Shown here: positions 1 to 64,000 of the stretch, one piece after another
Layout: each line of letters starts with the position of its first letter
Position numbering within the stretch: the first letter of the stretch is position 1
Origin: an uncultured virus (IMG/VR IMGVR_UViG_3300013621_000001)
Lineage: Duplodnaviria; Heunggongvirae; Uroviricota; Caudoviricetes
Direction: 5' to 3' (one strand)
Virus record (IMG/VR): IMGVR_UViG_3300013621_000001
Length of the DNA stretch: 64,000 nt
Notes under the pieces: generated by a model
Database searches by the model: none
What the model was told of the DNA's origin: nothing
Seen by the model: only the letters and a program-made list of their open reading frames with translations
Program-made: the position numbers and the translations under genes

Positions 1-71
1 TCACCGGTAGAGTTTGAACGGCGCTACGCGCAAAGCGGCTCGTGAGTGTCTACAAAAATCTGGGCGGTCCA
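1..71 (+). mobile_element. Right end of an IS3-family insertion sequence (3' end of OrfB transposase plus terminal inverted repeat)
   Basis: Frame +1 reads SPVEFERRYAQSGS* (1-45), a typical IS3 OrfB C-terminus. It is followed by GTGTCTACAAAAATCTGGGCGGTCCA ending in CA at 71. The phage ORF loses its phage-like sequence exactly here. Confidence 0.85.
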
Positions 72-3000
72 CCGACTTGCGGTGGATCTGGTGCTTGCGC
101 ATCGACAGTTCCGGCATGGTCTGCAGATACAGCTGGTAAACCTGATCCTGGACAGCGTCGGAGACGTGGGACGTCCGCAGTTGATCGATCACATCGGCAA
201 CGAAGGTGCCGCTCGGTGCGTCGGTCGCCTTGCCCTCCATCTTCTGCCCTCGAGCGGTAATAGCCCACTCCCTGCGCTCGAGATCCTTCACGGCGCGGTC
301 CAGCTCATTCAGCGATTCGAACATCAGGAATGTGTTGGTACCGTCCTTCTCCGCTGCAACGAAGAACTTGCCGAAGCGCTGCAGGGGGAAGTAGACACCC
401 TGCAGGCGGGCGGACTCGAACTGCTCTCGGATCTTGATCACCAGCATGCGGCGGCTACTGTCGCTGAGGACCTGTCCCCCGACCAGGTCGCTGCCCTTCA
501 AGTCCTCGATGCGTTGGACCAACGCCTCTTCGACCGCCTCGGACCTTGCTCGATACGCATCACGGAACTGCAGGTAGAACGACTTCGCTTCTGGCGACAG
601 CTGAGACCACTGCTCAACCAACGGAGCGTACTGCCGGCGCCGGCGCGGCTCCGCCTTCAGCATGGCCTTCAGTGCTTTGACCTCATTCATGATGTTCGTC
701 TTGGTGTCACCGCTGCGCTCCCGCATCTGCTGTTGCTTCACCTTGATGGCGTGCAGCACATTCTTGCGATTGACCTCCTGCAGGCCTTTCTCACCCGGCA
801 TCCGGAACTGCAGCGCCTGGTACTCACGTGAGGGGTCAACGCCGTCCATGGTGGCTTGGTGCATGAGATCGAACAGGCGCCGGCTTTCGGCCTTGTTCTT
901 GCTGGCCCACTGGCGCGCCGCCTCCGCAATCGTGTCCGCCTCTGCCTGCAGCTTGTTCCGGTCCGCCTGCATCTCGGCCAGGTAGTCCGTATAGCGATCG
1001 ATGGTTGGAAAGTAATCGCGCCCAAGCTCGGTCAGGTGTCGGGTTGCCAAAGCACCGAGCCAGGTGGGCCGCAACGTGTCTTTCACCTTGCTAGGGGAGA
1101 GGCCTTCCAAATTCTGCCGGGCACGCGCCAGCACTTCTTCTCCCTCAACACCCTGCTGGATAGCATCGATGTCCGCGAGAGCTTCTGCCGGCGGCATGCT
1201 GAAGAGGCGGCCGCGGGCGGCCCGTGTCACTTCGGCGCCGTTGGGCAGCACCACGCTCCAGGTGCGCGGCCCACGCTCAACCGGGTCGGCCAGCACCTGG
1301 CCGCCGGTGCGCTCTGCCTCAGCGCGCGCGGCGCCAAGTGTCAGGAAATCGGCCGGTCGGCCGCGCTCGTCGGCGAGATACCACTGATCATCGCGGCGGA
1401 GAAATCGACCGCCGTTCTGCTCGAGGAAGGCTTCGCCGCGGGCATCGATCTGCGGCTGGGCGAACGAGTAGGAACGCACCATTTCCCGCTGCGCCTGCGC
1501 CGACATGCCGGCGCGCAGGAAGCTGTCGGCCTGGCTCAGCAGGTCCCGAACCTCGGTCTCGGACCACTTGAGCGAGGGCATCACCCGGCGGAGGAAGCGA
1601 CGCACTGCCGCGGCCACGCGGCTGGTGAAGCTGTTGCGGATCCCCCGCTCCGCCATGACGGCGATCGCTTCCTTGGCGAAGGTCTCGCGATCGACGGTGC
1701 CGTAGCGCCTGGTCACATCCGCCAGCACCGACTTCATCGCAGCAGTACCGGTTCCGTCGGCGGCCAGCTTGTCGATCGCGTCAACGATCTGGGTCCAATC
1801 CTTGGCCCCCACCACGGACTCAACGCCGTAGTGCCCGATTGCCTCGTGGGCCAGCACCTGAGCAAAGCGCTGCTCGGTGGCGATGTTGCCGGCGTTGATC
1901 CAGACGGTGGGCCGCCCGTCGTACACACCTTCGGCCCGGCGATAGCCCGGATCGACCTTGGCGCTGGCTGGGAAGTCCTCGGCCGAGCGCACAACGACCA
2001 CGCTGGGCGCGTTCTCGCCCCAGTGCTGGGTCAGGTCGGCTTTGAGCTGCAGCGCGCGGTCGAAGTCCAGGCCGCCGCTGGCAGACGGTGCAGCCGATCG
2101 ATTTATCCGCCCGCCGGGCCCAGGTGCTTCAGCTCCGGATCCTTCGCCAGCTGCTCCTTCGCCCATTGGCCGGAGGCCCGATACTCGGCCTTCAGCGACT
2201 CGATCTCGGAGGGCGTCAGCATCGAGACGTCCCTTGTCGAGGGTGAGGATGGTGCGCGCTTCGGACTCGGTGAGGCCTTCGAAGCCGTAGCCGAACTGGT
2301 CGCGCCACCAGGATTCGATTGATCCGAAACGTTCACGGACGTCGGCCAGGCTCTGGGAGTTGAGGGCGATTTTCCGTGAATAATCCTTGCCGGTCAAAGC
2401 GGTGGCAAGCACCACCTTCCCGCCGTTGTCCTCAATGTGGGTTTTCAGCTGGGCCAGGGTGCCGCCCTGAGTCAGCGTGTCATCGATCAGGACATAGTCG
2501 CGGCCCTTCTCCACCTTGCCGGTGAATGGGGGCTGGTTGGCCAGCCGGTGCAGAGCATCGCCGGCACTACGGTTGACCTTCGCGGCCTGGACGATGTCTT
2601 CGGACACCTGCAGTCCCAGCCGCTGGGCCAGCACCTCGGCAGCCATCCGCGGGATGCGGTTGTTGCCGGTGGCTTCCTGGGACTGCACGGCCACCACCAG
2701 GGGCTTGCTGCCTTCCGGTAGCGCGGCACGCACGTCCTGGACAAACTCCGGGGTGATGGCGTCGCGCGCCACGCGCAGCGCAGCGGTATCGTCTCCGGCC
2801 TTGGCTGCAGCGTAGTCCGCATGCGCACTCAGACGCCCTGGGCGATGTGCCGTGACAACGGCCGGGAAGTCCACCTCCCAGCCCCGACGGGAGAAGAGTG
2901 AATCGGATTGTCCCGCTGGGCTGTCCACGACAGGGGAGCTACCGCTCTCTCGATCGGTATCACTCGGCGCAGGCTTCGAAGTCTCAGGGTTTGACGCCGG

Positions 3001-6000
3001 CTTGGCCTTGCCGTCCTTCTTTGCCTCTGCGGCCTTGGCCACCTTGGCCGCCTTCGCGTCCCTTCTCGACTTCCGCTCAGGCTTCCCGAGTACGGAATCC
3101 AGATCGCGCGGGCTAGGAATGGTGCTGTGCCAGCGCGGCGCCTCATCCGGAAGAGCATTCCCTTCCTTGTCCACCATCTGCACCTTCACCTGCCAGCGCG
3201 GATCCTTCCCGGGCGGCCGGAATTCGATCACCCGATCCCGGGTGTTGCCATAGGCGTTCACGATGCGTCCCGGCTTGAAGTAGGCACCGAGCGTGCCGAT
3301 GTCTCCGCGGTCGTACTCCGGAGACCCTGCCTTGATGCGAACCTTGGGCGTGTAAACCGGCCCTGCCTCCACCGCCCCTGACGGTTTCGCTGGCGCTGCA
3401 GCAGCTCCAGGCTCACCTCCGTCCTTGGCCGACGCACTACCGGTTTCTGCAGGTGCACCAACGGCTTCGGCAGTCGCACTGACACCCTGCCCGGAGTCGC
3501 CTACGTTCGGAGCCGGCTGCAGCGCTGGCGCCGCCTCCGCCGGCTTGGCCCTGCTGACGCGGCGGGTGGTCTTCTTCGGGTCGCGCACCCAAGCCTTGAA
3601 CTGCTCCTGCGACATTTCCTTGATGCCACCCAGGCCGGTCCAGCCCTTCGAGTAGTTGGCCAGGTAGGTATCCCGGGCTTCCTGCTCCGACGCGGTTCCC
3701 ATGATGACCTTGTGCTCATCGAAGGACCCGTCCTTGTTGACCTGATCGACCACGTACACCGGCAGGGACGGATCTTCGGCGCGGTCGGTCATGAACACGT
3801 CGACGTGGTCCTTGTCCTTGCCGACCGTGCCCTTGAAGTAGCCGTAGTGGTTCTTCAGCGCCGGCCAGCGCGGATCGCGCTGGCTACCTGCAGGGTTCTC
3901 GATGCTGATGTCGTGGCCATTGATGCGGACATGGCCCTTCTTGTAGTTCCCGGCTTCCTTCTGCGCATCCGACGGGAGCGGCAGATCATTCGCAGGGTTG
4001 GTCGCGGCTTCTGCTGCCGCGGTGGCCACCTTCGGCGCATCCGCGGGCACGGCGGCGCTGTCCTGAGCAGGCGTCGCCTCGGCAAGGGGCTGCACCGGAG
4101 CAGTCTGTGCCAGGCTGGGCGCCTCCGTCGTGCCAACGGCGCCCGGCTCCGAAATCGGTTCGCCAGACACACCGGTGCCCGATTGCAGCGGCGCATCATT
4201 CGGAGCGAGCTGCAGGCCGCTGGCCAGCGGCGCCGACGCAGAGCGATCGGCAGGCGCTGCATCATCAAGCTGCAGGTCCGCAACCGGTGCCGCTTCCCTC
4301 AGCGGTTGCTGCGCCGGCGATGCCGGGCCTGCGGCCTCTCTCCCAACCGAGCCGTCGGAATCCGTGGGCGGCTCGGTGAGGCCGCGTCGGCGCTCGCCCT
4401 TGACCTCGTCCAGCAGCGGGCGCACGCGGGCGCTGGGCAGGCCGTACTGGTCACGCATGGCGCGCAGCAGAGTCGGCGTGTTGATGCCTCCATGCGCCTC
4501 CACTTGGTACTGCAGACCGTTGTGCAGCAGTTGCTTGATGTCCGTCGAAGTCGGCTCGCGCAGGGCTTCGCCGGTCTGTGCATCGACCCACGGTGGCGCG
4601 ACTGGGGGCGGCAGCGGCGGTGCCGCTGCTGCCGGCACTTCGGGAGTAGCCAGGCCTGCCTGGTCGCCCTGGACTTGCGGAGGCATGGGCTCGGCGATTG
4701 CCGCGGCAGCCGGTCCGATGGCAGTAGGTTCGTTGGGCCGCCGAGCCTGGGACACCAGGTTGGCGATACCTGCGATCGAGTTGGGGGCGGCGTCGGGGAA
4801 AGGCACTGTCGGCTGCGGGCGGGCAGCAACCCGGCGCCCATCGAAGGGCGCGGACATGCCGCGGCCCTGCGGGAACCGCATTTCGGGTTCGGCCATCACC
4901 TCCGGCCGGACACCACCGCGCGTGATGGTCCCATCCGGCGCCGCGGTCATCACTTCAGGCGGCGGGAGCGCGAGCATCTGTGGAATCGGGGGCGGCGGCA
5001 GCGATGGCGGCGTGGGAGCCGGCCTACGTGCCAAGCGCTCGCGCTCTGCATCGGCCTGCACGGCGGCCTGATTGTCGCCACGACTCGCGATGGCACCGCC
5101 GGCGGCCATTCCGCCGCCCAGCAAGCCGCCGATCGCCGCGCCGGTACCGGCGGCCTCGGGCACACCCTCCCATGCCGCCTGGGTCGGGTCGACCTGTCGC
5201 TGACCGAGATTGCCGGCCAACTGCGACCCGCCTTCCTGGAGGCCTTCTTCGACAGTCTCGCGCGCGGCACCAGCCAGCATCGCCTTCGGCTTGCGTGCCA
5301 GGCCGCGGGTGAAGACGTCAGCCTCGAACGGCGCCGCGATGCGGCCGGCAATCGCAGCGATTGGTGCCGTAATGGCTTGCGCTTCCATCGACGCGCCACG
5401 CGCGATCGTTTCCTTCACTGTCTGCGGGTCGCCGCCGGCGGCAACCATGCGCTTGTACTCCGGATTCGCGTCCCACACCGATTGTGGCTGTGCCATTGCC
5501 TGCTGGTACGTCTGCTGGCCTGCCGAACCGGTCTCCATCACCGTCGTCATGCCAGTGGCAGCGGCGGTCGCTGCCCGGTGTCCAGCGGCAGTCGCAGCCG
5601 TTTCCGCAGCCTCGGTACCGAGGCCCTTGGCCAGCGCCCCGGCCATGGCCCGCTCGCCTGCCTGAGCCGCTGCAGCGCGCGTGCCAGCGCCCATCGTGGC
5701 GATGTTGGGCACCTGCTCGGCAAGGAAGTTTCCGATCAGCCGCGGCGAGGACAGCACCTTGCCAGCGCTGGCGAAGAAGCCCTTGGTGTCCTGCAGCTCC
5801 TGCTTTTCCTGCTTGAGCGCATCCGACTGGCTCTCCCCGAGGTAGTCGGTTGCCATCTGCGTCGCCTTGGAGAGGCCCGCGCTGTCGGACCCAGCACGAC
5901 GTCCACCTAAGATTTCCGACGGCGTACCCGGCACCAGAGCGGCCGTCTCCGACGCACCCTTTACGCCCAAGCGATCCAAGCCGCGCAGGCCCTGCCGCAC

Positions 6001-6279
6001 CAGGTTCGTCGGCTCCAGAGAGTTTCGCTGCTCAATGGCGCCACCAATGATGTTCGCAGCACCGGTGGCGATGCCGAGACCGGTGTCCTTGATGGCCTCG
6101 CCCCAGGAACGCTCCGGGCGTTTTGCCACCTTCTGGACGGGCTGCCGCGACGCGAATGGGTCCGCGACATCCAAAGCCAATGGCTTCGCTCCGGACGCAG
6201 ATCCGTCCTGCATCCCGCCAGCGGGCTGAGGGCGCTTCGCCGGCTTGAACGGATCATTGACGTCGAGTGGATTCGCCAT
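72..6279 (-). pseudogene. Giant polyvalent (PLxRFG) virion/ejection protein with inorganic-pyrophosphatase-like, phosphoribosyltransferase and zincin metallopeptidase domains; IS-interrupted
   Basis: NYKKGH...HYGY...DKDHVDV...FDEHKVIMG (InPase-like, ~3575-3950); YVLIDDTLTQGGT (type I PRT loop, ~2460-2495); AHEAIGHYG (HExxxH, ~1825-1850); YFPLQRFG (~370-395). The native frame ends at RKSV at the IS junction. Confidence 0.82.
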
Positions 6280-6282
6280 GGC

Positions 6283-7797
6283 TCAGTTGCCTCCGTAGTT
6301 CTTGTCGTAGTACTCGCGCAACTGCGCGTCGGTCATCTTTGAGCCGCTGGATCGAATGGTCGTCAGAAACCGCTCAAACGTGGGCTTTCCGGCGTTGGGG
6401 CGCAGGCCGGCATAGAGCGGATCCGCATCGAGCTGGGCCAGAGCGGAGGTCTTCGCGGCTTCGTCCATCGTGACGTTCCCGGAAATGGCGTTGAATCGAT
6501 CGGTGTAGGACTTCAGGCGATCGGCATCGGTGAGTTCGCCGGTTTGGCGCGGCGCCTGGGCGGCTCGGACGTTCTGGCCATCGGTACCAGTCACCGGCCG
6601 CCAGCTGCCATCGCCACCGACAACGCCCATGCTGCCGTCCGCAGCAACCGAGATCTCCGGACGGCGAGCGACGCGGGCCGCTTCCAGCGATGCCTGGCGA
6701 TTGGCAGCGTTGTCCTGCATCTGCGCATTGAACTGGCCGGCCTGCAGCGCGCGGTTCGCGTCGCCCTGGGCAGCGACGGCGTTGACCTGACCGGCGGCAA
6801 GATCGGCTTCGTCCTGCGTGCGAAGCGCAGATGCGCGCTCTGCCTGGCGCGCGCCGGCCTCGCCCAAGATCGCTTGCGCTACCGCGGCGCGACCACTCGG
6901 GCTGCCCTTCAGGCTGGCGCTGCCCATCGCGCGCGTGAGCTTGTCCACCGTGGTGTCGGCCGGGTTCTCGATGATCCCGCCTTGGCGCCCGCGCTGCGCA
7001 ATCTGCGGAGTCGGCCGCGGAGCCACCACTGCCGGCGTTGCCGGTGCGGCAGCAAGGGGCGACACCAAGGGAGCCAGGGAGCCATTTGCCGGAGCGGCTG
7101 AGGCCGCCCCGCCGGCGGCTGCGATGGTGGCGGCGGACCCGGTGAACACCGAATTGCCGTTGGCATCTACGGTGCGGGTAATGCCTGCCGGCAACGCGGC
7201 GGTGCGGCCGTCCTGGGTCATGTAGGTGCTCGGCGCCGCTGCAGTGGTTGCTGCCGCCCGGGGAGCTACAGCACCTGCAGCACCCGCAAGTGGCGCTGTG
7301 GAGCTCACGCTCGAACTGACACCGGTGAAGTCCGCCCCGATCGACGGTCGCCCGGCCAGCCGGGAACCGCTGAGGGGCGCGGTCGAATCGACGCTGGACG
7401 AGACCCCAGAGAAAGTGGGCTTGGGCCGCGGGGCCGACGGGAGGCGCAGTGGCGACAAGCGGCTCAGCGCGGCGGTGGCGCCGCCGACGGGATCCAGCTG
7501 GGTCGGCGCACGCAGTGGTTGCCCCTGCTCCGATGATGGTGCTGCACCCGCAACGGCCCTGCCGGCATCCCGTACGAACCCGCCGGCCTCACGCCCTGGC
7601 GCCGTGACGGCGTCGGCCACGGTGCCAGCAGCGCGCAAACCAACGCCCGCGGCCCGCCGTGCCAACGCCGCGGTCCCGGCCACGCCGCTGCGTAGCGCGG
7701 ATCCGGCCGCTGTGCCGGCACTCGGCCTGGGCGCAATACGGGGCTGCCCGGGGGCGACGCCGACGGGATTCAGTTCGTCTCGATCATTGATGGCCAT
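6283..7797 (-). CDS. Ala/Pro-rich putative internal virion (ejection) protein, 504 aa
   Basis: ATG at 7797 with AAAGGGGAA RBS; lies immediately upstream of the giant gene. Confidence 0.65.
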   Translation of the reverse strand: MAINDRDELNPVGVAPGQPRIAPRPSAGTAAGSALRSGVAGTAALARRAAGVGLRAAGTVADAVTAPGREAGGFVRDAGRAVAGAAPSSEQGQPLRAPTQLDPVGGATAALSRLSPLRLPSAPRPKPTFSGVSSSVDSTAPLSGSRLAGRPSIGADFTGVSSSVSSTAPLAGAAGAVAPRAAATTAAAPSTYMTQDGRTAALPAGITRTVDANGNSVFTGSAATIAAAGGAASAAPANGSLAPLVSPLAAAPATPAVVAPRPTPQIAQRGRQGGIIENPADTTVDKLTRAMGSASLKGSPSGRAAVAQAILGEAGARQAERASALRTQDEADLAAGQVNAVAAQGDANRALQAGQFNAQMQDNAANRQASLEAARVARRPEISVAADGSMGVVGGDGSWRPVTGTDGQNVRAAQAPRQTGELTDADRLKSYTDRFNAISGNVTMDEAAKTSALAQLDADPLYAGLRPNAGKPTFERFLTTIRSSGSKMTDAQLREYYDKNYGGN

Positions 7798-7825
7798 GAG
7801 GTTCCCCTTTTGTGGTTGAGGCTGA

Positions 7826-9715
7826 TCACGCGTCCGCGATCTCGCCCTGGAAGCTGAAGTTCTGAGAACAGGAACTGGATTTGCTGCGGCCACTGGAGAC
7901 GGTTGCGCCGTAGTTGACAGCGCTCATCGTGCTGGCAGCCAACTGGCTCGAGATCTGCGCCTTCGCTCGCTGGATCTCGCCCGACTGGGACAGCAAGCCG
8001 AGCATCTGCTGGATCCGCATCTGCGCGTGCTGCAGCTGGGCCTCGATCGAGGCTCGCTCTCGCGCGAGGCCGAGCTCGAAACTGCGGTCGGCAGCCGCGG
8101 ACGCCACTTGCTCCACGCCGGCATCGGCGCTGTAGATGCGAGCCTTCGCATCGAAGGCTTGGCCCACGGCTGCCAGGCGAGCACGTTCACCGCTCAGTGT
8201 GGCGTCCCAGCGGGCGATGCCGGCGCGCCAGACGTCCAGGTTCACACCGTGCTGCGCCATGCGAAGGCGCTCCGCCTCGAACTGCATGTTGTTGCTCGCA
8301 GCCCAGGCATCGACGCGCTTGGCATTGGCATCGACCAAAGTGCGATACAGGTCCGCCCGCTTTCCCTCCCCCTCTACGCTTGCTGTGTAGCCCTGCCATT
8401 CAGCGACGTGGGCACGCCAGCGCGCCTCGTAGGCGTCGACCTGGGCGCGGTACTTGTCGATGCCGAACCGATTGATGTCGGCTTGCACCTTCACCGCCTC
8501 CACACGGGTGCGGTAGAAGTCGGCCAGGGTGGTCACGCCACGAAGCTGGGACTCATACAGGCGCACCCGCTGCTCGTTGATTTCACCCCGAGCGCGTTCG
8601 CCTTCGATCTGGGCGCGGAACACCTCGACCTTGGCCAGCTCTGCCTGGATGCGGTCCCGCAGCACCTGGGCATCGGTCTGGTAGGCCTGCAGGCGCGCAT
8701 TGAAGACCGAGATCCTGGCATTCAGCACTGCGATGACGGTCTCGCGTTGGAAAGTCGCAGCCTGCAGCAGCACCTTCTGCTCTTCGGTGTGCAGCTGCGC
8801 CAGCGTCCCCTCGAGGGCGGCGCCCTGGGCGATGGCCATGCGCTGGTTGGCCAGCGATTCCTCGAACTGCTTAATCGCAGTATCCCGGGAAGCTTCGGCA
8901 ACGGCGCTTTGGCCGGTCTGGCGGATCTCCAGGACCCGGCCGGCAAGCATGCCCTGGGGCTCAGCAAAGCCCCGGGCACCAAATTCTGCGACCGCCTGCT
9001 CAACGTTCCGATGTGTCTCGAGCTCGATGCGGCTGCGAGCCCGCTGGAAGATGGCGTCCTCAATGATCTTGGGCAGTGCCTGGCTACCAACGATCATGGG
9101 CTTGAGCGTCGAGGTCAGCGTGTCGACCAACGTGCTGACGTACGGTGTCGCCTCGAACTGCCAGGTGTCGTTGAATGGCGGCTCGATGAAAATCGGCTTC
9201 TCGGCGTCGAACTCTGGCAGAGAGATGTTCGGCACCGCCGGCAGGTTCAACGCCTCAAACGTCGGTACCTGCGGCAATACATAGGTCGGTTCCAGCGGCA
9301 GCACGATCTCCGCCGGGTCGATCGGGATCGTCGGCTCCACGACATTGGGTGTGGTCGGCTTGGCGCCGAACGCCAACGTCGGTGGTTGAGCATCGAGCTC
9401 GGGTGCTTCGCTGATCGAGATCGGCGCGGCCGCAAATCCCGGCGCACTAGGTAGCGGAACATCGGGAGCGCGAAACTCCAATGCCCCGTCGTCCAGGTCC
9501 GGACGACGGGGCCGCTGGAACGTGGCCTGGGGATCAGCGAAGCGAAAGTCGACATTGAAGTCGACAGGGTCCAGGCGAACACTGTTGAGACCGTCGAGGT
9601 TGGAAATCGCCAAACTGTACGTTTGGGCCCCCAACTCCATGAACTTGTCGTGGGCGCTGCCCACGAGTGTGACCGCGGCATCCGCCGACAGGTCAGGACA
9701 CCAGGTCGAAGCCAT
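7826..9715 (-). CDS. Coiled-coil virion protein, 629 aa
   Basis: Long ORF with GGAG RBS and helical C-terminal half, in the structural operon. Confidence 0.7.
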   Translation of the reverse strand: MASTWCPDLSADAAVTLVGSAHDKFMELGAQTYSLAISNLDGLNSVRLDPVDFNVDFRFADPQATFQRPRRPDLDDGALEFRAPDVPLPSAPGFAAAPISISEAPELDAQPPTLAFGAKPTTPNVVEPTIPIDPAEIVLPLEPTYVLPQVPTFEALNLPAVPNISLPEFDAEKPIFIEPPFNDTWQFEATPYVSTLVDTLTSTLKPMIVGSQALPKIIEDAIFQRARSRIELETHRNVEQAVAEFGARGFAEPQGMLAGRVLEIRQTGQSAVAEASRDTAIKQFEESLANQRMAIAQGAALEGTLAQLHTEEQKVLLQAATFQRETVIAVLNARISVFNARLQAYQTDAQVLRDRIQAELAKVEVFRAQIEGERARGEINEQRVRLYESQLRGVTTLADFYRTRVEAVKVQADINRFGIDKYRAQVDAYEARWRAHVAEWQGYTASVEGEGKRADLYRTLVDANAKRVDAWAASNNMQFEAERLRMAQHGVNLDVWRAGIARWDATLSGERARLAAVGQAFDAKARIYSADAGVEQVASAAADRSFELGLARERASIEAQLQHAQMRIQQMLGLLSQSGEIQRAKAQISSQLAASTMSAVNYGATVSSGRSKSSSCSQNFSFQGEIADA

Positions 9716-9728
9716 ATTTCTTCTCCAA

Positions 9729-10061
9729 TCAAGACCACTGCAGCAGGACGAAGACGTTCCATTGATTGCCGCCTTGGGCCGCTATGCCCGGCGTGGCATC
9801 AACGGGTACGTACCCATCCAGGAGGTACCTGCCTTCCGCTTCGAAAACCATCGGAATGACAGCGGGCCCGTCCGGAAGGTCGATCCTTAGCTCGAAGTCG
9901 ATGCCGTACTGAAAGCCTGCGGCGCCATTAAAGAACTCCGGATTCCTCCACGGATATGCGTATCCGTTTGTGACCAGAAGCTGGTATTCCTCGGGCTCCG
10001 GATCATCACCGCATTGCTGCACCACTCCACTGAGCTCGCGCCAAAAACAAGGCCCCGCCAT
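9729..10061 (-). CDS. Hypothetical protein, 110 aa
   Basis: Fills the gap between neighbours on the same strand. Confidence 0.6.
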   Translation of the reverse strand: MAGPCFWRELSGVVQQCGDDPEPEEYQLLVTNGYAYPWRNPEFFNGAAGFQYGIDFELRIDLPDGPAVIPMVFEAEGRYLLDGYVPVDATPGIAAQGGNQWNVFVLLQWS

Positions 10062-10063
10062 AC

Positions 10064-11545
10064 CTACCCCCTTGTACGTCGTTCGAGATAGACCGGCCGG
10101 AACTCGATCGCCGCCAGATCAAAGTCGGCTCCATTCACGTTCTCGATGATGAAGTCGAAGTCCACTGCCTTGATTCCCTTGCCCAGCTTCCAGCGCGTCT
10201 CGCGCGTGCTTGTCGCCGGTCGCTCCAGAATCCTGTATATGGCGGCTTCCTTCTGGCCAGATTCCTCGTTCACCGTGATCACATGCAGCAGTAGTGCGCC
10301 GGTGCTGGTGTACCCGACGAACGCCTCTGGCACCCGCTTCAGCCGGCGCGTCCCAAGCGCGGAAAGCCCGAGCCTGATGCGTGCGGCGATCGGCTGGCCA
10401 TCATCGTCATCGCCGTCAAGTCGGTGAAGTCCGTCGCTCGCCGCACCGTAGTATCGGTTGCCGATCTTGGCGAAGCTGTTGAACGGATACTCCGTGTACC
10501 GCGACAGACCGCGGCTCTCGGTGTTCAGAACCCATGCAATGTACTCACCGGTGTCCAGCGCCAAGCGCGTGACGAACCCCAGCCCGTCACCCAGACGCTG
10601 CAGGGCCTCTGCACTATTCACTTCGCCGGCCGTCGCCAGCGCGCGCTCATTGATCAGTACGACGCCGGTACCCGATCCGAAGGCGTCTGCGTTGATCAGC
10701 AGCGCTTCTGCGAGACGGTCCGCCGCACGCTGCAGGCTCCCAACCACCTCCGAGGCGACCAGGCTATCGGCGACACGCTCGGACTTGAGGACTTCGGTCA
10801 AAGCACCAAACCACAAGCCGCCGGCAATCGCATTGACTGCGTCCGCATAGGACCGGCACGTACCCAGCAGCAGAAGCCTGTCTAGAACTCGCTCCAGCTT
10901 TAAGACCGTCGCCTGCGGCGCCGGCGCGAACACGACACCCTCCTCCACCAGGAGCTGGTAGACGATCGCGACAGTGTCCTCCAGGCTCAACACATCAGCG
11001 GCAGCGCCGTTGCCTGACTGGGTGCTTCGCCGCCCAGCTGCGACGGCCAAGGCCTCGCCCAGCACGTGGGTCGGCAATGTCGACTCCAACTGTCCCATGT
11101 CCAACGCAGCCCGTGGGCTGACAAACCACAACCCACCGAAGGACGACACCATGCGAGGAATGGCCTCGAGTCCCGCATAGGCCATGGGCTCTGTGAGCTG
11201 GCGTCCACGCGCGTGGATCGCCAGCCTCGCCACACCACCACCATGGCCAGGGGCGGCCTGGAAGCCAGCCGCTACGACCAGGACCGATGCACCTCCCTCC
11301 CCGACCAGGTGGAGCGATGCCACCCCATCCGTGCTGAGCTGCAGAGCCGCAGCACCGTGCGCTGGCACGTCGGGATCCACACCGCCGCCGAATCGTACCT
11401 GCGCAACGCCACCGCCGCGAAGCCTCAGCACGGCGGCGCCGCTGCCGGCAAATCCACGGCCAGCACCTCGCGCACGGACTACCAGCGCGCAGCTGGCGCT
11501 TCCCTCAATCGAAACGGCGCCAAGGGGAACGAACTCAATGGTCAT
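10064..11545 (-). CDS. Putative tail/virion protein, 493 aa
   Basis: Start MTIEF has an ATGA overlap with the upstream stop; structural operon context. Confidence 0.65.
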   Translation of the reverse strand: MTIEFVPLGAVSIEGSASCALVVRARGAGRGFAGSGAAVLRLRGGGVAQVRFGGGVDPDVPAHGAAALQLSTDGVASLHLVGEGGASVLVVAAGFQAAPGHGGGVARLAIHARGRQLTEPMAYAGLEAIPRMVSSFGGLWFVSPRAALDMGQLESTLPTHVLGEALAVAAGRRSTQSGNGAAADVLSLEDTVAIVYQLLVEEGVVFAPAPQATVLKLERVLDRLLLLGTCRSYADAVNAIAGGLWFGALTEVLKSERVADSLVASEVVGSLQRAADRLAEALLINADAFGSGTGVVLINERALATAGEVNSAEALQRLGDGLGFVTRLALDTGEYIAWVLNTESRGLSRYTEYPFNSFAKIGNRYYGAASDGLHRLDGDDDDGQPIAARIRLGLSALGTRRLKRVPEAFVGYTSTGALLLHVITVNEESGQKEAAIYRILERPATSTRETRWKLGKGIKAVDFDFIIENVNGADFDLAAIEFRPVYLERRTRG

Positions 11546-12279
11546 TCGATGACGTCTCCGGTGGCAAACATGGCGCAGCCGACCAGCAGCGGACCTTCGC
11601 TCAGGTGCAGCGAACGGTAGAAGCGATCGCCGTTGCAGACGTACTCGACAACGCCCCCCACCCGGCGGACCTGCCAGACATCCTCCGCACTGTAGGCTCG
11701 AACTTCGCTGACCCTTGCCCCGGACTCGATCGCACAGACCTGCATCAAGCCGCCGGCGCTCTGGTGGAAGTAGAGCCCATGAAGAATGGCTGCAGGATCC
11801 TCCAGCCTGTCCCGATCGGTGCACAGCCCCACCACAACCCCAACCACCCGACTCATTGTCAGCTTCATAACCAGATCACCATCGAGCTCGGCGTCACTCC
11901 GAGCTCCGGCATCCCACGCGAACACGCTCGCATACTCGAAGCGGCCAGGAACTCGAGGCGATGCAGGCCGTGCCTTCTGCTCCGGATAGCTGGTGCATGT
12001 GATAGGCCCTGGCGGTGCCGTCTGGACGAACACGCTGCGACAAACCTGGTAACGCACGTAGCTGGTGCCACCCGACTGCTCGTAGCCCAGGATCGTCGCG
12101 TTCTGCGGCAACTGCACTGCGCCGTTGTTCGGGACAGCCATCGTCCCTTCGCTGCATGACTGCCGCCAGTAGCCCTTCGCGGGCTCCCCGCCGCAAAACG
12201 TATAGGCCGCACTGTACGGCTGTGCTTCACGCGCAGGCTGCGGGGGAATGAATCTTGCGGTCGGCGGCTTCGACAACAT
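11542..12279 (-). CDS. Putative virion protein, 245 aa, Cys-containing
   Basis: Start MLSKP lies 1 nt after the upstream stop; operon packing. Confidence 0.6.
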   Translation of the reverse strand: MLSKPPTARFIPPQPAREAQPYSAAYTFCGGEPAKGYWRQSCSEGTMAVPNNGAVQLPQNATILGYEQSGGTSYVRYQVCRSVFVQTAPPGPITCTSYPEQKARPASPRVPGRFEYASVFAWDAGARSDAELDGDLVMKLTMSRVVGVVVGLCTDRDRLEDPAAILHGLYFHQSAGGLMQVCAIESGARVSEVRAYSAEDVWQVRRVGGVVEYVCNGDRFYRSLHLSEGPLLVGCAMFATGDVIE

Positions 12280-12280
12280 G

Positions 12281-12751
12281 TCAGCTGGCCTGATCGGCGA
12301 CCACGTTGAAGATGCTGATGCCGGTGCTGTTGGTGCCATTGGCAACGACAGTATCGGAGCTGAAGAGCACGGCCGCATTCGATGCAGGCCCGCCGGCGGT
12401 GCCTTGCAGGCGGATGCCAGTGGTTGCCCCTCTTCCATCATCACCAGCCGCACAGAAGCGATAGAAGGACGGCGAAAGGTTCGGTGCGGCAGCATTGGCG
12501 CCGTCGAAGGCGATCAGGCCTTGCCAGTCTTCCGACGGGTTCTTCGGCAGAACGTTCCCCACTGGAGCCGCAAAGGTCAGCCCTTGGCCCGCGACCTCAA
12601 GCTTGGCGACCTGAGTATGTGCGGCGGCCATGTCCAGGGCAGTGTCGGCCGTTGCCGGTACCGGCCCGGCGTAGATGTAGATGAAACCACCATCGAGGGC
12701 GCTTTTGACTTGCTGCAGCAGCGCCTGAGCAAGGGGAATTGAGATCGTCAT
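12281..12751 (-). CDS. Putative virion protein, 156 aa (paralog of next gene)
   Basis: IYIYAGPVPATAD motif; AGGA RBS. Confidence 0.65.
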   Translation of the reverse strand: MTISIPLAQALLQQVKSALDGGFIYIYAGPVPATADTALDMAAAHTQVAKLEVAGQGLTFAAPVGNVLPKNPSEDWQGLIAFDGANAAAPNLSPSFYRFCAAGDDGRGATTGIRLQGTAGGPASNAAVLFSSDTVVANGTNSTGISIFNVVADQAS

Positions 12752-12767
12752 GGTTCGTGGTCCTGGT

Positions 12768-13241
12768 TCAGAGGGGGGGAATCGCGTACCACCAGTCACC
12801 CAGTTCGATGCTGGTGTCGGGGGTCACAGCAAGGGTCGGAAGCCGCATCTGGAAGTCGCCAGCGGACCCGTCATCCAGTCCGATTGCTCCGTCGATGCGC
12901 GGGGCGGTGAAAGAGATCTGCCCGAGGTCAGGCTCGTTGCCCACAAGCCGGAACCACCCGGCCAGGCCGTTCGCGACGCCTCGCAAAAGCCAGCGTTCCA
13001 CTGGATCCTTGTAGACATAGCGACCGTTGCGGACGAAATGCAGGCCGTTGGCCGTCCCGCCCGCCTGCCACGGCCCGCCATCGCGAGTAATGCGCGCCAG
13101 GAGCTGTCCCGTAGGCGGCAGGTCTGCACGCGCAGGCTGGATCCCCGAGCGAATCTCGATGCAGCCGTTCCGGAAGATCCCGTCGAACGAGGTGGGCCCG
13201 AGCAGCAGCGTTTCGAACCCGGTGGAAGTGATGACCGCCAT
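12768..13241 (-). CDS. Putative virion protein, 157 aa
   Basis: IEIRSGIQPARAD motif, similar to the neighbour; GGAG RBS. Confidence 0.65.
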   Translation of the reverse strand: MAVITSTGFETLLLGPTSFDGIFRNGCIEIRSGIQPARADLPPTGQLLARITRDGGPWQAGGTANGLHFVRNGRYVYKDPVERWLLRGVANGLAGWFRLVGNEPDLGQISFTAPRIDGAIGLDDGSAGDFQMRLPTLAVTPDTSIELGDWWYAIPPL

Positions 13242-13249
13242 TGAGGCTC

Positions 13250-15151
13250 CTATATGGGTTTGGGTAGCGACGTCAGCGGGTAGAAGCGACGGTCATCGGC
13301 AATCACGCCGGTGACCGCGCCGAGCTCGTAGCCCGTCAGGTAGTTGAGCGTCCCGGTGTAGGGCCCGGGGATCGACACGCAGTAGCGGCCCTTGCAGTAG
13401 TTCCAGCCCCCGCTCCAATCGAAGCCAAGGAAATCGGTCACGCCTTGGCGTTGGACCATGGCTGTTCTGAGGCTTGCGGCGGCCGAGAAGAAGACCAGGC
13501 CCTCGCGCGGGTGTTTGCGCCAGATCACGCCGTGCTGGGTACCGTCGCGCGGCCCCCATCCAGAGCCCGACGCGCCGGTCCAGTAGTTCCCGAAAACGAG
13601 ACCGTCAACGACGCCGCCAGGGGCCCGGGTGTCGAGCCCGAGGAAAGGGGCTGGCAGGCCACTGGCCGGGTCCCAGTCCACGGCCTCGATCTCGCCGTAC
13701 ACCAATCGCCCGCCCATGTACGCGAATGGCTGAATGCTGTGGACACCATTCACGCCCTGGATCCGCCAACCGGAGAACAGGTTGTGGCGAAGATCCATGT
13801 ACGCCAGGAGGTGATAGTCCTGGCGATCGTTGCCGACGGAGAAATCCCTGTCGATCAATGGCAGTTCACCGCCATCAAACTCCAACACGACGAGCACTCG
13901 AAGGGTCCCGCGGTACCCTGTCGCCTCGGTGGCGACCTGCCCCTGGCTCAGCCGCAGCGCGAGGAAGGCATCCCTTCGCTCAGAACCGGCATAGTCGGAA
14001 GCCACCAGGCCACGAGTCGGCGCGACCAGCGCGAAGGCTCCAAGGGCGTTGGTGTAGTCGCCGATCAGGTAGTCGGCCCGGCTCAGTCTATGGTCGATAC
14101 CGACGCCGGAGATTTCCACCTCCTGCGTCATCGTATTGACCAGGCCGAACACCGTGGTCGGTTCACTGCTCACCGTGCGAATTGCCTTGGTCCCATCAGC
14201 ATTGAAGAACCAGGGCAGCGCAGCGTCGTTGAAACCGTTCGCGGACGATTCGTCCTGTGGATTGATCCTGCCCGGTGTCATTCCAAGGAGGCGGTGGCTG
14301 CCCTGCACCACTTCCCAATCACCCTTTTCGGGCGTTCCCTCGCTCCGAGTGACCCTGAACACCACGAACGCCGATTGAGCTGTGGTCGGTTGGTTGATCA
14401 CATAGTGGGTGAACGTCACCACCAGCTCATGATGTCCATCCGCCCCCCTGCGAAGGCAACCGGACGTCAGCCGCCAGGACAGATAGTCCGGAGGTGTATC
14501 GACCATCGCATCCCGATAGGCAATGCGATCGAACAGGATCTGGCCCTGCTGGAAGATCCAGCGCGCGCCGTCGTCGATCAGGGTCAGGTCGCGGAGGTAC
14601 CGGACGCCATACCCATAGAAGGACAGAGCCAGATCCCGACCGTCCTTCCAGTCGACGTTGCCGAAGAAGTGGAGACCGGCGGGATAGCGGTCTGGCTGGT
14701 TGTAGCTCTCGTAGCGAGCCCCGGTGATGTCGTCGACAACGTCCCAGCGTTGCCAGTAGCGCGTGATCAGGCGTCGGCCGCTGAACTCGAGCCAGGCCGT
14801 CGGGTTCTCACCGGTGGGGTCCACCTGTGAGCCGCGGTCGGCCGGATCACCCGTGTGCACGTTCCAGCGAGGCCACAGGATGAAGCCGCCCATGGGTTCG
14901 AGTGGGTCGAGCGGCGGTTCCGGCTCCGGCGTGATGATCGTCAACCGCGTCAGTTCACCGATCTTCTCGGCCACGATAAGGGTTCCGTCATCCGCTTCCT
15001 GCCTTGCACTGGCGATCCCCAGCCCATTGCGAGCGGCCTCCTGCGTTACGAATCCCAGTAGCTTCCTTCCCGCCGGCACATGCAGCGAGGCGGCCGCCCG
15101 ATCGCCAACCACCACGATCGGCGTCCAGCCGGTATGCCGCCCGCCGCTCAT
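13250..15151 (-). CDS. Putative tail protein, 633 aa
   Basis: Long beta-rich ORF with TAATG coupling to the upstream gene. Confidence 0.65.
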   Translation of the reverse strand: MSGGRHTGWTPIVVVGDRAAASLHVPAGRKLLGFVTQEAARNGLGIASARQEADDGTLIVAEKIGELTRLTIITPEPEPPLDPLEPMGGFILWPRWNVHTGDPADRGSQVDPTGENPTAWLEFSGRRLITRYWQRWDVVDDITGARYESYNQPDRYPAGLHFFGNVDWKDGRDLALSFYGYGVRYLRDLTLIDDGARWIFQQGQILFDRIAYRDAMVDTPPDYLSWRLTSGCLRRGADGHHELVVTFTHYVINQPTTAQSAFVVFRVTRSEGTPEKGDWEVVQGSHRLLGMTPGRINPQDESSANGFNDAALPWFFNADGTKAIRTVSSEPTTVFGLVNTMTQEVEISGVGIDHRLSRADYLIGDYTNALGAFALVAPTRGLVASDYAGSERRDAFLALRLSQGQVATEATGYRGTLRVLVVLEFDGGELPLIDRDFSVGNDRQDYHLLAYMDLRHNLFSGWRIQGVNGVHSIQPFAYMGGRLVYGEIEAVDWDPASGLPAPFLGLDTRAPGGVVDGLVFGNYWTGASGSGWGPRDGTQHGVIWRKHPREGLVFFSAAASLRTAMVQRQGVTDFLGFDWSGGWNYCKGRYCVSIPGPYTGTLNYLTGYELGAVTGVIADDRRFYPLTSLPKPI

Positions 15152-15783
15152 TACGAGACGTCACCCCCATCCTTGGCAGAGAGCACGTACTCGATCGCCA
15201 ACTTGTCGCCGGCGAGCTGGTTGGTGCGCGGGGTCGCGAACCGGGTCGCTGCAATCAGGATGTTCGCGGATGCGCCCTTTGCCGATCCGGTCAGCAGCCC
15301 GATGCCGTACAGGTTGTAGGGACCGCCTGCGGAATAGGTCAATGTCGCTGCAGCCAGTGCAGCCGTGTTGCCGATGGCTTCAGCCGTAGACGGCGTGGTG
15401 GTCCAGGGCAGTCGGGTCGCCGGGGCGTAGGCCGTGAATTCGGAGGCAACGTCCTTGAACGTGCTGCCCTTCCAGTCGGCTGCAGGGGTGACATTCCCCG
15501 TGAAGGGGGCCAGGTAGAAAGCGGTCTGCTGACTGCCACCACCCATTCCGGCGTTCAGCAGATAGTTCAGGCCTTCGTTGACCAGACGGTTCGGGTCGAC
15601 CTGCCACGGGCCGAGCTCGCCACCAGCAGGCGCGTGCGCGTGCCGGAAGATGCCGCCGATGCTGACGCGCGCAGCGGGAATGTAGATACCCGATTCGCAC
15701 CGTTCGTATTTGTGCTGGCGGATCGCGCGAATAGCATCGCGCCCCACCGCGCCCAGGGACTGCAGGGCCTTCATGACGTTCAT
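15151..15783 (-). CDS. Putative virion protein, 210 aa
   Basis: AAGGAG RBS; N-L-V-N-E-G-L-N motif of phage structural proteins. Confidence 0.65.
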   Translation of the reverse strand: MNVMKALQSLGAVGRDAIRAIRQHKYERCESGIYIPAARVSIGGIFRHAHAPAGGELGPWQVDPNRLVNEGLNYLLNAGMGGGSQQTAFYLAPFTGNVTPAADWKGSTFKDVASEFTAYAPATRLPWTTTPSTAEAIGNTAALAAATLTYSAGGPYNLYGIGLLTGSAKGASANILIAATRFATPRTNQLAGDKLAIEYVLSAKDGGDVS

Positions 15784-15802
15784 CGATTTGCTCCTTCGGT
15801 GG

Positions 15803-15976
15803 TTACCATTTGCCCGCGGGGCAGGAGGCCCCTTGGAATCGGGTCTTGCTTGCCAGGGGGCAGCTGCAGAGGCTGCAGCGCAGGAAGAGGCGACGTCCTA
15901 CACGCTCGGCGTTCGGACAGGCGCGGCAGATCTCCAGGCGACGCTTCACGTCGTCCGGTTTGGCCAACAGAGTCAT
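15803..15976 (-). CDS. Small Cys-rich (zinc-binding-like) protein, 57 aa, below the ORF-track cut-off
   Basis: Manual translation MTLLAKPDDVKRRLEICRACPNAERVGRRLFLRCSLCSCPLASKTRFQGASCPAGKW*; fills the intergenic gap. Confidence 0.75.
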   Translation of the reverse strand: MTLLAKPDDVKRRLEICRACPNAERVGRRLFLRCSLCSCPLASKTRFQGASCPAGKW

Positions 15977-15979
15977 GGG

Positions 15980-17293
15980 TCAGGGATCCCGGTGAATGAC
16001 GTGGGCGACGGCCCGATCGGTCACGGCCAGCGACTGGCCTTGCGGTGCCCGCAGCGCGGCAACCAGCTGGCTGAGTCCGTCCTGCTGACGCAGCAGCACT
16101 GCGGCATGGTCTGCGTCATCGATGACCGCCTCCCCCTTCTTCAGCACCTGAACCTGACCGCCAGGCAGACCGATGCAGAAATAGCCGTCACGCGCGAGCC
16201 AGATCAGCACGGGGGCTGCGGACTGCAGACCGATCACGTCGCCGTTGACGACCACGGCCGATCCGGGAACCGCGCCGCTGCCGCGCGCCACCGTCTGACT
16301 GAAGTCCTTGGGATCGGCGCCGGCGTACCAGTAAGTACGCGCGCCGGCGGCGACGTAGAGGCCCGCTCCATCGGGAGACCCATCGCCAATAGGCTCCATC
16401 AAGTCGATCGGAGCATTGAACCGCATGCGGTTGGCCGATGGTCGGAACAAGCCGTAGCGCAGTGCTTCCGACCACAGGACTTCTTGACCGGATGCGACGA
16501 ACTGCCGGCCGTGCCCACCGCGCACGATGTGGCCTGCCGGTAGGGGCCGCAGGAACTGAGTAGTGAGCGCCCTGCCCTCACCGGGCGACAGCACCGGTGC
16601 CGACCGGGTACCGGCCGGAAGAATGGCGTACTGCCGCATCACCTGGTCGTTCGGACCGGAGATGTAGATCGCAGCCGACACCGTACCCGGTGCCAACGGT
16701 AGCGGTATGTCAGTCAGCTCCAGGCCGCCGCCTTCGGCAACGTCGATCGCCGCGGCCAGCGTGCTGCCGGACTCGCGGCCGAGCCGGTCCAAGAACGTCA
16801 CCGCGACCTGGTACTGCCCTGGTGCGAGGGCACTGCCGGCCGCCGGCACGAGGACGGGCTGTCCCGCTGGGTGCTCAGGCGCCCAGGAATGCCCCTGCAG
16901 GTCGATGTCCAGGAATCCACTTGCCGTGCTGTTGCTGAAGAAGACGCGGTCGCCGATCAGTGCATAGCTCAAGGGGGCCAAACCCACCTCGATGCCCAGC
17001 GGCTCTACACGCTCGTCCTCGTGAAGAGCATGAAGCTGGCCACCGTCGACGAAGAGCCCGTACTGCAGCAGCTCGTGGCCCCACAGCGAGTGAGTCAGCG
17101 CCCCGGGGTGGAAGCGCTGATGCCCGCGCCGGCGCTGCGGCCGGCCTGCGGCGTCCAGGTCGACATTGTCCGCCTCACGTAGTGCGCGCGGGATCCCGTC
17201 GTCATCGGTCGGCAGCGCCCCCTCTCCGGCCACGTTGTTGATGCCCAGTGGCCACGGGCCACCAGGGCGGAGATCTTCATCGCGAACGGGCAT
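15980..17293 (-). CDS. Putative tail/nozzle protein, 437 aa
   Basis: GINN...LREADNVD N-terminus; follows the adaptor-like gene. Confidence 0.6.
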   Translation of the reverse strand: MPVRDEDLRPGGPWPLGINNVAGEGALPTDDDGIPRALREADNVDLDAAGRPQRRRGHQRFHPGALTHSLWGHELLQYGLFVDGGQLHALHEDERVEPLGIEVGLAPLSYALIGDRVFFSNSTASGFLDIDLQGHSWAPEHPAGQPVLVPAAGSALAPGQYQVAVTFLDRLGRESGSTLAAAIDVAEGGGLELTDIPLPLAPGTVSAAIYISGPNDQVMRQYAILPAGTRSAPVLSPGEGRALTTQFLRPLPAGHIVRGGHGRQFVASGQEVLWSEALRYGLFRPSANRMRFNAPIDLMEPIGDGSPDGAGLYVAAGARTYWYAGADPKDFSQTVARGSGAVPGSAVVVNGDVIGLQSAAPVLIWLARDGYFCIGLPGGQVQVLKKGEAVIDDADHAAVLLRQQDGLSQLVAALRAPQGQSLAVTDRAVAHVIHRDP

Positions 17294-17294
17294 G

Positions 17295-17975
17295 TCAGAA
17301 CCACATGGGTTGGGTGCCGGTGGTCGGGTCGATCGACAGCTGCTGCAGCGCGCGCGCGGTGGGCCGCTCACCGAAGTAGCTCTCGAACAGTGCGAGGTGG
17401 CGATCGGCGTCCGCAGTGCTCCGCTGCTCGGAATCCCGCTTGTTCAGGGCCCGCCAGCAGGCCCAGTGCACCAGCTTCCGGTGGTGGATGGCATCGATCA
17501 CCGGCTCGTCCTCGCTGTCTTCCATCGCCTCTGCAGCCTCCGGCACACGCCAGAGGGTGAGCTGCAACACGTCCGACTCCGCCGGTACCGGGCTGACAGA
17601 TACCTCACGGGCCTGCCGATCGCGCACCAGGTACTCCGGGCGCCCTGCCTCGGTGCGCCAGTGGCAGTGCCGTCCGTCGAGAGCGGTGCTGGTTGTCCTG
17701 CAGAGCGGGTCGGACAGATTACTGGCCAGCACCGCGCGCCGGACCACGTACACGGTCGGATGAAGCATGTAGTCAGCCCGACCGGGCTCAAGGTTGATGT
17801 GGCAAATATCGGGGCGGCCGCTCTCCACGAGCAGCCGCGCCCGAATGCACGCCTCTTCCACAGCCTCGTTGAGATGGCGGGTCAGCGCGGCGTCACTCCA
17901 CAGGTAGGGGGCCACGTCGTCGTCGAGCTCTTCCCGGCATTCCTCGATCAACTGGCTGAGGGTGCGCGCCTCCAC
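17295..17975 (-). CDS. Putative head-tail adaptor protein, 226 aa
   Basis: LDD...YLWSD...LNEA and H..LV.WA..RA..K.D motifs; GTG start. Confidence 0.65.
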   Translation of the reverse strand: MEARTLSQLIEECREELDDDVAPYLWSDAALTRHLNEAVEEACIRARLLVESGRPDICHINLEPGRADYMLHPTVYVVRRAVLASNLSDPLCRTTSTALDGRHCHWRTEAGRPEYLVRDRQAREVSVSPVPAESDVLQLTLWRVPEAAEAMEDSEDEPVIDAIHHRKLVHWACWRALNKRDSEQRSTADADRHLALFESYFGERPTARALQQLSIDPTTGTQPMWF

Positions 17976-17976
17976 G

Positions 17977-18552
17977 TCAGGCTTCCTCGAGCGCCTGGCT
18001 CAGCACCTTCAGGGTGGTGCCGCGCTGGTCGGGCTCCGGCTTGGCCAGCTCCAGATCGAGGGCGGCCTTGATCACGACCTTTGCGATGCCGCCCTTGGCC
18101 AACTCGGCCTTCAGCTTCTGCCAGCTCAGGCCGTTCAGTTGGGCTGCTGCTTCGACGATCTCCGGCGGCAGCGTAGCTGCGACGCTGGCGCCTGCAGGCG
18201 GCTCGTGGGCGCCGGTGTCGGTACCGGCGCTGGTATCGGTGCTGGTGCTGGTGGTGGTCGTGGTGTCCGAGGCTCCGGCGTCGGCACCGGTGCTGCTGCC
18301 CGGCGGCGGTGCATCCTGCCCGGTAGCAAGGCCTGCCGGCGGCGCAGGCTTGGCGATGGTCAGCAGGCTCTGAGCCCTGGCGATGTAGTAGGCCTCGGGA
18401 ATACCCAGCAGCCTCTGGATGTGGTCGGAGTTTTCCACGTCGGCGACGTGCTCCGAATCGGCATTGGCCGGGTCGATCGGCACGAAGAAGTAGACAGTGC
18501 CGTCCAGCTCAACGGGCGCTTTGGGGCGCTTGAACTTGCATGCAATCAGCAT
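17977..18552 (-). CDS. Hypothetical head-region protein, 191 aa
   Basis: CAGGAG RBS; low-complexity Thr-rich linker. Confidence 0.65.
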   Translation of the reverse strand: MLIACKFKRPKAPVELDGTVYFFVPIDPANADSEHVADVENSDHIQRLLGIPEAYYIARAQSLLTIAKPAPPAGLATGQDAPPPGSSTGADAGASDTTTTTSTSTDTSAGTDTGAHEPPAGASVAATLPPEIVEAAAQLNGLSWQKLKAELAKGGIAKVVIKAALDLELAKPEPDQRGTTLKVLSQALEEA

Positions 18553-18568
18553 GGGATGCTCCTGGTAG

Positions 18569-18592
18569 GCGGGGCTGCAGCTGCAGCCCCGC
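18569..18592. terminator. GC-rich palindromic hairpin (possible terminator or mRNA stabiliser)
   Basis: GCGGGGCTGCA-GC-TGCAGCCCCGC, intergenic; no clear U-tract. Confidence 0.35.
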
Positions 18593-18606
18593 TACGGTTG
18601 GGTGGC

Positions 18607-19053
18607 TCAGGCCGGGAACGCGGCCAGGCGCAGGATCAGCTCGCCCTGCTGGGCGCCCGGGGCGGTGTTGAGCTTCACGTAAACCGGACGATTCACCGGC
18701 TTGGAGCCCAGGGCCTCCGCGACCAGGTGCAGGGACACCGGAATGAACGCAGCGGTGTCCGCCACCACTGCGGTCGGAGCAATGACGGTGTTGCCAGCCG
18801 CCGAGGCGCCGTCGATCGCGTCCGGGATGAAGACGGTGACGTTCTGCGCAGCCAACTTGCCGGTGGCGTCCAGCTTGGCGAACAGGCCCGAGGCCTGGCT
18901 GTGCAGCTTGTGATTGGCCGGCAGCTCGCCGATCAGGACCAGATCGCCATCCGCCCCGGCCTCGACCGGCCAGCTGTAGTCGTTGACCACCAGCAGGCCG
19001 GCGGCCGGCGACGATGCGCCGCTGTTGCGGCCAATTGCGAGTTTCGTGGACAT
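18607..19053 (-). CDS. Putative capsid decoration/auxiliary protein, 148 aa
   Basis: Directly downstream of the major capsid gene; CAGGAG RBS. Confidence 0.6.
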   Translation of the reverse strand: MSTKLAIGRNSGASSPAAGLLVVNDYSWPVEAGADGDLVLIGELPANHKLHSQASGLFAKLDATGKLAAQNVTVFIPDAIDGASAAGNTVIAPTAVVADTAAFIPVSLHLVAEALGSKPVNRPVYVKLNTAPGAQQGELILRLAAFPA

Positions 19054-19088
19054 GGATTTCTCCTGTTAAGAACTTGGTTTCTGAACGC

Positions 19089-19114
19089 AAGAGCCCCGGC
19101 ATGCCGGGGCTCTT
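19089..19114 (-). terminator. Hairpin/terminator after the major capsid gene
   Basis: Perfect 26-bp palindrome AAGAGCCCCGGCATGCCGGGGCTCTT. Confidence 0.6.
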
Positions 19115-19124
19115 GGTTTGCGGC

Positions 19125-20234
19125 TTACTGCGGGTTCGGATCGGCCGCGGCGGTATCCAGGGCGATCGTGCCGAAGTCCTTGCCGTTGAAGCGCGTCTTC
19201 TTGATGCCGAAGATCGCACCGGCGCAGATCTCGATGTCGTTGCCGTGGTCGAGCGGAACTTCGGACCAGTCGAAGCGCAGGCCGTTGCCCGGCGAACCGA
19301 AGGCCAGCACCAGGGCCTGACGGCCCAGATACAGCGCACGAGCCGCCGCAACGTTGCCGCCAGCACCGTAGTCCCCGAAGCGCACCACGGACTTGTGCTT
19401 GTGCAGGATCGTGTTGCCGATCATGCCCAGGTTGTCCTTGAAGATCGGGTTGCTGGCACCTTCGGCGGCGGCTGCCGCCTTCTGGATGTCCAGCCAGTTG
19501 CCCGGATCCGTGGAGGTCTTCAGGTCATGTGCCTGGAACGGGTGCATGACGGTGACGAAGTGCTCGCCGCCGGCGATGGTGATCGGCTGGATCTCGGCCA
19601 CCTGGGTCGAACCACCGCCCTGCGAAGCGGCCTTGGTGTTGGCGCGCTCGATCAGAACACGGCTCATCTTGCCGGCCGAGGTGAGCGATGCCTTGCTGGC
19701 GCCGTCGCCGAACAGGATGTGCGAGCTGTCCGGTGTTTCGAACGGGTTGCCAGCACGACCGGTGTAGTTCAGCGGGACGTTGTAGTCCTCGTTGATGCCG
19801 CGGGCACCCGAGCCGTACATGAAGAACAGCTCGTCGTAGAAGCGCGCCCAGAACTCGGTCAGCCGGTTGCGGCCGACCTTGCGCAGGTCGTGGACGGTGC
19901 GCTTGCGGCTCATGCGGCCGCCGCAGCTGACCGGCTTACGGGCCTGGTCGATGAAGACCTTGTCGGTGAAGAAGTCGAGCTTCTCGCCCTTGCCTTCGGC
20001 CTTCTGGTCGCCTTCGATGACGCCACCGGACAGCTGCACGGACAGGTCGTAGCTGATGGTGTCGCCCGCTTCCTGCTCCAGGTCGGTCTGCAGCATGACC
20101 GGCATCGAGGTCTCCGACCCCTTGCCCATCATCTTGCGCGTCCAGTAGGACTGTTTGGATACCGAAACCATGAGGTCCGCAGACCACAGCTTCCGGGCCT
20201 TGGGGTCGTTCAGACCCACGATCGTCTGTGCCAT
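19125..20234 (-). CDS. Major capsid protein, N4-gp56/DUF4043-like, 369 aa
   Basis: DLEQEAGDTISYDLSVQL, IDQARKPV, MSRKRTVHDLR and DFGTIALDT motifs. Confidence 0.88.
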   Translation of the reverse strand: MAQTIVGLNDPKARKLWSADLMVSVSKQSYWTRKMMGKGSETSMPVMLQTDLEQEAGDTISYDLSVQLSGGVIEGDQKAEGKGEKLDFFTDKVFIDQARKPVSCGGRMSRKRTVHDLRKVGRNRLTEFWARFYDELFFMYGSGARGINEDYNVPLNYTGRAGNPFETPDSSHILFGDGASKASLTSAGKMSRVLIERANTKAASQGGGSTQVAEIQPITIAGGEHFVTVMHPFQAHDLKTSTDPGNWLDIQKAAAAAEGASNPIFKDNLGMIGNTILHKHKSVVRFGDYGAGGNVAAARALYLGRQALVLAFGSPGNGLRFDWSEVPLDHGNDIEICAGAIFGIKKTRFNGKDFGTIALDTAAADPNPQ

Positions 20235-20311
20235 GTTGCTTCTCCAGGGAGATCACGGCACTTCTGCGCCTCTGTCGTTGACCCGCACTACTGCGCAGGT
20301 TTTGAGGATGT

Positions 20312-20527
20312 TCAGCCCACTGCGGGCGTTGGCCGGCGCGCCACTCGCTGTAGCGCACCGCCCGTGGGTTGCTGCTCACCGGCTCGGGTGATCGTCACCG
20401 GGGTGTTGGATTCGATGATCACACGGGAGCGCTTGCCGCTCTTCTCGGTGAACGTAATCGACGCGCCCGAGCCCGACGGGATCAGGACCACGTCGCCCGG
20501 CTCCAGGGTGGTGTGCAGCTTGGGCAT
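20312..20527 (-). CDS. Hypothetical protein, 71 aa
   Basis: Lies between scaffold and capsid genes on the same strand. Confidence 0.6.
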   Translation of the reverse strand: MPKLHTTLEPGDVVLIPSGSGASITFTEKSGKRSRVIIESNTPVTITRAGEQQPTGGALQRVARRPTPAVG

Positions 20528-20532
20528 GGGGC

Positions 20533-21516
20533 TCAGTTGTCCGCCACGAAGGAACCCGGCACGTCGCGCAGAATGCGATCGCGCTCGCTCTCCGACTTGC
20601 CGGCCAGGAACGACTCGATGTCCTCGATGTTGTCCATGCCGGCGGCAGCGTCAGCGGTCGATCGGGAGGTCGGGTCAGCTGCAGCCGGTACCGTGCTCAG
20701 TGTGGCCGGCACATCGCCCAGCGGCGCGCTGCGGTCCGGCTTCGCCGGGGGCGACGCCACGGGGGGCGCGGTTGCCGAAGCCGATGCCTGCAGCAGGCCT
20801 TCGGTGACCAGCAGATCGCGCGCGCCGGACAGGATGTCCCAGTCGGTGAGCTGGCGCCCAGCAACAGCGGCATCGTTCACCACCGCCTGCATCGCCTGCT
20901 CCCACGCAGCGAAGCGCATCGGGCTTGCGGCGATCGCGGCATTCTCTGGGCGGGAGAGGAACTGGCGCTGCAGGTATGCCCAGGACTGGTCGGCATTCTG
21001 CTGGCTGAGCTGCTGCTGCAGGGCGGCGATGTCTTGGGCGCGCTCGACGCGGCTGCGCTCGTCGCGCAGATCCTCGTACTGCTGCTCGTATGCCTCGTCC
21101 TCAACATCGCCGGCCTTGTACTTCTCCTTCAGGGCCTGCAGCTTGCCGTTGATATCCCCGATCTCCTTGCCGTAGTCACGTTCGTCGGCAGCATAGGTTG
21201 GAACGAAAGGCGTTGCCGGCGGCGGTTCGGTGGCTGCCGCCGGCGCGGCATCTGCACCCGCGGGAGGGGCTTCCGGCTGGGTCGCGGCGGCCGCGGGTGC
21301 GGCAGCCGCGGCAGCCCCAGCGGGCGCTGGCGCGCCGGTAGCTGCCGGCGCCGCAGCGGCGGCGGTGGCGGCCGGGGCATCTGCGGTACCAGCTGCCGGG
21401 GTGGCGTCCCCAGGGGCGGCGCCGTCGGCGCTGGCCAGCGCCGCGCGCTCACCCTCGGTCATTTCCAGTTCGTTCGCGGCCAGCGACTGCTGGCCCGCGT
21501 TGTCAGGCTGCTGCAT
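20533..21516 (-). CDS. Putative scaffolding protein, 327 aa
   Basis: Acidic, Ala/Pro-rich coiled coil between portal and capsid genes. Confidence 0.65.
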   Translation of the reverse strand: MQQPDNAGQQSLAANELEMTEGERAALASADGAAPGDATPAAGTADAPAATAAAAAPAATGAPAPAGAAAAAAPAAAATQPEAPPAGADAAPAAATEPPPATPFVPTYAADERDYGKEIGDINGKLQALKEKYKAGDVEDEAYEQQYEDLRDERSRVERAQDIAALQQQLSQQNADQSWAYLQRQFLSRPENAAIAASPMRFAAWEQAMQAVVNDAAVAGRQLTDWDILSGARDLLVTEGLLQASASATAPPVASPPAKPDRSAPLGDVPATLSTVPAAADPTSRSTADAAAGMDNIEDIESFLAGKSESERDRILRDVPGSFVADN

Positions 21517-23674
21517 GAGCGGTTTCCTCGGGGGTCTGTTGGGTGCTCAGGAGGCGGTCTGCCGCCGGAGCGAGGGGGAGCAGGATCTCGATCAGCTCGG
21601 CAACGTTGAGCGCGTCGCCCTTGGTCTTGATCTGCAATGCCTTGGCCTTGGCCATGATCTCTTCGCGCTTGGCCTCGTCCAGTCCGACCTTGGCCATGCG
21701 CTCGCGCAGGGCGACCTCGCGGTCCTGTGCTTCCTGCTGCTGGCGCGCTTGGGCCTCGGGGCTGTCGACGTCCTGGTCGTTGTCGGACTGGCCGGTGATC
21801 TTGCGGATGCGCTGCACGACCTCGTCTTTGCCCGGCATATCAATCATGTCAAAGGCCAGGTCCAGCAGCTGGACGGACATCTCTGGCGGCAGCTTGCCCA
21901 GCATGTCGAAGAACTGCTCGGCGAAGGCCTGACGCATGGATTCGCGGAAGTCCTGCTGGTCGACGATGAAGTCGGCCTGGTTCCGGCTGATGTCGTTGTC
22001 GACCACCCAAACGTTGTTCAGGGTGTCCAGGCGCAACTGGTTGATCACCCGCCAGTCCAGCCCCTTGCGCTCGCCGACAATGCGGAACTGACGTTCCTCG
22101 GTCATGAACTGCTCGGTGAGCGACAGCTGCTTTTCGCCGCTGAGCTGGATGCCCAGGCGGTAGTTGTCGAACAGTTCAGCCGTACTCACGGCACCTTCCT
22201 GCTGCTTGGCCAAGATCGCCCGGCCACTGGCCGCGTTGGTCTCGCGTCCCAGGAGCTCGCGGTTCACTCCGGTGCCGTCATGGATGTGCGCCGCATCGAG
22301 CTCCAGCAGCTTGATCTGCGCCTCAGCAACGTCGAGGTTACGCTCCACCTTGATCCTGCCCAGTCCGTTGTTCTTCAGCGGGATAACGCCATTGGGCTTG
22401 GCGATCTCGCGCTTCACTTCCTCGATGCGGTCCTCATCGATGGCGCCGTCCTCGTAGAACAGCTGATTGGTGCTCAGGGCCCAAAGCAGCTTGCTCATGC
22501 GCTTGTTCAGGTCTTCCTGCGAGTCGCGCACGCCGCGGACCAGGCCGTACTCCATCCCGTCGCGGTTGCGGCGATAGCACCAGTACGGCGTGTAGGGGAA
22601 CCGCCCGTGCCGGAACGGGCTGCGTTTGAGCTGCAGCAGGCCGCCTTCGGTGAAGATCGCGCACCACATTTCCTCGACCACCGCGTCGGACAGCGAGTAC
22701 ACCGGGGAGGCCTCGCTCTTCATTGCCGCCAGCGCTACCTGGTGCTTCACGTTGCTCGGATCGAAGCGATCACCACGGAACTCGCCGCCCCAGAGCCGCT
22801 TGTGGGCGACCGGCCGCTTGAACCAGCACTCGATCAGGCGGACCCGCAGTCGACAGCGGCTGTCCAGGGAGGCCCTGCCGGTAATGCGCCGGCCGGTCAC
22901 GGTGTGGCCGCGGCTGTCGTAGCGACGGAAGACCTGGGGGAGATCCAGCTCTTCGTCGAAGGCGCCATTGTCGCCGTCGTAGTGGTCCTGTGCAGCGCGG
23001 TTCACCAGCTCGATGCGGTCCGGGAACATCGCCTCCGCATAGTCCAGATCGGCGAACTTCTCCCGCAGCAGGAAGCGACAGTCGCTCAGATCCAGCGCGC
23101 GACTGACCGGGTCCCGGCGCATCTGCCGCCAGGGAATGTGGCCCACCATCACCGGCTCGTCTGCGCGGTCGGTCCGGATGGACTCTTCGGTCCAGCCGCA
23201 GCCCGCGATCGCGGCATCCTTGAACGCCTGGCTGCGCGCCCACGGCACGCGATTGGTGTCGCTGAGGTACTTCATCAGCTCCGACTTCACCGCGGCGATG
23301 TCGACGTCATCCTCGGCGCGCGGATGCACGACGCCATCGATGCGGGTGCGGCGCTCGGTGCCGATGACCCAGTCGATGGCCATCTTGATCTTGTTGTAGG
23401 TCAGTGGCGCCTGGTGGCGGGCCGCCAGCACGGCACGGTCTTCCTCTGACCACTGGATGTGGTCGTAGAAGTCGTAGTCGAGCATCTGCTCGATGCGGTT
23501 GTCGTAGAACGCATCGAGGGCCGTGTACCAGTAGTCCAGCACCTTCGCATGGAGACGGCGGCTTTCCAGACTGTCCAGCGGGTGGCCTTCCACATCCGCC
23601 GGCGCCGCGGTGGCCACGTCGGCGGCGCCTGGGTCGTAGGCCGGCTCGCTGCGCAAGTTCTCGATCGTCTGCAT
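21503..23674 (-). CDS. Portal protein (podovirus type), 723 aa
   Basis: DYDFYDHIQW...PLTYNKIK, YGLVR..RDSQEDLNKR and SGRAILAKQQEG motifs; start MQTIE coupled by TGATG. Confidence 0.88.
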   Translation of the reverse strand: MQTIENLRSEPAYDPGAADVATAAPADVEGHPLDSLESRRLHAKVLDYWYTALDAFYDNRIEQMLDYDFYDHIQWSEEDRAVLAARHQAPLTYNKIKMAIDWVIGTERRTRIDGVVHPRAEDDVDIAAVKSELMKYLSDTNRVPWARSQAFKDAAIAGCGWTEESIRTDRADEPVMVGHIPWRQMRRDPVSRALDLSDCRFLLREKFADLDYAEAMFPDRIELVNRAAQDHYDGDNGAFDEELDLPQVFRRYDSRGHTVTGRRITGRASLDSRCRLRVRLIECWFKRPVAHKRLWGGEFRGDRFDPSNVKHQVALAAMKSEASPVYSLSDAVVEEMWCAIFTEGGLLQLKRSPFRHGRFPYTPYWCYRRNRDGMEYGLVRGVRDSQEDLNKRMSKLLWALSTNQLFYEDGAIDEDRIEEVKREIAKPNGVIPLKNNGLGRIKVERNLDVAEAQIKLLELDAAHIHDGTGVNRELLGRETNAASGRAILAKQQEGAVSTAELFDNYRLGIQLSGEKQLSLTEQFMTEERQFRIVGERKGLDWRVINQLRLDTLNNVWVVDNDISRNQADFIVDQQDFRESMRQAFAEQFFDMLGKLPPEMSVQLLDLAFDMIDMPGKDEVVQRIRKITGQSDNDQDVDSPEAQARQQQEAQDREVALRERMAKVGLDEAKREEIMAKAKALQIKTKGDALNVAELIEILLPLAPAADRLLSTQQTPEETAHAAA

Positions 23675-24147
23675 CAGTTCACCTTTTGCCCGTTGATCTT
23701 GATCTGGATCCCCATCCGCGCCATCTCGCCGAGCCATTGCTCCCGGGTCTGCTCCGCCGGCGGACGTAGGTTCTTGACGTCGTCGCAGAACTCGAGGATG
23801 GCGTCGTGGATGCGGTGTCGATACGCTGGGACGTCCAGGCCGTAGAGGGCAACCGAGGCGTTCTGCAGGCGAGCAACCATGTCGCCGATGGTGTGGTGGC
23901 GACCACGGTCCTTGTCCTCCGGACGGAAGATCCAGAAGTCGCGGAACGGCACCACATAGGCTGGGCTGCCGTAAGCGATCATCCCGGTAATCGGGTTCAT
24001 TCCTTCGACCCGGCGGTTCTCGTTGCGGATGTAGAGCGCTGCATCGTCGTCGCCATCGCGCACGATGTGGGTCAGGTACAGGGTCAGATCCCCTTTCTTG
24101 CCACACCACACGAAGCCATCCGGGGCGAGCTCGACCTCGGCGCTCAT
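23674..24147 (-). CDS. Hypothetical protein, 157 aa
   Basis: Translationally coupled on both sides. Confidence 0.7.
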   Translation of the reverse strand: MSAEVELAPDGFVWCGKKGDLTLYLTHIVRDGDDDAALYIRNENRRVEGMNPITGMIAYGSPAYVVPFRDFWIFRPEDKDRGRHHTIGDMVARLQNASVALYGLDVPAYRHRIHDAILEFCDDVKNLRPPAEQTREQWLGEMARMGIQIKINGQKVN

Positions 24148-24332
24148 GCCTCAGCTCCCAGCAGCTCCAACGCGGCATTCAACTCTTCCACCACCGCAGC
24201 TGCAGCCTGATCCGGTGACAGGACGTGGTCCTCTACCAGGGTGCCGTGGTTCTCGCCCCCCGGCAGGTAGCGTGCGTAGGCGCGGGCCTGCTGCAGATGG
24301 ATGGCCAGCTGCTGGACCGTGGTCTCGTCCAC
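24144..24332 (-). CDS. Hypothetical protein, 62 aa
   Basis: GTG start 1 nt after the upstream stop; ATGA overlap downstream. Confidence 0.55.
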   Translation of the reverse strand: MDETTVQQLAIHLQQARAYARYLPGGENHGTLVEDHVLSPDQAAAAVVEELNAALELLGAEA

Positions 24333-24333
24333 G

Positions 24334-24612
24334 TCAGTTCGCCTTCCTGGTGAGATCCGACTCGATCCGTGCGGCGATCGCCGGATGGGTCACGGCAATG
24401 TCCTGGGCGATGCGCTGCAGGACGGTCCTGGCGGTGAGCTCGCTCAGCTCGTGGCTGCCACGGTAGTCGACCATGGTGTCGCCCTCCGGCGATCGCAACA
24501 TGAAAGCAACGCTTACCAGTTGCCCTTCATCTGCTGCGGCCACCAGCATCGACAGCAGGTCGACCAGTTCGACCGAGGTAGGCGTGTTCCGCTCGCGCGG
24601 GGAAACGTTCAT
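24334..24612 (-). CDS. Hypothetical protein, 92 aa
   Basis: ATGA overlap with the terminase stop; GGAG RBS. Confidence 0.6.
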   Translation of the reverse strand: MNVSPRERNTPTSVELVDLLSMLVAAADEGQLVSVAFMLRSPEGDTMVDYRGSHELSELTARTVLQRIAQDIAVTHPAIAARIESDLTRKAN

Positions 24613-26162
24613 GCAGTTCTCCAGTTGTCGTTGGCCATGCCGCGCGACTCGCCGACACGGCGGCCACTGCTGCTGACATAGCCCTGGGCCGCCTGCCGGA
24701 ACGCGTCGGCAGGATTGCTGGCCCAGTTGTGGAATGGGAGGTCGGAATACGTTTCGGTCTTCTCGTTCCAGACCTTGGTGTAGCGCCGCAGGGCTTCCAG
24801 CCCTCCGCGGCCCTCGCCTGCCTTGGGTGGGCCGCACCGGACCCTGTCGAACCGGCAGCGCGGCAGCATGTTGCGCACCATGTCGATGCCCTCGGTGATG
24901 TCGTTGATCCGGGGCACCACGACAACCGGCTTGACCCCCAGCTTGGCGGCGACCTGCACGCGGTTCTCGTTGGCCGACCAGTCCTCGTTGGCACCGTCGT
25001 GCGGCCAGTAATGCTTGCCGTACAGGTAGCCCCGCTCCTTCAGCACCTTGGCGTAGTGCGCAACGCCGAAGCCAGAGTTCTCGTAGAAGTCGACGAAATC
25101 CAGCCAGGGGCCGTTCTCCTGCATGAACCAAATGCTCGTCGCATCACTGCGCCCGATGTCCCAGAAGGTGTGAATGGGCACCTGCGGGTTGATAGGAAGA
25201 TCGGTGATCCGCCCGCTGCTGTCGGCGGCGGCCATTTCCTTGCCGTAGTACGCACCCTCGGTGCTCGCCTGGAAGGCCTCCTCCGGCGTACTGGGGTGCT
25301 CCCGCTTCATCTTGTCGCGCTGCTCGGCCGCCTTCTTGACGTACCAGGCCTTCTGCTCAGGCCGCAGCGCGTAGTTCATCTCCGCCTCGACCTTGGCGAA
25401 GTAGGCCTCGTCCTCGGTGGTGAGCGTGACGCCGTCCGGATCGAGCTCGTTGATGGGATCCCGGAACCACGGATAGAAGTGGAAGCGGTAATCCATCGCC
25501 GTCAGCTTGGCCGTGCCGGCGCGGATCTGCCGGTCCAGCTCGATCGCCGTCTGGCAACGCTCATAGAAGTCGCCTGCAGCGCCGTAGGCCGTCGACTCGA
25601 TCACCACAATGTTGCCGGAGGCGATCGCGTTCAATGCGCCAGACGCCACCTCCCCTGCCCGCTCCGGATACATGGCGCACATCGGCCCGTACTCAGAGAT
25701 GTGCAGGAAGGTCAGCGTGCCGCCGCGGTGAGACACCGACACCTCGATGCTGGAGCCGTTGGCCAGCTCCAGGACACCGTCACGCATGTCGCGCCGGACT
25801 GCCGGCCGGATCTTCTTCAGCCAGTCCGGGAGGTTGTCGTAGGCGTACAGCACCTTGCTGCGGAAGAACTTGGCGGCATCGCCGGCGGTGTGGGCGACCA
25901 CACCGGCCTTGGTGTTCTTCTTGAACAGCGCCATGTCCAGGGCGCGGATACATGCCCAGGTCGTAATGCCGTGCTGTCGCGACTTCAGTGCCAGGTTCAA
26001 CGTGTGCAGGTTGTCATCAAGGTCTGCCTGCACCTCATTCAGCTTGAACTGCACCCGTCGGCCGAACTTGTCGGTGATGTAGTACAGATTGTTCAGCCGC
26101 CACCACCGATCCCCCAGCTTCTCAATGATCCTGCTGGCGTCCTGGTCGCTCAGTTCTTCCAC
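24609..26162 (-). CDS. terL: Terminase large subunit, 517 aa
   Basis: LKSRQHGITT (Walker A-like), LHISEYG (Walker B), IESTA coupling motif, WDIG..D and ADAFR nuclease motifs. Confidence 0.92.
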   Translation of the reverse strand: MEELSDQDASRIIEKLGDRWWRLNNLYYITDKFGRRVQFKLNEVQADLDDNLHTLNLALKSRQHGITTWACIRALDMALFKKNTKAGVVAHTAGDAAKFFRSKVLYAYDNLPDWLKKIRPAVRRDMRDGVLELANGSSIEVSVSHRGGTLTFLHISEYGPMCAMYPERAGEVASGALNAIASGNIVVIESTAYGAAGDFYERCQTAIELDRQIRAGTAKLTAMDYRFHFYPWFRDPINELDPDGVTLTTEDEAYFAKVEAEMNYALRPEQKAWYVKKAAEQRDKMKREHPSTPEEAFQASTEGAYYGKEMAAADSSGRITDLPINPQVPIHTFWDIGRSDATSIWFMQENGPWLDFVDFYENSGFGVAHYAKVLKERGYLYGKHYWPHDGANEDWSANENRVQVAAKLGVKPVVVVPRINDITEGIDMVRNMLPRCRFDRVRCGPPKAGEGRGGLEALRRYTKVWNEKTETYSDLPFHNWASNPADAFRQAAQGYVSSSGRRVGESRGMANDNWRTA

Positions 26163-26165
26163 GGC

Positions 26166-26774
26166 CTACTTGCTCCGTGACGCCGACGGCCCGGGGCCCG
26201 TATCGGATCCGTCGATCAGATCCATCACATCGCCCAGGATCCGCGTCTGGGTTTCGATCGGACCGCCGTCCTTGCCGGTGTGCTCGACCTTCTTGGCGAA
26301 CATGCCGAAATGCGTGCCGAGGGTCTTCACCGCGTCCAGGCGGCTGACCAGCTTGATCTTCTTGGTCAGGCCGACCGCACGGCGCTCGTCGCCGCGCCCC
26401 TCCCACTCTTCGAACACCTCAACGCCCTGGACGAGGCTGGCCTCTTCGACCGTGAGCTCACTCATCGGCTTGAGGTTGCCGTGCTGGTCGAACAGGGTCC
26501 GGATGTCGCCCAGCGCCATGAACGCAAGCCGGGCCAACACCGCCTCCTGATCGACCCGCTGAGACAGCAGCAGCTCTTCCTTCCGGCCAGCCAGGTAGGC
26601 CTGCACCTTGGCGTTGGCCAGCAGCCTCGCGGCAGCGGCGCTGGCCGCGGCGCCGGTGGCCTTGTAACCGGCGCGCATGTAGGCGGCGGTGCCATTGAAG
26701 TCAATCAGGTACTCGTCCGCGAACCGCCGTTGCTGGTCCTGCAGGCCCGTCGCCGGGTCGATCTTTCCGGCCAC
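26166..26774 (-). CDS. terS: Terminase small subunit, ~202 aa
   Basis: QRRFADEYLIDFNGTAAYMRAGY HTH and VEHTGKDGGPI motif; GTG start after GAGGA RBS. Confidence 0.9.
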   Translation of the reverse strand: MAGKIDPATGLQDQQRRFADEYLIDFNGTAAYMRAGYKATGAAASAAAARLLANAKVQAYLAGRKEELLLSQRVDQEAVLARLAFMALGDIRTLFDQHGNLKPMSELTVEEASLVQGVEVFEEWEGRGDERRAVGLTKKIKLVSRLDAVKTLGTHFGMFAKKVEHTGKDGGPIETQTRILGDVMDLIDGSDTGPGPSASRSK

Positions 26775-26797
26775 TGGCTGGGTTCCTCTCAGATTGA

Positions 26798-27271
26798 TCA
26801 AAGTTGAGCAGTGGGGCCGTCACCAGCCTCCAGCGGGAGCTCTACGCTCGCCGGCCATGGGAACGCTTCAGGCTGCGGTAGAAGCGGACGCACCTGCTCC
26901 CAGGTCTCGATGCCGGCAGGCGGTGCAAGTACAAGCTGCTCCAGCCGTTGGTTCACTGCATCGCGCCAGGCAACCAGCGCCCGCGCTTCCAAGCGATACC
27001 GCTCCACGCCGCTGTTGAAGTAGCTGGCGCAGTTGGCCAGGTCATCGTATCCCCGCGCCTTCACCTCGGAGTTCATCCACGCGAACGCCGCATCGCGGAT
27101 TGCCCGGAAGTGCTCCGGCGAGTACAGCACGTAGGCTGGCCCAATGGGCACGGGCCTGTTGCCCTCCTTCAGCCACTGCTGATACTGGTCCCACAGCCAG
27201 GTTCCCTCAGAGATCCATGACTGGCGTTCGGGGCAGTAGACAACGGTGGGGTCCGCGGTCAGCTGATACAT
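26798..27271 (-). CDS. Putative fibre assembly/chaperone protein, 157 aa
   Basis: YQQWLKEGN.P and RGYD..A.SY...EA.ALVAWRD motifs; follows the fibre gene. Confidence 0.65.
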   Translation of the reverse strand: MYQLTADPTVVYCPERQSWISEGTWLWDQYQQWLKEGNRPVPIGPAYVLYSPEHFRAIRDAAFAWMNSEVKARGYDDLANCASYFNSGVERYRLEARALVAWRDAVNQRLEQLVLAPPAGIETWEQVRPLLPQPEAFPWPASVELPLEAGDGPTAQL

Positions 27272-27273
27272 GT

Positions 27274-28248
27274 TCAGATCTCCGCGTCCGCAAAGCAGTA
27301 GCTTGCAACAGCAGAAGGAGCCCGCCCGTCCATGCTGAACCAAGTGGTGGAGCCGCGCGGATTCAACGTCGCCGGAGAAATCGAATTGCCCAGTACGGTC
27401 AGGGTCGGAACAACGCGCTTCGGCACCTTGTAGTAGTAGGTCGAGTAGTAGGGCCCATCGGCGTTGGCGATGAACCCGACTGGCTCACCATATCGATAGC
27501 ACAGCAGCAGCTCGACGCCCGGGTCGCGTCTGACAAAAGGAGTTGCCACCGAACCCGCCTCCCACTTCATCTTGCTGAAGTAGAGACCTCCGGTCTGCAA
27601 TCCGAGCCCTCCGGTTCGGCTGTTGAAATCGGATCCTGCAGTGCTCCAGATGATGACTACTGCGGCGTGTCCAAGGTTTGCCGTCTTCCCCGCAACAGAA
27701 GGCAGCGTCACGGTCTTGACGATGTAGTTCATGCCGGCCGCCAGGCTGAAGACCTCCGGCGCAATGCCCAGGATCGCTGGCGAGCCGCCTGCACCGAATA
27801 TCTGTGCGAACTCGACGGCAATTTTGCGACCGGCTGCCCCTGCGTTGAAAACCTTAAAGCTCAGGGTGGAAACCTTGTTGGCAAACGTTCGGCAATCTTC
27901 GACGCGCTGCTCGAATGTCTGGAACGCTCCGGTGGCACTACTGTTACCCGTGATGTTCACGTTGAGGGTAAAGACACTGTCGGGGAAGTTGCTCTCTCCG
28001 GGCAGCGGAACGTGCTGCACCACGGACTGACCAGACACGCCCCCCTGCTGGATGAACCAGCGATCGGCCGAGTAGACGTTGCTCACTGTGAATGACGTTC
28101 CTCGCTGCCATACGTCGAAATCACCGTTGATCAGAACGTTCCTGCCGGCATATCCCTCTACGAGCAGCCCGGACAACGTGTCACCGGCCGACAGCTCTTC
28201 GATCCGCCCAGTAACCTGGTTAAGAATGAGCGGTGTTTGAATGCCCAT
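27274..28248 (-). CDS. Putative fibre / receptor-binding protein, 324 aa
   Basis: GRNVLINGDFDVWQRGTS...ADRW and E.GSVATPF.RR...ELLLC.RY carbohydrate-binding-like fibre motifs. Confidence 0.7.
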   Translation of the reverse strand: MGIQTPLILNQVTGRIEELSAGDTLSGLLVEGYAGRNVLINGDFDVWQRGTSFTVSNVYSADRWFIQQGGVSGQSVVQHVPLPGESNFPDSVFTLNVNITGNSSATGAFQTFEQRVEDCRTFANKVSTLSFKVFNAGAAGRKIAVEFAQIFGAGGSPAILGIAPEVFSLAAGMNYIVKTVTLPSVAGKTANLGHAAVVIIWSTAGSDFNSRTGGLGLQTGGLYFSKMKWEAGSVATPFVRRDPGVELLLCYRYGEPVGFIANADGPYYSTYYYKVPKRVVPTLTVLGNSISPATLNPRGSTTWFSMDGRAPSAVASYCFADAEI

Positions 28249-28451
28249 CAGGTCGTCGCCTGCACGTCGAATGTGCCTCCGGCACGGAGCCCGATCGTAA
28301 GCGTAAACGTGGACGACAGAGGCAAGGAAGCAATGCCGCCGCTGCGCAGACCAACGGGCAGATAGAGCGGAACACCTATCAGGATGTCGCCGGCTGGAAG
28401 CTCCCTGGTGCGATTGCTCGCGTCCAGGACAAGCGGACGTCGTGCTGCCAT
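28248..28451 (-). CDS. Small fibre-associated protein, 67 aa
   Basis: N-terminus RRPLVLD...RELPAGD resembles that of the fibre gene; TGATG coupling. Confidence 0.55.
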   Translation of the reverse strand: MAARRPLVLDASNRTRELPAGDILIGVPLYLPVGLRSGGIASLPLSSTFTLTIGLRAGGTFDVQATT

Positions 28452-28452
28452 A

Positions 28453-28980
28453 TCAGGCTCGGACCACCGGATTGCCGATCTCGGCGTTGATTTCCCCCAC
28501 GGCGGTGGCCACTCCGACGATCTGCAGAATGTGGCCGGCCGTGGCGGTGCCTGACGCCAGCGGCACGACACCGCCCGGGGAGGTGTGGCTCAGCACGTAG
28601 GTCGCGCCTGGGGTAAGGCCAGAAAGCGAGCTGTTCGGCCCTTCGAAGTACACAGTGGCGTCGCTGCCGATGGCGCCGACCCCGGCGCGCACGAAACCAT
28701 GGGCCCGCTTGCCGGCGTTGGCGGCGCTGGCATCGGCCTTTCGCACCTTGGCCGTGCCGGCGTCGTCCCAGATGTTCACGTAGTCGCCGGCCGCCAGCAC
28801 CTCGCTGGCCGGATAGATCTTGGTATCCGCGCCAATGCCGGCCGGCAGCAGCGAGTCGTCGAAGCGGCCATCGGGGCCGAGAGCCGCGATCTTGCCGGCA
28901 TCGGCGGCGCCGGCTGACGCGGTGACGCCTTCGACCTCAGTGGTGATGTTGTTCTTGAGCTGGAGGGTCTTGTCGGCCAT
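28453..28980 (-). CDS. Putative virion fibre/decoration protein, 175 aa
   Basis: ASE.LAAGDYVN...RKADA...AHGFV and GLTPGATYVLS motifs. Confidence 0.65.
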   Translation of the reverse strand: MADKTLQLKNNITTEVEGVTASAGAADAGKIAALGPDGRFDDSLLPAGIGADTKIYPASEVLAAGDYVNIWDDAGTAKVRKADASAANAGKRAHGFVRAGVGAIGSDATVYFEGPNSSLSGLTPGATYVLSHTSPGGVVPLASGTATAGHILQIVGVATAVGEINAEIGNPVVRA

Positions 28981-28984
28981 GGGT

Positions 28985-29533
28985 TCAGATCCGTGCGATG
29001 GGTGTGTCGAAGTCGATCATCAAGGTGGTGGCGTTGAGGGCTCGGCCCACGCACAGCAGCCAGCCAGAGGCGCCTGGGCTCTGCGTCAGTGCACCGTCGG
29101 GACCACACCACACCGCGCCGTCGTGCCAGGTCCAGCTGCCCTCCTCGACAGTGCCGGCCAGGCGCACCGTCACATCGCCGGTGTTCGCCGACTGCAGGGC
29201 GATCCCGACGCAGGCATGCGCGTGTTCCAGCACTCCCGTGTCGGGGTGGTAGGCCTTGCCACCGTCGAGCCGGACCACGCGGTGGCCATGGATCGGCTGG
29301 CCAACCGGGTATGTGGCTTCCGGCGACGTGCCGTCGCGGCCGGCCGGGCCTGCCGGGCCCTGCGCGCCGCGCGCTGCAACCTCTACCGTCCTGGTATCCG
29401 CCTGGATCGCCTCGACCTTGGTGGGCTTCGATGCTGCAACGATGGGCGTTCTGGGGTCGCGGATCGCGACGGCGCCGCGGCGCTCAACCACAATCACGCG
29501 TGCTGCTCCCTCGCTGGCTCGGATCACAGGCAT
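28985..29533 (-). CDS. Putative virion fibre/decoration protein with short collagen-like repeat, 182 aa
   Basis: GAQGPAGPAGRDG Gly-X-Y run. Confidence 0.65.
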   Translation of the reverse strand: MPVIRASEGAARVIVVERRGAVAIRDPRTPIVAASKPTKVEAIQADTRTVEVAARGAQGPAGPAGRDGTSPEATYPVGQPIHGHRVVRLDGGKAYHPDTGVLEHAHACVGIALQSANTGDVTVRLAGTVEEGSWTWHDGAVWCGPDGALTQSPGASGWLLCVGRALNATTLMIDFDTPIARI

Positions 29534-29937
29534 CAGCGCGTGGTCTCGCCCTGGACGGTGACCTTGCCGGCCACCAGCGGGATCACGTACTCCGGATCTG
29601 CGCCCGCCGGCTTGAACAGCTCCAGGCTGTAGCAGTGCTTCACCTTGCGCGCGTTTGCCGGGTTCAGCACCTCGGTGGCCACCGCTGGCACGGTGATCGA
29701 GACCACCCCGTCCAACGGATCGGCGATGACCAGCGAACCGACCGCGGTACTGAGCTCCATGACCAAGGTGTCCGCCTCCGTCAGCCCGAACTGGCCCGCC
29801 AGCGTCCGCACCTGCATCCGTGCCTGGTAGCCGGTCAGGTCGAACGGGCTTCCATCCGGATTGGTGTAGGTGAAGTCGTCCTCCCAGGTCGCACCACGCA
29901 CGACCCTGAGGCTGAAGCTGGCGGGCGTCCGGCTCAC
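29533..29937 (-). CDS. Putative fibre anchor/adaptor protein, 134 aa
   Basis: GATW...PFDLTGYQARMQVR motif. Confidence 0.65.
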   Translation of the reverse strand: MSRTPASFSLRVVRGATWEDDFTYTNPDGSPFDLTGYQARMQVRTLAGQFGLTEADTLVMELSTAVGSLVIADPLDGVVSITVPAVATEVLNPANARKVKHCYSLELFKPAGADPEYVIPLVAGKVTVQGETTR

Positions 29938-30218
29938 AGGGTCAGCTGAGCTTGCAGCTCGTTGATGATGTCCAGGGTGGCGGCCGCTGCGTCCCGCCGC
30001 TGGAAGAGGTCTTCGAGCAACGGCGAGGCACCGAGCGGACGGCCCGTCGACGGTGCCGCGTCCGGCTTGCTCACCGCCAGCGCTGGCGCCAGGCGCCGCG
30101 CAAGCTGTTCGGCAGCGGTGTGCAGATCCTGCTGGGTGCGGGCCAGGTCCTTCATGGCGGATTCGATTGGGGTCTGCGGGTCCGCCAGTGGGGTTGTGCC
30201 GGCTTGCTGGTTCAACAT
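29934..30218 (-). CDS. Hypothetical coiled-coil protein, 94 aa
   Basis: CAGGAG RBS; GTGA overlap. Confidence 0.6.
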   Translation of the reverse strand: MLNQQAGTTPLADPQTPIESAMKDLARTQQDLHTAAEQLARRLAPALAVSKPDAAPSTGRPLGASPLLEDLFQRRDAAAATLDIINELQAQLTL

Positions 30219-30247
30219 GCTGCTCTCCTGTGGCGCCGGGATGGCGC

Positions 30248-30544
30248 TCAAAGCTGGATTACGTTCTTGGCGTCGAGCCGGCGCAGGCACTGTTCGCAGG
30301 CCTTACGTCGCACGTCGCAGGTGCGGAGCTTGTCGGCCAGCTGGCCGACGACTTCCCCACCGATGTTGTCCCAGGCGTCTGCAGCGGCAGGATCTGCAGT
30401 CACGCGCACGCCGGTGTCTTCGCCGGCATCAAGGCACGGGCGGAAGCACATCGCGTCACACTGCGCCGGCACACGGTGCAGGTGCTGCGTGCAGCCGGCC
30501 AGCAGCATCAGTGCCGCGATCGGGAGAGCCTGGCGCAGCTGCAT
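30248..30544 (-). CDS. Lipoprotein, probable o-spanin, 98 aa
   Basis: Signal peptide with lipobox LLAG-C plus additional Cys; end of the lysis cassette. Confidence 0.65.
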   Translation of the reverse strand: MQLRQALPIAALMLLAGCTQHLHRVPAQCDAMCFRPCLDAGEDTGVRVTADPAAADAWDNIGGEVVGQLADKLRTCDVRRKACEQCLRRLDAKNVIQL

Positions 30545-30548
30545 GGTG

Positions 30549-30878
30549 TCAGCGCTGCGGCCAATGCCAGCGACCCGGGTGGCTGCCGGATTCCTCGCTG
30601 GCCTCGTCCCGGCTGGTGACCCACAGCACGTCGTTGCCGTCCAGGAACACTTGGGCGTTGATCTGGCCGTTCGACTGTACCGCAACGATCATGGCCGGCA
30701 GCACGTCGCCAGCGGCGACCTTATTCCCGATGTGTGCCTGGGCGCCGACGGGCCAAGCGTCTTCCAGCAGCCGCTCCTGGATGGACGGGCCATCGGTTCT
30801 GCGTGCATTGATGCGGGTCGCGTCGGTATCGCTCAGGGCGTAGTGGACGATCCGTCCAATCGAGGGTTTCTGGGTCAC
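30549..30878 (-). CDS. Hypothetical phage protein (KPSIGRIVHY type), 109 aa
   Basis: GTGA overlap with the i-spanin stop; PSIGRIVHY...PAMIV...NAQVFLDG...W.WP. Confidence 0.65.
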   Translation of the reverse strand: MTQKPSIGRIVHYALSDTDATRINARRTDGPSIQERLLEDAWPVGAQAHIGNKVAAGDVLPAMIVAVQSNGQINAQVFLDGNDVLWVTSRDEASEESGSHPGRWHWPQR

Positions 30879-31249
30879 TTCGCAGTCCTGCTGGTAGGCC
30901 CGAGGGCCTGGTTGATGGCGTCGATCCGGGCCTGTCCCGGGGCGCAATTGGCTGGCAGCGGCTGCGCTGCAGCAGCTGCTCGGTAGATGGTCCTGGTCCG
31001 CTCCCCGCGCGCGGCGATCGCCTCCAGGCGCTGCAGCAGCTGGCTACTGTCGGACTGGGCTTGGCGTGCGATTCCTGCCGTCACCTCAAGCGTGTCCGCG
31101 AGAGTGGCCGCCCGTGATGCAGCTGCAGCCTCACGGCGATCGCCGTACTGCTTGACGTTGAGCCAGAGCGACAGGGTCAGCAGGCAGGCCAGGATTGCAA
31201 CCCACTTCCAGGCTGCCCACCAGGCAGAGACGGCCGCTCTGGTGATCAC
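30875..31249 (-). CDS. Probable i-spanin (Rz-like), 124 aa
   Basis: N-terminal TM segment, coiled coil and C-terminal Cys; GTGA overlap with the endolysin. Confidence 0.7.
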   Translation of the reverse strand: MITRAAVSAWWAAWKWVAILACLLTLSLWLNVKQYGDRREAAAASRAATLADTLEVTAGIARQAQSDSSQLLQRLEAIAARGERTRTIYRAAAAAQPLPANCAPGQARIDAINQALGPTSRTAK

Positions 31250-31788
31250 TGCAAGCGGCCTTGGCACGTGGCCATTTCCCACTGCCGGCGATCGATGATG
31301 CCGCCGCACTTCGCGCCCCACTGTGGCAGCGCGCAGTCGCGCTTCGCGCCACCGATCGTGACGTAGCGCCACTTCCACATCTCAGCGCATGCAGGCAGGC
31401 GCTCGCCGGCGTTGAGCCGCTTCGCCGCGGTGCTGGCACAGAATGCCGGCGTGCCGATGTTGTAGGCGAAGTGGCCCCAGGCCTTGATCTCGTGGAACTC
31501 AAACTCACCGCGGACGCACTGCCCCATGTGGCGCAGCATGGTCTGCACGTAGGCCGTTTCCAGCCTGGTGCATTCCTCGTCGGTGTAGCGCTTGCCCTTC
31601 ACCACCGCCGGGCCGGTGATGCCGGCGCAGACAGTCAGGATGCCGGCCGAGTCGTAGTACGGGGTGTAGCGGCGCCCTTCATGAGCCGAGTCGTTCGTGC
31701 CCAGGGCGGCGACCAAGGCGCCGATCAGCGCTAGCGGTGCTGCGGTGAAGCCGACGCGTTGCTTGGTGCTGAGCTTGGCGTCAGCCAC
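31246..31788 (-). CDS. SAR-type endolysin (GH24 lysozyme), 180 aa
   Basis: E-X8-D-X5-T triad (HEGRRYTPYYDSAGILT), AYNIG..AFC.ST motif, weakly hydrophobic N-terminal anchor. Confidence 0.88.
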   Translation of the reverse strand: MADAKLSTKQRVGFTAAPLALIGALVAALGTNDSAHEGRRYTPYYDSAGILTVCAGITGPAVVKGKRYTDEECTRLETAYVQTMLRHMGQCVRGEFEFHEIKAWGHFAYNIGTPAFCASTAAKRLNAGERLPACAEMWKWRYVTIGGAKRDCALPQWGAKCGGIIDRRQWEMATCQGRLQ

Positions 31789-32035
31789 GGCGGCGGATCC
31801 ACGCCCAGAGTCGCCTGGCGTTGCCCATGCGAGCGGTCCACCAGGCCGACCAGTCACCCCAGTTCTTCACCATGACGGTGAACGTCTGGACGATGGTGAA
31901 GATGATCGTGCCGATCAGCGCCCAGTCGCTCAGGGTGTAGCCCGGCGAGTAGGTCGCAGCGGTGACGCTCACGGCCGCCCCGATCTTCGAACCTGCGACC
32001 GCCAGGTCCGTTGTGATCTGCTCTTTGATGCTCAC
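31781..32035 (-). CDS. Holin, 84 aa
   Basis: Small, with hydrophobic segments and a basic C-terminus, directly upstream of the endolysin; GGGGA RBS, GTG start. Confidence 0.7.
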   Translation of the reverse strand: MSIKEQITTDLAVAGSKIGAAVSVTAATYSPGYTLSDWALIGTIIFTIVQTFTVMVKNWGDWSAWWTARMGNARRLWAWIRRRG

Positions 32036-32057
32036 CGCGGTTCCCCCAATGAAAGGA

Positions 32058-32164
32058 GGCCGGCATGGCCCACCACTACCGCGGTTGCAAGGTCGCGCGG
32101 ACACCAGCGGCGCGTCTCACGACGGCCTATGTGCTGGCTTGAGTGGTGGCCATGACTACCGGCC
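32058..32164 (-). ncRNA. Candidate structured RNA (three-way junction) between tRNA and holin
   Basis: Pairings visible by eye: GGCCGG/CCGGCC, CAUGGC-CACCACU/AGUGGUG-GCCAUG, CCAGC/GCUGG enclosing CGUC-GUGA-GACG, and CCGCG/CGCGG. Confidence 0.45.
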
Positions 32165-32167
32165 GTT

Positions 32168-32244
32168 TGGTAGCGGGAGGTGGATTCGAACCACCGACCT
32201 CGTGGTTATGAGCCACGCGAGCTGCCGGACTGCTCTACCCCGCA
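32168..32244 (-). tRNA. tRNA-Met(CAT), initiator-like, 77 nt with encoded CCA
   Basis: Full cloverleaf; anticodon loop CTCATAA; TTCGAAT T-loop; 1:72 mismatch and A11:U24. Confidence 0.92.
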
Positions 32245-32303
32245 AACAAGAAGGCCGCTGATCAACCAGTGGACTCCCACGTCCTGGTCAATCAACGGCC
32301 TTT
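32245..32303 (-). terminator. tR'-like intrinsic terminator in the late leader
   Basis: Long imperfect hairpin AAGGCCG...CGGCCTT followed by CUUGUUU on the minus strand. Confidence 0.55.
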
Positions 32304-32338
32304 GAATGGTGGCGCCCACAAGAACGCCCACTGTGGGA

Positions 32339-32408
32339 ATTCAAACCTACTTTCGGTTCCCGAGGCAACTGCGGTTCCTCATGAGGAAGAAATCTTCCTC
32401 ATGAGGAA
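32339..32408 (-). promoter_or_regulatory. Putative late promoter region with tandem 14-bp palindromes
   Basis: TTCCTCATGAGGAA at 32375-32388 and 32395-32408; TTGCCT (-35-like) at 32363-32368; the -10 is ambiguous. Confidence 0.5.
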
Positions 32409-32417
32409 CTACTGAGG

Positions 32418-32762
32418 TCATCTGGATGAACAAAACAACGCGGAGTGTTCATCACAAAGCGCCCTATAGGCGTCAATCATTCCGAAGGTGATGGAACATC
32501 CAATGGCCAAGGCCATGACAGCCCCAACGATGGACCTGAATCGACTATTGGTGAGTGTTTCAGCGAAATTCCAAGCCGCTATCGCTCCGAAACAAAGGGC
32601 GAACGCCGCAACTGCGACGGCCATGAGCCAATTCACCAGTTGAACGATTTGCGCACCTCGGGAGTCGCCGAAGGTGCGTGTAGATAGGTAAAGCGCGATA
32701 GCTGCCAACGCAGAAGCAAGGACGACTCTCTCTGCCAGCTCCTTCCAAGGATCCTTTTCCAC
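32418..32762 (-). CDS. Membrane protein (about 3 TM), moron-like, 114 aa
   Basis: Three hydrophobic stretches; lower GC; AAGGGGG RBS, GTG start. Confidence 0.6.
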   Translation of the reverse strand: MEKDPWKELAERVVLASALAAIALYLSTRTFGDSRGAQIVQLVNWLMAVAVAAFALCFGAIAAWNFAETLTNSRFRSIVGAVMALAIGCSITFGMIDAYRALCDEHSALFCSSR

Positions 32763-32840
32763 GCGTCCCCCTTATGGACCAATGCCCTAACAAACATTAA
32801 CAAATGTGATAATCCCGGCCAATACAGGGAGGGTGTCGCA

Positions 32841-33335
32841 ATGGTTGAGACCGTACTGGGCATGACCGATCTTCAGATCAAGCTCTTCACTGCGATCGGG
32901 CAGATACTCGTCGCTGCTGCAGTCGGTTTGATCGCGTGGCGACAATGGAGAACTGCGCAGCAGCAAGCAGATACTGCGCGCAAGAAGCTGGTGCTTGACC
33001 TGTTCGATCGCCGAATCGGGCTCTTCGAACAGCTCGAGGAACTGCTCTCAGAGCTGGAGAAGAAAACGAACCCACACCTGACGTACGTCCAGATCCACTA
33101 CCTCACCGGGAAGATGGCCTGGACGTTCGGCCCTGTCTTGGTGCACCAGTTTGAGCGCGATGTGCTGCCGGCGTTTAGCGACTATCTGAATGCAGATGAC
33201 GCCGTCCAGCTTGCAAGATCGGAGGAGGAACGAACGCAGGCAAGAGAGCGCCTACTCCATGCGATGGAAGAACTCCCGGCTGCCTGGTCCAGGCTCCGGG
33301 GGATATTCAGCAACTCGTTGACGCTGCTCGACTAG
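32841..33335 (+). CDS. Single-TM moron protein, 164 aa
   Basis: Counter-oriented; GGAGG RBS; extended -10 TGTGATAAT at 32805-32813; TM followed by KLVLDLFDRR. Confidence 0.72.
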   Translation: MVETVLGMTDLQIKLFTAIGQILVAAAVGLIAWRQWRTAQQQADTARKKLVLDLFDRRIGLFEQLEELLSELEKKTNPHLTYVQIHYLTGKMAWTFGPVLVHQFERDVLPAFSDYLNADDAVQLARSEEERTQARERLLHAMEELPAAWSRLRGIFSNSLTLLD

Positions 33336-34255
33336 TACGACCACATCGCCATTCGGAAGCCTAGGCGCCCGCCATGTAGAGCTTCCTGCAGGACGGCGCT
33401 GGCGCATTTGTGGGCCTTGATGTAATTGCCCTTGCGCATCTTGGCGGACTTGGCCAGGCCGGCGAACGGCTGCCGCCGTTCTGGCCACACGAGCTCATGG
33501 GCTGCGTCATAGATCACCAGGCGCAGGCGCCAACGATCGGCCGGTTTGCCGAGATCCAGCGGCCGCGGCCGCATTGCACGCACGTCCTTGGCCACCTGAC
33601 GATAGGCAGCGAGGGAGAGCCGTGCGATCGCGGCGGGGCCCATCCTCGTCGCTACGGCGAGCGCGGTGTGCTTCTCCAGCGGATTGCGCATGTAGCCGAC
33701 CGCGCCGGCGATGTCGCTGCTGCCCAGCGGCGCCAAGGTGCTGCGGCCCTCAACGGGCATTCGGTAGCTCCCGCCGACCAGTAGCCGCGACAGCAGCTCC
33801 AGGACGTCGCCCTTGCCCTCGTCGTCGAATCCATCCGGGGCTGCGCCGCGGCGCCGCTGGCCTGCACTGTCGTCCGCCGCCGCTGGAAGAACGGGCGCAC
33901 GGCGGCACCAGGCATCCAGCGCCGCCGCCAGAGCGCCGGCGGGATCCGGACCAACGAACACTGCTGAGGATGCCCCGCAGCTGCAGCACTGAATCTGTGC
34001 ACCGCGGGGGAACAGGCCCGCCGCGGCGGTGCCGCACCGGCCGCACTGGAGAGGTGCTGCGCTATCAAATACGCCGGTTCGCGGACCGCACCGCTGGCAC
34101 TGGAACTGCACAGGCTGTGACTCGCGGGCGGGCCAGCACACCCTGGCCCTGCCATTGCAGTTGGCGCAGGAGGGGATCCTCTTCTTTTCGAGGAAAGCCA
34201 CCTCGAGCTCGCGCGCGGCTGCGAGCGCGTTGGTACCGACTGCAGTTTCGTTCAT
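33332..34255 (-). CDS. Putative late-gene regulator (Q position) with N-terminal multi-CxxC domain, 307 aa
   Basis: Last early gene before the late region; four CxxC pairs then LDAWCRRA; helical C-terminal domain. Confidence 0.55.
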   Translation of the reverse strand: MNETAVGTNALAAARELEVAFLEKKRIPSCANCNGRARVCWPARESQPVQFQCQRCGPRTGVFDSAAPLQCGRCGTAAAGLFPRGAQIQCCSCGASSAVFVGPDPAGALAAALDAWCRRAPVLPAAADDSAGQRRRGAAPDGFDDEGKGDVLELLSRLLVGGSYRMPVEGRSTLAPLGSSDIAGAVGYMRNPLEKHTALAVATRMGPAAIARLSLAAYRQVAKDVRAMRPRPLDLGKPADRWRLRLVIYDAAHELVWPERRQPFAGLAKSAKMRKGNYIKAHKCASAVLQEALHGGRLGFRMAMWSY

Positions 34256-35079
34256 GACGTCTGTTCCTGGATCTTCTTTGCAGCAGCTGCAGCGCGCGCC
34301 TCGCGCGCCTGGGTCAGCACCTGGGCATAGGCCTCCGGGTGTTGGTCCTCGAAAGCCGGCAGGGTCCCGCGGGCCCACTTCCCACCGCCGAGCTGCTTCA
34401 GCCATCCGTCGGTCGCACAGAAGCGGCGCGGATCCACGCCATGGGCCCGGACACCCTTCGCCGTCGTGAAACCATCGAGCTCGAGATCGGCCAGCACCTT
34501 CAGCGCGCCGACCTTCCAGGGCGTCAACTGCAGCGGCGACGGCACACCTGCGGCAACTTTCGGCACAAACTCAGGCAATTCGCAGCGCTTAGTGGGGTTC
34601 CAGTCGAACCATGCTGTGGGTCCCCACTCGCGGAGATCGCCGGATGCGCGGTCCCAGGGGGCGGCCTGGTGTAGGCCATGCTGGTGCACCTCGCGCTGAA
34701 TCTGCTGCCCGGGCTCCGTCTTCCAGCGGGCGTTGCAGCTGTCCGGGACCAGGACCTGTACGCCCAGCGCATCGAGCATCCGTGCAATGCCGTAGTTGGC
34801 TTCCGTCGTGCAGGGCACCAGCACCGCCCTGAAGTCTGGCCCCCGCTGGTCGCCGTTGCTCCAGTGCGCCGGCAGGATCTGATCGGCCACTTTGGCGTTG
34901 AGCTGCAGCTTCGCCTCGATGCCGAGCTGATGCCCAGTCGCCTTCCACACAGCCAGAATGTCGAAGCCGGCTGTCTCGGGGTAGATCTCCCAGCCGCCGG
35001 CCTCGGTCAGACAGTCGATCAGGCACGTGCACAGGGCAGCCTCCGTCGGGAACCGCGCCTTGAGCTCTGCAGGCTTCAT
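34252..35079 (-). CDS. Hypothetical protein with PD-(D/E)xK nuclease-like motif, 275 aa
   Basis: YPE...FDIL...GIEAK. Confidence 0.6.
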   Translation of the reverse strand: MKPAELKARFPTEAALCTCLIDCLTEAGGWEIYPETAGFDILAVWKATGHQLGIEAKLQLNAKVADQILPAHWSNGDQRGPDFRAVLVPCTTEANYGIARMLDALGVQVLVPDSCNARWKTEPGQQIQREVHQHGLHQAAPWDRASGDLREWGPTAWFDWNPTKRCELPEFVPKVAAGVPSPLQLTPWKVGALKVLADLELDGFTTAKGVRAHGVDPRRFCATDGWLKQLGGGKWARGTLPAFEDQHPEAYAQVLTQAREARAAAAAKKIQEQTS

Positions 35080-35414
35080 TGACCCTTCCTCGCGAAGGCC
35101 TTGGCCATGCCGTCGTACTTGACGATGTCGGTGACCAGTTGGAGGTCCTGAGCGGCGCGAGCGGCCCGCTCAGCCTCGCAGGCCGGCTCCGGCAGCGCGC
35201 GGAGATCCGCAAGCTTGGCTCGCGCCTGATTGACCTTGTCCTCGGCCCATAGCGCCTTGGTCGCGAATGGCCGCTCCTTCGCGGGGCGGTCGACCTTGGG
35301 CGGCCCTGCCGTCGAACAACGACGCTCGATCTCCCGTAACAGATCGGTGGTGGCCACCGCACTGAGATCGACTCGGGTGCCCGCCGTGTGGCCGCTGGAT
35401 CTCCAGCCGCTCAT
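35076..35414 (-). CDS. Hypothetical protein, 112 aa
   Basis: ATGA overlaps on both sides. Confidence 0.65.
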   Translation of the reverse strand: MSGWRSSGHTAGTRVDLSAVATTDLLREIERRCSTAGPPKVDRPAKERPFATKALWAEDKVNQARAKLADLRALPEPACEAERAARAAQDLQLVTDIVKYDGMAKAFARKGQ

Positions 35415-35842
35415 GCCAGCAGCACCTTGATCGGATAGTGGTGCTCGACTTCACGCTTCTTGATGCGGAATTCCTTCGTCTCCCGCCCCTTCACGTCCAC
35501 GAAATCGACACTGCCGTCGCGCAGGAACACCAGGAAGTCCAGGACGTACTTGGTGCCGCCTGGCAGGTGCATGGGTACCTGGCGCAACCAGAAGTGCACC
35601 TCACCGGCTTGCTGCCGCAGCTTCAGCTGCTCGTAGTAGCGCGCCTCGCGTTTGGAGTCGAACCGGATCCCATCCACGGTGGTGATCACGTTGCCGTACT
35701 TCGGCCGCTTCTCCACCGGTGCGGGCTGGTGGTGCTCAACTAGCCCGCGATGGGGAACACCTTGGCCAGCCTTGTGCACCAGCTGCTGCATGCCCTGCGG
35801 CATGTCCTCGATGCGGTTGTAGCGAAGGCCCCGGTTACTCAT
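35411..35842 (-). CDS. DUF1064-like endonuclease, 143 aa
   Basis: KYGN...DGIRFDSKREARYY...YVLDF...DVKG. Confidence 0.85.
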   Translation of the reverse strand: MSNRGLRYNRIEDMPQGMQQLVHKAGQGVPHRGLVEHHQPAPVEKRPKYGNVITTVDGIRFDSKREARYYEQLKLRQQAGEVHFWLRQVPMHLPGGTKYVLDFLVFLRDGSVDFVDVKGRETKEFRIKKREVEHHYPIKVLLA

Positions 35843-36378
35843 TGGCCACCGTCCTGCGGCAGACCCAGCAACCGTGCAGCGCGCGCCTCGAACGCCTCCA
35901 TCTGGCTTCGAACCCTGAGCTCGAATGCAGCATGTTCCTTGGTCACATCCGCCAGCAGTGCGGCGCACTCGGCCTGCAGGAATGCCAGGCGCTGATCCAT
36001 GGTGATCTGACGGAGCTGGGAGCCCTGCCCGGCCGCCATTGGGGCACCCACTGGTGCTGCTGCAATGCGTCCCGGTGCGGTTGGTTGAGACACCTGTGCG
36101 TGGCCAGCAGCGGCCGTCCAGGTCGGCTCGGCGCGACCGTAGCGGCGATTGGCCTTGTCCTCGCCCTGGATGACCAGCTGCTCGCCGAGCATGCCGCGAA
36201 GGATGCCGGCGACCGCGGCTGGAGTGATGGCAGCACATTCCCTGGGATGGCCCATGGCCAGGGCCAGGGTCGTCATGCCCTCGTGCACTTCCGAGGCGGT
36301 CATCGGCTCACTCGCCTGCTGCAGGGCGTACAGCACCTGTTGCCGGTGATAGATGCGCAGCTGGTCCTGGTCGATCAT
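35839..36378 (-). CDS. Hypothetical protein (winged-helix-like N-terminus), 179 aa
   Basis: ATGA overlaps on both sides. Confidence 0.65.
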   Translation of the reverse strand: MIDQDQLRIYHRQQVLYALQQASEPMTASEVHEGMTTLALAMGHPRECAAITPAAVAGILRGMLGEQLVIQGEDKANRRYGRAEPTWTAAAGHAQVSQPTAPGRIAAAPVGAPMAAGQGSQLRQITMDQRLAFLQAECAALLADVTKEHAAFELRVRSQMEAFEARAARLLGLPQDGGQ

Positions 36379-37076
36379 CGGTCCAATCCTGCTGCTGCCA
36401 TCTTGCCCGTCGCCGGCGGGTGGTCGTCGTTGCCGGGCTCTGCAGATCCCTTGCCGAAGATCTCCGCGATCTCGCGCTCAGCACGGCGGAGGGCTTCAGG
36501 GCTGGCCGGTACCGGCGTGGCCACCGCGGCCTGGCCGATAACCGCCACGGGCTCTTCCGGCAGCTTTCCGCCGCGCATCACGTATTCGCGCGCCTGGTCG
36601 TAGGCCTCGCGCAGCAGGCGATCGCTCTTGTCGGCGCTCGACGTCCGGTAGCGATGGCCGTCCAGGTACTGCCACACCAGCCGCGTGAAGCCATCCTGGC
36701 GGCCGGTGTCGTTGCGGACAGCTGCGAAGCTCGGCACACCGAGGCAGCGTAGACGGAATTCCGGCAGGGTCGGTGGCCACGGATCAGCCGAGGCGATGCT
36801 CGACCCCAGGCCGGCGGCCAGCTGCTCACCGGTGAGGCCGGCAAGGCCTTTCGCCCAGGTCGCGGCAGCGCCGCCGCTGGGATCCTCGCCGTAGGCGCTG
36901 GTCCAGCGGTAGCCGTAGATCTCAGCCATGCGCACCCACAGCGTTCGCGTAGCCCGGGCCGTCAAGGGCGCCTGTTGCGCCGGCGGCAGCGTCTGCCTCT
37001 GCAGCGGCGTCACGGAGCTCGTCTTCTTCTGCTCGACGTCGGACTCGGTCGGCAGCAGAGCCTGAATGTTCGGCAT
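36375..37076 (-). CDS. Replication protein P-like (helicase loader position), 233 aa
   Basis: M..IYG.RW.S.YG, W..GL and WPPTLPEFR..C motifs; strong GAGGGGAAGGA RBS; start overlaps the initiator gene (alternative start 36929). Confidence 0.65.
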   Translation of the reverse strand: MPNIQALLPTESDVEQKKTSSVTPLQRQTLPPAQQAPLTARATRTLWVRMAEIYGYRWTSAYGEDPSGGAAATWAKGLAGLTGEQLAAGLGSSIASADPWPPTLPEFRLRCLGVPSFAAVRNDTGRQDGFTRLVWQYLDGHRYRTSSADKSDRLLREAYDQAREYVMRGGKLPEEPVAVIGQAAVATPVPASPEALRRAEREIAEIFGKGSAEPGNDDHPPATGKMAAAGLDR

Positions 37077-37968
37077 GGTCCTTCCCCTCGGGTTTCGGTG
37101 TAACGGGCAGTGCCAGGCCTGCAGCCATCGTCTGGCGCAGGGAACGGTTGAGGTCGTGGCCATCGGCCGTGAGCTGGCGGAACCGCGGCTGCAGCTCCAA
37201 CCAGCTGCTGATCGTCATCGGCTTTCCCAGCACGCGGCGGTGCCGCACGAACCTGGCCAGGACCTGCGGGTCCAAACCGGGCGGCAAACGCGGGATGCCC
37301 ATCAACTCGCGATTGACCTCGTCGGCGCTGAGCTGCGGCACCATCGCTTCGTCGCCGCGCGCATGCGCGTTTGACGATTCAATGACCTTTACTGACCTTT
37401 CATGACCTTTAGGGTCCGTCTCGCGGACCGGTTGAGTACGCGAGACGGACCGGTCAGGTTCGCCAGACGTACCGGTCGAGTCCGGGAGACACACCGGTCG
37501 GTCTCCCGTACCGGTGCTTCCGGCGTACCGGTCAGCCGCTTCTGATTCGCTCGACCGGTTCGTGTCGCGGACCGGTTCGGCATTCGCACCGGTCCGCGTA
37601 GCGGACTGGTCAGCACCCTCGTTGCTCTCGGACTGGTCCGTCTGGCGAACCGGTTTGGATGCACGCCGCGGCTTCGATGCGAATGCGTTCTTGTCCAGAC
37701 GGCCAAGGTTGAGGCTGTACCGGTTGCTGTACTTCGTCCCGCCGGCGTCGCTGCCGCCACGTCGAATGGTCAGCACCTGGTTGTCTTCCAGCCACGCGAT
37801 CGCGCTGAGCAGTGCTGTCTTGCTCAGGCAGGTCTTCTCGATCAACGTGGTGAAGCCCGGGAAGGCCATGCCGAAGTCGTCTGCGTGCCACGCGATCGCC
37901 ATCAGCACCGCCTTCGCGGGCGGTGGCATCTGCAGTGGCCAGCAGAGCTTCGTGATTTCGTTGCTCAT
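36922..37968 (-). CDS. Replication initiator (O-like, N-terminal HTH), 348 aa
   Basis: AKAVLMAIAWHADD.G.AFP....L..KT.LS HTH; internal iteron array. Confidence 0.82.
   Translation of the reverse strand: MSNEITKLCWPLQMPPPAKAVLMAIAWHADDFGMAFPGFTTLIEKTCLSKTALLSAIAWLEDNQVLTIRRGGSDAGGTKYSNRYSLNLGRLDKNAFASKPRRASKPVRQTDQSESNEGADQSATRTGANAEPVRDTNRSSESEAADRYAGSTGTGDRPVCLPDSTGTSGEPDRSVSRTQPVRETDPKGHERSVKVIESSNAHARGDEAMVPQLSADEVNRELMGIPRLPPGLDPQVLARFVRHRRVLGKPMTISSWLELQPRFRQLTADGHDLNRSLRQTMAAGLALPVTPKPEGKDHAEHSGSAADRVRRRAEEDELRDAAAEADAAAGATGALDGPGYANAVGAHG
37381..37654. repeat. Phage replication origin: ACCGGT iteron array plus 3x TGACCTTT
   Basis: AC(C/T)GGT at 37427, 37449, 37471, 37493, 37510, 37527, 37554, 37571, 37588, 37605, 37632, 37649; TGACCTTT at 37383, 37393, 37403. 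Confidence 0.78.
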
Positions 37969-37986
37969 TACGCAGGCCTATCCCCG

Positions 37987-38511
37987 TTACGGGCAGCCCA
38001 CCATGACGACGGCGTTTGCCCGGCCAGGCGCGCTCCATTCGTTGGGGCTGCTGAACTGTGCGCGACCCTGTCCATGGACGGCACCTGAGCGCGGCTCCGG
38101 CGCGGGCGTGTTGAGACGTTCCAGCTGGCTCGCGACGCGCTCGGAGGCGGCTGCACACTGCGCCTGGGCGTCGAGCAGCTGCTGCATCAGCTCCTGCCGG
38201 CGGTGCTCGGTGGGGATCGGGCGGACCTCATAGCCAAGATCCGCGGCCATGGCCAGGAAGAGCTGGTGCCGGCCGAAGCGGCGCATCAGCGCCCACAGCT
38301 CGCCGATCTTGAAGAACTCGGCCTTGTTCGGGTTGAGGCAGCTGTTGAACTTGGCAACGGCGCTGGTCCAGTCCTTCAGCTTCTCCTGGTCCCAGAAGCC
38401 GTTGTCCAGCAGGAACTGAATCATCGCGTTGCGGGTGTGTGCGTCGACATCGCACGTGGCCTTCAGGGCCGCCAGCGCGTCCTGCAGCCAGGTTTCATCG
38501 ATCCAGGGCAT
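37987..38511 (-). CDS. CII-like regulatory protein, 174 aa
   Basis: CLNP.K..F motif; located between cro and the initiator; GAGGA RBS. Confidence 0.6.
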   Translation of the reverse strand: MPWIDETWLQDALAALKATCDVDAHTRNAMIQFLLDNGFWDQEKLKDWTSAVAKFNSCLNPNKAEFFKIGELWALMRRFGRHQLFLAMAADLGYEVRPIPTEHRRQELMQQLLDAQAQCAAASERVASQLERLNTPAPEPRSGAVHGQGRAQFSSPNEWSAPGRANAVVMVGCP

Positions 38512-38619
38512 GGGAGTCCTCGGGTGTTGGAGGATCCGCGCGAGGGGTGCAATTTACGCGCGGACAAACTTATGAACGGGTGGCAGAATCGCTTTGCGTT
38601 ACCAACCAAGGAGAAAGGC

Positions 38620-39015
38620 ATGACCCCTAGTGAGCTTGAGCAACGCCTTGCGACGTACGACGAAAAAATCGCTTCCCTTGAAAGGGAGGTGATGGCAACG
38701 GAAACCCTCGTCCAGCTGCTTATTGGCAGTCATCACGAACCATCGGTTCTCCTTTCCTACGTTCAGGCGACCATCCAAACAGCGCGGACAAAAAACGTCG
38801 CAGCCAGCAAGCGCGCCGCACTCGACCGGGTGATTGCACGGCTTGAGGATGTCGAGAAGAAGGTTCAGGCGGCGAAGGACGATAGGGAGCGCACCCGTCA
38901 GAACGCGGCGGTGGAATTGCAGCGGCAACGGGCTGCCCAAGAAGTACAGCGGCGTGAGGCACAGGCGGCACGCGATCGGGAAGATGACGACCATTCCCCT
39001 GGCATGGGCATGTGA
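38620..39015 (+). CDS. Counter-oriented coiled-coil hypothetical protein, 131 aa
   Basis: AAGGAG RBS; possible extended -10 TGGCAGAAT at 38581. Confidence 0.65.
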   Translation: MTPSELEQRLATYDEKIASLEREVMATETLVQLLIGSHHEPSVLLSYVQATIQTARTKNVAASKRAALDRVIARLEDVEKKVQAAKDDRERTRQNAAVELQRQRAAQEVQRREAQAARDREDDDHSPGMGM

Positions 39016-39170
39016 TCGGCTGATCCTGTTTCGCGACAATTCCGCGCGCGGTGGATTCCTGTAGCGCGCGCACTTGGCGTTCCAGCGCACCAATGCGCTG
39101 GAGCGCTGCGGTTATGACAGTTGGTGTGGTTGGTGGCAGCGGGCCTGCCCGACCGCGCGTCTGATACCCG

Positions 39171-39464
39171 TTACTCATTGAGCCCGCCTCGAGCGAACAA
39201 GGCGCGCAGTACCGCGGCGGCACGCGTAAATAGTCCGGCCGGCCGGACTTTCGTCAACGGCCGGGAGCGGCCTGCCTTGATCGCCGCCAGTGTCGCCGCG
39301 GCCCAGCGCGCCGTGGCTTCCGCCTGAGCGCGCCAAACTGTGAGCTCATCGACCTGGCGCTGCAGGTCCCGGACCTGATTGCGCAGCGCGCGCAGCTCAC
39401 GGATTTCACGCCCGTGGCCTTGGCCCTCCGCTTCGCGAGGATTGCTGAGGTGTCGACGGGCCAT
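39171..39464 (-). CDS. Hypothetical coiled-coil protein, 97 aa
   Basis: GGAG RBS within the 20-bp repeat; early-right operon. Confidence 0.55.
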   Translation of the reverse strand: MARRHLSNPREAEGQGHGREIRELRALRNQVRDLQRQVDELTVWRAQAEATARWAAATLAAIKAGRSRPLTKVRPAGLFTRAAAVLRALFARGGLNE

Positions 39465-39890
39465 CAGGCTGTCTCCAGGCCGAGCGCAGGGATGGCGTCT
39501 GCCGCCGGGTAGGATGGGAGGTGCGACCCAACCCAACCACCACCGGAGGCAGACATGACGGACAGCCGCGCACAGGAGCGCCTGCTGATGTTGATGCTCG
39601 GGGCACTGGATGCCCACAAGTGTGCGATCGAGGCAATCATCGCTTCGCACCCCAGACCAGACGTGCTACGCGGCATATGGCACCAATCAAAACCGGAATG
39701 GATCGATGACTCCGAGCGCAAGAACGTGTTCCGCAGCAAGGACTTTCAGGAAGGCTTCGTGAACGCGCTGGGTGCTTTTTCGCAGTCGATTGACCAGTCG
39801 GAAGCGATATCCCGGCCCGGTGGCCCAGAAGCGCCGAGTAAGCCGTGACCTGCTGATCTGTGATCGGGTCGGCCATCAGGCTGTCTCCAG
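39459..39890. repeat. 20-bp direct repeats flanking a one-gene cassette
   Basis: GGCCATCAGGCTGTCTCCAG at 39459-39478 and 39871-39890. Confidence 0.9.
39555..39848 (+). CDS. Counter-oriented hypothetical protein, 97 aa
   Basis: GGAGG RBS; lies inside the direct repeats. Confidence 0.65.
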   Translation: MTDSRAQERLLMLMLGALDAHKCAIEAIIASHPRPDVLRGIWHQSKPEWIDDSERKNVFRSKDFQEGFVNALGAFSQSIDQSEAISRPGGPEAPSKP

Positions 39891-40196
39891 CGGGACGATG
39901 CGGCCGGCGTCCACATCGCCGCTCGGTTCGGCGCGCCGTTCCATAACTGGATCCATAACCGGATCCGCCTGCGCCACCACTTCGGCCAGGCCGCCCCGCT
40001 CCAGGCCTTCGAAGGCATTCAGCGCCTCGATCAGCTGCTGCAGGCTGGCAATCGTCGGGTTCGTGATCTGCCCGTGCGCCAGCTTCGTCAGCCACGAATA
40101 GCCGATGTCCGGGCTCTGCCGGGCGATCTCGGCGTACTTCCCTTCATGCGCACGCAGGCGCACCACGGTTTGATGCAAGAGGGTATCGGCGTCCAT
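39876..40196 (-). CDS. cro: Cro-like HTH repressor, 106 aa
   Basis: YAEIARQSPDIGYSWLTKLAHGQITNP HTH; divergent from cI. Confidence 0.75.
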   Translation of the reverse strand: MDADTLLHQTVVRLRAHEGKYAEIARQSPDIGYSWLTKLAHGQITNPTIASLQQLIEALNAFEGLERGGLAEVVAQADPVMDPVMERRAEPSGDVDAGRIVPLETA

Positions 40197-40202
40197 GACC
40201 CC

Positions 40203-40267
40203 AACCTATCATTCTAATGCTAGGCAATCAAGCATCGAAGAGCGTTCAGCCATCACTAGCATGGTAG
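40203..40267. promoter_or_regulatory. oR switch: pR (TTGATT-17-TAGGTT, minus strand) and operators
   Basis: CTATCA-N6-TGCTAG at 40206-40223 and CCATCA-N6-TGGTAG at 40250-40267. Confidence 0.65.
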
Positions 40268-40269
40268 GT

Positions 40270-40659
40270 ATGGCTAAACGTCCCTCGAGTGCAGATGTCA
40301 TCGCCGCCAACGTGCGCCGATTGATGAAGCACCTGAACCTCTCGCAGGCCGAGCTCGGCCGCAAAGCCGGGGTTGCGCAAACTCTCCTGTCGGGGCTCCT
40401 GAGCCCGGACGGCGCCTCCAAGAACCCGACATCTTCGACCGTCGACAAGCTTGCCGACGCTTTCAAAATCACCCCTTGGAAGCTGCTGGTTCAGGACATC
40501 ACGCTGGACAACCTCTTGGACGAGGAAATCGAGCGCCTAGTGGACGCTTTCGCCACCGTGCCAGCAGAGGGGCGCCGAACAATTCTGCGGGTGGCGGATG
40601 CTGAAGTCCGCTATGCCCAGGTTCCCGCGACCGTTCCGATCAAGAACACTGGGACATGA
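40270..40659 (+). CDS. cI: CI-like XRE repressor without S24 peptidase domain, ~129 aa
   Basis: LSQAELGRKAGVAQTLLSGL...NPT..TVDKLADAF; alternative start 40261. Confidence 0.8.
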   Translation: MAKRPSSADVIAANVRRLMKHLNLSQAELGRKAGVAQTLLSGLLSPDGASKNPTSSTVDKLADAFKITPWKLLVQDITLDNLLDEEIERLVDAFATVPAEGRRTILRVADAEVRYAQVPATVPIKNTGT

Positions 40660-40665
40660 GCAGCC

Positions 40666-41010
40666 ATGGGAATACTCGACTTTCTTGGCAGTGCAGCGGG
40701 CGTTGTGACAATGCAGACGGGCGCGGATGTGTTCATCCATCGTCATACACGCGTGGTGACCTTCAACCTTCCATCCCATTGGCGTGACCACGCCAACAAG
40801 CTCGTCAAAGAACGCTTTCAACAGCAGCTCGTTCAGTCCGAATTTGATGCGGCACTGCTGAAACTTGCAGTGTTCTGGACCTGCGCTATGCAAAGTGACC
40901 GAGTCCGCGCCGAGCACTTCGCCGACGCCATGTTTGACCTACGCACCGCAGCAGGCGGCCAGATCACGCCCGGTCTGTCCCTCGAAGTGATGCGGCTGAC
41001 CAACCACTAA
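40666..41010 (+). CDS. Immunity-region hypothetical protein, 114 aa
   Basis: Begins 6 nt after cI on the same strand. Confidence 0.65.
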   Translation: MGILDFLGSAAGVVTMQTGADVFIHRHTRVVTFNLPSHWRDHANKLVKERFQQQLVQSEFDAALLKLAVFWTCAMQSDRVRAEHFADAMFDLRTAAGGQITPGLSLEVMRLTNH

Positions 41011-41050
41011 AGCTCGATCAATCAGCTGCTTAGCATCACATCACATCAAT

Positions 41051-41099
41051 CTATCATTTTAGTGCTTGACTGACGAATGATCTATCACTATGTTGCTAG
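41051..41099 (+). promoter_or_regulatory. pL-like sigma70 promoter with two operators
   Basis: TTGACT(41066)-17bp-TATGTT(41089); CTATCA-N6-TGCTTG at 41051 and CTATCA-N6-TGCTAG at 41082. Confidence 0.75.
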
Positions 41100-41126
41100 C
41101 CATCCCAAGCACGGATGGTTGAGCAC

Positions 41127-41615
41127 ATGTCTGCACTGTCTTCGTCGCTGTACCTGGCACTGGGGGCTCTCGGGGCCACCGGCCTTGGCGCACTCTTCTC
41201 CCCATCGTCCCCTTCCACAGACGAACCCGGCCAGGCCGTCCGGGCACCAGCTGCACTGGTGATCACCAGCCCGCGCATCTGCGCGGCGCTGGAGGTCTAT
41301 ACCCTGGCCAGCGAGAACGACTGGGGCCTGCGCACCACCATTGCCCAGGCGGTGCTCAACGGCTTCAACGACACCGGCCGTGTGCCGGACTGCGCCGCCG
41401 GCGTGTCCGCCGCGCTGGCCAAGGACTTCTCTCCCTACCGCTGGCAGCTTGCGCTCGATGCCGTCGACGCAGTTGTCGCCGGCACCTACTCCGTTTCCCC
41501 TGACGCCTGCGCCCGGGCCAACACCGTCGTCCCCCTGTCGACGGAAGCCACCTCCCCCGTGGTGGCCCGGGCGCGGTGCGTCATCTATGACTTGGCCTTC
41601 GTGGAGGTGCACTGA
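41127..41615 (+). CDS. Membrane-anchored protein resembling a degenerate SleB/Hydrolase_2 cell-wall hydrolase, 162 aa
   Basis: TM followed by CAALEVYTLASE...IAQAVLN, similar to the family pattern CLA..IY.EARGE...VA.V.LNR. Confidence 0.55.
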   Translation: MSALSSSLYLALGALGATGLGALFSPSSPSTDEPGQAVRAPAALVITSPRICAALEVYTLASENDWGLRTTIAQAVLNGFNDTGRVPDCAAGVSAALAKDFSPYRWQLALDAVDAVVAGTYSVSPDACARANTVVPLSTEATSPVVARARCVIYDLAFVEVH

Positions 41616-42046
41616 TGGCCGCCACCGAACGTCGCTGCCGGGTCTGCGGCTGCACTGACCTGCAGGCTTGCCCCGGCGGTTGCTCCTGGGCCGGGGCCGA
41701 CCTTTGCAGCAGCTGCGCCGCAGCTGCAGGCCCTAGCGCCGAAAGCGCCATGGCGGTCGTCGCGCGCCAGCGCCTGCTGATCGCCGGCAAGGCCATCAAG
41801 CTGAGCCGCACCGAGGCCGTCGTGATGAAGGCCTTGGTCGCGGCTCCCGATCGCCTCGTGGAGATCGATGCGCTGCATGCGGCGATGTACCCGGACAGCA
41901 AGCCGCCGTCGCGCGAGTCCAACGTCCTTCAGGTGCTGGTCTCGCGCGTGCGCCGCAAGCTCGCTGCCGCTGGCCACAAGCACGCCATCGAGACGATCCG
42001 CCTGCGCGGCTACCGCTTCGTGATGCCCCAGGGCGGTGCTGCATGA
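41615..42046 (+). CDS. Zinc-finger plus OmpR-type winged-helix protein, 143 aa
   Basis: CRVCGCT...CPGGCSW...LCSSC and SNVLQVLVSRVRRKL...IETIRLRGYR. Confidence 0.8.
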   Translation: MAATERRCRVCGCTDLQACPGGCSWAGADLCSSCAAAAGPSAESAMAVVARQRLLIAGKAIKLSRTEAVVMKALVAAPDRLVEIDALHAAMYPDSKPPSRESNVLQVLVSRVRRKLAAAGHKHAIETIRLRGYRFVMPQGGAA

Positions 42047-42336
42047 GCGCCGTGGTCAAATTCACTGGCCGTTGTTTTGGCGCCAATCTCAGCCTCGTCC
42101 GAGAGTCTTACGGCGACTGGAACATGTCGCTCTACACCTTCGTCGGCAAGGACAGGAAGCACCGCGGGATTGCCTTCGCAAACGCTGCCCCCGGCCAGAT
42201 GCCGCGAGTGGATGCGGCGGACGACGACAGCCCTGCAGGCCTCTGGGTCGGGTCGGCGTGCTTCGAGGTACCGGAGACCCTTGTTCCGAAGCTGCAGGCC
42301 TTCCTCGCCGAACACGCCCAAGGCGGTGCCGCATGA
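42043..42336 (+). CDS. Hypothetical protein, 97 aa
   Basis: ATGA overlaps; ends in GGAA like its neighbour. Confidence 0.6.
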   Translation: MSAVVKFTGRCFGANLSLVRESYGDWNMSLYTFVGKDRKHRGIAFANAAPGQMPRVDAADDDSPAGLWVGSACFEVPETLVPKLQAFLAEHAQGGAA

Positions 42337-42461
42337 GGACGGAAGAGATCATTGCCGAGGCCACCGCCGTGCTGTTCCGGCGAGTCCTGGCCATCGGCGG
42401 CGCGGCGGGCTTCGTGCTGGGTGTCGTGGCAACGCTTGGATCCCGGGCGGTGCTGTCATGA
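42333..42461 (+). CDS. Small membrane peptide, 42 aa
   Basis: ATGA overlaps on both sides; single TM. Confidence 0.5.
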   Translation: MRTEEIIAEATAVLFRRVLAIGGAAGFVLGVVATLGSRAVLS

Positions 42462-42706
42462 ACTCGGTGACCATGACCGTCGACGCGGAGATCGACCTCG
42501 ATGATCTGGTCGGGAATCTGGGCTCCGCCAGCAAGGACTACCTTGCCCGCCTCCTGAAGGTTGAAGGCGAGACCGCGCGCGCCCCTGACGGCCGCACCTT
42601 CGAGCAGATCATCGAAGCCGCCTTCTACGAGGCGCGCGCCATGTCCCCCGTGCCGCCGGCACTGGCCGACCTGCTGTGGGTAGTGCACGGGAGGGCGATG
42701 TCATGA
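42458..42706 (+). CDS. Hypothetical protein, 82 aa
   Basis: ATGA overlaps. Confidence 0.6.
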   Translation: MNSVTMTVDAEIDLDDLVGNLGSASKDYLARLLKVEGETARAPDGRTFEQIIEAAFYEARAMSPVPPALADLLWVVHGRAMS

Positions 42707-42966
42707 CTGCAGACCTGCACCTGCTGGGCCACGGCGTCGACGCAATCCTGCAGCACGACCTGGACCGCATGCCGCCGGCGATCACTGCCGCAGCGCGCGT
42801 GCAGCGCTACCAGCGCGCGGTTTCCATCGCACCGCCGGACCAGTGGCGCGCGCTGCGGATCCGCTTCGGCTCGATCTTCCAGATCGCCTGGAGCGCGGGG
42901 ATGAAGCCCGACCTGGCCACCTGGGCGCGGAAGTTCCAGCGCATTGCCGAGGCCTGCAAACCGTGA
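42703..42966 (+). CDS. Hypothetical protein, 87 aa
   Basis: ATGA/GTGA overlaps. Confidence 0.55.
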   Translation: MTADLHLLGHGVDAILQHDLDRMPPAITAAARVQRYQRAVSIAPPDQWRALRIRFGSIFQIAWSAGMKPDLATWARKFQRIAEACKP

Positions 42967-43121
42967 GGCTCTTCCACGTCCACATCCCGGGCGTGGTGAG
43001 ACCGCACAGCGTCATCGCAGAAGCCGAGCAGGCGGCGATCGACGACGCGCTCTACACCCTGGGCCTTTCCGAGCTGCCCGAAGGCAGCAGCGTCACTTCT
43101 GAACAGACCGGAGACACCTGA
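42963..43121 (+). CDS. Hypothetical protein, 52 aa
   Basis: GTGA and TGATG coupling. Confidence 0.5.
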   Translation: MRLFHVHIPGVVRPHSVIAEAEQAAIDDALYTLGLSELPEGSSVTSEQTGDT

Positions 43122-44023
43122 TGTTCTTCCGCAACCTCACGATGTTCACCTATCCGCAGCTGCAGATGTTCGACTGGCAGGACGGCCTGCAGGCGAGCGC
43201 CCTGAAGCCGGTAGGCCCGCTGGAAATGTGCTCCGCCGGCTTCATTTCGCCATTCGGCCGCGAAGAGAAGGAGCTGCTGTCGCACGAGATCGGCCGCTGC
43301 GTGTGGATGGCCATCGGCGCCGAAGACAAGATCCTGCCGCCGGCCGTGGTCAGCAACCTGCTCGAGCTCAAGCTGCTGGAGATCGAAGAACGAGAGGGGC
43401 GCCGCCCCGGCGGCCGCGAGCGGAAGCGCATCAAGGACGATCTGCTGCACGAGCTGCTGCCGCGGGCCTTCATCCGCCCTACCCGCACGGATCTCTACCT
43501 GGACCACCAGCGCGGTGTCGTGTTCGTCGACACCAGCAGCCGCAAGACCGGCGAGAACGCCATGAGCCAGTTGCGCAACGTGGTCGGTAGCTTCCCCGCC
43601 CTGCCCTTGAATGCCGAGGTCTCGCCGCGGGCGATTCTGACCGGCTGGGTTGCCGGTGAGCCCCTGCCCGAAGGCCTCAGCCTGGGCGAGGAATGCGAAC
43701 TGCGCGACCCGGTCGAAGGCGGCGCCATCGTCCGCTGCCAGCACCACGAGCTGCGCTGCGACGAGGTCGACCTGCACCTGGAGACCGGCAAGCAGGTCAC
43801 CAAGCTCGCCCTGGTGCTGGAGGACCACCTCTCCTTCGTCCTCGGTGACGACCTGATTGTCCGAAAGCTCCGCTTCCTGGACGGCGCCGTGGAGCAGCTG
43901 CAGCACGGGGACGAAGACGGCCGGCGCGCCGAGCTCGATGCCCGCTTCGCTCTGCAGATCGCCGAGGTCGGCCGGCTGTACGACCTGGTCCGCGAGCAAT
44001 TCCGCCTCACCACCTACGCATGA
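43121..44023 (+). CDS. rdgC: Recombination-associated protein RdgC, 300 aa
   Basis: MFFRNL, EDKILP..VV, LLPRAF, HL..GKQVTKLAL and LSFVL.DDL..RKLRF motifs. Confidence 0.92.
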   Translation: MFFRNLTMFTYPQLQMFDWQDGLQASALKPVGPLEMCSAGFISPFGREEKELLSHEIGRCVWMAIGAEDKILPPAVVSNLLELKLLEIEEREGRRPGGRERKRIKDDLLHELLPRAFIRPTRTDLYLDHQRGVVFVDTSSRKTGENAMSQLRNVVGSFPALPLNAEVSPRAILTGWVAGEPLPEGLSLGEECELRDPVEGGAIVRCQHHELRCDEVDLHLETGKQVTKLALVLEDHLSFVLGDDLIVRKLRFLDGAVEQLQHGDEDGRRAELDARFALQIAEVGRLYDLVREQFRLTTYA

Positions 44024-44030
44024 GGTCCCT

Positions 44031-44276
44031 ATGCACCTGCATCTTCTGAGCAATGGCCGCTTGTCCCTCGACGTCCTGCTGACCGCCCTGCTGGCCCAGC
44101 CGAAGCGTGCTACCCGTCCCGTCCCTGTACGTCGCATGCCGGCACGCCACCGCACCACCTGGGCACCAGCTGGCGGCGGCCGGGCCGAGTGTGCTCGCCG
44201 CCTGCGCCAGATCGAAGCCGGCACCTTGACCATTGCCGGCGGCCTGGTCGCGACCTACAAGGGCGATCACCCGTGA
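44031..44276 (+). CDS. Hypothetical protein, 81 aa
   Basis: GAGG RBS; ECARRLRQI..G.L motif. Confidence 0.6.
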   Translation: MHLHLLSNGRLSLDVLLTALLAQPKRATRPVPVRRMPARHRTTWAPAGGGRAECARRLRQIEAGTLTIAGGLVATYKGDHP

Positions 44277-44989
44277 GCCGCGTGCGCGCTTTTATCTGCG
44301 CCCTGTTCGGCTGCGCGCGAGACTGGCCGGATATGGAGTCGTGCGGCCGCTGCGGCAGCTACATGGATCTGCAGGCGGCGCCGCGCACCATTGGCCGCCG
44401 CGTGCTCGATCGCGTTGCCACCGCACTGATTCAGCGCGGCGCACGCACCCCCTACTTTCACCTGGTCAACGCCGATGGCACGCCGTACATTGACCGCTTC
44501 TGGCTGCTGCGCATCGGCCGCGCCGGCGTCGACGACCGTGGCCAGCTCCGGCCCTGGTTGGCCCTGCGCCTACACCACATCCGCAGCAGCGACCACGGCG
44601 GCATCTTCCATGATCACCCCTGGTCATTCTTCAGTCTGATCCTGCGGGGCGGGTACTTCGAGCACCGGCCCTTCGACGGGCCGCTGCCGGCGGTACCGGA
44701 CGCGGTGCCGTCGGCGATCGCCGAGGAACCGTATTCGTCGACCTGGTACGGCGCTGGCCAGCTGCTGTTCCGCCGTGCTGAGGGCTGGCATCGGATCGCC
44801 CTTGCCGAGGATCTGCAGGCTGAAGGCACTTGGACGCTTGTGCTGACGCTGCCGCCGCGCGCCCACAGCTGGGGCTTCCGCATCCGCGGTCAGAAGGTCG
44901 AGCACCGCGCGTACTTCCGGAAGGAAGCTGTCCGGCAGCGCGCGCGGCAGCAGATCCATGTCCCGAACAGCTCGGATTGGACCCCGTGA
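44273..44989 (+). CDS. Cupin-like protein with N-terminal Cys motif, 238 aa
   Basis: LHHI..SD....HDHPW.F.SLIL.GGY.E and HRI motifs. Confidence 0.65.
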   Translation: MSRVRAFICALFGCARDWPDMESCGRCGSYMDLQAAPRTIGRRVLDRVATALIQRGARTPYFHLVNADGTPYIDRFWLLRIGRAGVDDRGQLRPWLALRLHHIRSSDHGGIFHDHPWSFFSLILRGGYFEHRPFDGPLPAVPDAVPSAIAEEPYSSTWYGAGQLLFRRAEGWHRIALAEDLQAEGTWTLVLTLPPRAHSWGFRIRGQKVEHRAYFRKEAVRQRARQQIHVPNSSDWTP

Positions 44990-44992
44990 GCC

Positions 44993-45715
44993 ATGGTGCG
45001 CAAGTCACACCCCAACGCGCGCCGGCCATGGACCGCCGACGAGGACGAGACGCTGCGACTCAACTGGCCGCGGTTCCCCGCCTTCCTGATCGCGCACGTC
45101 CTCGAACGGCCCACGGCCGCGGTGTACCGGCGAGCAGCGGCTCTGGGCCTGCAGAAGGCCGACGACTTCCACACCCAGCCGCTGGCCGCGCTCTGGAACG
45201 GGACACAGGAGCCGGGCTCGATTGCCTCGCGCTTCAAACCCGGCACCACACCGCCGAACAAGGGACTGCGCAGGCCGGGCTGGCACGCCGGCCGAATGCG
45301 GGAAACCCAGTTCAAGAAGGGGCGGCCGGCCCGCGAGGCGCGCAACTACGTGCCGATCGGGACCGAGAAGGTCGATCCGAAACGGAAGGTGCTGATGCGC
45401 AAGGTCACAGACGACCCAGCCCTGTTCCCGGTCAATCGTTGGCGACCGGTGCACGTGATGGTCTGGGAGGCGGCAAACGGCCCGGTACCGGAGGGAAACA
45501 TCGTGGTGTTCCGGCCGGGCCTGAAGTCGCTGGTCGCCGCAGAGATCACTGCTGATCGCCTCGAGACCGTGACCCTCGCCGAGAACATGCGGCGCAACAG
45601 CTACCACAACCGGTTCCCTCCGGAACTGAAAGAACTGGTCCACCTGAAGGCGCGAATCACCCGCCGGGTCAGGCGGCGAATCAAGGAGCAAGAAGATGAA
45701 GAACAAGGTCAGTGA
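44993..45715 (+). CDS. HNH-like endonuclease family protein, 240 aa
   Basis: RF.PG..P.NKG, H..VWE..NGPVP and LE.VT.AENMRRN motifs. Confidence 0.75.
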   Translation: MVRKSHPNARRPWTADEDETLRLNWPRFPAFLIAHVLERPTAAVYRRAAALGLQKADDFHTQPLAALWNGTQEPGSIASRFKPGTTPPNKGLRRPGWHAGRMRETQFKKGRPAREARNYVPIGTEKVDPKRKVLMRKVTDDPALFPVNRWRPVHVMVWEAANGPVPEGNIVVFRPGLKSLVAAEITADRLETVTLAENMRRNSYHNRFPPELKELVHLKARITRRVRRRIKEQEDEEQGQ

Positions 45716-45953
45716 TGTCCGCGACCACCTGGTGGCCATGCTCGAACGCCTGGGCGACGACGATCTGAACGCCGAGCAGATGGGCCAGGTCATCGAGCGC
45801 GCCAAGGCCACCACCATCGTGGCCACCACCTACATCGGCGCGGTGAAGGTGGAGCTCGACGCGATCCGGTTGGCGCACGAAACCGGGAACCTGACGGCCG
45901 CAGTTGCCGAGCCGCAGCAGATCCCCTCGCTGCCTGTCGGCCAGAGGCGCTGA
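45696..45953 (+). CDS. Hypothetical protein, 85 aa
   Basis: MKNK..D.RDHL...LE.L motif; AAGGAG RBS. Confidence 0.7.
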   Translation: MKNKVSDVRDHLVAMLERLGDDDLNAEQMGQVIERAKATTIVATTYIGAVKVELDAIRLAHETGNLTAAVAEPQQIPSLPVGQRR

Positions 45954-45955
45954 CC

Positions 45956-46183
45956 ATGGCAAAGAAACTCCTGTCCTTGCACGTCAAGGGCAAGCACAAA
46001 TCCTGGAGCTTCGAGTTCATGGGCGACCCCAAGCACATCCCCGACTGGGAGGCGGATGGCCTGGAGGTGTGGGAGGTCTGCAACGTCGTCCCCGCATGGA
46101 TTGCTGACCTCGGCCTTACTCGACCCTGGGTCTTTCTCCAGGACGTCTTCAACTTCAAGAACCCTTGGGGTCGCAATGGCTGA
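45956..46183 (+). CDS. Hypothetical protein, 75 aa
   Basis: Operon packing; GAGG RBS. Confidence 0.6.
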   Translation: MAKKLLSLHVKGKHKSWSFEFMGDPKHIPDWEADGLEVWEVCNVVPAWIADLGLTRPWVFLQDVFNFKNPWGRNG

Positions 46184-46415
46184 CCGCAAACGCAACTTCG
46201 CGCTCGAGCAGCGCCTGCGCTTCATCGACTTCCTGCTGGACCACTACGGCCGGCTCAACCGCGGCGCCCTCGTGGACTACTTCGGCATCAGCGTGCCGCA
46301 GGCAAGCATTGACATCCGAACCTACCAGGAGCACGCAGGCGCCGAGCAGATGCGGTACGACCTTTCTGAGAGGTGCTACCTGGCTGAGAAGGGGTTCAAA
46401 CGATGCTGGCCATGA
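46176..46415 (+). CDS. Stand-alone winged HTH resembling the N-terminal DNA-binding domain of CapW/BrxR WYL regulators, 79 aa
   Basis: EQRLRFIDFLLDHYGRLNRGALVDYFGISVPQASIDIRTY...MRYDLSERCY; overlaps both neighbours. Confidence 0.72.
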   Translation: MADRKRNFALEQRLRFIDFLLDHYGRLNRGALVDYFGISVPQASIDIRTYQEHAGAEQMRYDLSERCYLAEKGFKRCWP

Positions 46416-46624
46416 CCTCGAACCATCTGCGAACGGTACCCCTGACCAAGAAGTCCCAGGTATCGGACGTGCTACACGCCGGCGGCCGCATCGTCGCTGG
46501 CCACCGGCCTGGCCTGCTGCAGTTGCTCGACGCCGAGGGCCGCCCAGTCCCTGCCTGGCAAACCGCCCTGAAGGCCGCTCAGCTCTCGGCCGCACCCTCC
46601 GGAGATCCGCATGAACCGCAGTGA
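46412..46624 (+). CDS. Hypothetical protein, 70 aa
   Basis: ATGA overlap. Confidence 0.55.
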   Translation: MTSNHLRTVPLTKKSQVSDVLHAGGRIVAGHRPGLLQLLDAEGRPVPAWQTALKAAQLSAAPSGDPHEPQ

Positions 46625-47351
46625 CGTCCTCCCCCGTTTCCTCGCCGATACGGCCACCCACGAGCTACGGATCGTAGTCGACGACGGCGTGCACCGCCAC
46701 CTGCAGCTCCGGCGCCCAGGCACCTACTGCTACGGTTTCGACATCGTGACCTGGCCCGGGCACCTGGCGATCTCCGGCGACATGGGCACTGCCGTTTTCA
46801 GCCGCCTGCACGACATGTTCGAGTTCTTCCGTGCCAAGCCCGCCGAGCACGAAAAGGCCGGCGGCCTGTTCGTGAACGATGGCTACTGGGCAGAGAAGTG
46901 CGTGGCCAACGACGGCGAGAAGAAGGAATTCAGCGCGGCACTCTTCCGCGCGCTGGTGACCCGCCTGTTCAAAGAGCACGTTGAGGAACGTGTGGACCCC
47001 GACGATCTGGCGGATCCGGACACGTCGACGCCGGAGTGGGTGGCCAGGTTGTGGCAGGAGCTCGAGGTCGAAGTGCTGAACGACTCGGAGGATCACGACG
47101 CCCTGTGCAACGCGATCAAGGCGATGTCGGACTTCGCGCCGAGCGACCCCGACTACAGCGACTTTCGCATCACTGACGCCTGGGAATACGCATCCTCGCT
47201 GCAGCAGTACACCTTCCACTTCCTCTGGCGCCTGTACGCGATCGCCCGCGCGATCCGTGCCTACGACGATGCCGCCGACACTGCCGAGCCGACAGGACTG
47301 CCAGGCGACATTGCTGCGCCGGCGCCGCTGGCGGAGGTTGCCCATGCGTGA
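46611..47351 (+). CDS. Conserved phage hypothetical protein, 246 aa
   Basis: DDG..RHL...FDIVTWPG.L.ISGDMG...DMFEFFR...YWAEK. Confidence 0.75.
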   Translation: MNRSDVLPRFLADTATHELRIVVDDGVHRHLQLRRPGTYCYGFDIVTWPGHLAISGDMGTAVFSRLHDMFEFFRAKPAEHEKAGGLFVNDGYWAEKCVANDGEKKEFSAALFRALVTRLFKEHVEERVDPDDLADPDTSTPEWVARLWQELEVEVLNDSEDHDALCNAIKAMSDFAPSDPDYSDFRITDAWEYASSLQQYTFHFLWRLYAIARAIRAYDDAADTAEPTGLPGDIAAPAPLAEVAHA

Positions 47352-48003
47352 GCGGCCGATTCTGTTCAACGGCGCCATGGTGCGCGCCATTCTGGCTGGC
47401 GAGAAGACGCAGACGCGACGCCTGTGCAAGGACATGAACGCATGGGTAGACCAGAGCTGCCGCGAAGTGCGGCACGTGAATGGCGTGCCCCATCACTTCC
47501 TGATCGGCGCGCAAGCGCCCATCGAGCAGCTGCGTTGTCCCTTCGGCCAGCCAGGCGACCGGCTGTGGGTCCGCGAGACGACAGTGAACGTGGAAAAGCA
47601 TGGGTACCGCGGCCCCGTCCATCTGGAGTCCGAAGAAGGCTACGCCACGCTGCAGGGCGGGCTGGCGCCCGCGCCAGACGACATGACCGAAGTTGAGCCA
47701 CATGAAATCACGCTGCGGCCTTCCATCCACATGCTGCGCTCCATGTGCCGGCTGTTCCTTGAAATCACCGACGTGCGCGTGGAGCGGCTGCAGGCGATCA
47801 GCGAGGCCGATGCGGTCGCCGAGGGTGCCACCGCAGACGTGCTGCCAGAGATCCGACTGCGCCACGGCCACCCACGCGCCGCCAAGCCGATGGTCTACGA
47901 AGACAGCCGGGAGATCTTCGCCGACCTATGGGACAGCACCGGCGGCGACTGGAACGCCAACCCGTGGGTGTGGGCCATCACCTTCAAGAGGATCGAAGCA
48001 TGA
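47344..48003 (+). CDS. Conserved phage protein (ASCH-like fold), 219 aa
   Basis: ERPILFNGAMVRAIL.G.KTQTRR, GDRLWVRE, PSIHM and NPWVW motifs. Confidence 0.8.
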   Translation: MRERPILFNGAMVRAILAGEKTQTRRLCKDMNAWVDQSCREVRHVNGVPHHFLIGAQAPIEQLRCPFGQPGDRLWVRETTVNVEKHGYRGPVHLESEEGYATLQGGLAPAPDDMTEVEPHEITLRPSIHMLRSMCRLFLEITDVRVERLQAISEADAVAEGATADVLPEIRLRHGHPRAAKPMVYEDSREIFADLWDSTGGDWNANPWVWAITFKRIEA

Positions 48004-48566
48004 ACGACATCAACAAGGCATGTTCCTGCCCCAACGGTGACGGCTCGCTGCGCCATCCGTGTCCCGTCCATCCGAGCCTGACGGACAACCCGCAAAGTGG
48101 GAGGGTGAGGCTGGGGGATCAGGCCGAGCGGGCGTCGTTTGAGGCGTGGGCCAAGCATCGTGTCTCCTCAATGGCACGCGCCACAGATGGGGAATACGCA
48201 AGCAACTTCACGCACGCCCTGTGGTCCGCGTGGCGATCCTCACTCGCCGCCCACCAGCCGGTGGATGGGTTGTCATGGGCTGACTACTGGATCGAGCGCG
48301 GACAGCCCGACGTAGCCCACGACTTCGATGCCTTTTCTCGCGCTGAGGCCTGGGCGCTCCAGCGCTTCCCCGGCACCCGCCAGCCGGTGGCGCAGCTCAC
48401 CGACGCCGAGATCGACGCGCGCCTCAACACCCTGTACCGCGAGTTGGTGGCCAGCGGCCAGCACAACGGCGGCATGTCGGGTGTTGCGTGGGACCGGGCT
48501 GTCTATCGCATGGCGTCAACGATGCCCCTCCCCGAGCCGCCGAAGGAGGCCGACGATGGACGTTGA
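48000..48566 (+). CDS. Mosaic Ea/ead-like hypothetical protein, 188 aa
   Basis: CSCP.GDGSLR.PCP.HP and ERA.FEAW modules. Confidence 0.65.
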   Translation: MNDINKACSCPNGDGSLRHPCPVHPSLTDNPQSGRVRLGDQAERASFEAWAKHRVSSMARATDGEYASNFTHALWSAWRSSLAAHQPVDGLSWADYWIERGQPDVAHDFDAFSRAEAWALQRFPGTRQPVAQLTDAEIDARLNTLYRELVASGQHNGGMSGVAWDRAVYRMASTMPLPEPPKEADDGR

Positions 48567-48897
48567 ACGAAGGGCGCAGGAGCTGGTCAAGGCAGAGCTT
48601 CCGAATCTGACCGATGAGAATTTCGGCTACCAAGGGACAACGGTAGTCAATTTGCACGTGGTCATGCGGCTCCTGCACTGCGCCCTCACGCCGCCCGAGG
48701 GCTACGCGGTGGTGCCGGTGGAGGTGCAGAAGGACGCAGATCGCTTCCGCTTCCTGGCCAGTTGGGCTGGTGCTGAATTCAATTCGGAGAGGGGCTACCT
48801 GAGGTGGTATCTGTCGCGTAAGGGGCGTGGCTTCGCGAGCTTGGCCGAGACAGTTGATCAATGTCTGCCATCCACTCCCCCGGAGGTGAAGCCGTGA
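48556..48897 (+). CDS. Hypothetical protein, 113 aa
   Basis: AAGGAGG RBS; PEGY.VVPVE module. Confidence 0.65.
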   Translation: MDVERRAQELVKAELPNLTDENFGYQGTTVVNLHVVMRLLHCALTPPEGYAVVPVEVQKDADRFRFLASWAGAEFNSERGYLRWYLSRKGRGFASLAETVDQCLPSTPPEVKP

Positions 48898-49097
48898 GTG
48901 CCAACACGATCGCGGGAAGGAATTGGACAAGTTTCAACCCGCTAAATCAGATGGTTGGAGCCGGCGATGGAACTACGGTTCCGGTTGAGTTGACTGACCA
49001 CGTCGCCTGTTTGGCAGATGTCTTGCGCATCTCAACGATCCGAACCGATCAGAGGCGCGAGGACGTGCCGCACCTCGGACGTCATCGACATGGCTGA
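48894..49097 (+). CDS. Hypothetical protein, 67 aa
   Basis: GGAGGT RBS; GTGA overlap. Confidence 0.45.
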   Translation: MSANTIAGRNWTSFNPLNQMVGAGDGTTVPVELTDHVACLADVLRISTIRTDQRREDVPHLGRHRHG

Positions 49098-49266
49098 CCC
49101 GATCAAGGTGACCGTCACCAATCCCGACACGGGTGAGGTCCTGCAGGAGCGCATCCTCGTAAATGACTATGCAGTGATTTGCGCCGGCGATCGATACGTC
49201 AAGAGCGTTCAGATCATGGGATCCACCCACATGATCGCCGTAGCGAAGGAGAAGACAAATGGCTGA
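49090..49266 (+). CDS. Hypothetical protein, 58 aa
   Basis: Overlap-coupled on both sides. Confidence 0.55.
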   Translation: MADPIKVTVTNPDTGEVLQERILVNDYAVICAGDRYVKSVQIMGSTHMIAVAKEKTNG

Positions 49267-49819
49267 CCCCACAGCGCGCTGTCACGCCACCGACCACAAC
49301 ATCCACCCAGATCTGGCCAGGGAGCTTCGTGCGATCGCCACGGTCCCGATGGATCTCCGTCGGCCGGCGCTGCGGCGCTTGGCCGAGAAGATCGGCAACG
49401 CCGCAATGGTCGATCTGTTCGGCGAGTTCATTGGCCTGGCCAACCAGGTCGCCTACAACGCCTGTGAGCAGGCCAAGGACCTGCTGGTGCTGCAGGGCCA
49501 CGTGTGGCCGCACGAGGCCGAGCGCGTCAACATGCCCTGCATCCTGGGCGCCCTCAACGGCATTGTGCTGGCCGCCGGCATCGACCCTGGTCCGCTCTGC
49601 GGGGGCTGTGCATTCCGGGCCGGTACCGTGGCCAACCAGTGCCTCCCGACCACGGAAGACGCCGACTACTGCTCCACCCCGGGCGAGCGTCCCTTCCTTT
49701 GCCACGAAGCCGTCGACGAGCACGGCAACGCCATCAGCGCCTGCCGCGGCTTCGCCCAGCGGCGCGCCGCTTTGAACGCTGCCGAGCGCAACACCGAACA
49801 CCAGGAGCCCGCCGAATGA
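49259..49819 (+). CDS. Cys-rich hypothetical protein, 186 aa
   Basis: CGGCAFR...FLCHE...CRGF putative metal site; AAGGAG RBS. Confidence 0.65.
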   Translation: MADPTARCHATDHNIHPDLARELRAIATVPMDLRRPALRRLAEKIGNAAMVDLFGEFIGLANQVAYNACEQAKDLLVLQGHVWPHEAERVNMPCILGALNGIVLAAGIDPGPLCGGCAFRAGTVANQCLPTTEDADYCSTPGERPFLCHEAVDEHGNAISACRGFAQRRAALNAAERNTEHQEPAE

Positions 49820-50085
49820 ACAATTCTGACCGCCTTCCCGTGCGCTACCACTTGCACCTGGACGTCGCCGCCGCACTGATCAACATGACCGACAAGGAGT
49901 TGGACGGGCTCTTCGAGTGCGTTCCGGCCGGGGAGCCGCTGACCGCGACTGAAGCTCGCCAGGTGCTGGCGGTGCACCTGGCCAACGGCCGCCACGTCAT
50001 TCCGCTCGCTGCGTGCGAAGGCTTCGACTACGGTGGCACCGGTTGCCCTGGCCATCTGGAAGCACCAGAGGTGGCCCATGGCTGA
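49816..50085 (+). CDS. Hypothetical protein, 89 aa
   Basis: C.GFDY...GCPGH motif; ATGA overlap. Confidence 0.65.
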   Translation: MNNSDRLPVRYHLHLDVAAALINMTDKELDGLFECVPAGEPLTATEARQVLAVHLANGRHVIPLAACEGFDYGGTGCPGHLEAPEVAHG

Positions 50086-50308
50086 TGCAGGCATTGCCGA
50101 CGGCACTGCCACCCGGATCCTGCAGCTGCTGCAGGAGGGGCCGGGCCTTGCCGGCGAGCTGGCCGCCGAGCTGCAGCTACCGTCGAACCGGGTCAGCAGC
50201 TACCTGCACCAGCTGGCCAAGACCGGCCGAGTCCAGCGCGCGCCCTTCCACGGTCCGGACGAACGCCCGTCGGTCCTCTGGAGCCTGCAGGCGGTGCCCC
50301 ATGAGTAG
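50078..50308 (+). CDS. Winged-HTH protein, 76 aa
   Basis: RILQLL..GP....ELA..L......VS.YL.QL...G.V. Confidence 0.65.
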   Translation: MADAGIADGTATRILQLLQEGPGLAGELAAELQLPSNRVSSYLHQLAKTGRVQRAPFHGPDERPSVLWSLQAVPHE

Positions 50309-50579
50309 TTTCGGACCCTCGTCACGAGGATTGTCGAGGACCGGATCCCCCGCGAACCTGCGGCCGGTCCGATTCGTAACGCTCAAGCAGTTCGAGGTGC
50401 TGACCGGCTACACCGTCGACGCCATCAACTCGAAGATCAAGCGTGGCGATTGGCTGGAGGGCGCCGTGTTCATCAAGGCGCCGGATGGAAGAAACCTGAT
50501 CGACCTGGAGGGGTACGAAGAGTGGGTAATGCACGGCAAGGCGGCGTCAGGCCAGCTACACAGAGCAGCATCGCAATAG
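50301..50579 (+). CDS. xis: Excisionase
   Basis: F..LTGYT.DAI.SKI.RG.W.EG....KAPDGR..ID..GY..WV; overlaps int. Confidence 0.85.
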   Translation: MSSFGPSSRGLSRTGSPANLRPVRFVTLKQFEVLTGYTVDAINSKIKRGDWLEGAVFIKAPDGRNLIDLEGYEEWVMHGKAASGQLHRAASQ

Positions 50580-51685
50580 ACTTCTACTATCGGGGCAAGC
50601 GTTGCCGTGAGCGGATCAAGCTCGCCCCGACCGCTCGAAACCTGCGCTACTGCGAGAATCTGTTGGGGCAGATCAAGGTCGAGATCGAGAAAGGCACCTT
50701 CGACTATGCCACCCACTTCCCCGGCAGCAAGCGCGCGGTGCAGGTGGCAGAGAAGCCAGCGGCCCTCGACACCCTGGAGCAGGTGCTGACACGGTGGCTG
50801 GCACAGAAGGAGCCTGAGCTCGAGCATAGCAGCCTGATTGGCTACCGGCGCATCGTCGAGAACATCCTGGTGCCGCGCTGCGGAGCGATCGCGTTGCGTG
50901 ACTTCGACCGTATCGCCCTGAAGGAGCTGGTGGCCACATTCGACGAGTCGACGTCGGCCAAGCGCATCAACAACGTTCTGGGCCCGCTCCGCGGCGCCCT
51001 CGATGAGGCCGTAGCCGACGACTTGATCCCCAGCAATCCCCTCGACGGGTTCCGGGTGAAGCGGCGCGCCAAGGCCAACGCGCGCGAGGAGGTCGACCCC
51101 TTCACGCCGGAGGAAGTCCAGGCGATCCTGGCCGCCTGTCGCGAGGACCAGGTCCGCAATTATTGCCAGTTCAACTTCGCCACGGGCCTGCGCACCTCGG
51201 AAATGATCGGTCTCTGCTGGTCGGACATCGACTGGCGCAAGGGCACGGTCAAGATCCGGCGCGCCTGGGTCATGGGCAAGATGAAGGCCCCCAAGACCGA
51301 GTCCGGCGTGCGCGAAGTGCAGCTGCTGCAGCCGGCGATCGACGCCCTGAAGGCCCAGCGTGCCCATACGGCGACGGCCGGCGAGTTCGTCTTCCACGAT
51401 CCCAGGACGAACGCCCGGTGGGGGTCGGATCAGAGCATCCGCGCCGGTGAGTGGCAGCGCGCGCTGCGCAAGGCTGGCGTCCGGTACCGATACCCGTATC
51501 AAATGCGCCACACCTTCGCCTCCCAGGCGCTCAGCGCGGGCGAGAACGTCATGTGGGTGGCGAGGCAGATGGGGCATCGCGACTGGACGATCACCGCCAA
51601 GAAGTACGGCCGGTGGATCCCCTCAATGGTCCCTGACGCCGGCGCCAAGGCCGCTGCAGTGTGGATGCCGAAGTCTGCCGTCTAG
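50522..51685 (+). CDS. int: Tyrosine integrase of the prophage (DUF3596-like arm-binding domain), 387 aa
   Basis: SIAIDFYYRG.RCRE; TGLR.SE; YQMRHT; MGH...Y catalytic residues; GTG start inferred. Confidence 0.93.
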   Translation: MGNARQGGVRPATQSSIAIDFYYRGKRCRERIKLAPTARNLRYCENLLGQIKVEIEKGTFDYATHFPGSKRAVQVAEKPAALDTLEQVLTRWLAQKEPELEHSSLIGYRRIVENILVPRCGAIALRDFDRIALKELVATFDESTSAKRINNVLGPLRGALDEAVADDLIPSNPLDGFRVKRRAKANAREEVDPFTPEEVQAILAACREDQVRNYCQFNFATGLRTSEMIGLCWSDIDWRKGTVKIRRAWVMGKMKAPKTESGVREVQLLQPAIDALKAQRAHTATAGEFVFHDPRTNARWGSDQSIRAGEWQRALRKAGVRYRYPYQMRHTFASQALSAGENVMWVARQMGHRDWTITAKKYGRWIPSMVPDAGAKAAAVWMPKSAV

Positions 51686-51691
51686 TGGGCT

Positions 51692-52297
51692 ATGCTGACG
51701 TACCTGAACGACTGGAGCTTGGGAATGGACGACGATTCGACAGGCGCACGGACCGCCCCTGCCGCGCCTCCGCCGGCGGGGGGCGATGACGATCTGCTTT
51801 TCATCCGCACTCCTGAAGAGTTCACTTCCGCGTTCTTGGCAGGCTGGATCGTGGACGCTCGCAGCGGCGGGCTAGTTCGCGGGAGGCTTCACGAAGAAGG
51901 GCACGTGCCAATGATCCAGCACACTGGTCCGCTGGGAGCCTTCGAGTACATGGGAGTGATGGAAGGTGGTGAGTACATCCTCAGCACGGATGCGACCGCT
52001 ACGCATTTTGATCGTTTGGTCGAGATCAATAACGATAAGACTCCCTGTGACACCCCCTTGCCCGACGCACCTCCCGGCCGGGTGATAGACGTGTCGGCCG
52101 AACCGCACGACAAAGTGCTGCTTATCGATCGACAATTCATCATCAACCGCGTGTCCACCCGTAAATATCTAGCCGAATTGGTCGCATTGAATGCCCCGCA
52201 CAGCTACTTCCGCGGCCAGTTCTTCCAAGATGACGTGATCGACTACCTGAACACCCACCCCGAGCTCGGGGACGGACCGCCGGCCAGTGCCGGCTGA
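51692..52297 (+). CDS. Hypothetical moron protein between int and att, ~190-201 aa
   Basis: GGLVRGRLHEEG...EGGEYIL motif; alternative start 51725. Confidence 0.7.
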   Translation: MLTYLNDWSLGMDDDSTGARTAPAAPPPAGGDDDLLFIRTPEEFTSAFLAGWIVDARSGGLVRGRLHEEGHVPMIQHTGPLGAFEYMGVMEGGEYILSTDATATHFDRLVEINNDKTPCDTPLPDAPPGRVIDVSAEPHDKVLLIDRQFIINRVSTRKYLAELVALNAPHSYFRGQFFQDDVIDYLNTHPELGDGPPASAG

Positions 52298-52350
52298 CCA
52301 CGTGACTGTTCAGGAAGATTGCCGTAACATTCGCATCGTTAGGCGGGTTC

Positions 52351-52370
52351 TTGGTCAACATTTGGTCAAC
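52351..52370. repeat. Putative integrase arm-type sites at the prophage end
   Basis: Tandem TTGGTCAAC at 52351 and 52362, 36 nt before the tmRNA 5' end. Confidence 0.55.
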
Positions 52371-52406
52371 CAAGGGCCTGAAAGCCTTGCAATGCTTGAA
52401 GAAACC

Positions 52407-52760
52407 GGGGGTGCATTGGTTTCGACGGGGGTTGTGAAGTCGCCTGGCGCATGCCGAGGGGGTAGCTTTCCTCGTAAATCCAGCTGCAAAACTCTAGTTG
52501 CCAACGACGACAACTACGCTCTGGCCGCTTAAGGCCTAAGCCTCGAAACCGCTTGTGTCCATGCTCGCGGTGTAGAGTCACTATCATGGAATCGCGCTGG
52601 GTGGCTGCCTGTCAGTCCGGCACTAGAACACAACAGGCTGGTTCCCGGATGCGCTTTGCACGCCGTGCTGTTCGGGGACGAGATCCAACGGTGAGCTAAG
52701 CATGTAGTGCTGGGGATGGAGTGCCTTCGGACGGCGGTTCAATTCCGCCCACCTCCACCA
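52407..52760 (+). ncRNA. ssrA: tmRNA (tag ANDDNYALAA, 52500-52532)
   Basis: 5' GGGGGTGCATTGGTTTCGAC; 3' T-arm GGCGGTTCAATTCCGCC and ACCTCCACCA; G3:U alanyl determinant; tag ORF ending ALAA*. Confidence 0.97.
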
Positions 52761-52782
52761 TACAACCGTCCAAGACGGTGCG

Positions 52783-52828
52783 AAAAAGGCCGGAAACCCT
52801 AGAGAAATCAACGGTTCCGGCCTTTTTT
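52783..52828 (+). terminator. Island-supplied intrinsic terminator for ssrA
   Basis: AAAAAGGCCGGAA...TTCCGGCCTTTTTT. Confidence 0.8.
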
Positions 52829-52874
52829 GTGTGCTATGGCGTCCGGTAATGGCCACTGGAATCCGGTGGAAAGT

Positions 52875-52937
52875 AGCGGTAACTTTGGCGGTAAGTCAGC
52901 TGCCGCCAAAACAGTTACCGCCATGCCGGTTACCGTC
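52875..52937. promoter_or_regulatory. Left arm-type integrase sites
   Basis: (G/A)GCGGTAA(C/G) at 52875 and 52887; inverted copies at 52914 and 52929 straddle the int ATG. Confidence 0.65.
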
Positions 52938-54158
52938 ACGCCCCTCTCCGATACCGCCATCCGCAAGGCTAAGCCGGGCCCCGGGCCAATCAAGCTACGG
53001 GATGGCGGCGGCCTGTATCTGCTACTGAAGCCCGACGGCGCGCGCTGGTGGCGCTGGGACTACCGGCGGCCGGTCACGGGCAAACGTAACACCCTGAGCT
53101 TGGGCACCTACCCAGACGTGAGTCTGGCCACCGCCCGCCAGCGGCAAGCCGAGGCACGCAAGCTGCTGGCGTCCGGCATTGACCCTGGCGAGGCACGCAA
53201 GGCGAACAAGGCTGCCGGTATCGAGCGCGCGGCAAACAGCTTCGAAGTGGTCGCCCGCGAGTGGCTGGGCAAGCGAGATTGGGTTCCGGGCTATCTGGAT
53301 AAGGTGGCCGCATGGCTGGCCAATGATGTATTCCCCTACATCGGCGGCCGACCGGTGGCCGAGCTGACCGCGCCGGAGTTCCTGCGGGTGGCACGACGGA
53401 TCGAGGAGCGTGGGGCGATTGAGTCGGCCCACCGCATCCTGCAGAACTGCGGCCAAGTGATGCGCTATGCCATCGCCACCGGCCGAGCCGAGCGCAACCC
53501 CGTCACCGACCTGCGCGGTGCCCTCGCCTCGCCCACCGAGCGCCATCATGCTGCCATTACCGAGCCGACCGCCTTGGGTGGCCTCCTGCGGGCCATCGAC
53601 GGATACAACGGCGATCCAACCACGCGCGCCGCCTTGAAGCTGGCACCGCTGGTGTTTGTGCGCCCTGGCGAGCTACGTCATGCCGAATGGTCCGAGATCG
53701 ACCTGGGCAAGGCCGAATGGAACATCCCGGCCGAGAAGATGAAGATGCGCCAGCCTCACCTGGTGCCGCTATGCGATCAAGCGGTGGCGATCCTGGGCGA
53801 ACTGCATGCATTGACCGGCCGAGGCCAGTACGTATTCCCCGGTGGCCGCTCCCCTCGCCGCCCAATGAGCAACAACGCCTTGACGGCCGCGCTGCGCCGC
53901 ATGGGCTATGACGGCGACACCATGACCGCCCACGGCTTCCGCGCCAGCGCGCGCACACTACTGGATGAGGGCCTGGGTTTTCGGCCTGACTACATTGAGC
54001 ACCAATTGGCTCACGCCGTGCGCGACCCCAATGGCCGCGCTTACAACCGTACAGCCCACCTTCCTGAGCGTCGAAAGATGATGCAGGCATGGGCAGACTA
54101 TCTTGATGCCCTGCGAGACAATACCAATGTGCTGCCTTTCAAGGCGCGCGCAGGCTGA
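52923..54158 (+). CDS. int: P4-family tyrosine integrase, 411 aa
   Basis: DGGGLYL...W..DYR...LG.YP.VSL arm domain; RPGELR, HGFR, LAH...AY. Confidence 0.94.
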   Translation: MPVTVTPLSDTAIRKAKPGPGPIKLRDGGGLYLLLKPDGARWWRWDYRRPVTGKRNTLSLGTYPDVSLATARQRQAEARKLLASGIDPGEARKANKAAGIERAANSFEVVAREWLGKRDWVPGYLDKVAAWLANDVFPYIGGRPVAELTAPEFLRVARRIEERGAIESAHRILQNCGQVMRYAIATGRAERNPVTDLRGALASPTERHHAAITEPTALGGLLRAIDGYNGDPTTRAALKLAPLVFVRPGELRHAEWSEIDLGKAEWNIPAEKMKMRQPHLVPLCDQAVAILGELHALTGRGQYVFPGGRSPRRPMSNNALTAALRRMGYDGDTMTAHGFRASARTLLDEGLGFRPDYIEHQLAHAVRDPNGRAYNRTAHLPERRKMMQAWADYLDALRDNTNVLPFKARAG

Positions 54159-54194
54159 AATATCACCACCAGGCACCACCGGGGAAAGAACACG

Positions 54195-57100
54195 ATGACC
54201 ACGCCACTGCAGGGACTGCTGGAATCACTGCGCCAGTCTTCCCAGACCGAGCGCGAGAAAGGAACCTACTTCGAAGAGCTGATCGTGGCCTACCTGCGCC
54301 ATGAAGCCAGCTACCGCGACCTTTACAGCAATGTCTGGCCGTGGGCGCAATGGGCTTTGGCCAATGGCTTCAGCGGCAAGGACGATGGCATCGACCTGGT
54401 GGCCGAAGTGGCAGGCACAGGCGAAATCCACGCCATCCAGTGCAAGTTCTACGCGCCGGACTACAAGCTGCAGAAGAAGGACATCGACAGCTTTTTCACC
54501 GCGTCCGGGCGCAAGCCGTTCGCCCGCCGCATCATCGTGGCCACCACCGACCACTGGAGCGACAACGCCGAAAATGCGCTGGTGGACCAGCAACCGCCGG
54601 TCAGCAAGATCACCCTGCACGACCTGGAAGCCAGCCAGATTGACTGGAGCCGCTTTCAGCCCAGCGCCCCCGTGGTGCTGAAGCAGAAGAAGGCGTTGCG
54701 CCCCCATCAGGAAAATGCGCTCAAGGCCACGATGGTCGGTCTGGCCGAAGCTGATCGCGGCAAGCTGATCATGGCCTGTGGCACCGGCAAGACCTTCACC
54801 AGCCTCAAAATCGCCGAAGCGATGGCCGGCAACGGCAAACGCGTACTGTTCCTGGTGCCCAGCCTGTCCCTGCTATCGCAAACCCTGACCGAATGGACGC
54901 AGGAAAGCGCCATCCCGCTGCACAGCTTCGCGGTGTGTTCTGACAGCGACGTGGGCAAAAAGAAAGGCCGCAAGGACGATGATGCTGTCCAGACCTTCGC
55001 ACACGAGCTGCGCTACCCCGCCACCACCGATGCCAAGCGGTTGGCGCAAGGGGTAGCGGCCCGCCATGACGGCGAGCATATGACGGTGGTGTTCAGCACC
55101 TATCATTCCATCGAAGTGCTGCACGACGCCCAGCACGCGCACGGCCTGGACGATTTCGATCTGATCGTCTGCGACGAGGCCCACCGCACCACGGGCGCAA
55201 CCTTCGAAGGTGATGATGAAAGCGCCTTCGTCCGCGTGCACGATGCCGCCTACCTGCGCGCGGCCAAACGTCTGTACATGACCGCCACCCCGCGCATCTA
55301 TGGCAACGAGGCCAAAGCGATTGCCGAGCGTGACAACGCCACCCTGTACTCGATGGACAACGAAGACTGGTATGGCAAACAGTTGTTTGTCATCAGCTTC
55401 TCCGAGGCGGTCAAACGCGGCCTGCTGGTGGATTACAAGGTCATCGTGCTGGCGGTGGAGGAAGCCCATGTCAACCGCCGCCTGCAGGCACTGCTGAAGG
55501 ACGAGAACAACACCTTGAAGGTGGACGACGCCGCCAAGATCGTCGGCTGCTGGAAGGCGCTGGCCAAGCTGGGCCTGCACGAGGACGGCAGCGACACCCC
55601 CGAGCCGATGAAGCGGGCCGTGGCGTTCTGCCAGGTCATCGAGCCAGGCAAGGGGGGCAAAACCCACAAGGTCAGCTCCAGGGAAATCGCCGGCATGTTC
55701 CAGGCCGTGGTCGAGGCCTACCAGGATGCAGAAGACATTGAAGAAGGTGCGCGCCTGACCTGCCAAGCCAAGCATGTGGACGGCGGCATGAATGCCGGCA
55801 AGAAGGAAGCACGGCTGGATTGGCTCAAGGCCTCTACCCCGCCGGACACCTGCCGCATCCTGTCCAACGTGCGCTGCCTGTCCGAAGGCGTGGACGTTCC
55901 GGCACTGGATGCGGTGCTCTTCCTCACCCCGCGCAACTCGCAGGTGGACGTGGTGCAGTCCGTCGGTCGGGTGATGCGCAATGCACCGGGCAAGCAACGC
56001 GGCTACGTGGTGCTGCCGGTGGTGATCCCGGCCGGCGTGGAGCCGCACGAGGCACTCAACGACAACAAGACCTACGCCGTGGTCTGGCAGGTGCTGCAGG
56101 CGCTGCGCTCCCACGATGACCGCTTCGACGCGATGGTCAACAAGCTGGACCTGGTCGGCCCGGACCGCAGCAAGATGGAAGTGGTGGCCATTGCCGATAC
56201 CGTGCAGCGCAAGACCGCGCGGCTGGTGGACAGTAGTGCCAAGGCGGCCAAGGCCAAGGGCCAGTACGCCATCGGCGAGAAGGCCGAGCGCTATGGTCCG
56301 GCCCCGGACCAGATCGGTTTCGAGTTCGAGGTCGGCCAGATCGAGCGAGCGCTGTACGCCAAGGTGGTGGAGAAGTGCGGCAACCGCCACCACTGGGAGG
56401 ACTGGGCCAACGACATCGCCAAGATCGCCCAGACCCACATCGACCGCATCAAGGCGGTGCTGGAGGACGCCAGCCAGCCCAAGGCACGCGAGGCCTTCGA
56501 TGCCTTTGCCCATGAGCTGCGCGATGACCTCAACGACAAGGTCAGTGATGGCGAGATCATCGAGATGCTGGCCCAGCACCTCATCACGAAGCCGGTGTTC
56601 GATGCACTGTTCGCCGATTACAGTTTTGCCAGCCACAACCCCATGTCTAAGGCCATGCAGGCCGTGCTGGACGTTCTTCACGAAGAGAATCTAGGCAAGG
56701 AGGCGGACACCCTGGAGCGGTTCTACGGCAGCGTGAAGCTGCGCGCGGAGGGCATCGACAGTGCCCAGGGCAAGCAGAAGATCATCGTCGAGCTGTACGA
56801 CAAGTTCTTCCGCAATGCGTTCCCGAAGATGACGGAGCGGTTGGGCATCGTCTACACCCCGGTGGAGGTGGTGGATTTCATCCTGCACAGCGTCAACCAC
56901 CTGCTGCAGCAGGAGTTCGGCCAAACCCTGGGCAGCAAGGGTGTGCATATCCTTGACCCGTTCACGGGCACGGGAACCTTTATCACCCGCTTGCTGCAGT
57001 CCGGCCTGATCAAGCCGGAGGAACTGGCGCACAAATACAGGCACGAAATCCACGCCAACGAGCTGGTGTTGCTGGCGTACTACATCGCCGCCATCAACAT

Positions 57101-59108
57101 CGAGGCGACGTATCACGGCCTCGCCGGTGGTGACTACGTGCCGTTCGAGGGCATCTGTCTGACCGACACCTTCCAGATGTACGAGAAGGAGGATCTGGTG
57201 GATCAGCTGCTGGTGGACAACAGTGCACGGCGTAAGCGGCAAAAGCAACTGGATATCCGGGTGATTGTGGGCAATCCGCCGTATTCGATTGGACAGGGCA
57301 GTCAGAACGACAACAACCAGAATGTCAGCTACCCAACGCTGGATCGACGAATTGCCTCAACTTATGCGGCTCGCTCAGAGGCCACCAACTCAAAAGGGGT
57401 TTACGACAGCTATATCCGCGCCATCCGCTGGGCGAGTGATCGCATCGGCAGCGCCGGCATCATCGGCTTCGTCACCAATGCCGGCTGGCTGGAAGCCAAC
57501 ACCGCCGACGGCCTGCGCAAGTGCCTGGCAGAAGAGTTCTCGGACATCTACGTGTTCCACCTGCGCGGCAACCAGCGCACCAGTGGCGAAACCTCGCGCA
57601 AGGAAGGCGGCAAGATTTTTGGCAGCGGCAGTCGCGCCCCCATTGCTATCTCGCTGCTGGTGAAGAACCCGCAGGCCAGCGAATACGGCCGCATATTCTT
57701 CCACGACATCGGCAACTACCTAAGCCGCGAGGAAAAGCTAGAGAGGATCGGCAGCTACGCCAACCTCGAAGGCGTTCCAACTTGGCAAGAAATCACGCCG
57801 GACGAACATGGCGATTGGCTCAGCCACCGAAATAGTGATTTCGAGAAATACATTGTCTTGGGAGTAAAGCAGGGCGACTATCCTCGAGTATTCGAAGCCT
57901 ATTCTCAGGGTATTGTCACGTCACGCGATGCGTGGTCGTACAACTTCAAGAGGAGCACCCTAGAGAAAAACATTCAACGCACGATAGATTTTTTTAATGC
58001 AGAGGTTGGAAGACTGGATGAGCTACTTCCGAGGGAGGACAGAAAAGGTCGGGAGGCGAGCCTTACGGACTTCTTGGACGCTGATACCACACGAATCAGC
58101 TGGAGTCGCGCATTAAAGAATGAGCTTGTAAGAGGTCGCGAGATTGATTTCTTTAGCGAAGATGTCAAGTTTAGTCTCTATCGCCCTTTTACAAAGCAAT
58201 ACGTCTACTTGAACCGCAAGCTTTGTGAGTATGCGGGAATGATGCCGGCCGCGTTTCCTCGCGGAGAAAGTAACTTGTTCATTTGCGCAAGCGGCAGAGG
58301 AGCCGACGCATTCTCCGTTTTGATGGCAAATGAGCCAATTGACTTCCAAACCCTGTTCAATGGTCAATGTTTCCCTCGTTACCTCTACGACGAAGCCGCC
58401 AAGCATTCTGATGACGGCTTGTTCTCTAACGAATCCAGCGACAGCCCGCGCCGCCGCGACGCCATCACCGATGCCGGTCTGGCGCATTTCGCCCGTGTCT
58501 ATCCGGACGAGACGATCAGCAAGGAAGACCTGTTCTATTACATCTACGGCATCCTGCATTCGCCTGACTACCGCGAACGCTATGCCGACAACCTGGGCAA
58601 GGAGCTGCCGCGCATACCGCGCGTGCGCACTTCCGCTGACTTCTGGCATTTCAGCAAGGCCGGCCGCGAACTGGCCGCACTGCACTTGAACTACGAAACC
58701 ATCGAAAAGTACCCGCTCACGATCCAGACCAAGGGACCGCTCACCGACGCCGACTATCGCGTCGAGAAGATGAAATTCGCCAAGAAGAAAGACCCGGAGA
58801 CTGGCAAGAACGTCAACGACCGCAGCACCGTGATCTACAACACCAAGATCACCCTGAGCGGTATTCCCGAAGCGGCATGGGACTACGTGATCAACGGCAA
58901 GGCCGCACTGGACTGGGTGATGGAGCGTCAGGCAGTGCGCGTGGACAAGGCCAGCGGCATAGTCAACGACGCCAACGACTGGGCTATCGAAACGATGGGC
59001 AACCCCAAATACCCGCTGGAACTGTTCCAGCGGGTGATCACTGTCAGCCTGGAAACCCAGAAGATCGTCAACGCATTGCCGGCGCTGAATATTCACCCGG
59101 AGGGCTGA
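54195..59108 (+). CDS. Type ISP single-polypeptide restriction-modification enzyme, 1637 aa
   Basis: Mrr-like D.GIDL...IQCK nuclease; SF2 helicase MACGTGKT/DEAH/QSVGR.MR; MTase DPFTGTG and NPPY; C-terminal TRD with YRPF.K and LPRIP. Confidence 0.93.
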   Translation: MTTPLQGLLESLRQSSQTEREKGTYFEELIVAYLRHEASYRDLYSNVWPWAQWALANGFSGKDDGIDLVAEVAGTGEIHAIQCKFYAPDYKLQKKDIDSFFTASGRKPFARRIIVATTDHWSDNAENALVDQQPPVSKITLHDLEASQIDWSRFQPSAPVVLKQKKALRPHQENALKATMVGLAEADRGKLIMACGTGKTFTSLKIAEAMAGNGKRVLFLVPSLSLLSQTLTEWTQESAIPLHSFAVCSDSDVGKKKGRKDDDAVQTFAHELRYPATTDAKRLAQGVAARHDGEHMTVVFSTYHSIEVLHDAQHAHGLDDFDLIVCDEAHRTTGATFEGDDESAFVRVHDAAYLRAAKRLYMTATPRIYGNEAKAIAERDNATLYSMDNEDWYGKQLFVISFSEAVKRGLLVDYKVIVLAVEEAHVNRRLQALLKDENNTLKVDDAAKIVGCWKALAKLGLHEDGSDTPEPMKRAVAFCQVIEPGKGGKTHKVSSREIAGMFQAVVEAYQDAEDIEEGARLTCQAKHVDGGMNAGKKEARLDWLKASTPPDTCRILSNVRCLSEGVDVPALDAVLFLTPRNSQVDVVQSVGRVMRNAPGKQRGYVVLPVVIPAGVEPHEALNDNKTYAVVWQVLQALRSHDDRFDAMVNKLDLVGPDRSKMEVVAIADTVQRKTARLVDSSAKAAKAKGQYAIGEKAERYGPAPDQIGFEFEVGQIERALYAKVVEKCGNRHHWEDWANDIAKIAQTHIDRIKAVLEDASQPKAREAFDAFAHELRDDLNDKVSDGEIIEMLAQHLITKPVFDALFADYSFASHNPMSKAMQAVLDVLHEENLGKEADTLERFYGSVKLRAEGIDSAQGKQKIIVELYDKFFRNAFPKMTERLGIVYTPVEVVDFILHSVNHLLQQEFGQTLGSKGVHILDPFTGTGTFITRLLQSGLIKPEELAHKYRHEIHANELVLLAYYIAAINIEATYHGLAGGDYVPFEGICLTDTFQMYEKEDLVDQLLVDNSARRKRQKQLDIRVIVGNPPYSIGQGSQNDNNQNVSYPTLDRRIASTYAARSEATNSKGVYDSYIRAIRWASDRIGSAGIIGFVTNAGWLEANTADGLRKCLAEEFSDIYVFHLRGNQRTSGETSRKEGGKIFGSGSRAPIAISLLVKNPQASEYGRIFFHDIGNYLSREEKLERIGSYANLEGVPTWQEITPDEHGDWLSHRNSDFEKYIVLGVKQGDYPRVFEAYSQGIVTSRDAWSYNFKRSTLEKNIQRTIDFFNAEVGRLDELLPREDRKGREASLTDFLDADTTRISWSRALKNELVRGREIDFFSEDVKFSLYRPFTKQYVYLNRKLCEYAGMMPAAFPRGESNLFICASGRGADAFSVLMANEPIDFQTLFNGQCFPRYLYDEAAKHSDDGLFSNESSDSPRRRDAITDAGLAHFARVYPDETISKEDLFYYIYGILHSPDYRERYADNLGKELPRIPRVRTSADFWHFSKAGRELAALHLNYETIEKYPLTIQTKGPLTDADYRVEKMKFAKKKDPETGKNVNDRSTVIYNTKITLSGIPEAAWDYVINGKAALDWVMERQAVRVDKASGIVNDANDWAIETMGNPKYPLELFQRVITVSLETQKIVNALPALNIHPEG

Positions 59109-59151
59109 AACGCTTCCGGATATGCCGTGCACACGTTGATCCGTTCATCCC

Positions 59152-59183
59152 AAGACAAGGGCCTCGCGCCCTTGGTCTTTTTC
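59152..59183 (+). terminator. Intrinsic terminator after the R-M gene
   Basis: AAGAC-AAGGGC...GCCCTT-GGTCTTTTT. Confidence 0.55.
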
Positions 59184-59194
59184 AAGGGCTTTAA

Positions 59195-59734
59195 GTGATT
59201 CGCTACAAACCTCCTTCCAGAAGAAAAATTGCCCAACAACTCGCGCGTGCGGGTGCGGACGTTAACCAGCAGATCGGGGGATCGCTATGGATTTCCTCGA
59301 ACCTGCAGGGGGTTGGCATCGCCAAGCTGGGCGCTGATGATTTGGGGCATCTGCGCGAAGCAAGGAACATGCTAGACAAAGCGCTGGGCGAGCTAGCAGC
59401 CATGGGTGCACCCTTTGCTTCCAAGCTTCCACATAACTTCCCTATGAACCTGCAGGAATCCGAGCAGCCACTAGGCTGGTTGAATCCGGACGTTATTGAA
59501 CCCATCGCACGTGCCGCTTGGCATTTGGATTTTTGCATCGACACTTACCGCCCTGGAAAGAGCAGCGCTCATCATCAATTCTGGAAGGAGCTAAATCGTT
59601 ACTTTGAGGTTGAAGGAATAAAAGCCACCTTCAGCTCATCCAGCCCTATTGTGATGATATTTGCCGAATGTACTGGGCTGACCCCAGAATCGGCCTACCA
59701 CGCAGCCAAGAAATTTCGCAAGGTACAAAAATAG
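59195..59734 (+). CDS. Hypothetical low-GC protein upstream of alpA, 179 aa
   Basis: GTG start; only long ORF in the interval. Confidence 0.6.
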   Translation: MIRYKPPSRRKIAQQLARAGADVNQQIGGSLWISSNLQGVGIAKLGADDLGHLREARNMLDKALGELAAMGAPFASKLPHNFPMNLQESEQPLGWLNPDVIEPIARAAWHLDFCIDTYRPGKSSAHHQFWKELNRYFEVEGIKATFSSSSPIVMIFAECTGLTPESAYHAAKKFRKVQK

Positions 59735-59816
59735 AGATTTCCTGGCGATCTTACCCCCTGACTGGGGCACGTCAAAAAATCACCATTGTCTGCGTTGAAC
59801 CACATGGAACGCAGCT

Positions 59817-60020
59817 ATGCCCCGCAAGACGTTACTGCGCCTCCCCGGCGTTGAAGACAAGATGGGCCTTCGTAAGTCCCAGATTTATGCACTCATCAAA
59901 GCAGGTGCCTTTCCGCCACCCGTGAAGCTGTCCGAGCGTTGCAGCGCATGGGTGGAATCCGAGCTGGACGAATGGATCGAAAGCCGCATTGCGGCTTCGC
60001 GGAAGGAGGCTTCTGCATGA
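59817..60020 (+). CDS. alpA: AlpA-family regulator / recombination directionality factor, 67 aa
   Basis: LLRLP.V....GL.KS.IY.....G.FP.PVKL......W.ESE...WI. Confidence 0.92.
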   Translation: MPRKTLLRLPGVEDKMGLRKSQIYALIKAGAFPPPVKLSERCSAWVESELDEWIESRIAASRKEASA

Positions 60021-60394
60021 TCCAGAAACGACGAGGCCCCGGCGGGAACCGGGGCCATGCACACGCTGGCAGGCTGGGTGCACGGCAAGTTTACGGTAAG
60101 AATGGCCTGAACAGCGCGCGCCTGCCTGAGAACTGGCGGGACCGGCTGCCCGACCCCAGAAGCTACTATCACAAGCGTGTTGCCAAATTGGGCAAGGCGC
60201 AAGGCGATGGCTGGGCGCAGGGACAATGCCCTTTCCACGAAGACCGTAATGCCTCACTGAGTGTAAATCTGAGGCATGGCGGCTGGACATGCTTTGCCGG
60301 CTGCGATTCGGGCGACTTGGTGAGCTTCCATATGCGCTATACCGGTCTTTCGTTCAAGGCTGCAGCGCGCGAGCTGCTGGGGCTGCGGTCATGA
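60017..60394 (+). CDS. CHC2 zinc-finger protein (primase zinc-binding domain), 125 aa
   Basis: CPFHEDRNASL...W.CFAGC..GD. Confidence 0.85.
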   Translation: MIQKRRGPGGNRGHAHAGRLGARQVYGKNGLNSARLPENWRDRLPDPRSYYHKRVAKLGKAQGDGWAQGQCPFHEDRNASLSVNLRHGGWTCFAGCDSGDLVSFHMRYTGLSFKAAARELLGLRS

Positions 60395-62484
60395 GCGCCG
60401 TTTCTGTGGAAGCAGCCCGAACTGCTGCACGTCGGCTGGCTGACGGAGCGATTCGCCGGGGCATGCAACCGGTCGGGCTGCACGTCTACACCAGCGCCGA
60501 TGGTGCCCCGCTGTTCTGGCGCATCCGCTGCAAACATCCCGGCACGGGCGAAAAGTGGATTCGGCCGATGCACTGGAATGGCAGCGAATATGTCATTGGT
60601 GAGCCGCCTGCACCGGTTGCCGGGAAGTCGCTGTACCGCCTGCATGAGCTGGCAAGCGCCGGTGATGCAGCGACGGTGTACGTGGTCGAGGGCGAAGCCT
60701 GCGCCGATGCCCTGGCCGAGCTGGGCCTGCTGGCCACGACCAGTGGCGGCGCATCAAGTGCTGACGGTGCCGATTGGTCGCCGCTGGCGGGGCGATGTGT
60801 CCGCCTGTGGCCCGACCGCGACGAACAGGGCACCAAGTACGCTGCCGACGTGGAAGACCGCCTGCGCGCGCTGGGTAGCATTGTCGAGCGCCTCAACGTG
60901 GATGCCCTGGGGCTTCCCGCCAAGGGCGATTGCGTGGATTGGTTGGCGGTGCACCCAGGTGCTGATGCGGTCGCGGTGAATGCCTTGCCACTGGCAGATG
61001 CAGCGCGCGCGGCCAGTCAAGCGGAGCTACCCACCCCAGAGCCGCTACCCGATCCGCTGCCAGCAGTCCCGGTATTCAATCCGGCCCTGCTACCCGACTG
61101 CGTGCGCACTTGGTGCACCGACGCGGCCGACAGCCTGCAAGTGCCGCTGGACTTTACGGCAGTACCGGCGATGGTGGGCCTGGCGGCAGCGCTGGGTGGG
61201 CGGCAACTTGCTGTGCGGCTCAAAACCCATGGGCATTGGTACGAAAGGCCCATCCTGTGGGGTTGTGTGGTCGGGCGGCCGAGTAGCGGCAAAAGCCCAG
61301 CTTTGTCGCCAGCGCGCCGCCTGCTGGAGAGCGTCGTCGGCCCAGAGCGCGAAGAATACGAAAGGGCTCGCAAGGTGCACGAGGGCAAGGCGATCCTGGC
61401 TGATGCACGCAAAGCGCACGCCAAGGATGAGGCCCGCAAGGCCATCAAAAAAGGGATACCCATCGACCCCGAGGCCTTGGGCGAATCCGCCCGTTTCGAT
61501 GATGACGCGCCCACAGAACCCCGCCTAGTGGTCAACGATGCAACGGTGGAAAAGCTGGGCGAATTGTTGAACGAGAATCCGCGTGGGTTGATTCAGTTCC
61601 GCGATGAGCTGGCCGGGTGGCTGGCATCCCTGGACCGGGAGGGACGCGAGCAGGACCGCGCGTTCTGGCTGGAGTGCTGGAATGGCACTGGCCCGTATAC
61701 GTGTGACCGCATTGGCCGGGGAACTGTTCGCATTGAGGCGTGTGCGGTGTCGATCTTGGGCGGCATGCAGCCGGGCAAGCTGGTCGAGTACGTACGCGGC
61801 GCGGTGCGCGGTGGATTTTCCGACGATGGCCTGATGCAACGTTTCCAGTTAGCTGTTTATCCTGACCTGCCGGCATCCTGGCGCTACACCGACAGGCCGC
61901 TGGACCGGGAAGCTGAGGAACGCGCCCGTGCTGCGTTCAACCGGCTTCGCGCGCTGATCCCTGCGGACGTGGGGGCAGAGACCACCGAGGCCTGCGACAT
62001 GCCATTCCTGCACCTGTCCGAGGATGCCCAAGCGCTGTTCGTTGAATGGCAGACCGAGCTGATGCAACGGCTGCGCGCTGGCAGCGAGCCGCCCTTCATG
62101 GAATCGCACCTGGCCAAGTATCCCGCCCTGGCGGGCCGGCTGGCACTGGTGCTGCATCTGGCCGACAACGGCACCGGGCCAGTCTCCGCCGATGCCGTGC
62201 TCAAGGCTTTGGGCTGGTGCGAGCATCTGGAAAGACATGCGCGCCGCATCTATGCCCCTGCCACCGATAACGGACTGACCGCCGCCCACCTACTATTGCG
62301 CAAACGTGACAGCCTCGCCGATGGGTTCAGCGCCCGCGACGTGTATCGCAAGTGCTGGGCCGGCTTGAATGATCCGGACACCGTGACCGAGGCGCTGGCG
62401 GTGCTGTCCGACCACTACCATGTGATCGAGGTGGCCGAGACAACCGGCGGTCGCCCGTTCACATCCTACCGGTGGGTGGCATGA
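60391..62484 (+). CDS. Toprim plus DUF3987/YfjI-like primase-helicase, 697 aa
   Basis: VVEGE..AD and WPD.D..G Toprim motifs; GRPSSGKS Walker A; RDEL; DGLMQRF. Confidence 0.88.
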   Translation: MSAVSVEAARTAARRLADGAIRRGMQPVGLHVYTSADGAPLFWRIRCKHPGTGEKWIRPMHWNGSEYVIGEPPAPVAGKSLYRLHELASAGDAATVYVVEGEACADALAELGLLATTSGGASSADGADWSPLAGRCVRLWPDRDEQGTKYAADVEDRLRALGSIVERLNVDALGLPAKGDCVDWLAVHPGADAVAVNALPLADAARAASQAELPTPEPLPDPLPAVPVFNPALLPDCVRTWCTDAADSLQVPLDFTAVPAMVGLAAALGGRQLAVRLKTHGHWYERPILWGCVVGRPSSGKSPALSPARRLLESVVGPEREEYERARKVHEGKAILADARKAHAKDEARKAIKKGIPIDPEALGESARFDDDAPTEPRLVVNDATVEKLGELLNENPRGLIQFRDELAGWLASLDREGREQDRAFWLECWNGTGPYTCDRIGRGTVRIEACAVSILGGMQPGKLVEYVRGAVRGGFSDDGLMQRFQLAVYPDLPASWRYTDRPLDREAEERARAAFNRLRALIPADVGAETTEACDMPFLHLSEDAQALFVEWQTELMQRLRAGSEPPFMESHLAKYPALAGRLALVLHLADNGTGPVSADAVLKALGWCEHLERHARRIYAPATDNGLTAAHLLLRKRDSLADGFSARDVYRKCWAGLNDPDTVTEALAVLSDHYHVIEVAETTGGRPFTSYRWVA

Positions 62485-63023
62485 GCGCGTGGCGGGCCCG
62501 TCTGGCCGAGCTGACCGGCAGAAACGTCCTGCAAGCGCCATCCTGCCAACTGACAGAACTGCCAGAAGCCGCTTTTGTCAGTTCTGGCAGCGATCAGAAT
62601 GGGCATTGCAGAAGAAACGCAGGGGCGAATGACATGCGCTTGCACCTGCTGGCCCTGGCCGTGGATGAAGGCATGAATACCGGCTTGGTCCACGACCTTC
62701 CGGATAAGGAAGTGGCCGGCTGTGCCGGGCATAGCGACGTGACCTTGCGTGCTTACCTGGGCGCGCTGCAGGCCCGCACGTTTCTGGATCGCGGCATTGC
62801 CCCGCCAGCCTGGGGCGAGCCGGTGGCGGTCACCTGTGAGGGCTGCGGCCCGGTGCTGCTGTGGCCGGAGTGCCCGCCGATGGTGAAGGCTTGTCCGTGG
62901 TGCTTCCGCCGTAAAGCAGAAAAGCCCATTGCCCGGCCAATGAGGACGCTGCTGAGGGAAGATGCACAGAACTCCAATGGGTCGCCGTACTTCCTGCCGC
63001 GTGGGGCGAGTCATGATCGGTGA
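62481..63023 (+). CDS. Hypothetical protein with CxxC...CxxC, 180 aa
   Basis: ATGA overlap; CEGCGPV...CPWC. Confidence 0.65.
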   Translation: MSAWRARLAELTGRNVLQAPSCQLTELPEAAFVSSGSDQNGHCRRNAGANDMRLHLLALAVDEGMNTGLVHDLPDKEVAGCAGHSDVTLRAYLGALQARTFLDRGIAPPAWGEPVAVTCEGCGPVLLWPECPPMVKACPWCFRRKAEKPIARPMRTLLREDAQNSNGSPYFLPRGASHDR

Positions 63024-63639
63024 CGGTTACCTGAGCCGGGACAAGGCGCATTTGGCTGCCCTGCAGCGCGCGCGACGGGAAAGGATGCGACGCATCGACT
63101 ACATGCCGGGCCGCGATGCACACTCGGTGTTCGAAGCGCGGCAGGCGCAGGAGCGGCAAGACAGCGCCGAGGCGACCAACAGCGCGGTGCTGGATGCCAT
63201 TCTGATCGAGTGGGCCGAGCTGACCGGAATAAAGTACGGCCAAGTAGAACAGCCCAAGACTTCGGCACCAGAGCCGGAGTTTCGTGCCACCAACACGCGG
63301 GCGCGTATGACTTCGGAGCCGTTGCCGGAATTGTTTCCCCCATTGCGCGCGTGCGTGCGCGCGTATGACTCCGGACGCGCGGGTAACCACAAGATCACCG
63401 CAAGACTGGAAAAGCAGGCCGACAAGTGCGGGGCGGCTCGCCACCGTGACGGCCTGCCATGCCAGGCTAGACCAGAGCCAGGCAAACGACGTTGTCGCTT
63501 TCACGGAGGACGATCCACTGGCCCTACGACCGAGGCCGGCAAAGCCAAGGCGCAGGCAAACCTGCGGCAGAACCGGCCAGCCGAACAGCCCAAGCGGGAG
63601 CATCGTGGCGGTAACTTTGGCGGTAACTCGAAAGACTGA
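63013..63639 (+). CDS. HGGxSTG domain protein, 208 aa
   Basis: CGA..R.G.PC......GK.RCRFHGGRSTGP.T..GK. Confidence 0.82.
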   Translation: MIGDGYLSRDKAHLAALQRARRERMRRIDYMPGRDAHSVFEARQAQERQDSAEATNSAVLDAILIEWAELTGIKYGQVEQPKTSAPEPEFRATNTRARMTSEPLPELFPPLRACVRAYDSGRAGNHKITARLEKQADKCGAARHRDGLPCQARPEPGKRRCRFHGGRSTGPTTEAGKAKAQANLRQNRPAEQPKREHRGGNFGGNSKD

Positions 63640-63688
63640 ACGGACTTATTTCGCGCAGTTGCTACGTTTCAGGCCATAGTTTGATAGA

Positions 63689-63702
63689 GCCCACCCCACC
63701 AT
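63689..63702 (+). repeat. attR: displaced tmRNA 3' fragment with a 1-nt deletion
   Basis: GCCCACCCCACCAT versus GCCCACCTCCACCAT; preceded by arm repeats at 63607 and 63619. Confidence 0.72.
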
Positions 63703-64000
63703 TTGTAAGCAGTTCAGCTGTATCTTGCTGATTCTGTTGGGTTTTGGCAGGGCGCGATACCGAAAAACGATCTTTCCAAAAGGATCTTTTGAGGTATCGC
63801 CCCTTGCCCAAACCCTATCTTCTACGCCGACCTAGCGGACTTCATGTCCGCTTTCTTGTTCCTGTAGACCTGCGTGAGGCTATCGGCTCACGCTTCTTGG
63901 TCCGCCGCCTCCCCCCTTCTGCTGCTGACCTTGCCCGCCTCGTCGCGGCCCGCATGGCTGTGGCACTCTCCGAAGCATTCGAGCGCTGGAGAGGTAGCCG

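What the first reader, a model, noticed from the sequence alone, without database searches (positions are those of the whole stretch)
46176..46415. Phage early gene encoding only the DNA-binding domain of a CapW/BrxR-type defence regulator: candidate sensor-less repressor of host immunity
Seen: a 79-aa ORF, overlap-coupled to both neighbours in the early-left operon, so it looks like a deliberate gene rather than a broken one. It reads RLRFIDF...G.LNR..L..YFGISVPQAS.DI..Y.......YD...RCY. Known: from memory this matches the N-terminal winged HTH of WYL regulators. CapW controls CBASS and BrxR controls BREX and related islands; they regulate defence operons through a nucleic-acid-sensing WYL domain. 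Inference: an HTH without WYL/WCX could occupy those operators, ignore the infection signal and keep defence operons off. It could also have been recruited for phage gene control. Caveat: the missing domains normally mediate dimerisation.
Basis: partly seen in the sequence, partly recalled or inferred. Interest (0 to 1): 0.75.

Follow-up and report, generated by a model that had tools for sequence, protein, structure and literature searches.

The report
Phage copy of CapW's DNA-binding domain
A temperate phage carries a small gene that encodes only the DNA-binding part of a bacterial repressor of anti-phage immunity, without its alarm sensor, and it may keep host defences switched off when the prophage wakes up.

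Summary
ORF 46176-46415 (+) encodes 79 aa and overlaps both neighbours. By sequence (E 1e-13 to CapW chains) and by fold (TM 0.79-0.93 to CapW/BrxR) it is the winged HTH of CapW-type WYL regulators. All four published DNA-contact residues are kept. No WYL/WCX sequence follows it.

It is not a broken gene. 56 of 58 related loci stop at the same place. 64 of the 150 best representative clusters are this short form. Short forms make one branch (SH-aLRT 99). They carry their own residues (L20, Y24, A31, Y35) at a predicted self-dimer interface (score 0.65, best control 0.02).

It lies in the early-left operon of a lambda-like prophage, as an optional two-gene cassette found in 3 of 21 related proviruses. 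Its nearest full-length relatives sit beside CBASS-like operons (7 of 8). Published work shows that CapW mutants that cannot be induced weaken CBASS defence against prophage induction.

The sensor-less repressor reading is therefore the best supported, at about 0.45, but no operator or target was shown. It is a new variant of a known kind.

The parts
46176..46415 (+). 79-aa stand-alone CapW-type winged-HTH gene (P0001)
   Evidence: ORF and translation. PDB phmmer E 1.2e-13 to CapW. Foldseek TM 0.79-0.93 to CapW/BrxR. GC3 0.838, and dN/dS 0.15 and 0.38 against L005 and L006.
45956..46183 (+). 75-aa ORF of unknown function, the upstream half of the same optional cassette
   Evidence: Overlaps the wHTH start. 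No Pfam, PHROGs or Atlas hit. Present only where the wHTH is present in related proviruses. Absent from other short-family loci.
45935..46477 (+). Approximate extent of the variable cassette (75-aa ORF, wHTH, and start of the next ORF)
   Evidence: A contig of a related prophage replaces 45935-46477 by 183 other letters (X17 record 20). 18 of 21 related proviruses lack both genes between the same flanks.
46403..46624 (+). 73-aa downstream ORF that overlaps the wHTH stop by 13 nt. Cassette-less relatives have a longer N-terminus here.
41030..41094 (+). Two sigma-70-like promoter matches ahead of the early-left operon that holds the gene
   Evidence: No promoter-like site was found between 41094 and the gene on the + strand.
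40195..40659 (+). CI-like repressor (HTH_3) of the prophage
   Evidence: PHROGs and Pfam.
50033..50308 (+). Separate 91-aa winged HTH (IclR/ArsR-like) directly upstream of the integrase; likely excisionase
   Evidence: Pfam. It makes an excisionase role for the CapW-type gene unnecessary.
50450..51685 (+). Tyrosine integrase at the end of the early-left operon
   Evidence: PHROGs phrog_1. Pfam Phage_integrase and Arm-DNA-bind_2.

Best explanation
The gene encodes a sensor-less, self-dimerising copy of the DNA-binding domain of CapW-type immune repressors. It is made from the prophage's early-left operon when the phage is induced or infects. In the proposed mechanism, DNA damage or phage replication produces single-stranded DNA. 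Host CapW binds that DNA through its WYL domain, its two wHTH domains move apart, and it leaves the promoter of its defence operon. The phage protein has the same recognition residues but no WYL/WCX. It would sit on the freed palindromic operator as a constitutive dimer and hold the defence operon (CBASS-type, possibly others) at its basal level while the phage replicates.

Shown: fold, homology, kept DNA-contact residues, loss of the sensor, a conserved short form in viruses, and accessory status.

Inferred: dimer formation, operator sharing and repression.
For: 1. CapW-type wHTH by sequence and fold. Sm CapW residues R32, S42, Q45 and S47, whose mutation was designed to disrupt DNA binding (PMC9122588, passages read), align to R29, S39, Q42 and S44. 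The motif S-V-P-Q-A-S is the CapW form of the base-contacting stretch described for BrxR (PMC9122589, passages).

2. The sensor is absent by design. 56 of 58 loci end right after F-x-R-x-W/Y. No WYL/WCX remnant was found: 24 C-terminal queries gave a best E of 0.047 elsewhere in the window, while 24 of 24 N-terminal controls hit the gene. dN/dS is 0.15 and 0.38.

3. It is a large, separate family. 55 near-length homologues were found. A profile search gave 2131 hits, and 64 of the best 150 end at the wHTH. 49 of 50 viral loci are the short form. Atlas clusters of 77-82 aa are mostly viral.

4. Short forms are one side of a branch (SH-aLRT 99, 55 short and 25 full-length rows). Their discriminating residues are L20 (55/55, against R in 22/25), Y24 (55/55, against E/D in 17/25), A31 and Y35. 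These lie in the predicted homodimer interface (residues 19, 22-24, 31, 34-35). The score is 0.65 with best control 0.02. The mark was reached by 20 of 30 solved homomers and 1 of 23 single chains. Contacts agree in at least 87% and pLDDT is at least 86.

5. It is an accessory gene, not a core gene. It is present in 3 of 21 related proviruses at a variable slot. No neighbour is shared by more than 8 of 57 loci.

6. Of 8 full-length relatives examined in the host family, 7 are head-to-head with CBASS-like genes.

7. PMC11662680 (passages) reports that non-inducible CapW WYL mutants strongly compromise CBASS protection against lambda prophage induction. It also reports that ssDNA binding separates the wHTH domains by about 13 A.
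Against: No binding site was shown. The published Sm CapW operator sequence was not in the texts I could read. I could not derive a core shared by all 25 upstream regions. [CG]TAT..ATA[GC] palindromes occur in only 7 of 25.

The window's host genome is not held, so I do not know whether this host has a CapW.

Of 7 genomes with a short copy, only 2 have a full-length relative found with this query, one of them weak.

Identity to full-length wHTH domains in the 401 genomes searched of the family used as host stand-in is only 31-49%, so this is not a recent capture of a host regulator. A V. cholerae study reports no crosstalk between parallel WYL repressors (10.1101/2025.11.13.688357, abstract). 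That argues operators can be private.

The homodimer pass may come from the model's memory of solved CapW/BrxR dimers.

Expression was not shown. RNA-library contigs cover the gene in a related prophage but cannot prove transcription.
Confidence: 0.45

Rival explanations
1. It is an accessory DNA-binding regulator with targets unrelated to CapW/BrxR operators. It would tune phage genes, or host genes other than defence, using a wHTH scaffold that happens to derive from the CapW lineage.
For: Small HTH proteins are common in phage early operons. The short family is an old, separate branch only 31-49% identical to the full-length forms found in the 401 genomes searched, so its specificity may have drifted. 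Short-family recognition motifs vary: 29 of 166 rows carry ..ATRD in place of ..QAS.D. Short copies occur in genomes where no full-length relative was found with this query (5 of 7).
Against: It is absent from 18 of 21 closely related proviruses, so it is not a core phage regulator. It has no promoter or intergenic space of its own. No neighbour gene is conserved. No CTAT..ATAG or GTAT..ATAC palindrome lies in the window, though chance expects only about 0.5, so this is weak. The base-contacting motif is the same as in CBASS-linked CapW proteins.
Confidence: 0.33
2. It is an Aca-like autoregulator: the HTH partner of an adjacent small anti-defence gene (here the 75-aa ORF). It would shut off the cassette's own promoter.
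For: The two genes travel as one cassette in this prophage lineage. A small unknown gene followed by a small HTH gene is the usual acr-aca layout (recalled knowledge, and the abstract of PMC13551039 in the listing).
Against: There is no intergenic region or promoter-like site before the 75-aa ORF. Its ATG lies 2 nt after the previous stop. The 75-aa ORF is not found beside the wHTH in any other short-family locus searched (L001-L059). No upstream partner is conserved. The Aca survey PMC13551039 has no occurrence of WYL, winged, CapW or BrxR.
Confidence: 0.08
3. It acts on protein rather than DNA. It would pair with the wHTH domain of a host WYL regulator or dock on its WYL/linker surface, and so disturb the host repressor.
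For: In CapW each WYL domain packs mainly against the wHTH of the other protomer (PMC9122588, passages). A free wHTH could in principle compete for that surface.
Against: The positions that differ between short and full-length forms (R20 to L, E/D24 to Y, D31 to A) are those predicted to form the self-interface. That favours homodimers. Removing a repressor would raise defence expression, which would not help a phage. This was not tested directly.
Confidence: 0.06
4. It is the prophage's excisionase or recombination directionality factor.
For: Excisionases are small winged-helix proteins (recalled). Integrases lie within 0.3-2 kb downstream in L006, L044 and L045.
Against: It is missing from 18 of 21 related proviruses that keep the same integration module. 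Another wHTH ORF (50033-50308) sits directly before the integrase. Family members also occur beside DNA polymerase, primase and terminase genes, and in phage Sonora.
Confidence: 0.03

Closest known systems
CapW (CBASS-associated wHTH-WYL-WCX repressor; PDB 7TB5, 7TB6, 9C5G)
   Same: The winged-HTH fold is the same, with 40-43% identity over the domain. The DNA-contact residues are kept and the S-V/A-P-Q-A-S recognition motif is shared.
   Different: It has no linker, WYL or WCX domains. It is encoded in a prophage operon, not beside a defence operon. Its residues at positions 15, 20, 23, 24, 31, 35 and 76 are distinct.
BrxR (BREX-associated WYL regulator; PDB 7T8K, 7QFZ)
   Same: Same domain family (PF26109, WHD_BrxR) and same fold (TM 0.79-0.85).
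   Different: It is more distant (27-31% identity, phmmer E 1e-3 and 0.31). The base-contacting SRQQ motif of Acinetobacter BrxR (PMC9122589) is replaced by SVPQ.
Phage and plasmid homologues of AmrZ that repress CRISPR-Cas in Pseudomonas (10.1101/673095)
   Same: A mobile element carries a homologue of a host repressor of immunity with DNA-contact residues conserved. Three phage homologues lowered Csy complex levels (passages read).
   Different: AmrZ is a ribbon-helix-helix global regulator and the mobile copies are whole proteins. Here a dedicated, signal-responsive defence repressor has been cut down to its DNA-binding domain, which would remove inducibility.
[quoted passage not shown]
   Same: They bind the operator, do not respond to ssDNA, and weaken CBASS protection against prophage induction. 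This is the phenotype proposed for the phage protein.
   Different: They are laboratory point mutants of the full-length host protein, not a natural phage gene.

Membership tests
CapW/BrxR wHTH-WYL-WCX regulators | N-terminal winged HTH of the WHD_BrxR (PF26109) type | tested here: met
   phmmer E 1.2e-13 to 7tb5. Foldseek TM 0.79-0.93. Homologues carry precomputed PF26109. Atlas cluster 100% PF26109.
CapW/BrxR wHTH-WYL-WCX regulators | DNA-contact residues of the recognition helix (Sm CapW R32, S42, Q45, S47) | tested here: met
   They align to R29, S39, Q42 and S44. The residues are named in PMC9122588. They are nearly invariant in the short family.
CapW/BrxR wHTH-WYL-WCX regulators | Central WYL ligand-binding domain | tested here: not met
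   The ORF ends at residue 79. No WYL hit. No remnant in any frame. The full-length relative L064 does score WYL, E 4e-14.
CapW/BrxR wHTH-WYL-WCX regulators | C-terminal WCX dimerisation domain | tested here: not met
   Same as for WYL.
CapW/BrxR wHTH-WYL-WCX regulators | Encoded next to, and divergent from, the defence operon it controls | tested here: not met
   The gene lies inside a prophage operon among overlapping small genes. No PADLOC hit for 9 tested ORFs of that operon. 7 of 8 full-length relatives do show that layout.
CapW/BrxR wHTH-WYL-WCX regulators | Binds a roughly 20-bp palindrome at the defence promoter | not testable with these tools
   Needs EMSA or ChIP. No verified operator sequence was available.
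Mobile-element homologues of host immune repressors (AmrZ type) | Encoded on a phage or plasmid and homologous to a host repressor of a defence system, with DNA-contact residues kept | tested here: met
   Prophage context. 49 of 50 viral loci are the short form. Residues kept.
Mobile-element homologues of host immune repressors (AmrZ type) | Lowers expression or activity of the host defence system | not testable with these tools
   Reporter and plaque or induction assays are needed.
Aca-type anti-defence-associated regulators | HTH gene at the end of a short operon with its own promoter and an inverted repeat upstream | tested here: not met
   No intergenic space or promoter-like site before the cassette. 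The upstream partner is not conserved.
Excisionases / recombination directionality factors | Present with the integrase in all related prophages | tested here: not met
   Present in 3 of 21 related proviruses. Another wHTH ORF lies directly before the integrase.

The most novel reading that the evidence does not exclude
A single ancient loss of the WYL/WCX sensor from a CapW-like repressor gave rise to a virus-borne family of about 75-aa immune silencers. The wHTH-wHTH contact would have been rebuilt from a polar, separable one (R20, E24, D31) into a hydrophobic, permanent one (L20, Y24, A31, Y35). The dimer would then be locked in the DNA-binding geometry that ssDNA normally breaks. Phages would use it to block damage- or infection-induced upregulation of CBASS and other WYL-controlled defences. 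Variants of the recognition helix within the family (QAS.D and ATRD types) would track different classes of host regulators.
Probability: 0.35. Interest if true: 0.8.

Novelty: new variant of a known kind. Interest (0 to 1): 0.66.

Why it matters
Known phage counter-defences mostly act on defence proteins or their signals. Blocking the inducible expression of defence operons by mimicking their own repressor would be a different layer.

Its only close precedent that I know of is the set of phage AmrZ homologues that repress CRISPR-Cas. [quoted passage not shown]

It would also speak to an open question in the CapW/BrxR literature: when does inducibility of these systems matter? The published answer so far is prophage induction and repeated attack, and this gene sits in a temperate phage's induction-time operon.

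The idea is directly testable with the published CapW reporter and prophage-induction assays.

Tried and rejected
1. Frameshifted or decayed full-length gene: rejected. The stop position is conserved in 56 of 58 loci, no WYL/WCX remnant exists, and the gene is under purifying selection.

2. Operator search. The Sm CapW probe sequence is not in the main text or the held supplement of PMC9122588. k-mer and palindrome analysis of 25 upstream regions gave no core shared by all. [CG]TAT..ATA[GC] palindromes occur in 7 of 25, against a shuffled mean of 2.0 and 0 of 500 shuffles reaching 7. That is a lead only, because related loci are not independent. The window has none of these palindromes, but chance expects about 0.5.

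3. The search for homologous proteins with 'longer' found nothing. This is weak, and other searches superseded it.

4. Megablast of 43000-50000 against phage records: no match.

5. Own-genome search: the assembly is not held. Earlier findings of this scan: none.

6. Two repeat-finder runs failed on a size limit and were not pursued.

7. RNA evidence. RNA-library contigs at 90-95% identity cover parts of the operon, and X15 record 5 spans the gene. Contigs cannot show transcription, and parts without cover mean nothing.

8. Co-occurrence with a host CapW was 2 of 7 genomes, too few to use either way.

9. The 75-aa cassette partner got no annotation from Pfam, PHROGs or the Atlas.

10. Literature. 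Searches on CapW/WYL/phage-encoded, on BrxR/CapW/anti-defence/super-repressor, on 'lacking the WYL' phrases, and on repressor homologue/counter-defence terms found no paper describing stand-alone phage wHTH copies of CapW/BrxR. Term look-ups in six papers found none either. Subscription-only papers are not covered.

Full report
**The feature.** ORF 46176-46415 (+) encodes 79 aa. Its start overlaps the stop of ORF 45956-46183 (ATGGCTGA). The next ORF starts at 46403, 13 nt before its stop. GC3 is 0.838, like its neighbours.

**Setting.**
- PHROGs, Pfam and ARAGORN show a lambda-like prophage.
- The - strand from 1 to about 40100 carries virion, lysis and replication genes: major head, portal, terminase, endolysin, O-like and P-like replication proteins, and a CII-like protein.
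- The + strand carries a CI-like repressor (40195-40659) and promoter-like sites at 41030-41094.
- After these comes a long run of overlapping genes: RdgC 43121, HNH 44993, several unknowns and the wHTH.
- That run ends with a second wHTH at 50033 and the integrase at 50450-51685.
- The window's own assembly is not held.
- The nearest record, G001, is an IMG/VR provirus of 62,561 bp rated complete. It encodes the identical protein.

**What the protein is.**
- phmmer against PDB chains gives CapW from three species at E 1e-13 to 1e-10 and BrxR at 1e-3.
- The AlphaFold2 model built on 56 homologues has pLDDT 93.3, with three helices and a two-strand wing.
- Its only Foldseek matches at E <= 1e-3 are CapW and BrxR chains, with TM by query 0.79-0.93.
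- The Sm CapW residues chosen for DNA-binding mutants (R32, S42, Q45, S47; PMC9122588, passages) align to R29, S39, Q42 and S44.
- In Acinetobacter BrxR the base-specific contacts come from S37-R38-Q39-Q40 (PMC9122589, passages).
- The phage protein has S-V-P-Q at that place, as do the CapW of 7tb5 and several CapW-like proteins of the host family.
- The local Pfam, PHROGs and PADLOC scans were blank.
- That Pfam copy also found no winged-HTH family on the one full-length relative scanned, L064.
- Homologues carry a precomputed PF26109 label, which the Atlas names WHD_BrxR.

**It is a short form by design.**
- A near-length search found 55 proteins of 72-104 aa, all labelled PF26109.
- Pattern scans found 50 viral and 8 genomic loci.
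- In 56 of these 58 loci the reading frame stops right after the motif F-x-R-x-W/Y.
- The exceptions are L052 (a divergent 165-aa ORF) and L060 (a 304-aa full-length form).
- These scans used motifs of the short family, so they favour it.
- An unbiased profile search of 1.84 billion representatives gave 2131 hits at E <= 1e-3.
- Of the best 150, 64 end at the wHTH and 29 have 150 or more residues after it. The other 57 have tails of 5-149 aa, mostly with full-length signatures, so they are probably fragments.
- C-terminal parts of 24 full-length relatives find nothing in the window (best E 0.047 elsewhere; 0.29 or worse near the gene). All 24 N-terminal parts hit the gene.
- dN/dS against two relatives is 0.15 and 0.38.

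**One origin and a rebuilt surface.**
- I extracted 25 full-length relatives. 23 come from 401 genomes of the family of L055 (Luteimonas), used as a stand-in for the host's family, where 25 genomes had a match. The other two are L060 and L064.
- One row, L087, comes from the unpublished genome G201.
- In a tree of 55 short and 25 full-length domains, the short forms are one side of a branch (SH-aLRT 99, length 0.68).
- A larger tree without the recognition-helix columns needs two changes and is poorly resolved.
- DNA-contact positions are shared. The short forms differ at R15 (55/55, against A/E in 21/25) and L20 (55/55, against R in 22/25).
- They also differ at H/Q23 (against W/F/Y), Y24 (55/55, against E/D in 17/25) and A31 (51/55, against D in 19/25).
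- The last two differences are Y35 (53/55, against R/F/A) and R76 (49/55, against P in 24/25).
- The same split holds among the 150 representatives.
- A two-copy complex prediction gave 0.65 with best control 0.02.
- The mark was reached by 20 of 30 solved homomers and 1 of 23 single chains. Runs agree in at least 87% of contacts and pLDDT is at least 86.
- The interface residues are 19, 22-24, 31 and 34-35, with Y24 against Y24 across the axis.
- Four of the seven interface positions are thus family-specific.
- Solved CapW and BrxR dimers exist, so the pass may reflect likeness rather than binding.
- The inference is that the family replaced WYL/WCX-mediated dimerisation with a direct hydrophobic wHTH-wHTH contact.

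**An optional cassette.**
- A search with the downstream 246-aa protein found 36 viral loci.
- 21 of them keep both flanking genes. Only 3 of the 21 carry the 75-aa ORF plus the wHTH. These 3 lie on the same contigs as L003-L005.
- Some of the other 18 are near-duplicates.
- In most of the 18 the slot is 99-127 bp.
- Three hold other cargo, one of them a PAPS-reductase gene.
- A contig of a related prophage replaces 45935-46477 by 183 other letters.
- The 75-aa ORF is not found beside the wHTH in other family loci.
- No neighbour is shared by more than 8 of 57 loci.
- Same-strand neighbours in 32 sampled loci were annotated. I sent 148 of the 431 ORFs of at least 95 aa.
- They include integrases, Erf/RecT/exonuclease, primases, polymerases, methyltransferases, DGR reverse transcriptases, HNH nucleases and some terminases.
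- Cultured phages rarely carry the gene. 2 of 50,697 records match: Sonora with a 75-aa hypothetical protein, and Arash with a full-length WYL protein.
- On plasmids, 261 records match. The 25 listed all lie under full-length WYL or regulator genes.

**What the relatives do.**
- I examined 8 full-length relatives in genomes of that family.
- 7 of the 8 lie head-to-head with CBASS-like genes.
- Those genes are E1-E2/JAB fusions in L132-L135 and L137, and cyclase plus E2 plus effector in L136 and L138.
- The gene's nearest kin are therefore CapW regulators of CBASS.

**Mechanism.**
- CapW represses its operon by binding a palindrome at the -10 region (PMC9122588).
- ssDNA bound by the WYL domain moves the wHTH domains about 13 A apart and releases the DNA (PMC11662680).
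- WYL mutants that cannot respond strongly compromise CBASS protection against lambda prophage induction (PMC11662680).
- A constitutive wHTH dimer made from an induction-time operon would have the same effect as those mutants.
- This is the best-supported reading, and I put it at about 0.45.
- Every functional step is inferred: dimerisation, operator sharing, timing and repression.

**Against it.**
- I have no verified operator.
- The host genome is unknown.
- Only 2 of 7 genomes with a short copy have a full-length relative found with this query.
- One study reports no crosstalk between WYL repressors (abstract).
- The main rival, an accessory regulator with other targets, stays at about a third.
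- Aca-like, protein-poisoning and excisionase readings are weaker, for the reasons given under the rival explanations.

**Novelty.**
- Databases label such proteins automatically as CapW/BrxR wHTH domain proteins.
- Four library searches and term look-ups in six papers found no description of stand-alone phage copies or of this counter-defence idea.
- The closest precedent is the set of phage AmrZ homologues that repress CRISPR-Cas (10.1101/673095, passages).
- I rate it a new variant of a known kind, with interest 0.66.

Noticed in passing
window 52407-64000: A tmRNA gene (52407-52760) is followed by a second integrase (52827-54158). Then come a 1637-aa Type IIG restriction-methyltransferase (54195-59108, PADLOC PDLC03597, E 0) and a DUF3987 primase/helicase-like gene (60289-62484). 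GC dips to 0.55 at 58-60 kb. This looks like a separate defence-carrying island integrated at ssrA, next to the prophage.
   Followed up: partly
window 1-6279 (-): A giant ORF of more than 2092 aa runs off the window start. It has PHROGs hits to DarB-like antirestriction, endolysin/lytic domains, helicase and virion RNA polymerase families. It may be an injected multi-domain virion protein with an anti-restriction role.
   Followed up: no
L104:1937-2296, L113:1560-2305, L115:1352-2329: The slot that holds the wHTH cassette carries other cargo in related proviruses. L115 has a 384-aa PAPS-reductase-domain protein (PF01507). L104 and L113 have unannotated ORFs. This is a hotspot for accessory genes in the early operon.
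   Followed up: partly
window 41615-42046 (+): A 143-aa early-operon protein has an OmpR-type Trans_reg_C winged-helix domain (E 1e-13) and no receiver domain. It is a second example in this operon of a stand-alone DNA-binding domain from a bacterial regulator family.
   Followed up: no
L033-L035, L038 (4232-4241); L037 (1765-1774); L039 (4232-4239): In one group of related viral loci a palindrome (CTATAAATAG; in L039 the shorter CTATATAG) lies 13 nt after the stop of the short wHTH gene. It resembles the CTAT..ATAG palindromes seen upstream of some full-length capW genes. It could be chance or a promoter element.
   Followed up: no
G003: L063 and L064/L135: One Frateuria MAG holds both a prophage-type short wHTH (79 aa) and a full-length CapW beside an E1-E2/JAB operon. 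Their recognition helices are nearly the same (STPQASLD and SIPQASLD). It is a natural pair in which to test the hypothesis.
   Followed up: partly
window 32168-32244 (-): A tRNA-Met gene lies inside the prophage, between the lysis and replication modules.
   Followed up: no
OQ632216.1 78856-78975: Salmonella phage Arash (181 kb) carries a gene annotated as a WYL domain-containing protein, with 50% identity to residues 13-52 of the query. A phage can therefore also carry what appears to be the full-length regulator.
   Followed up: no
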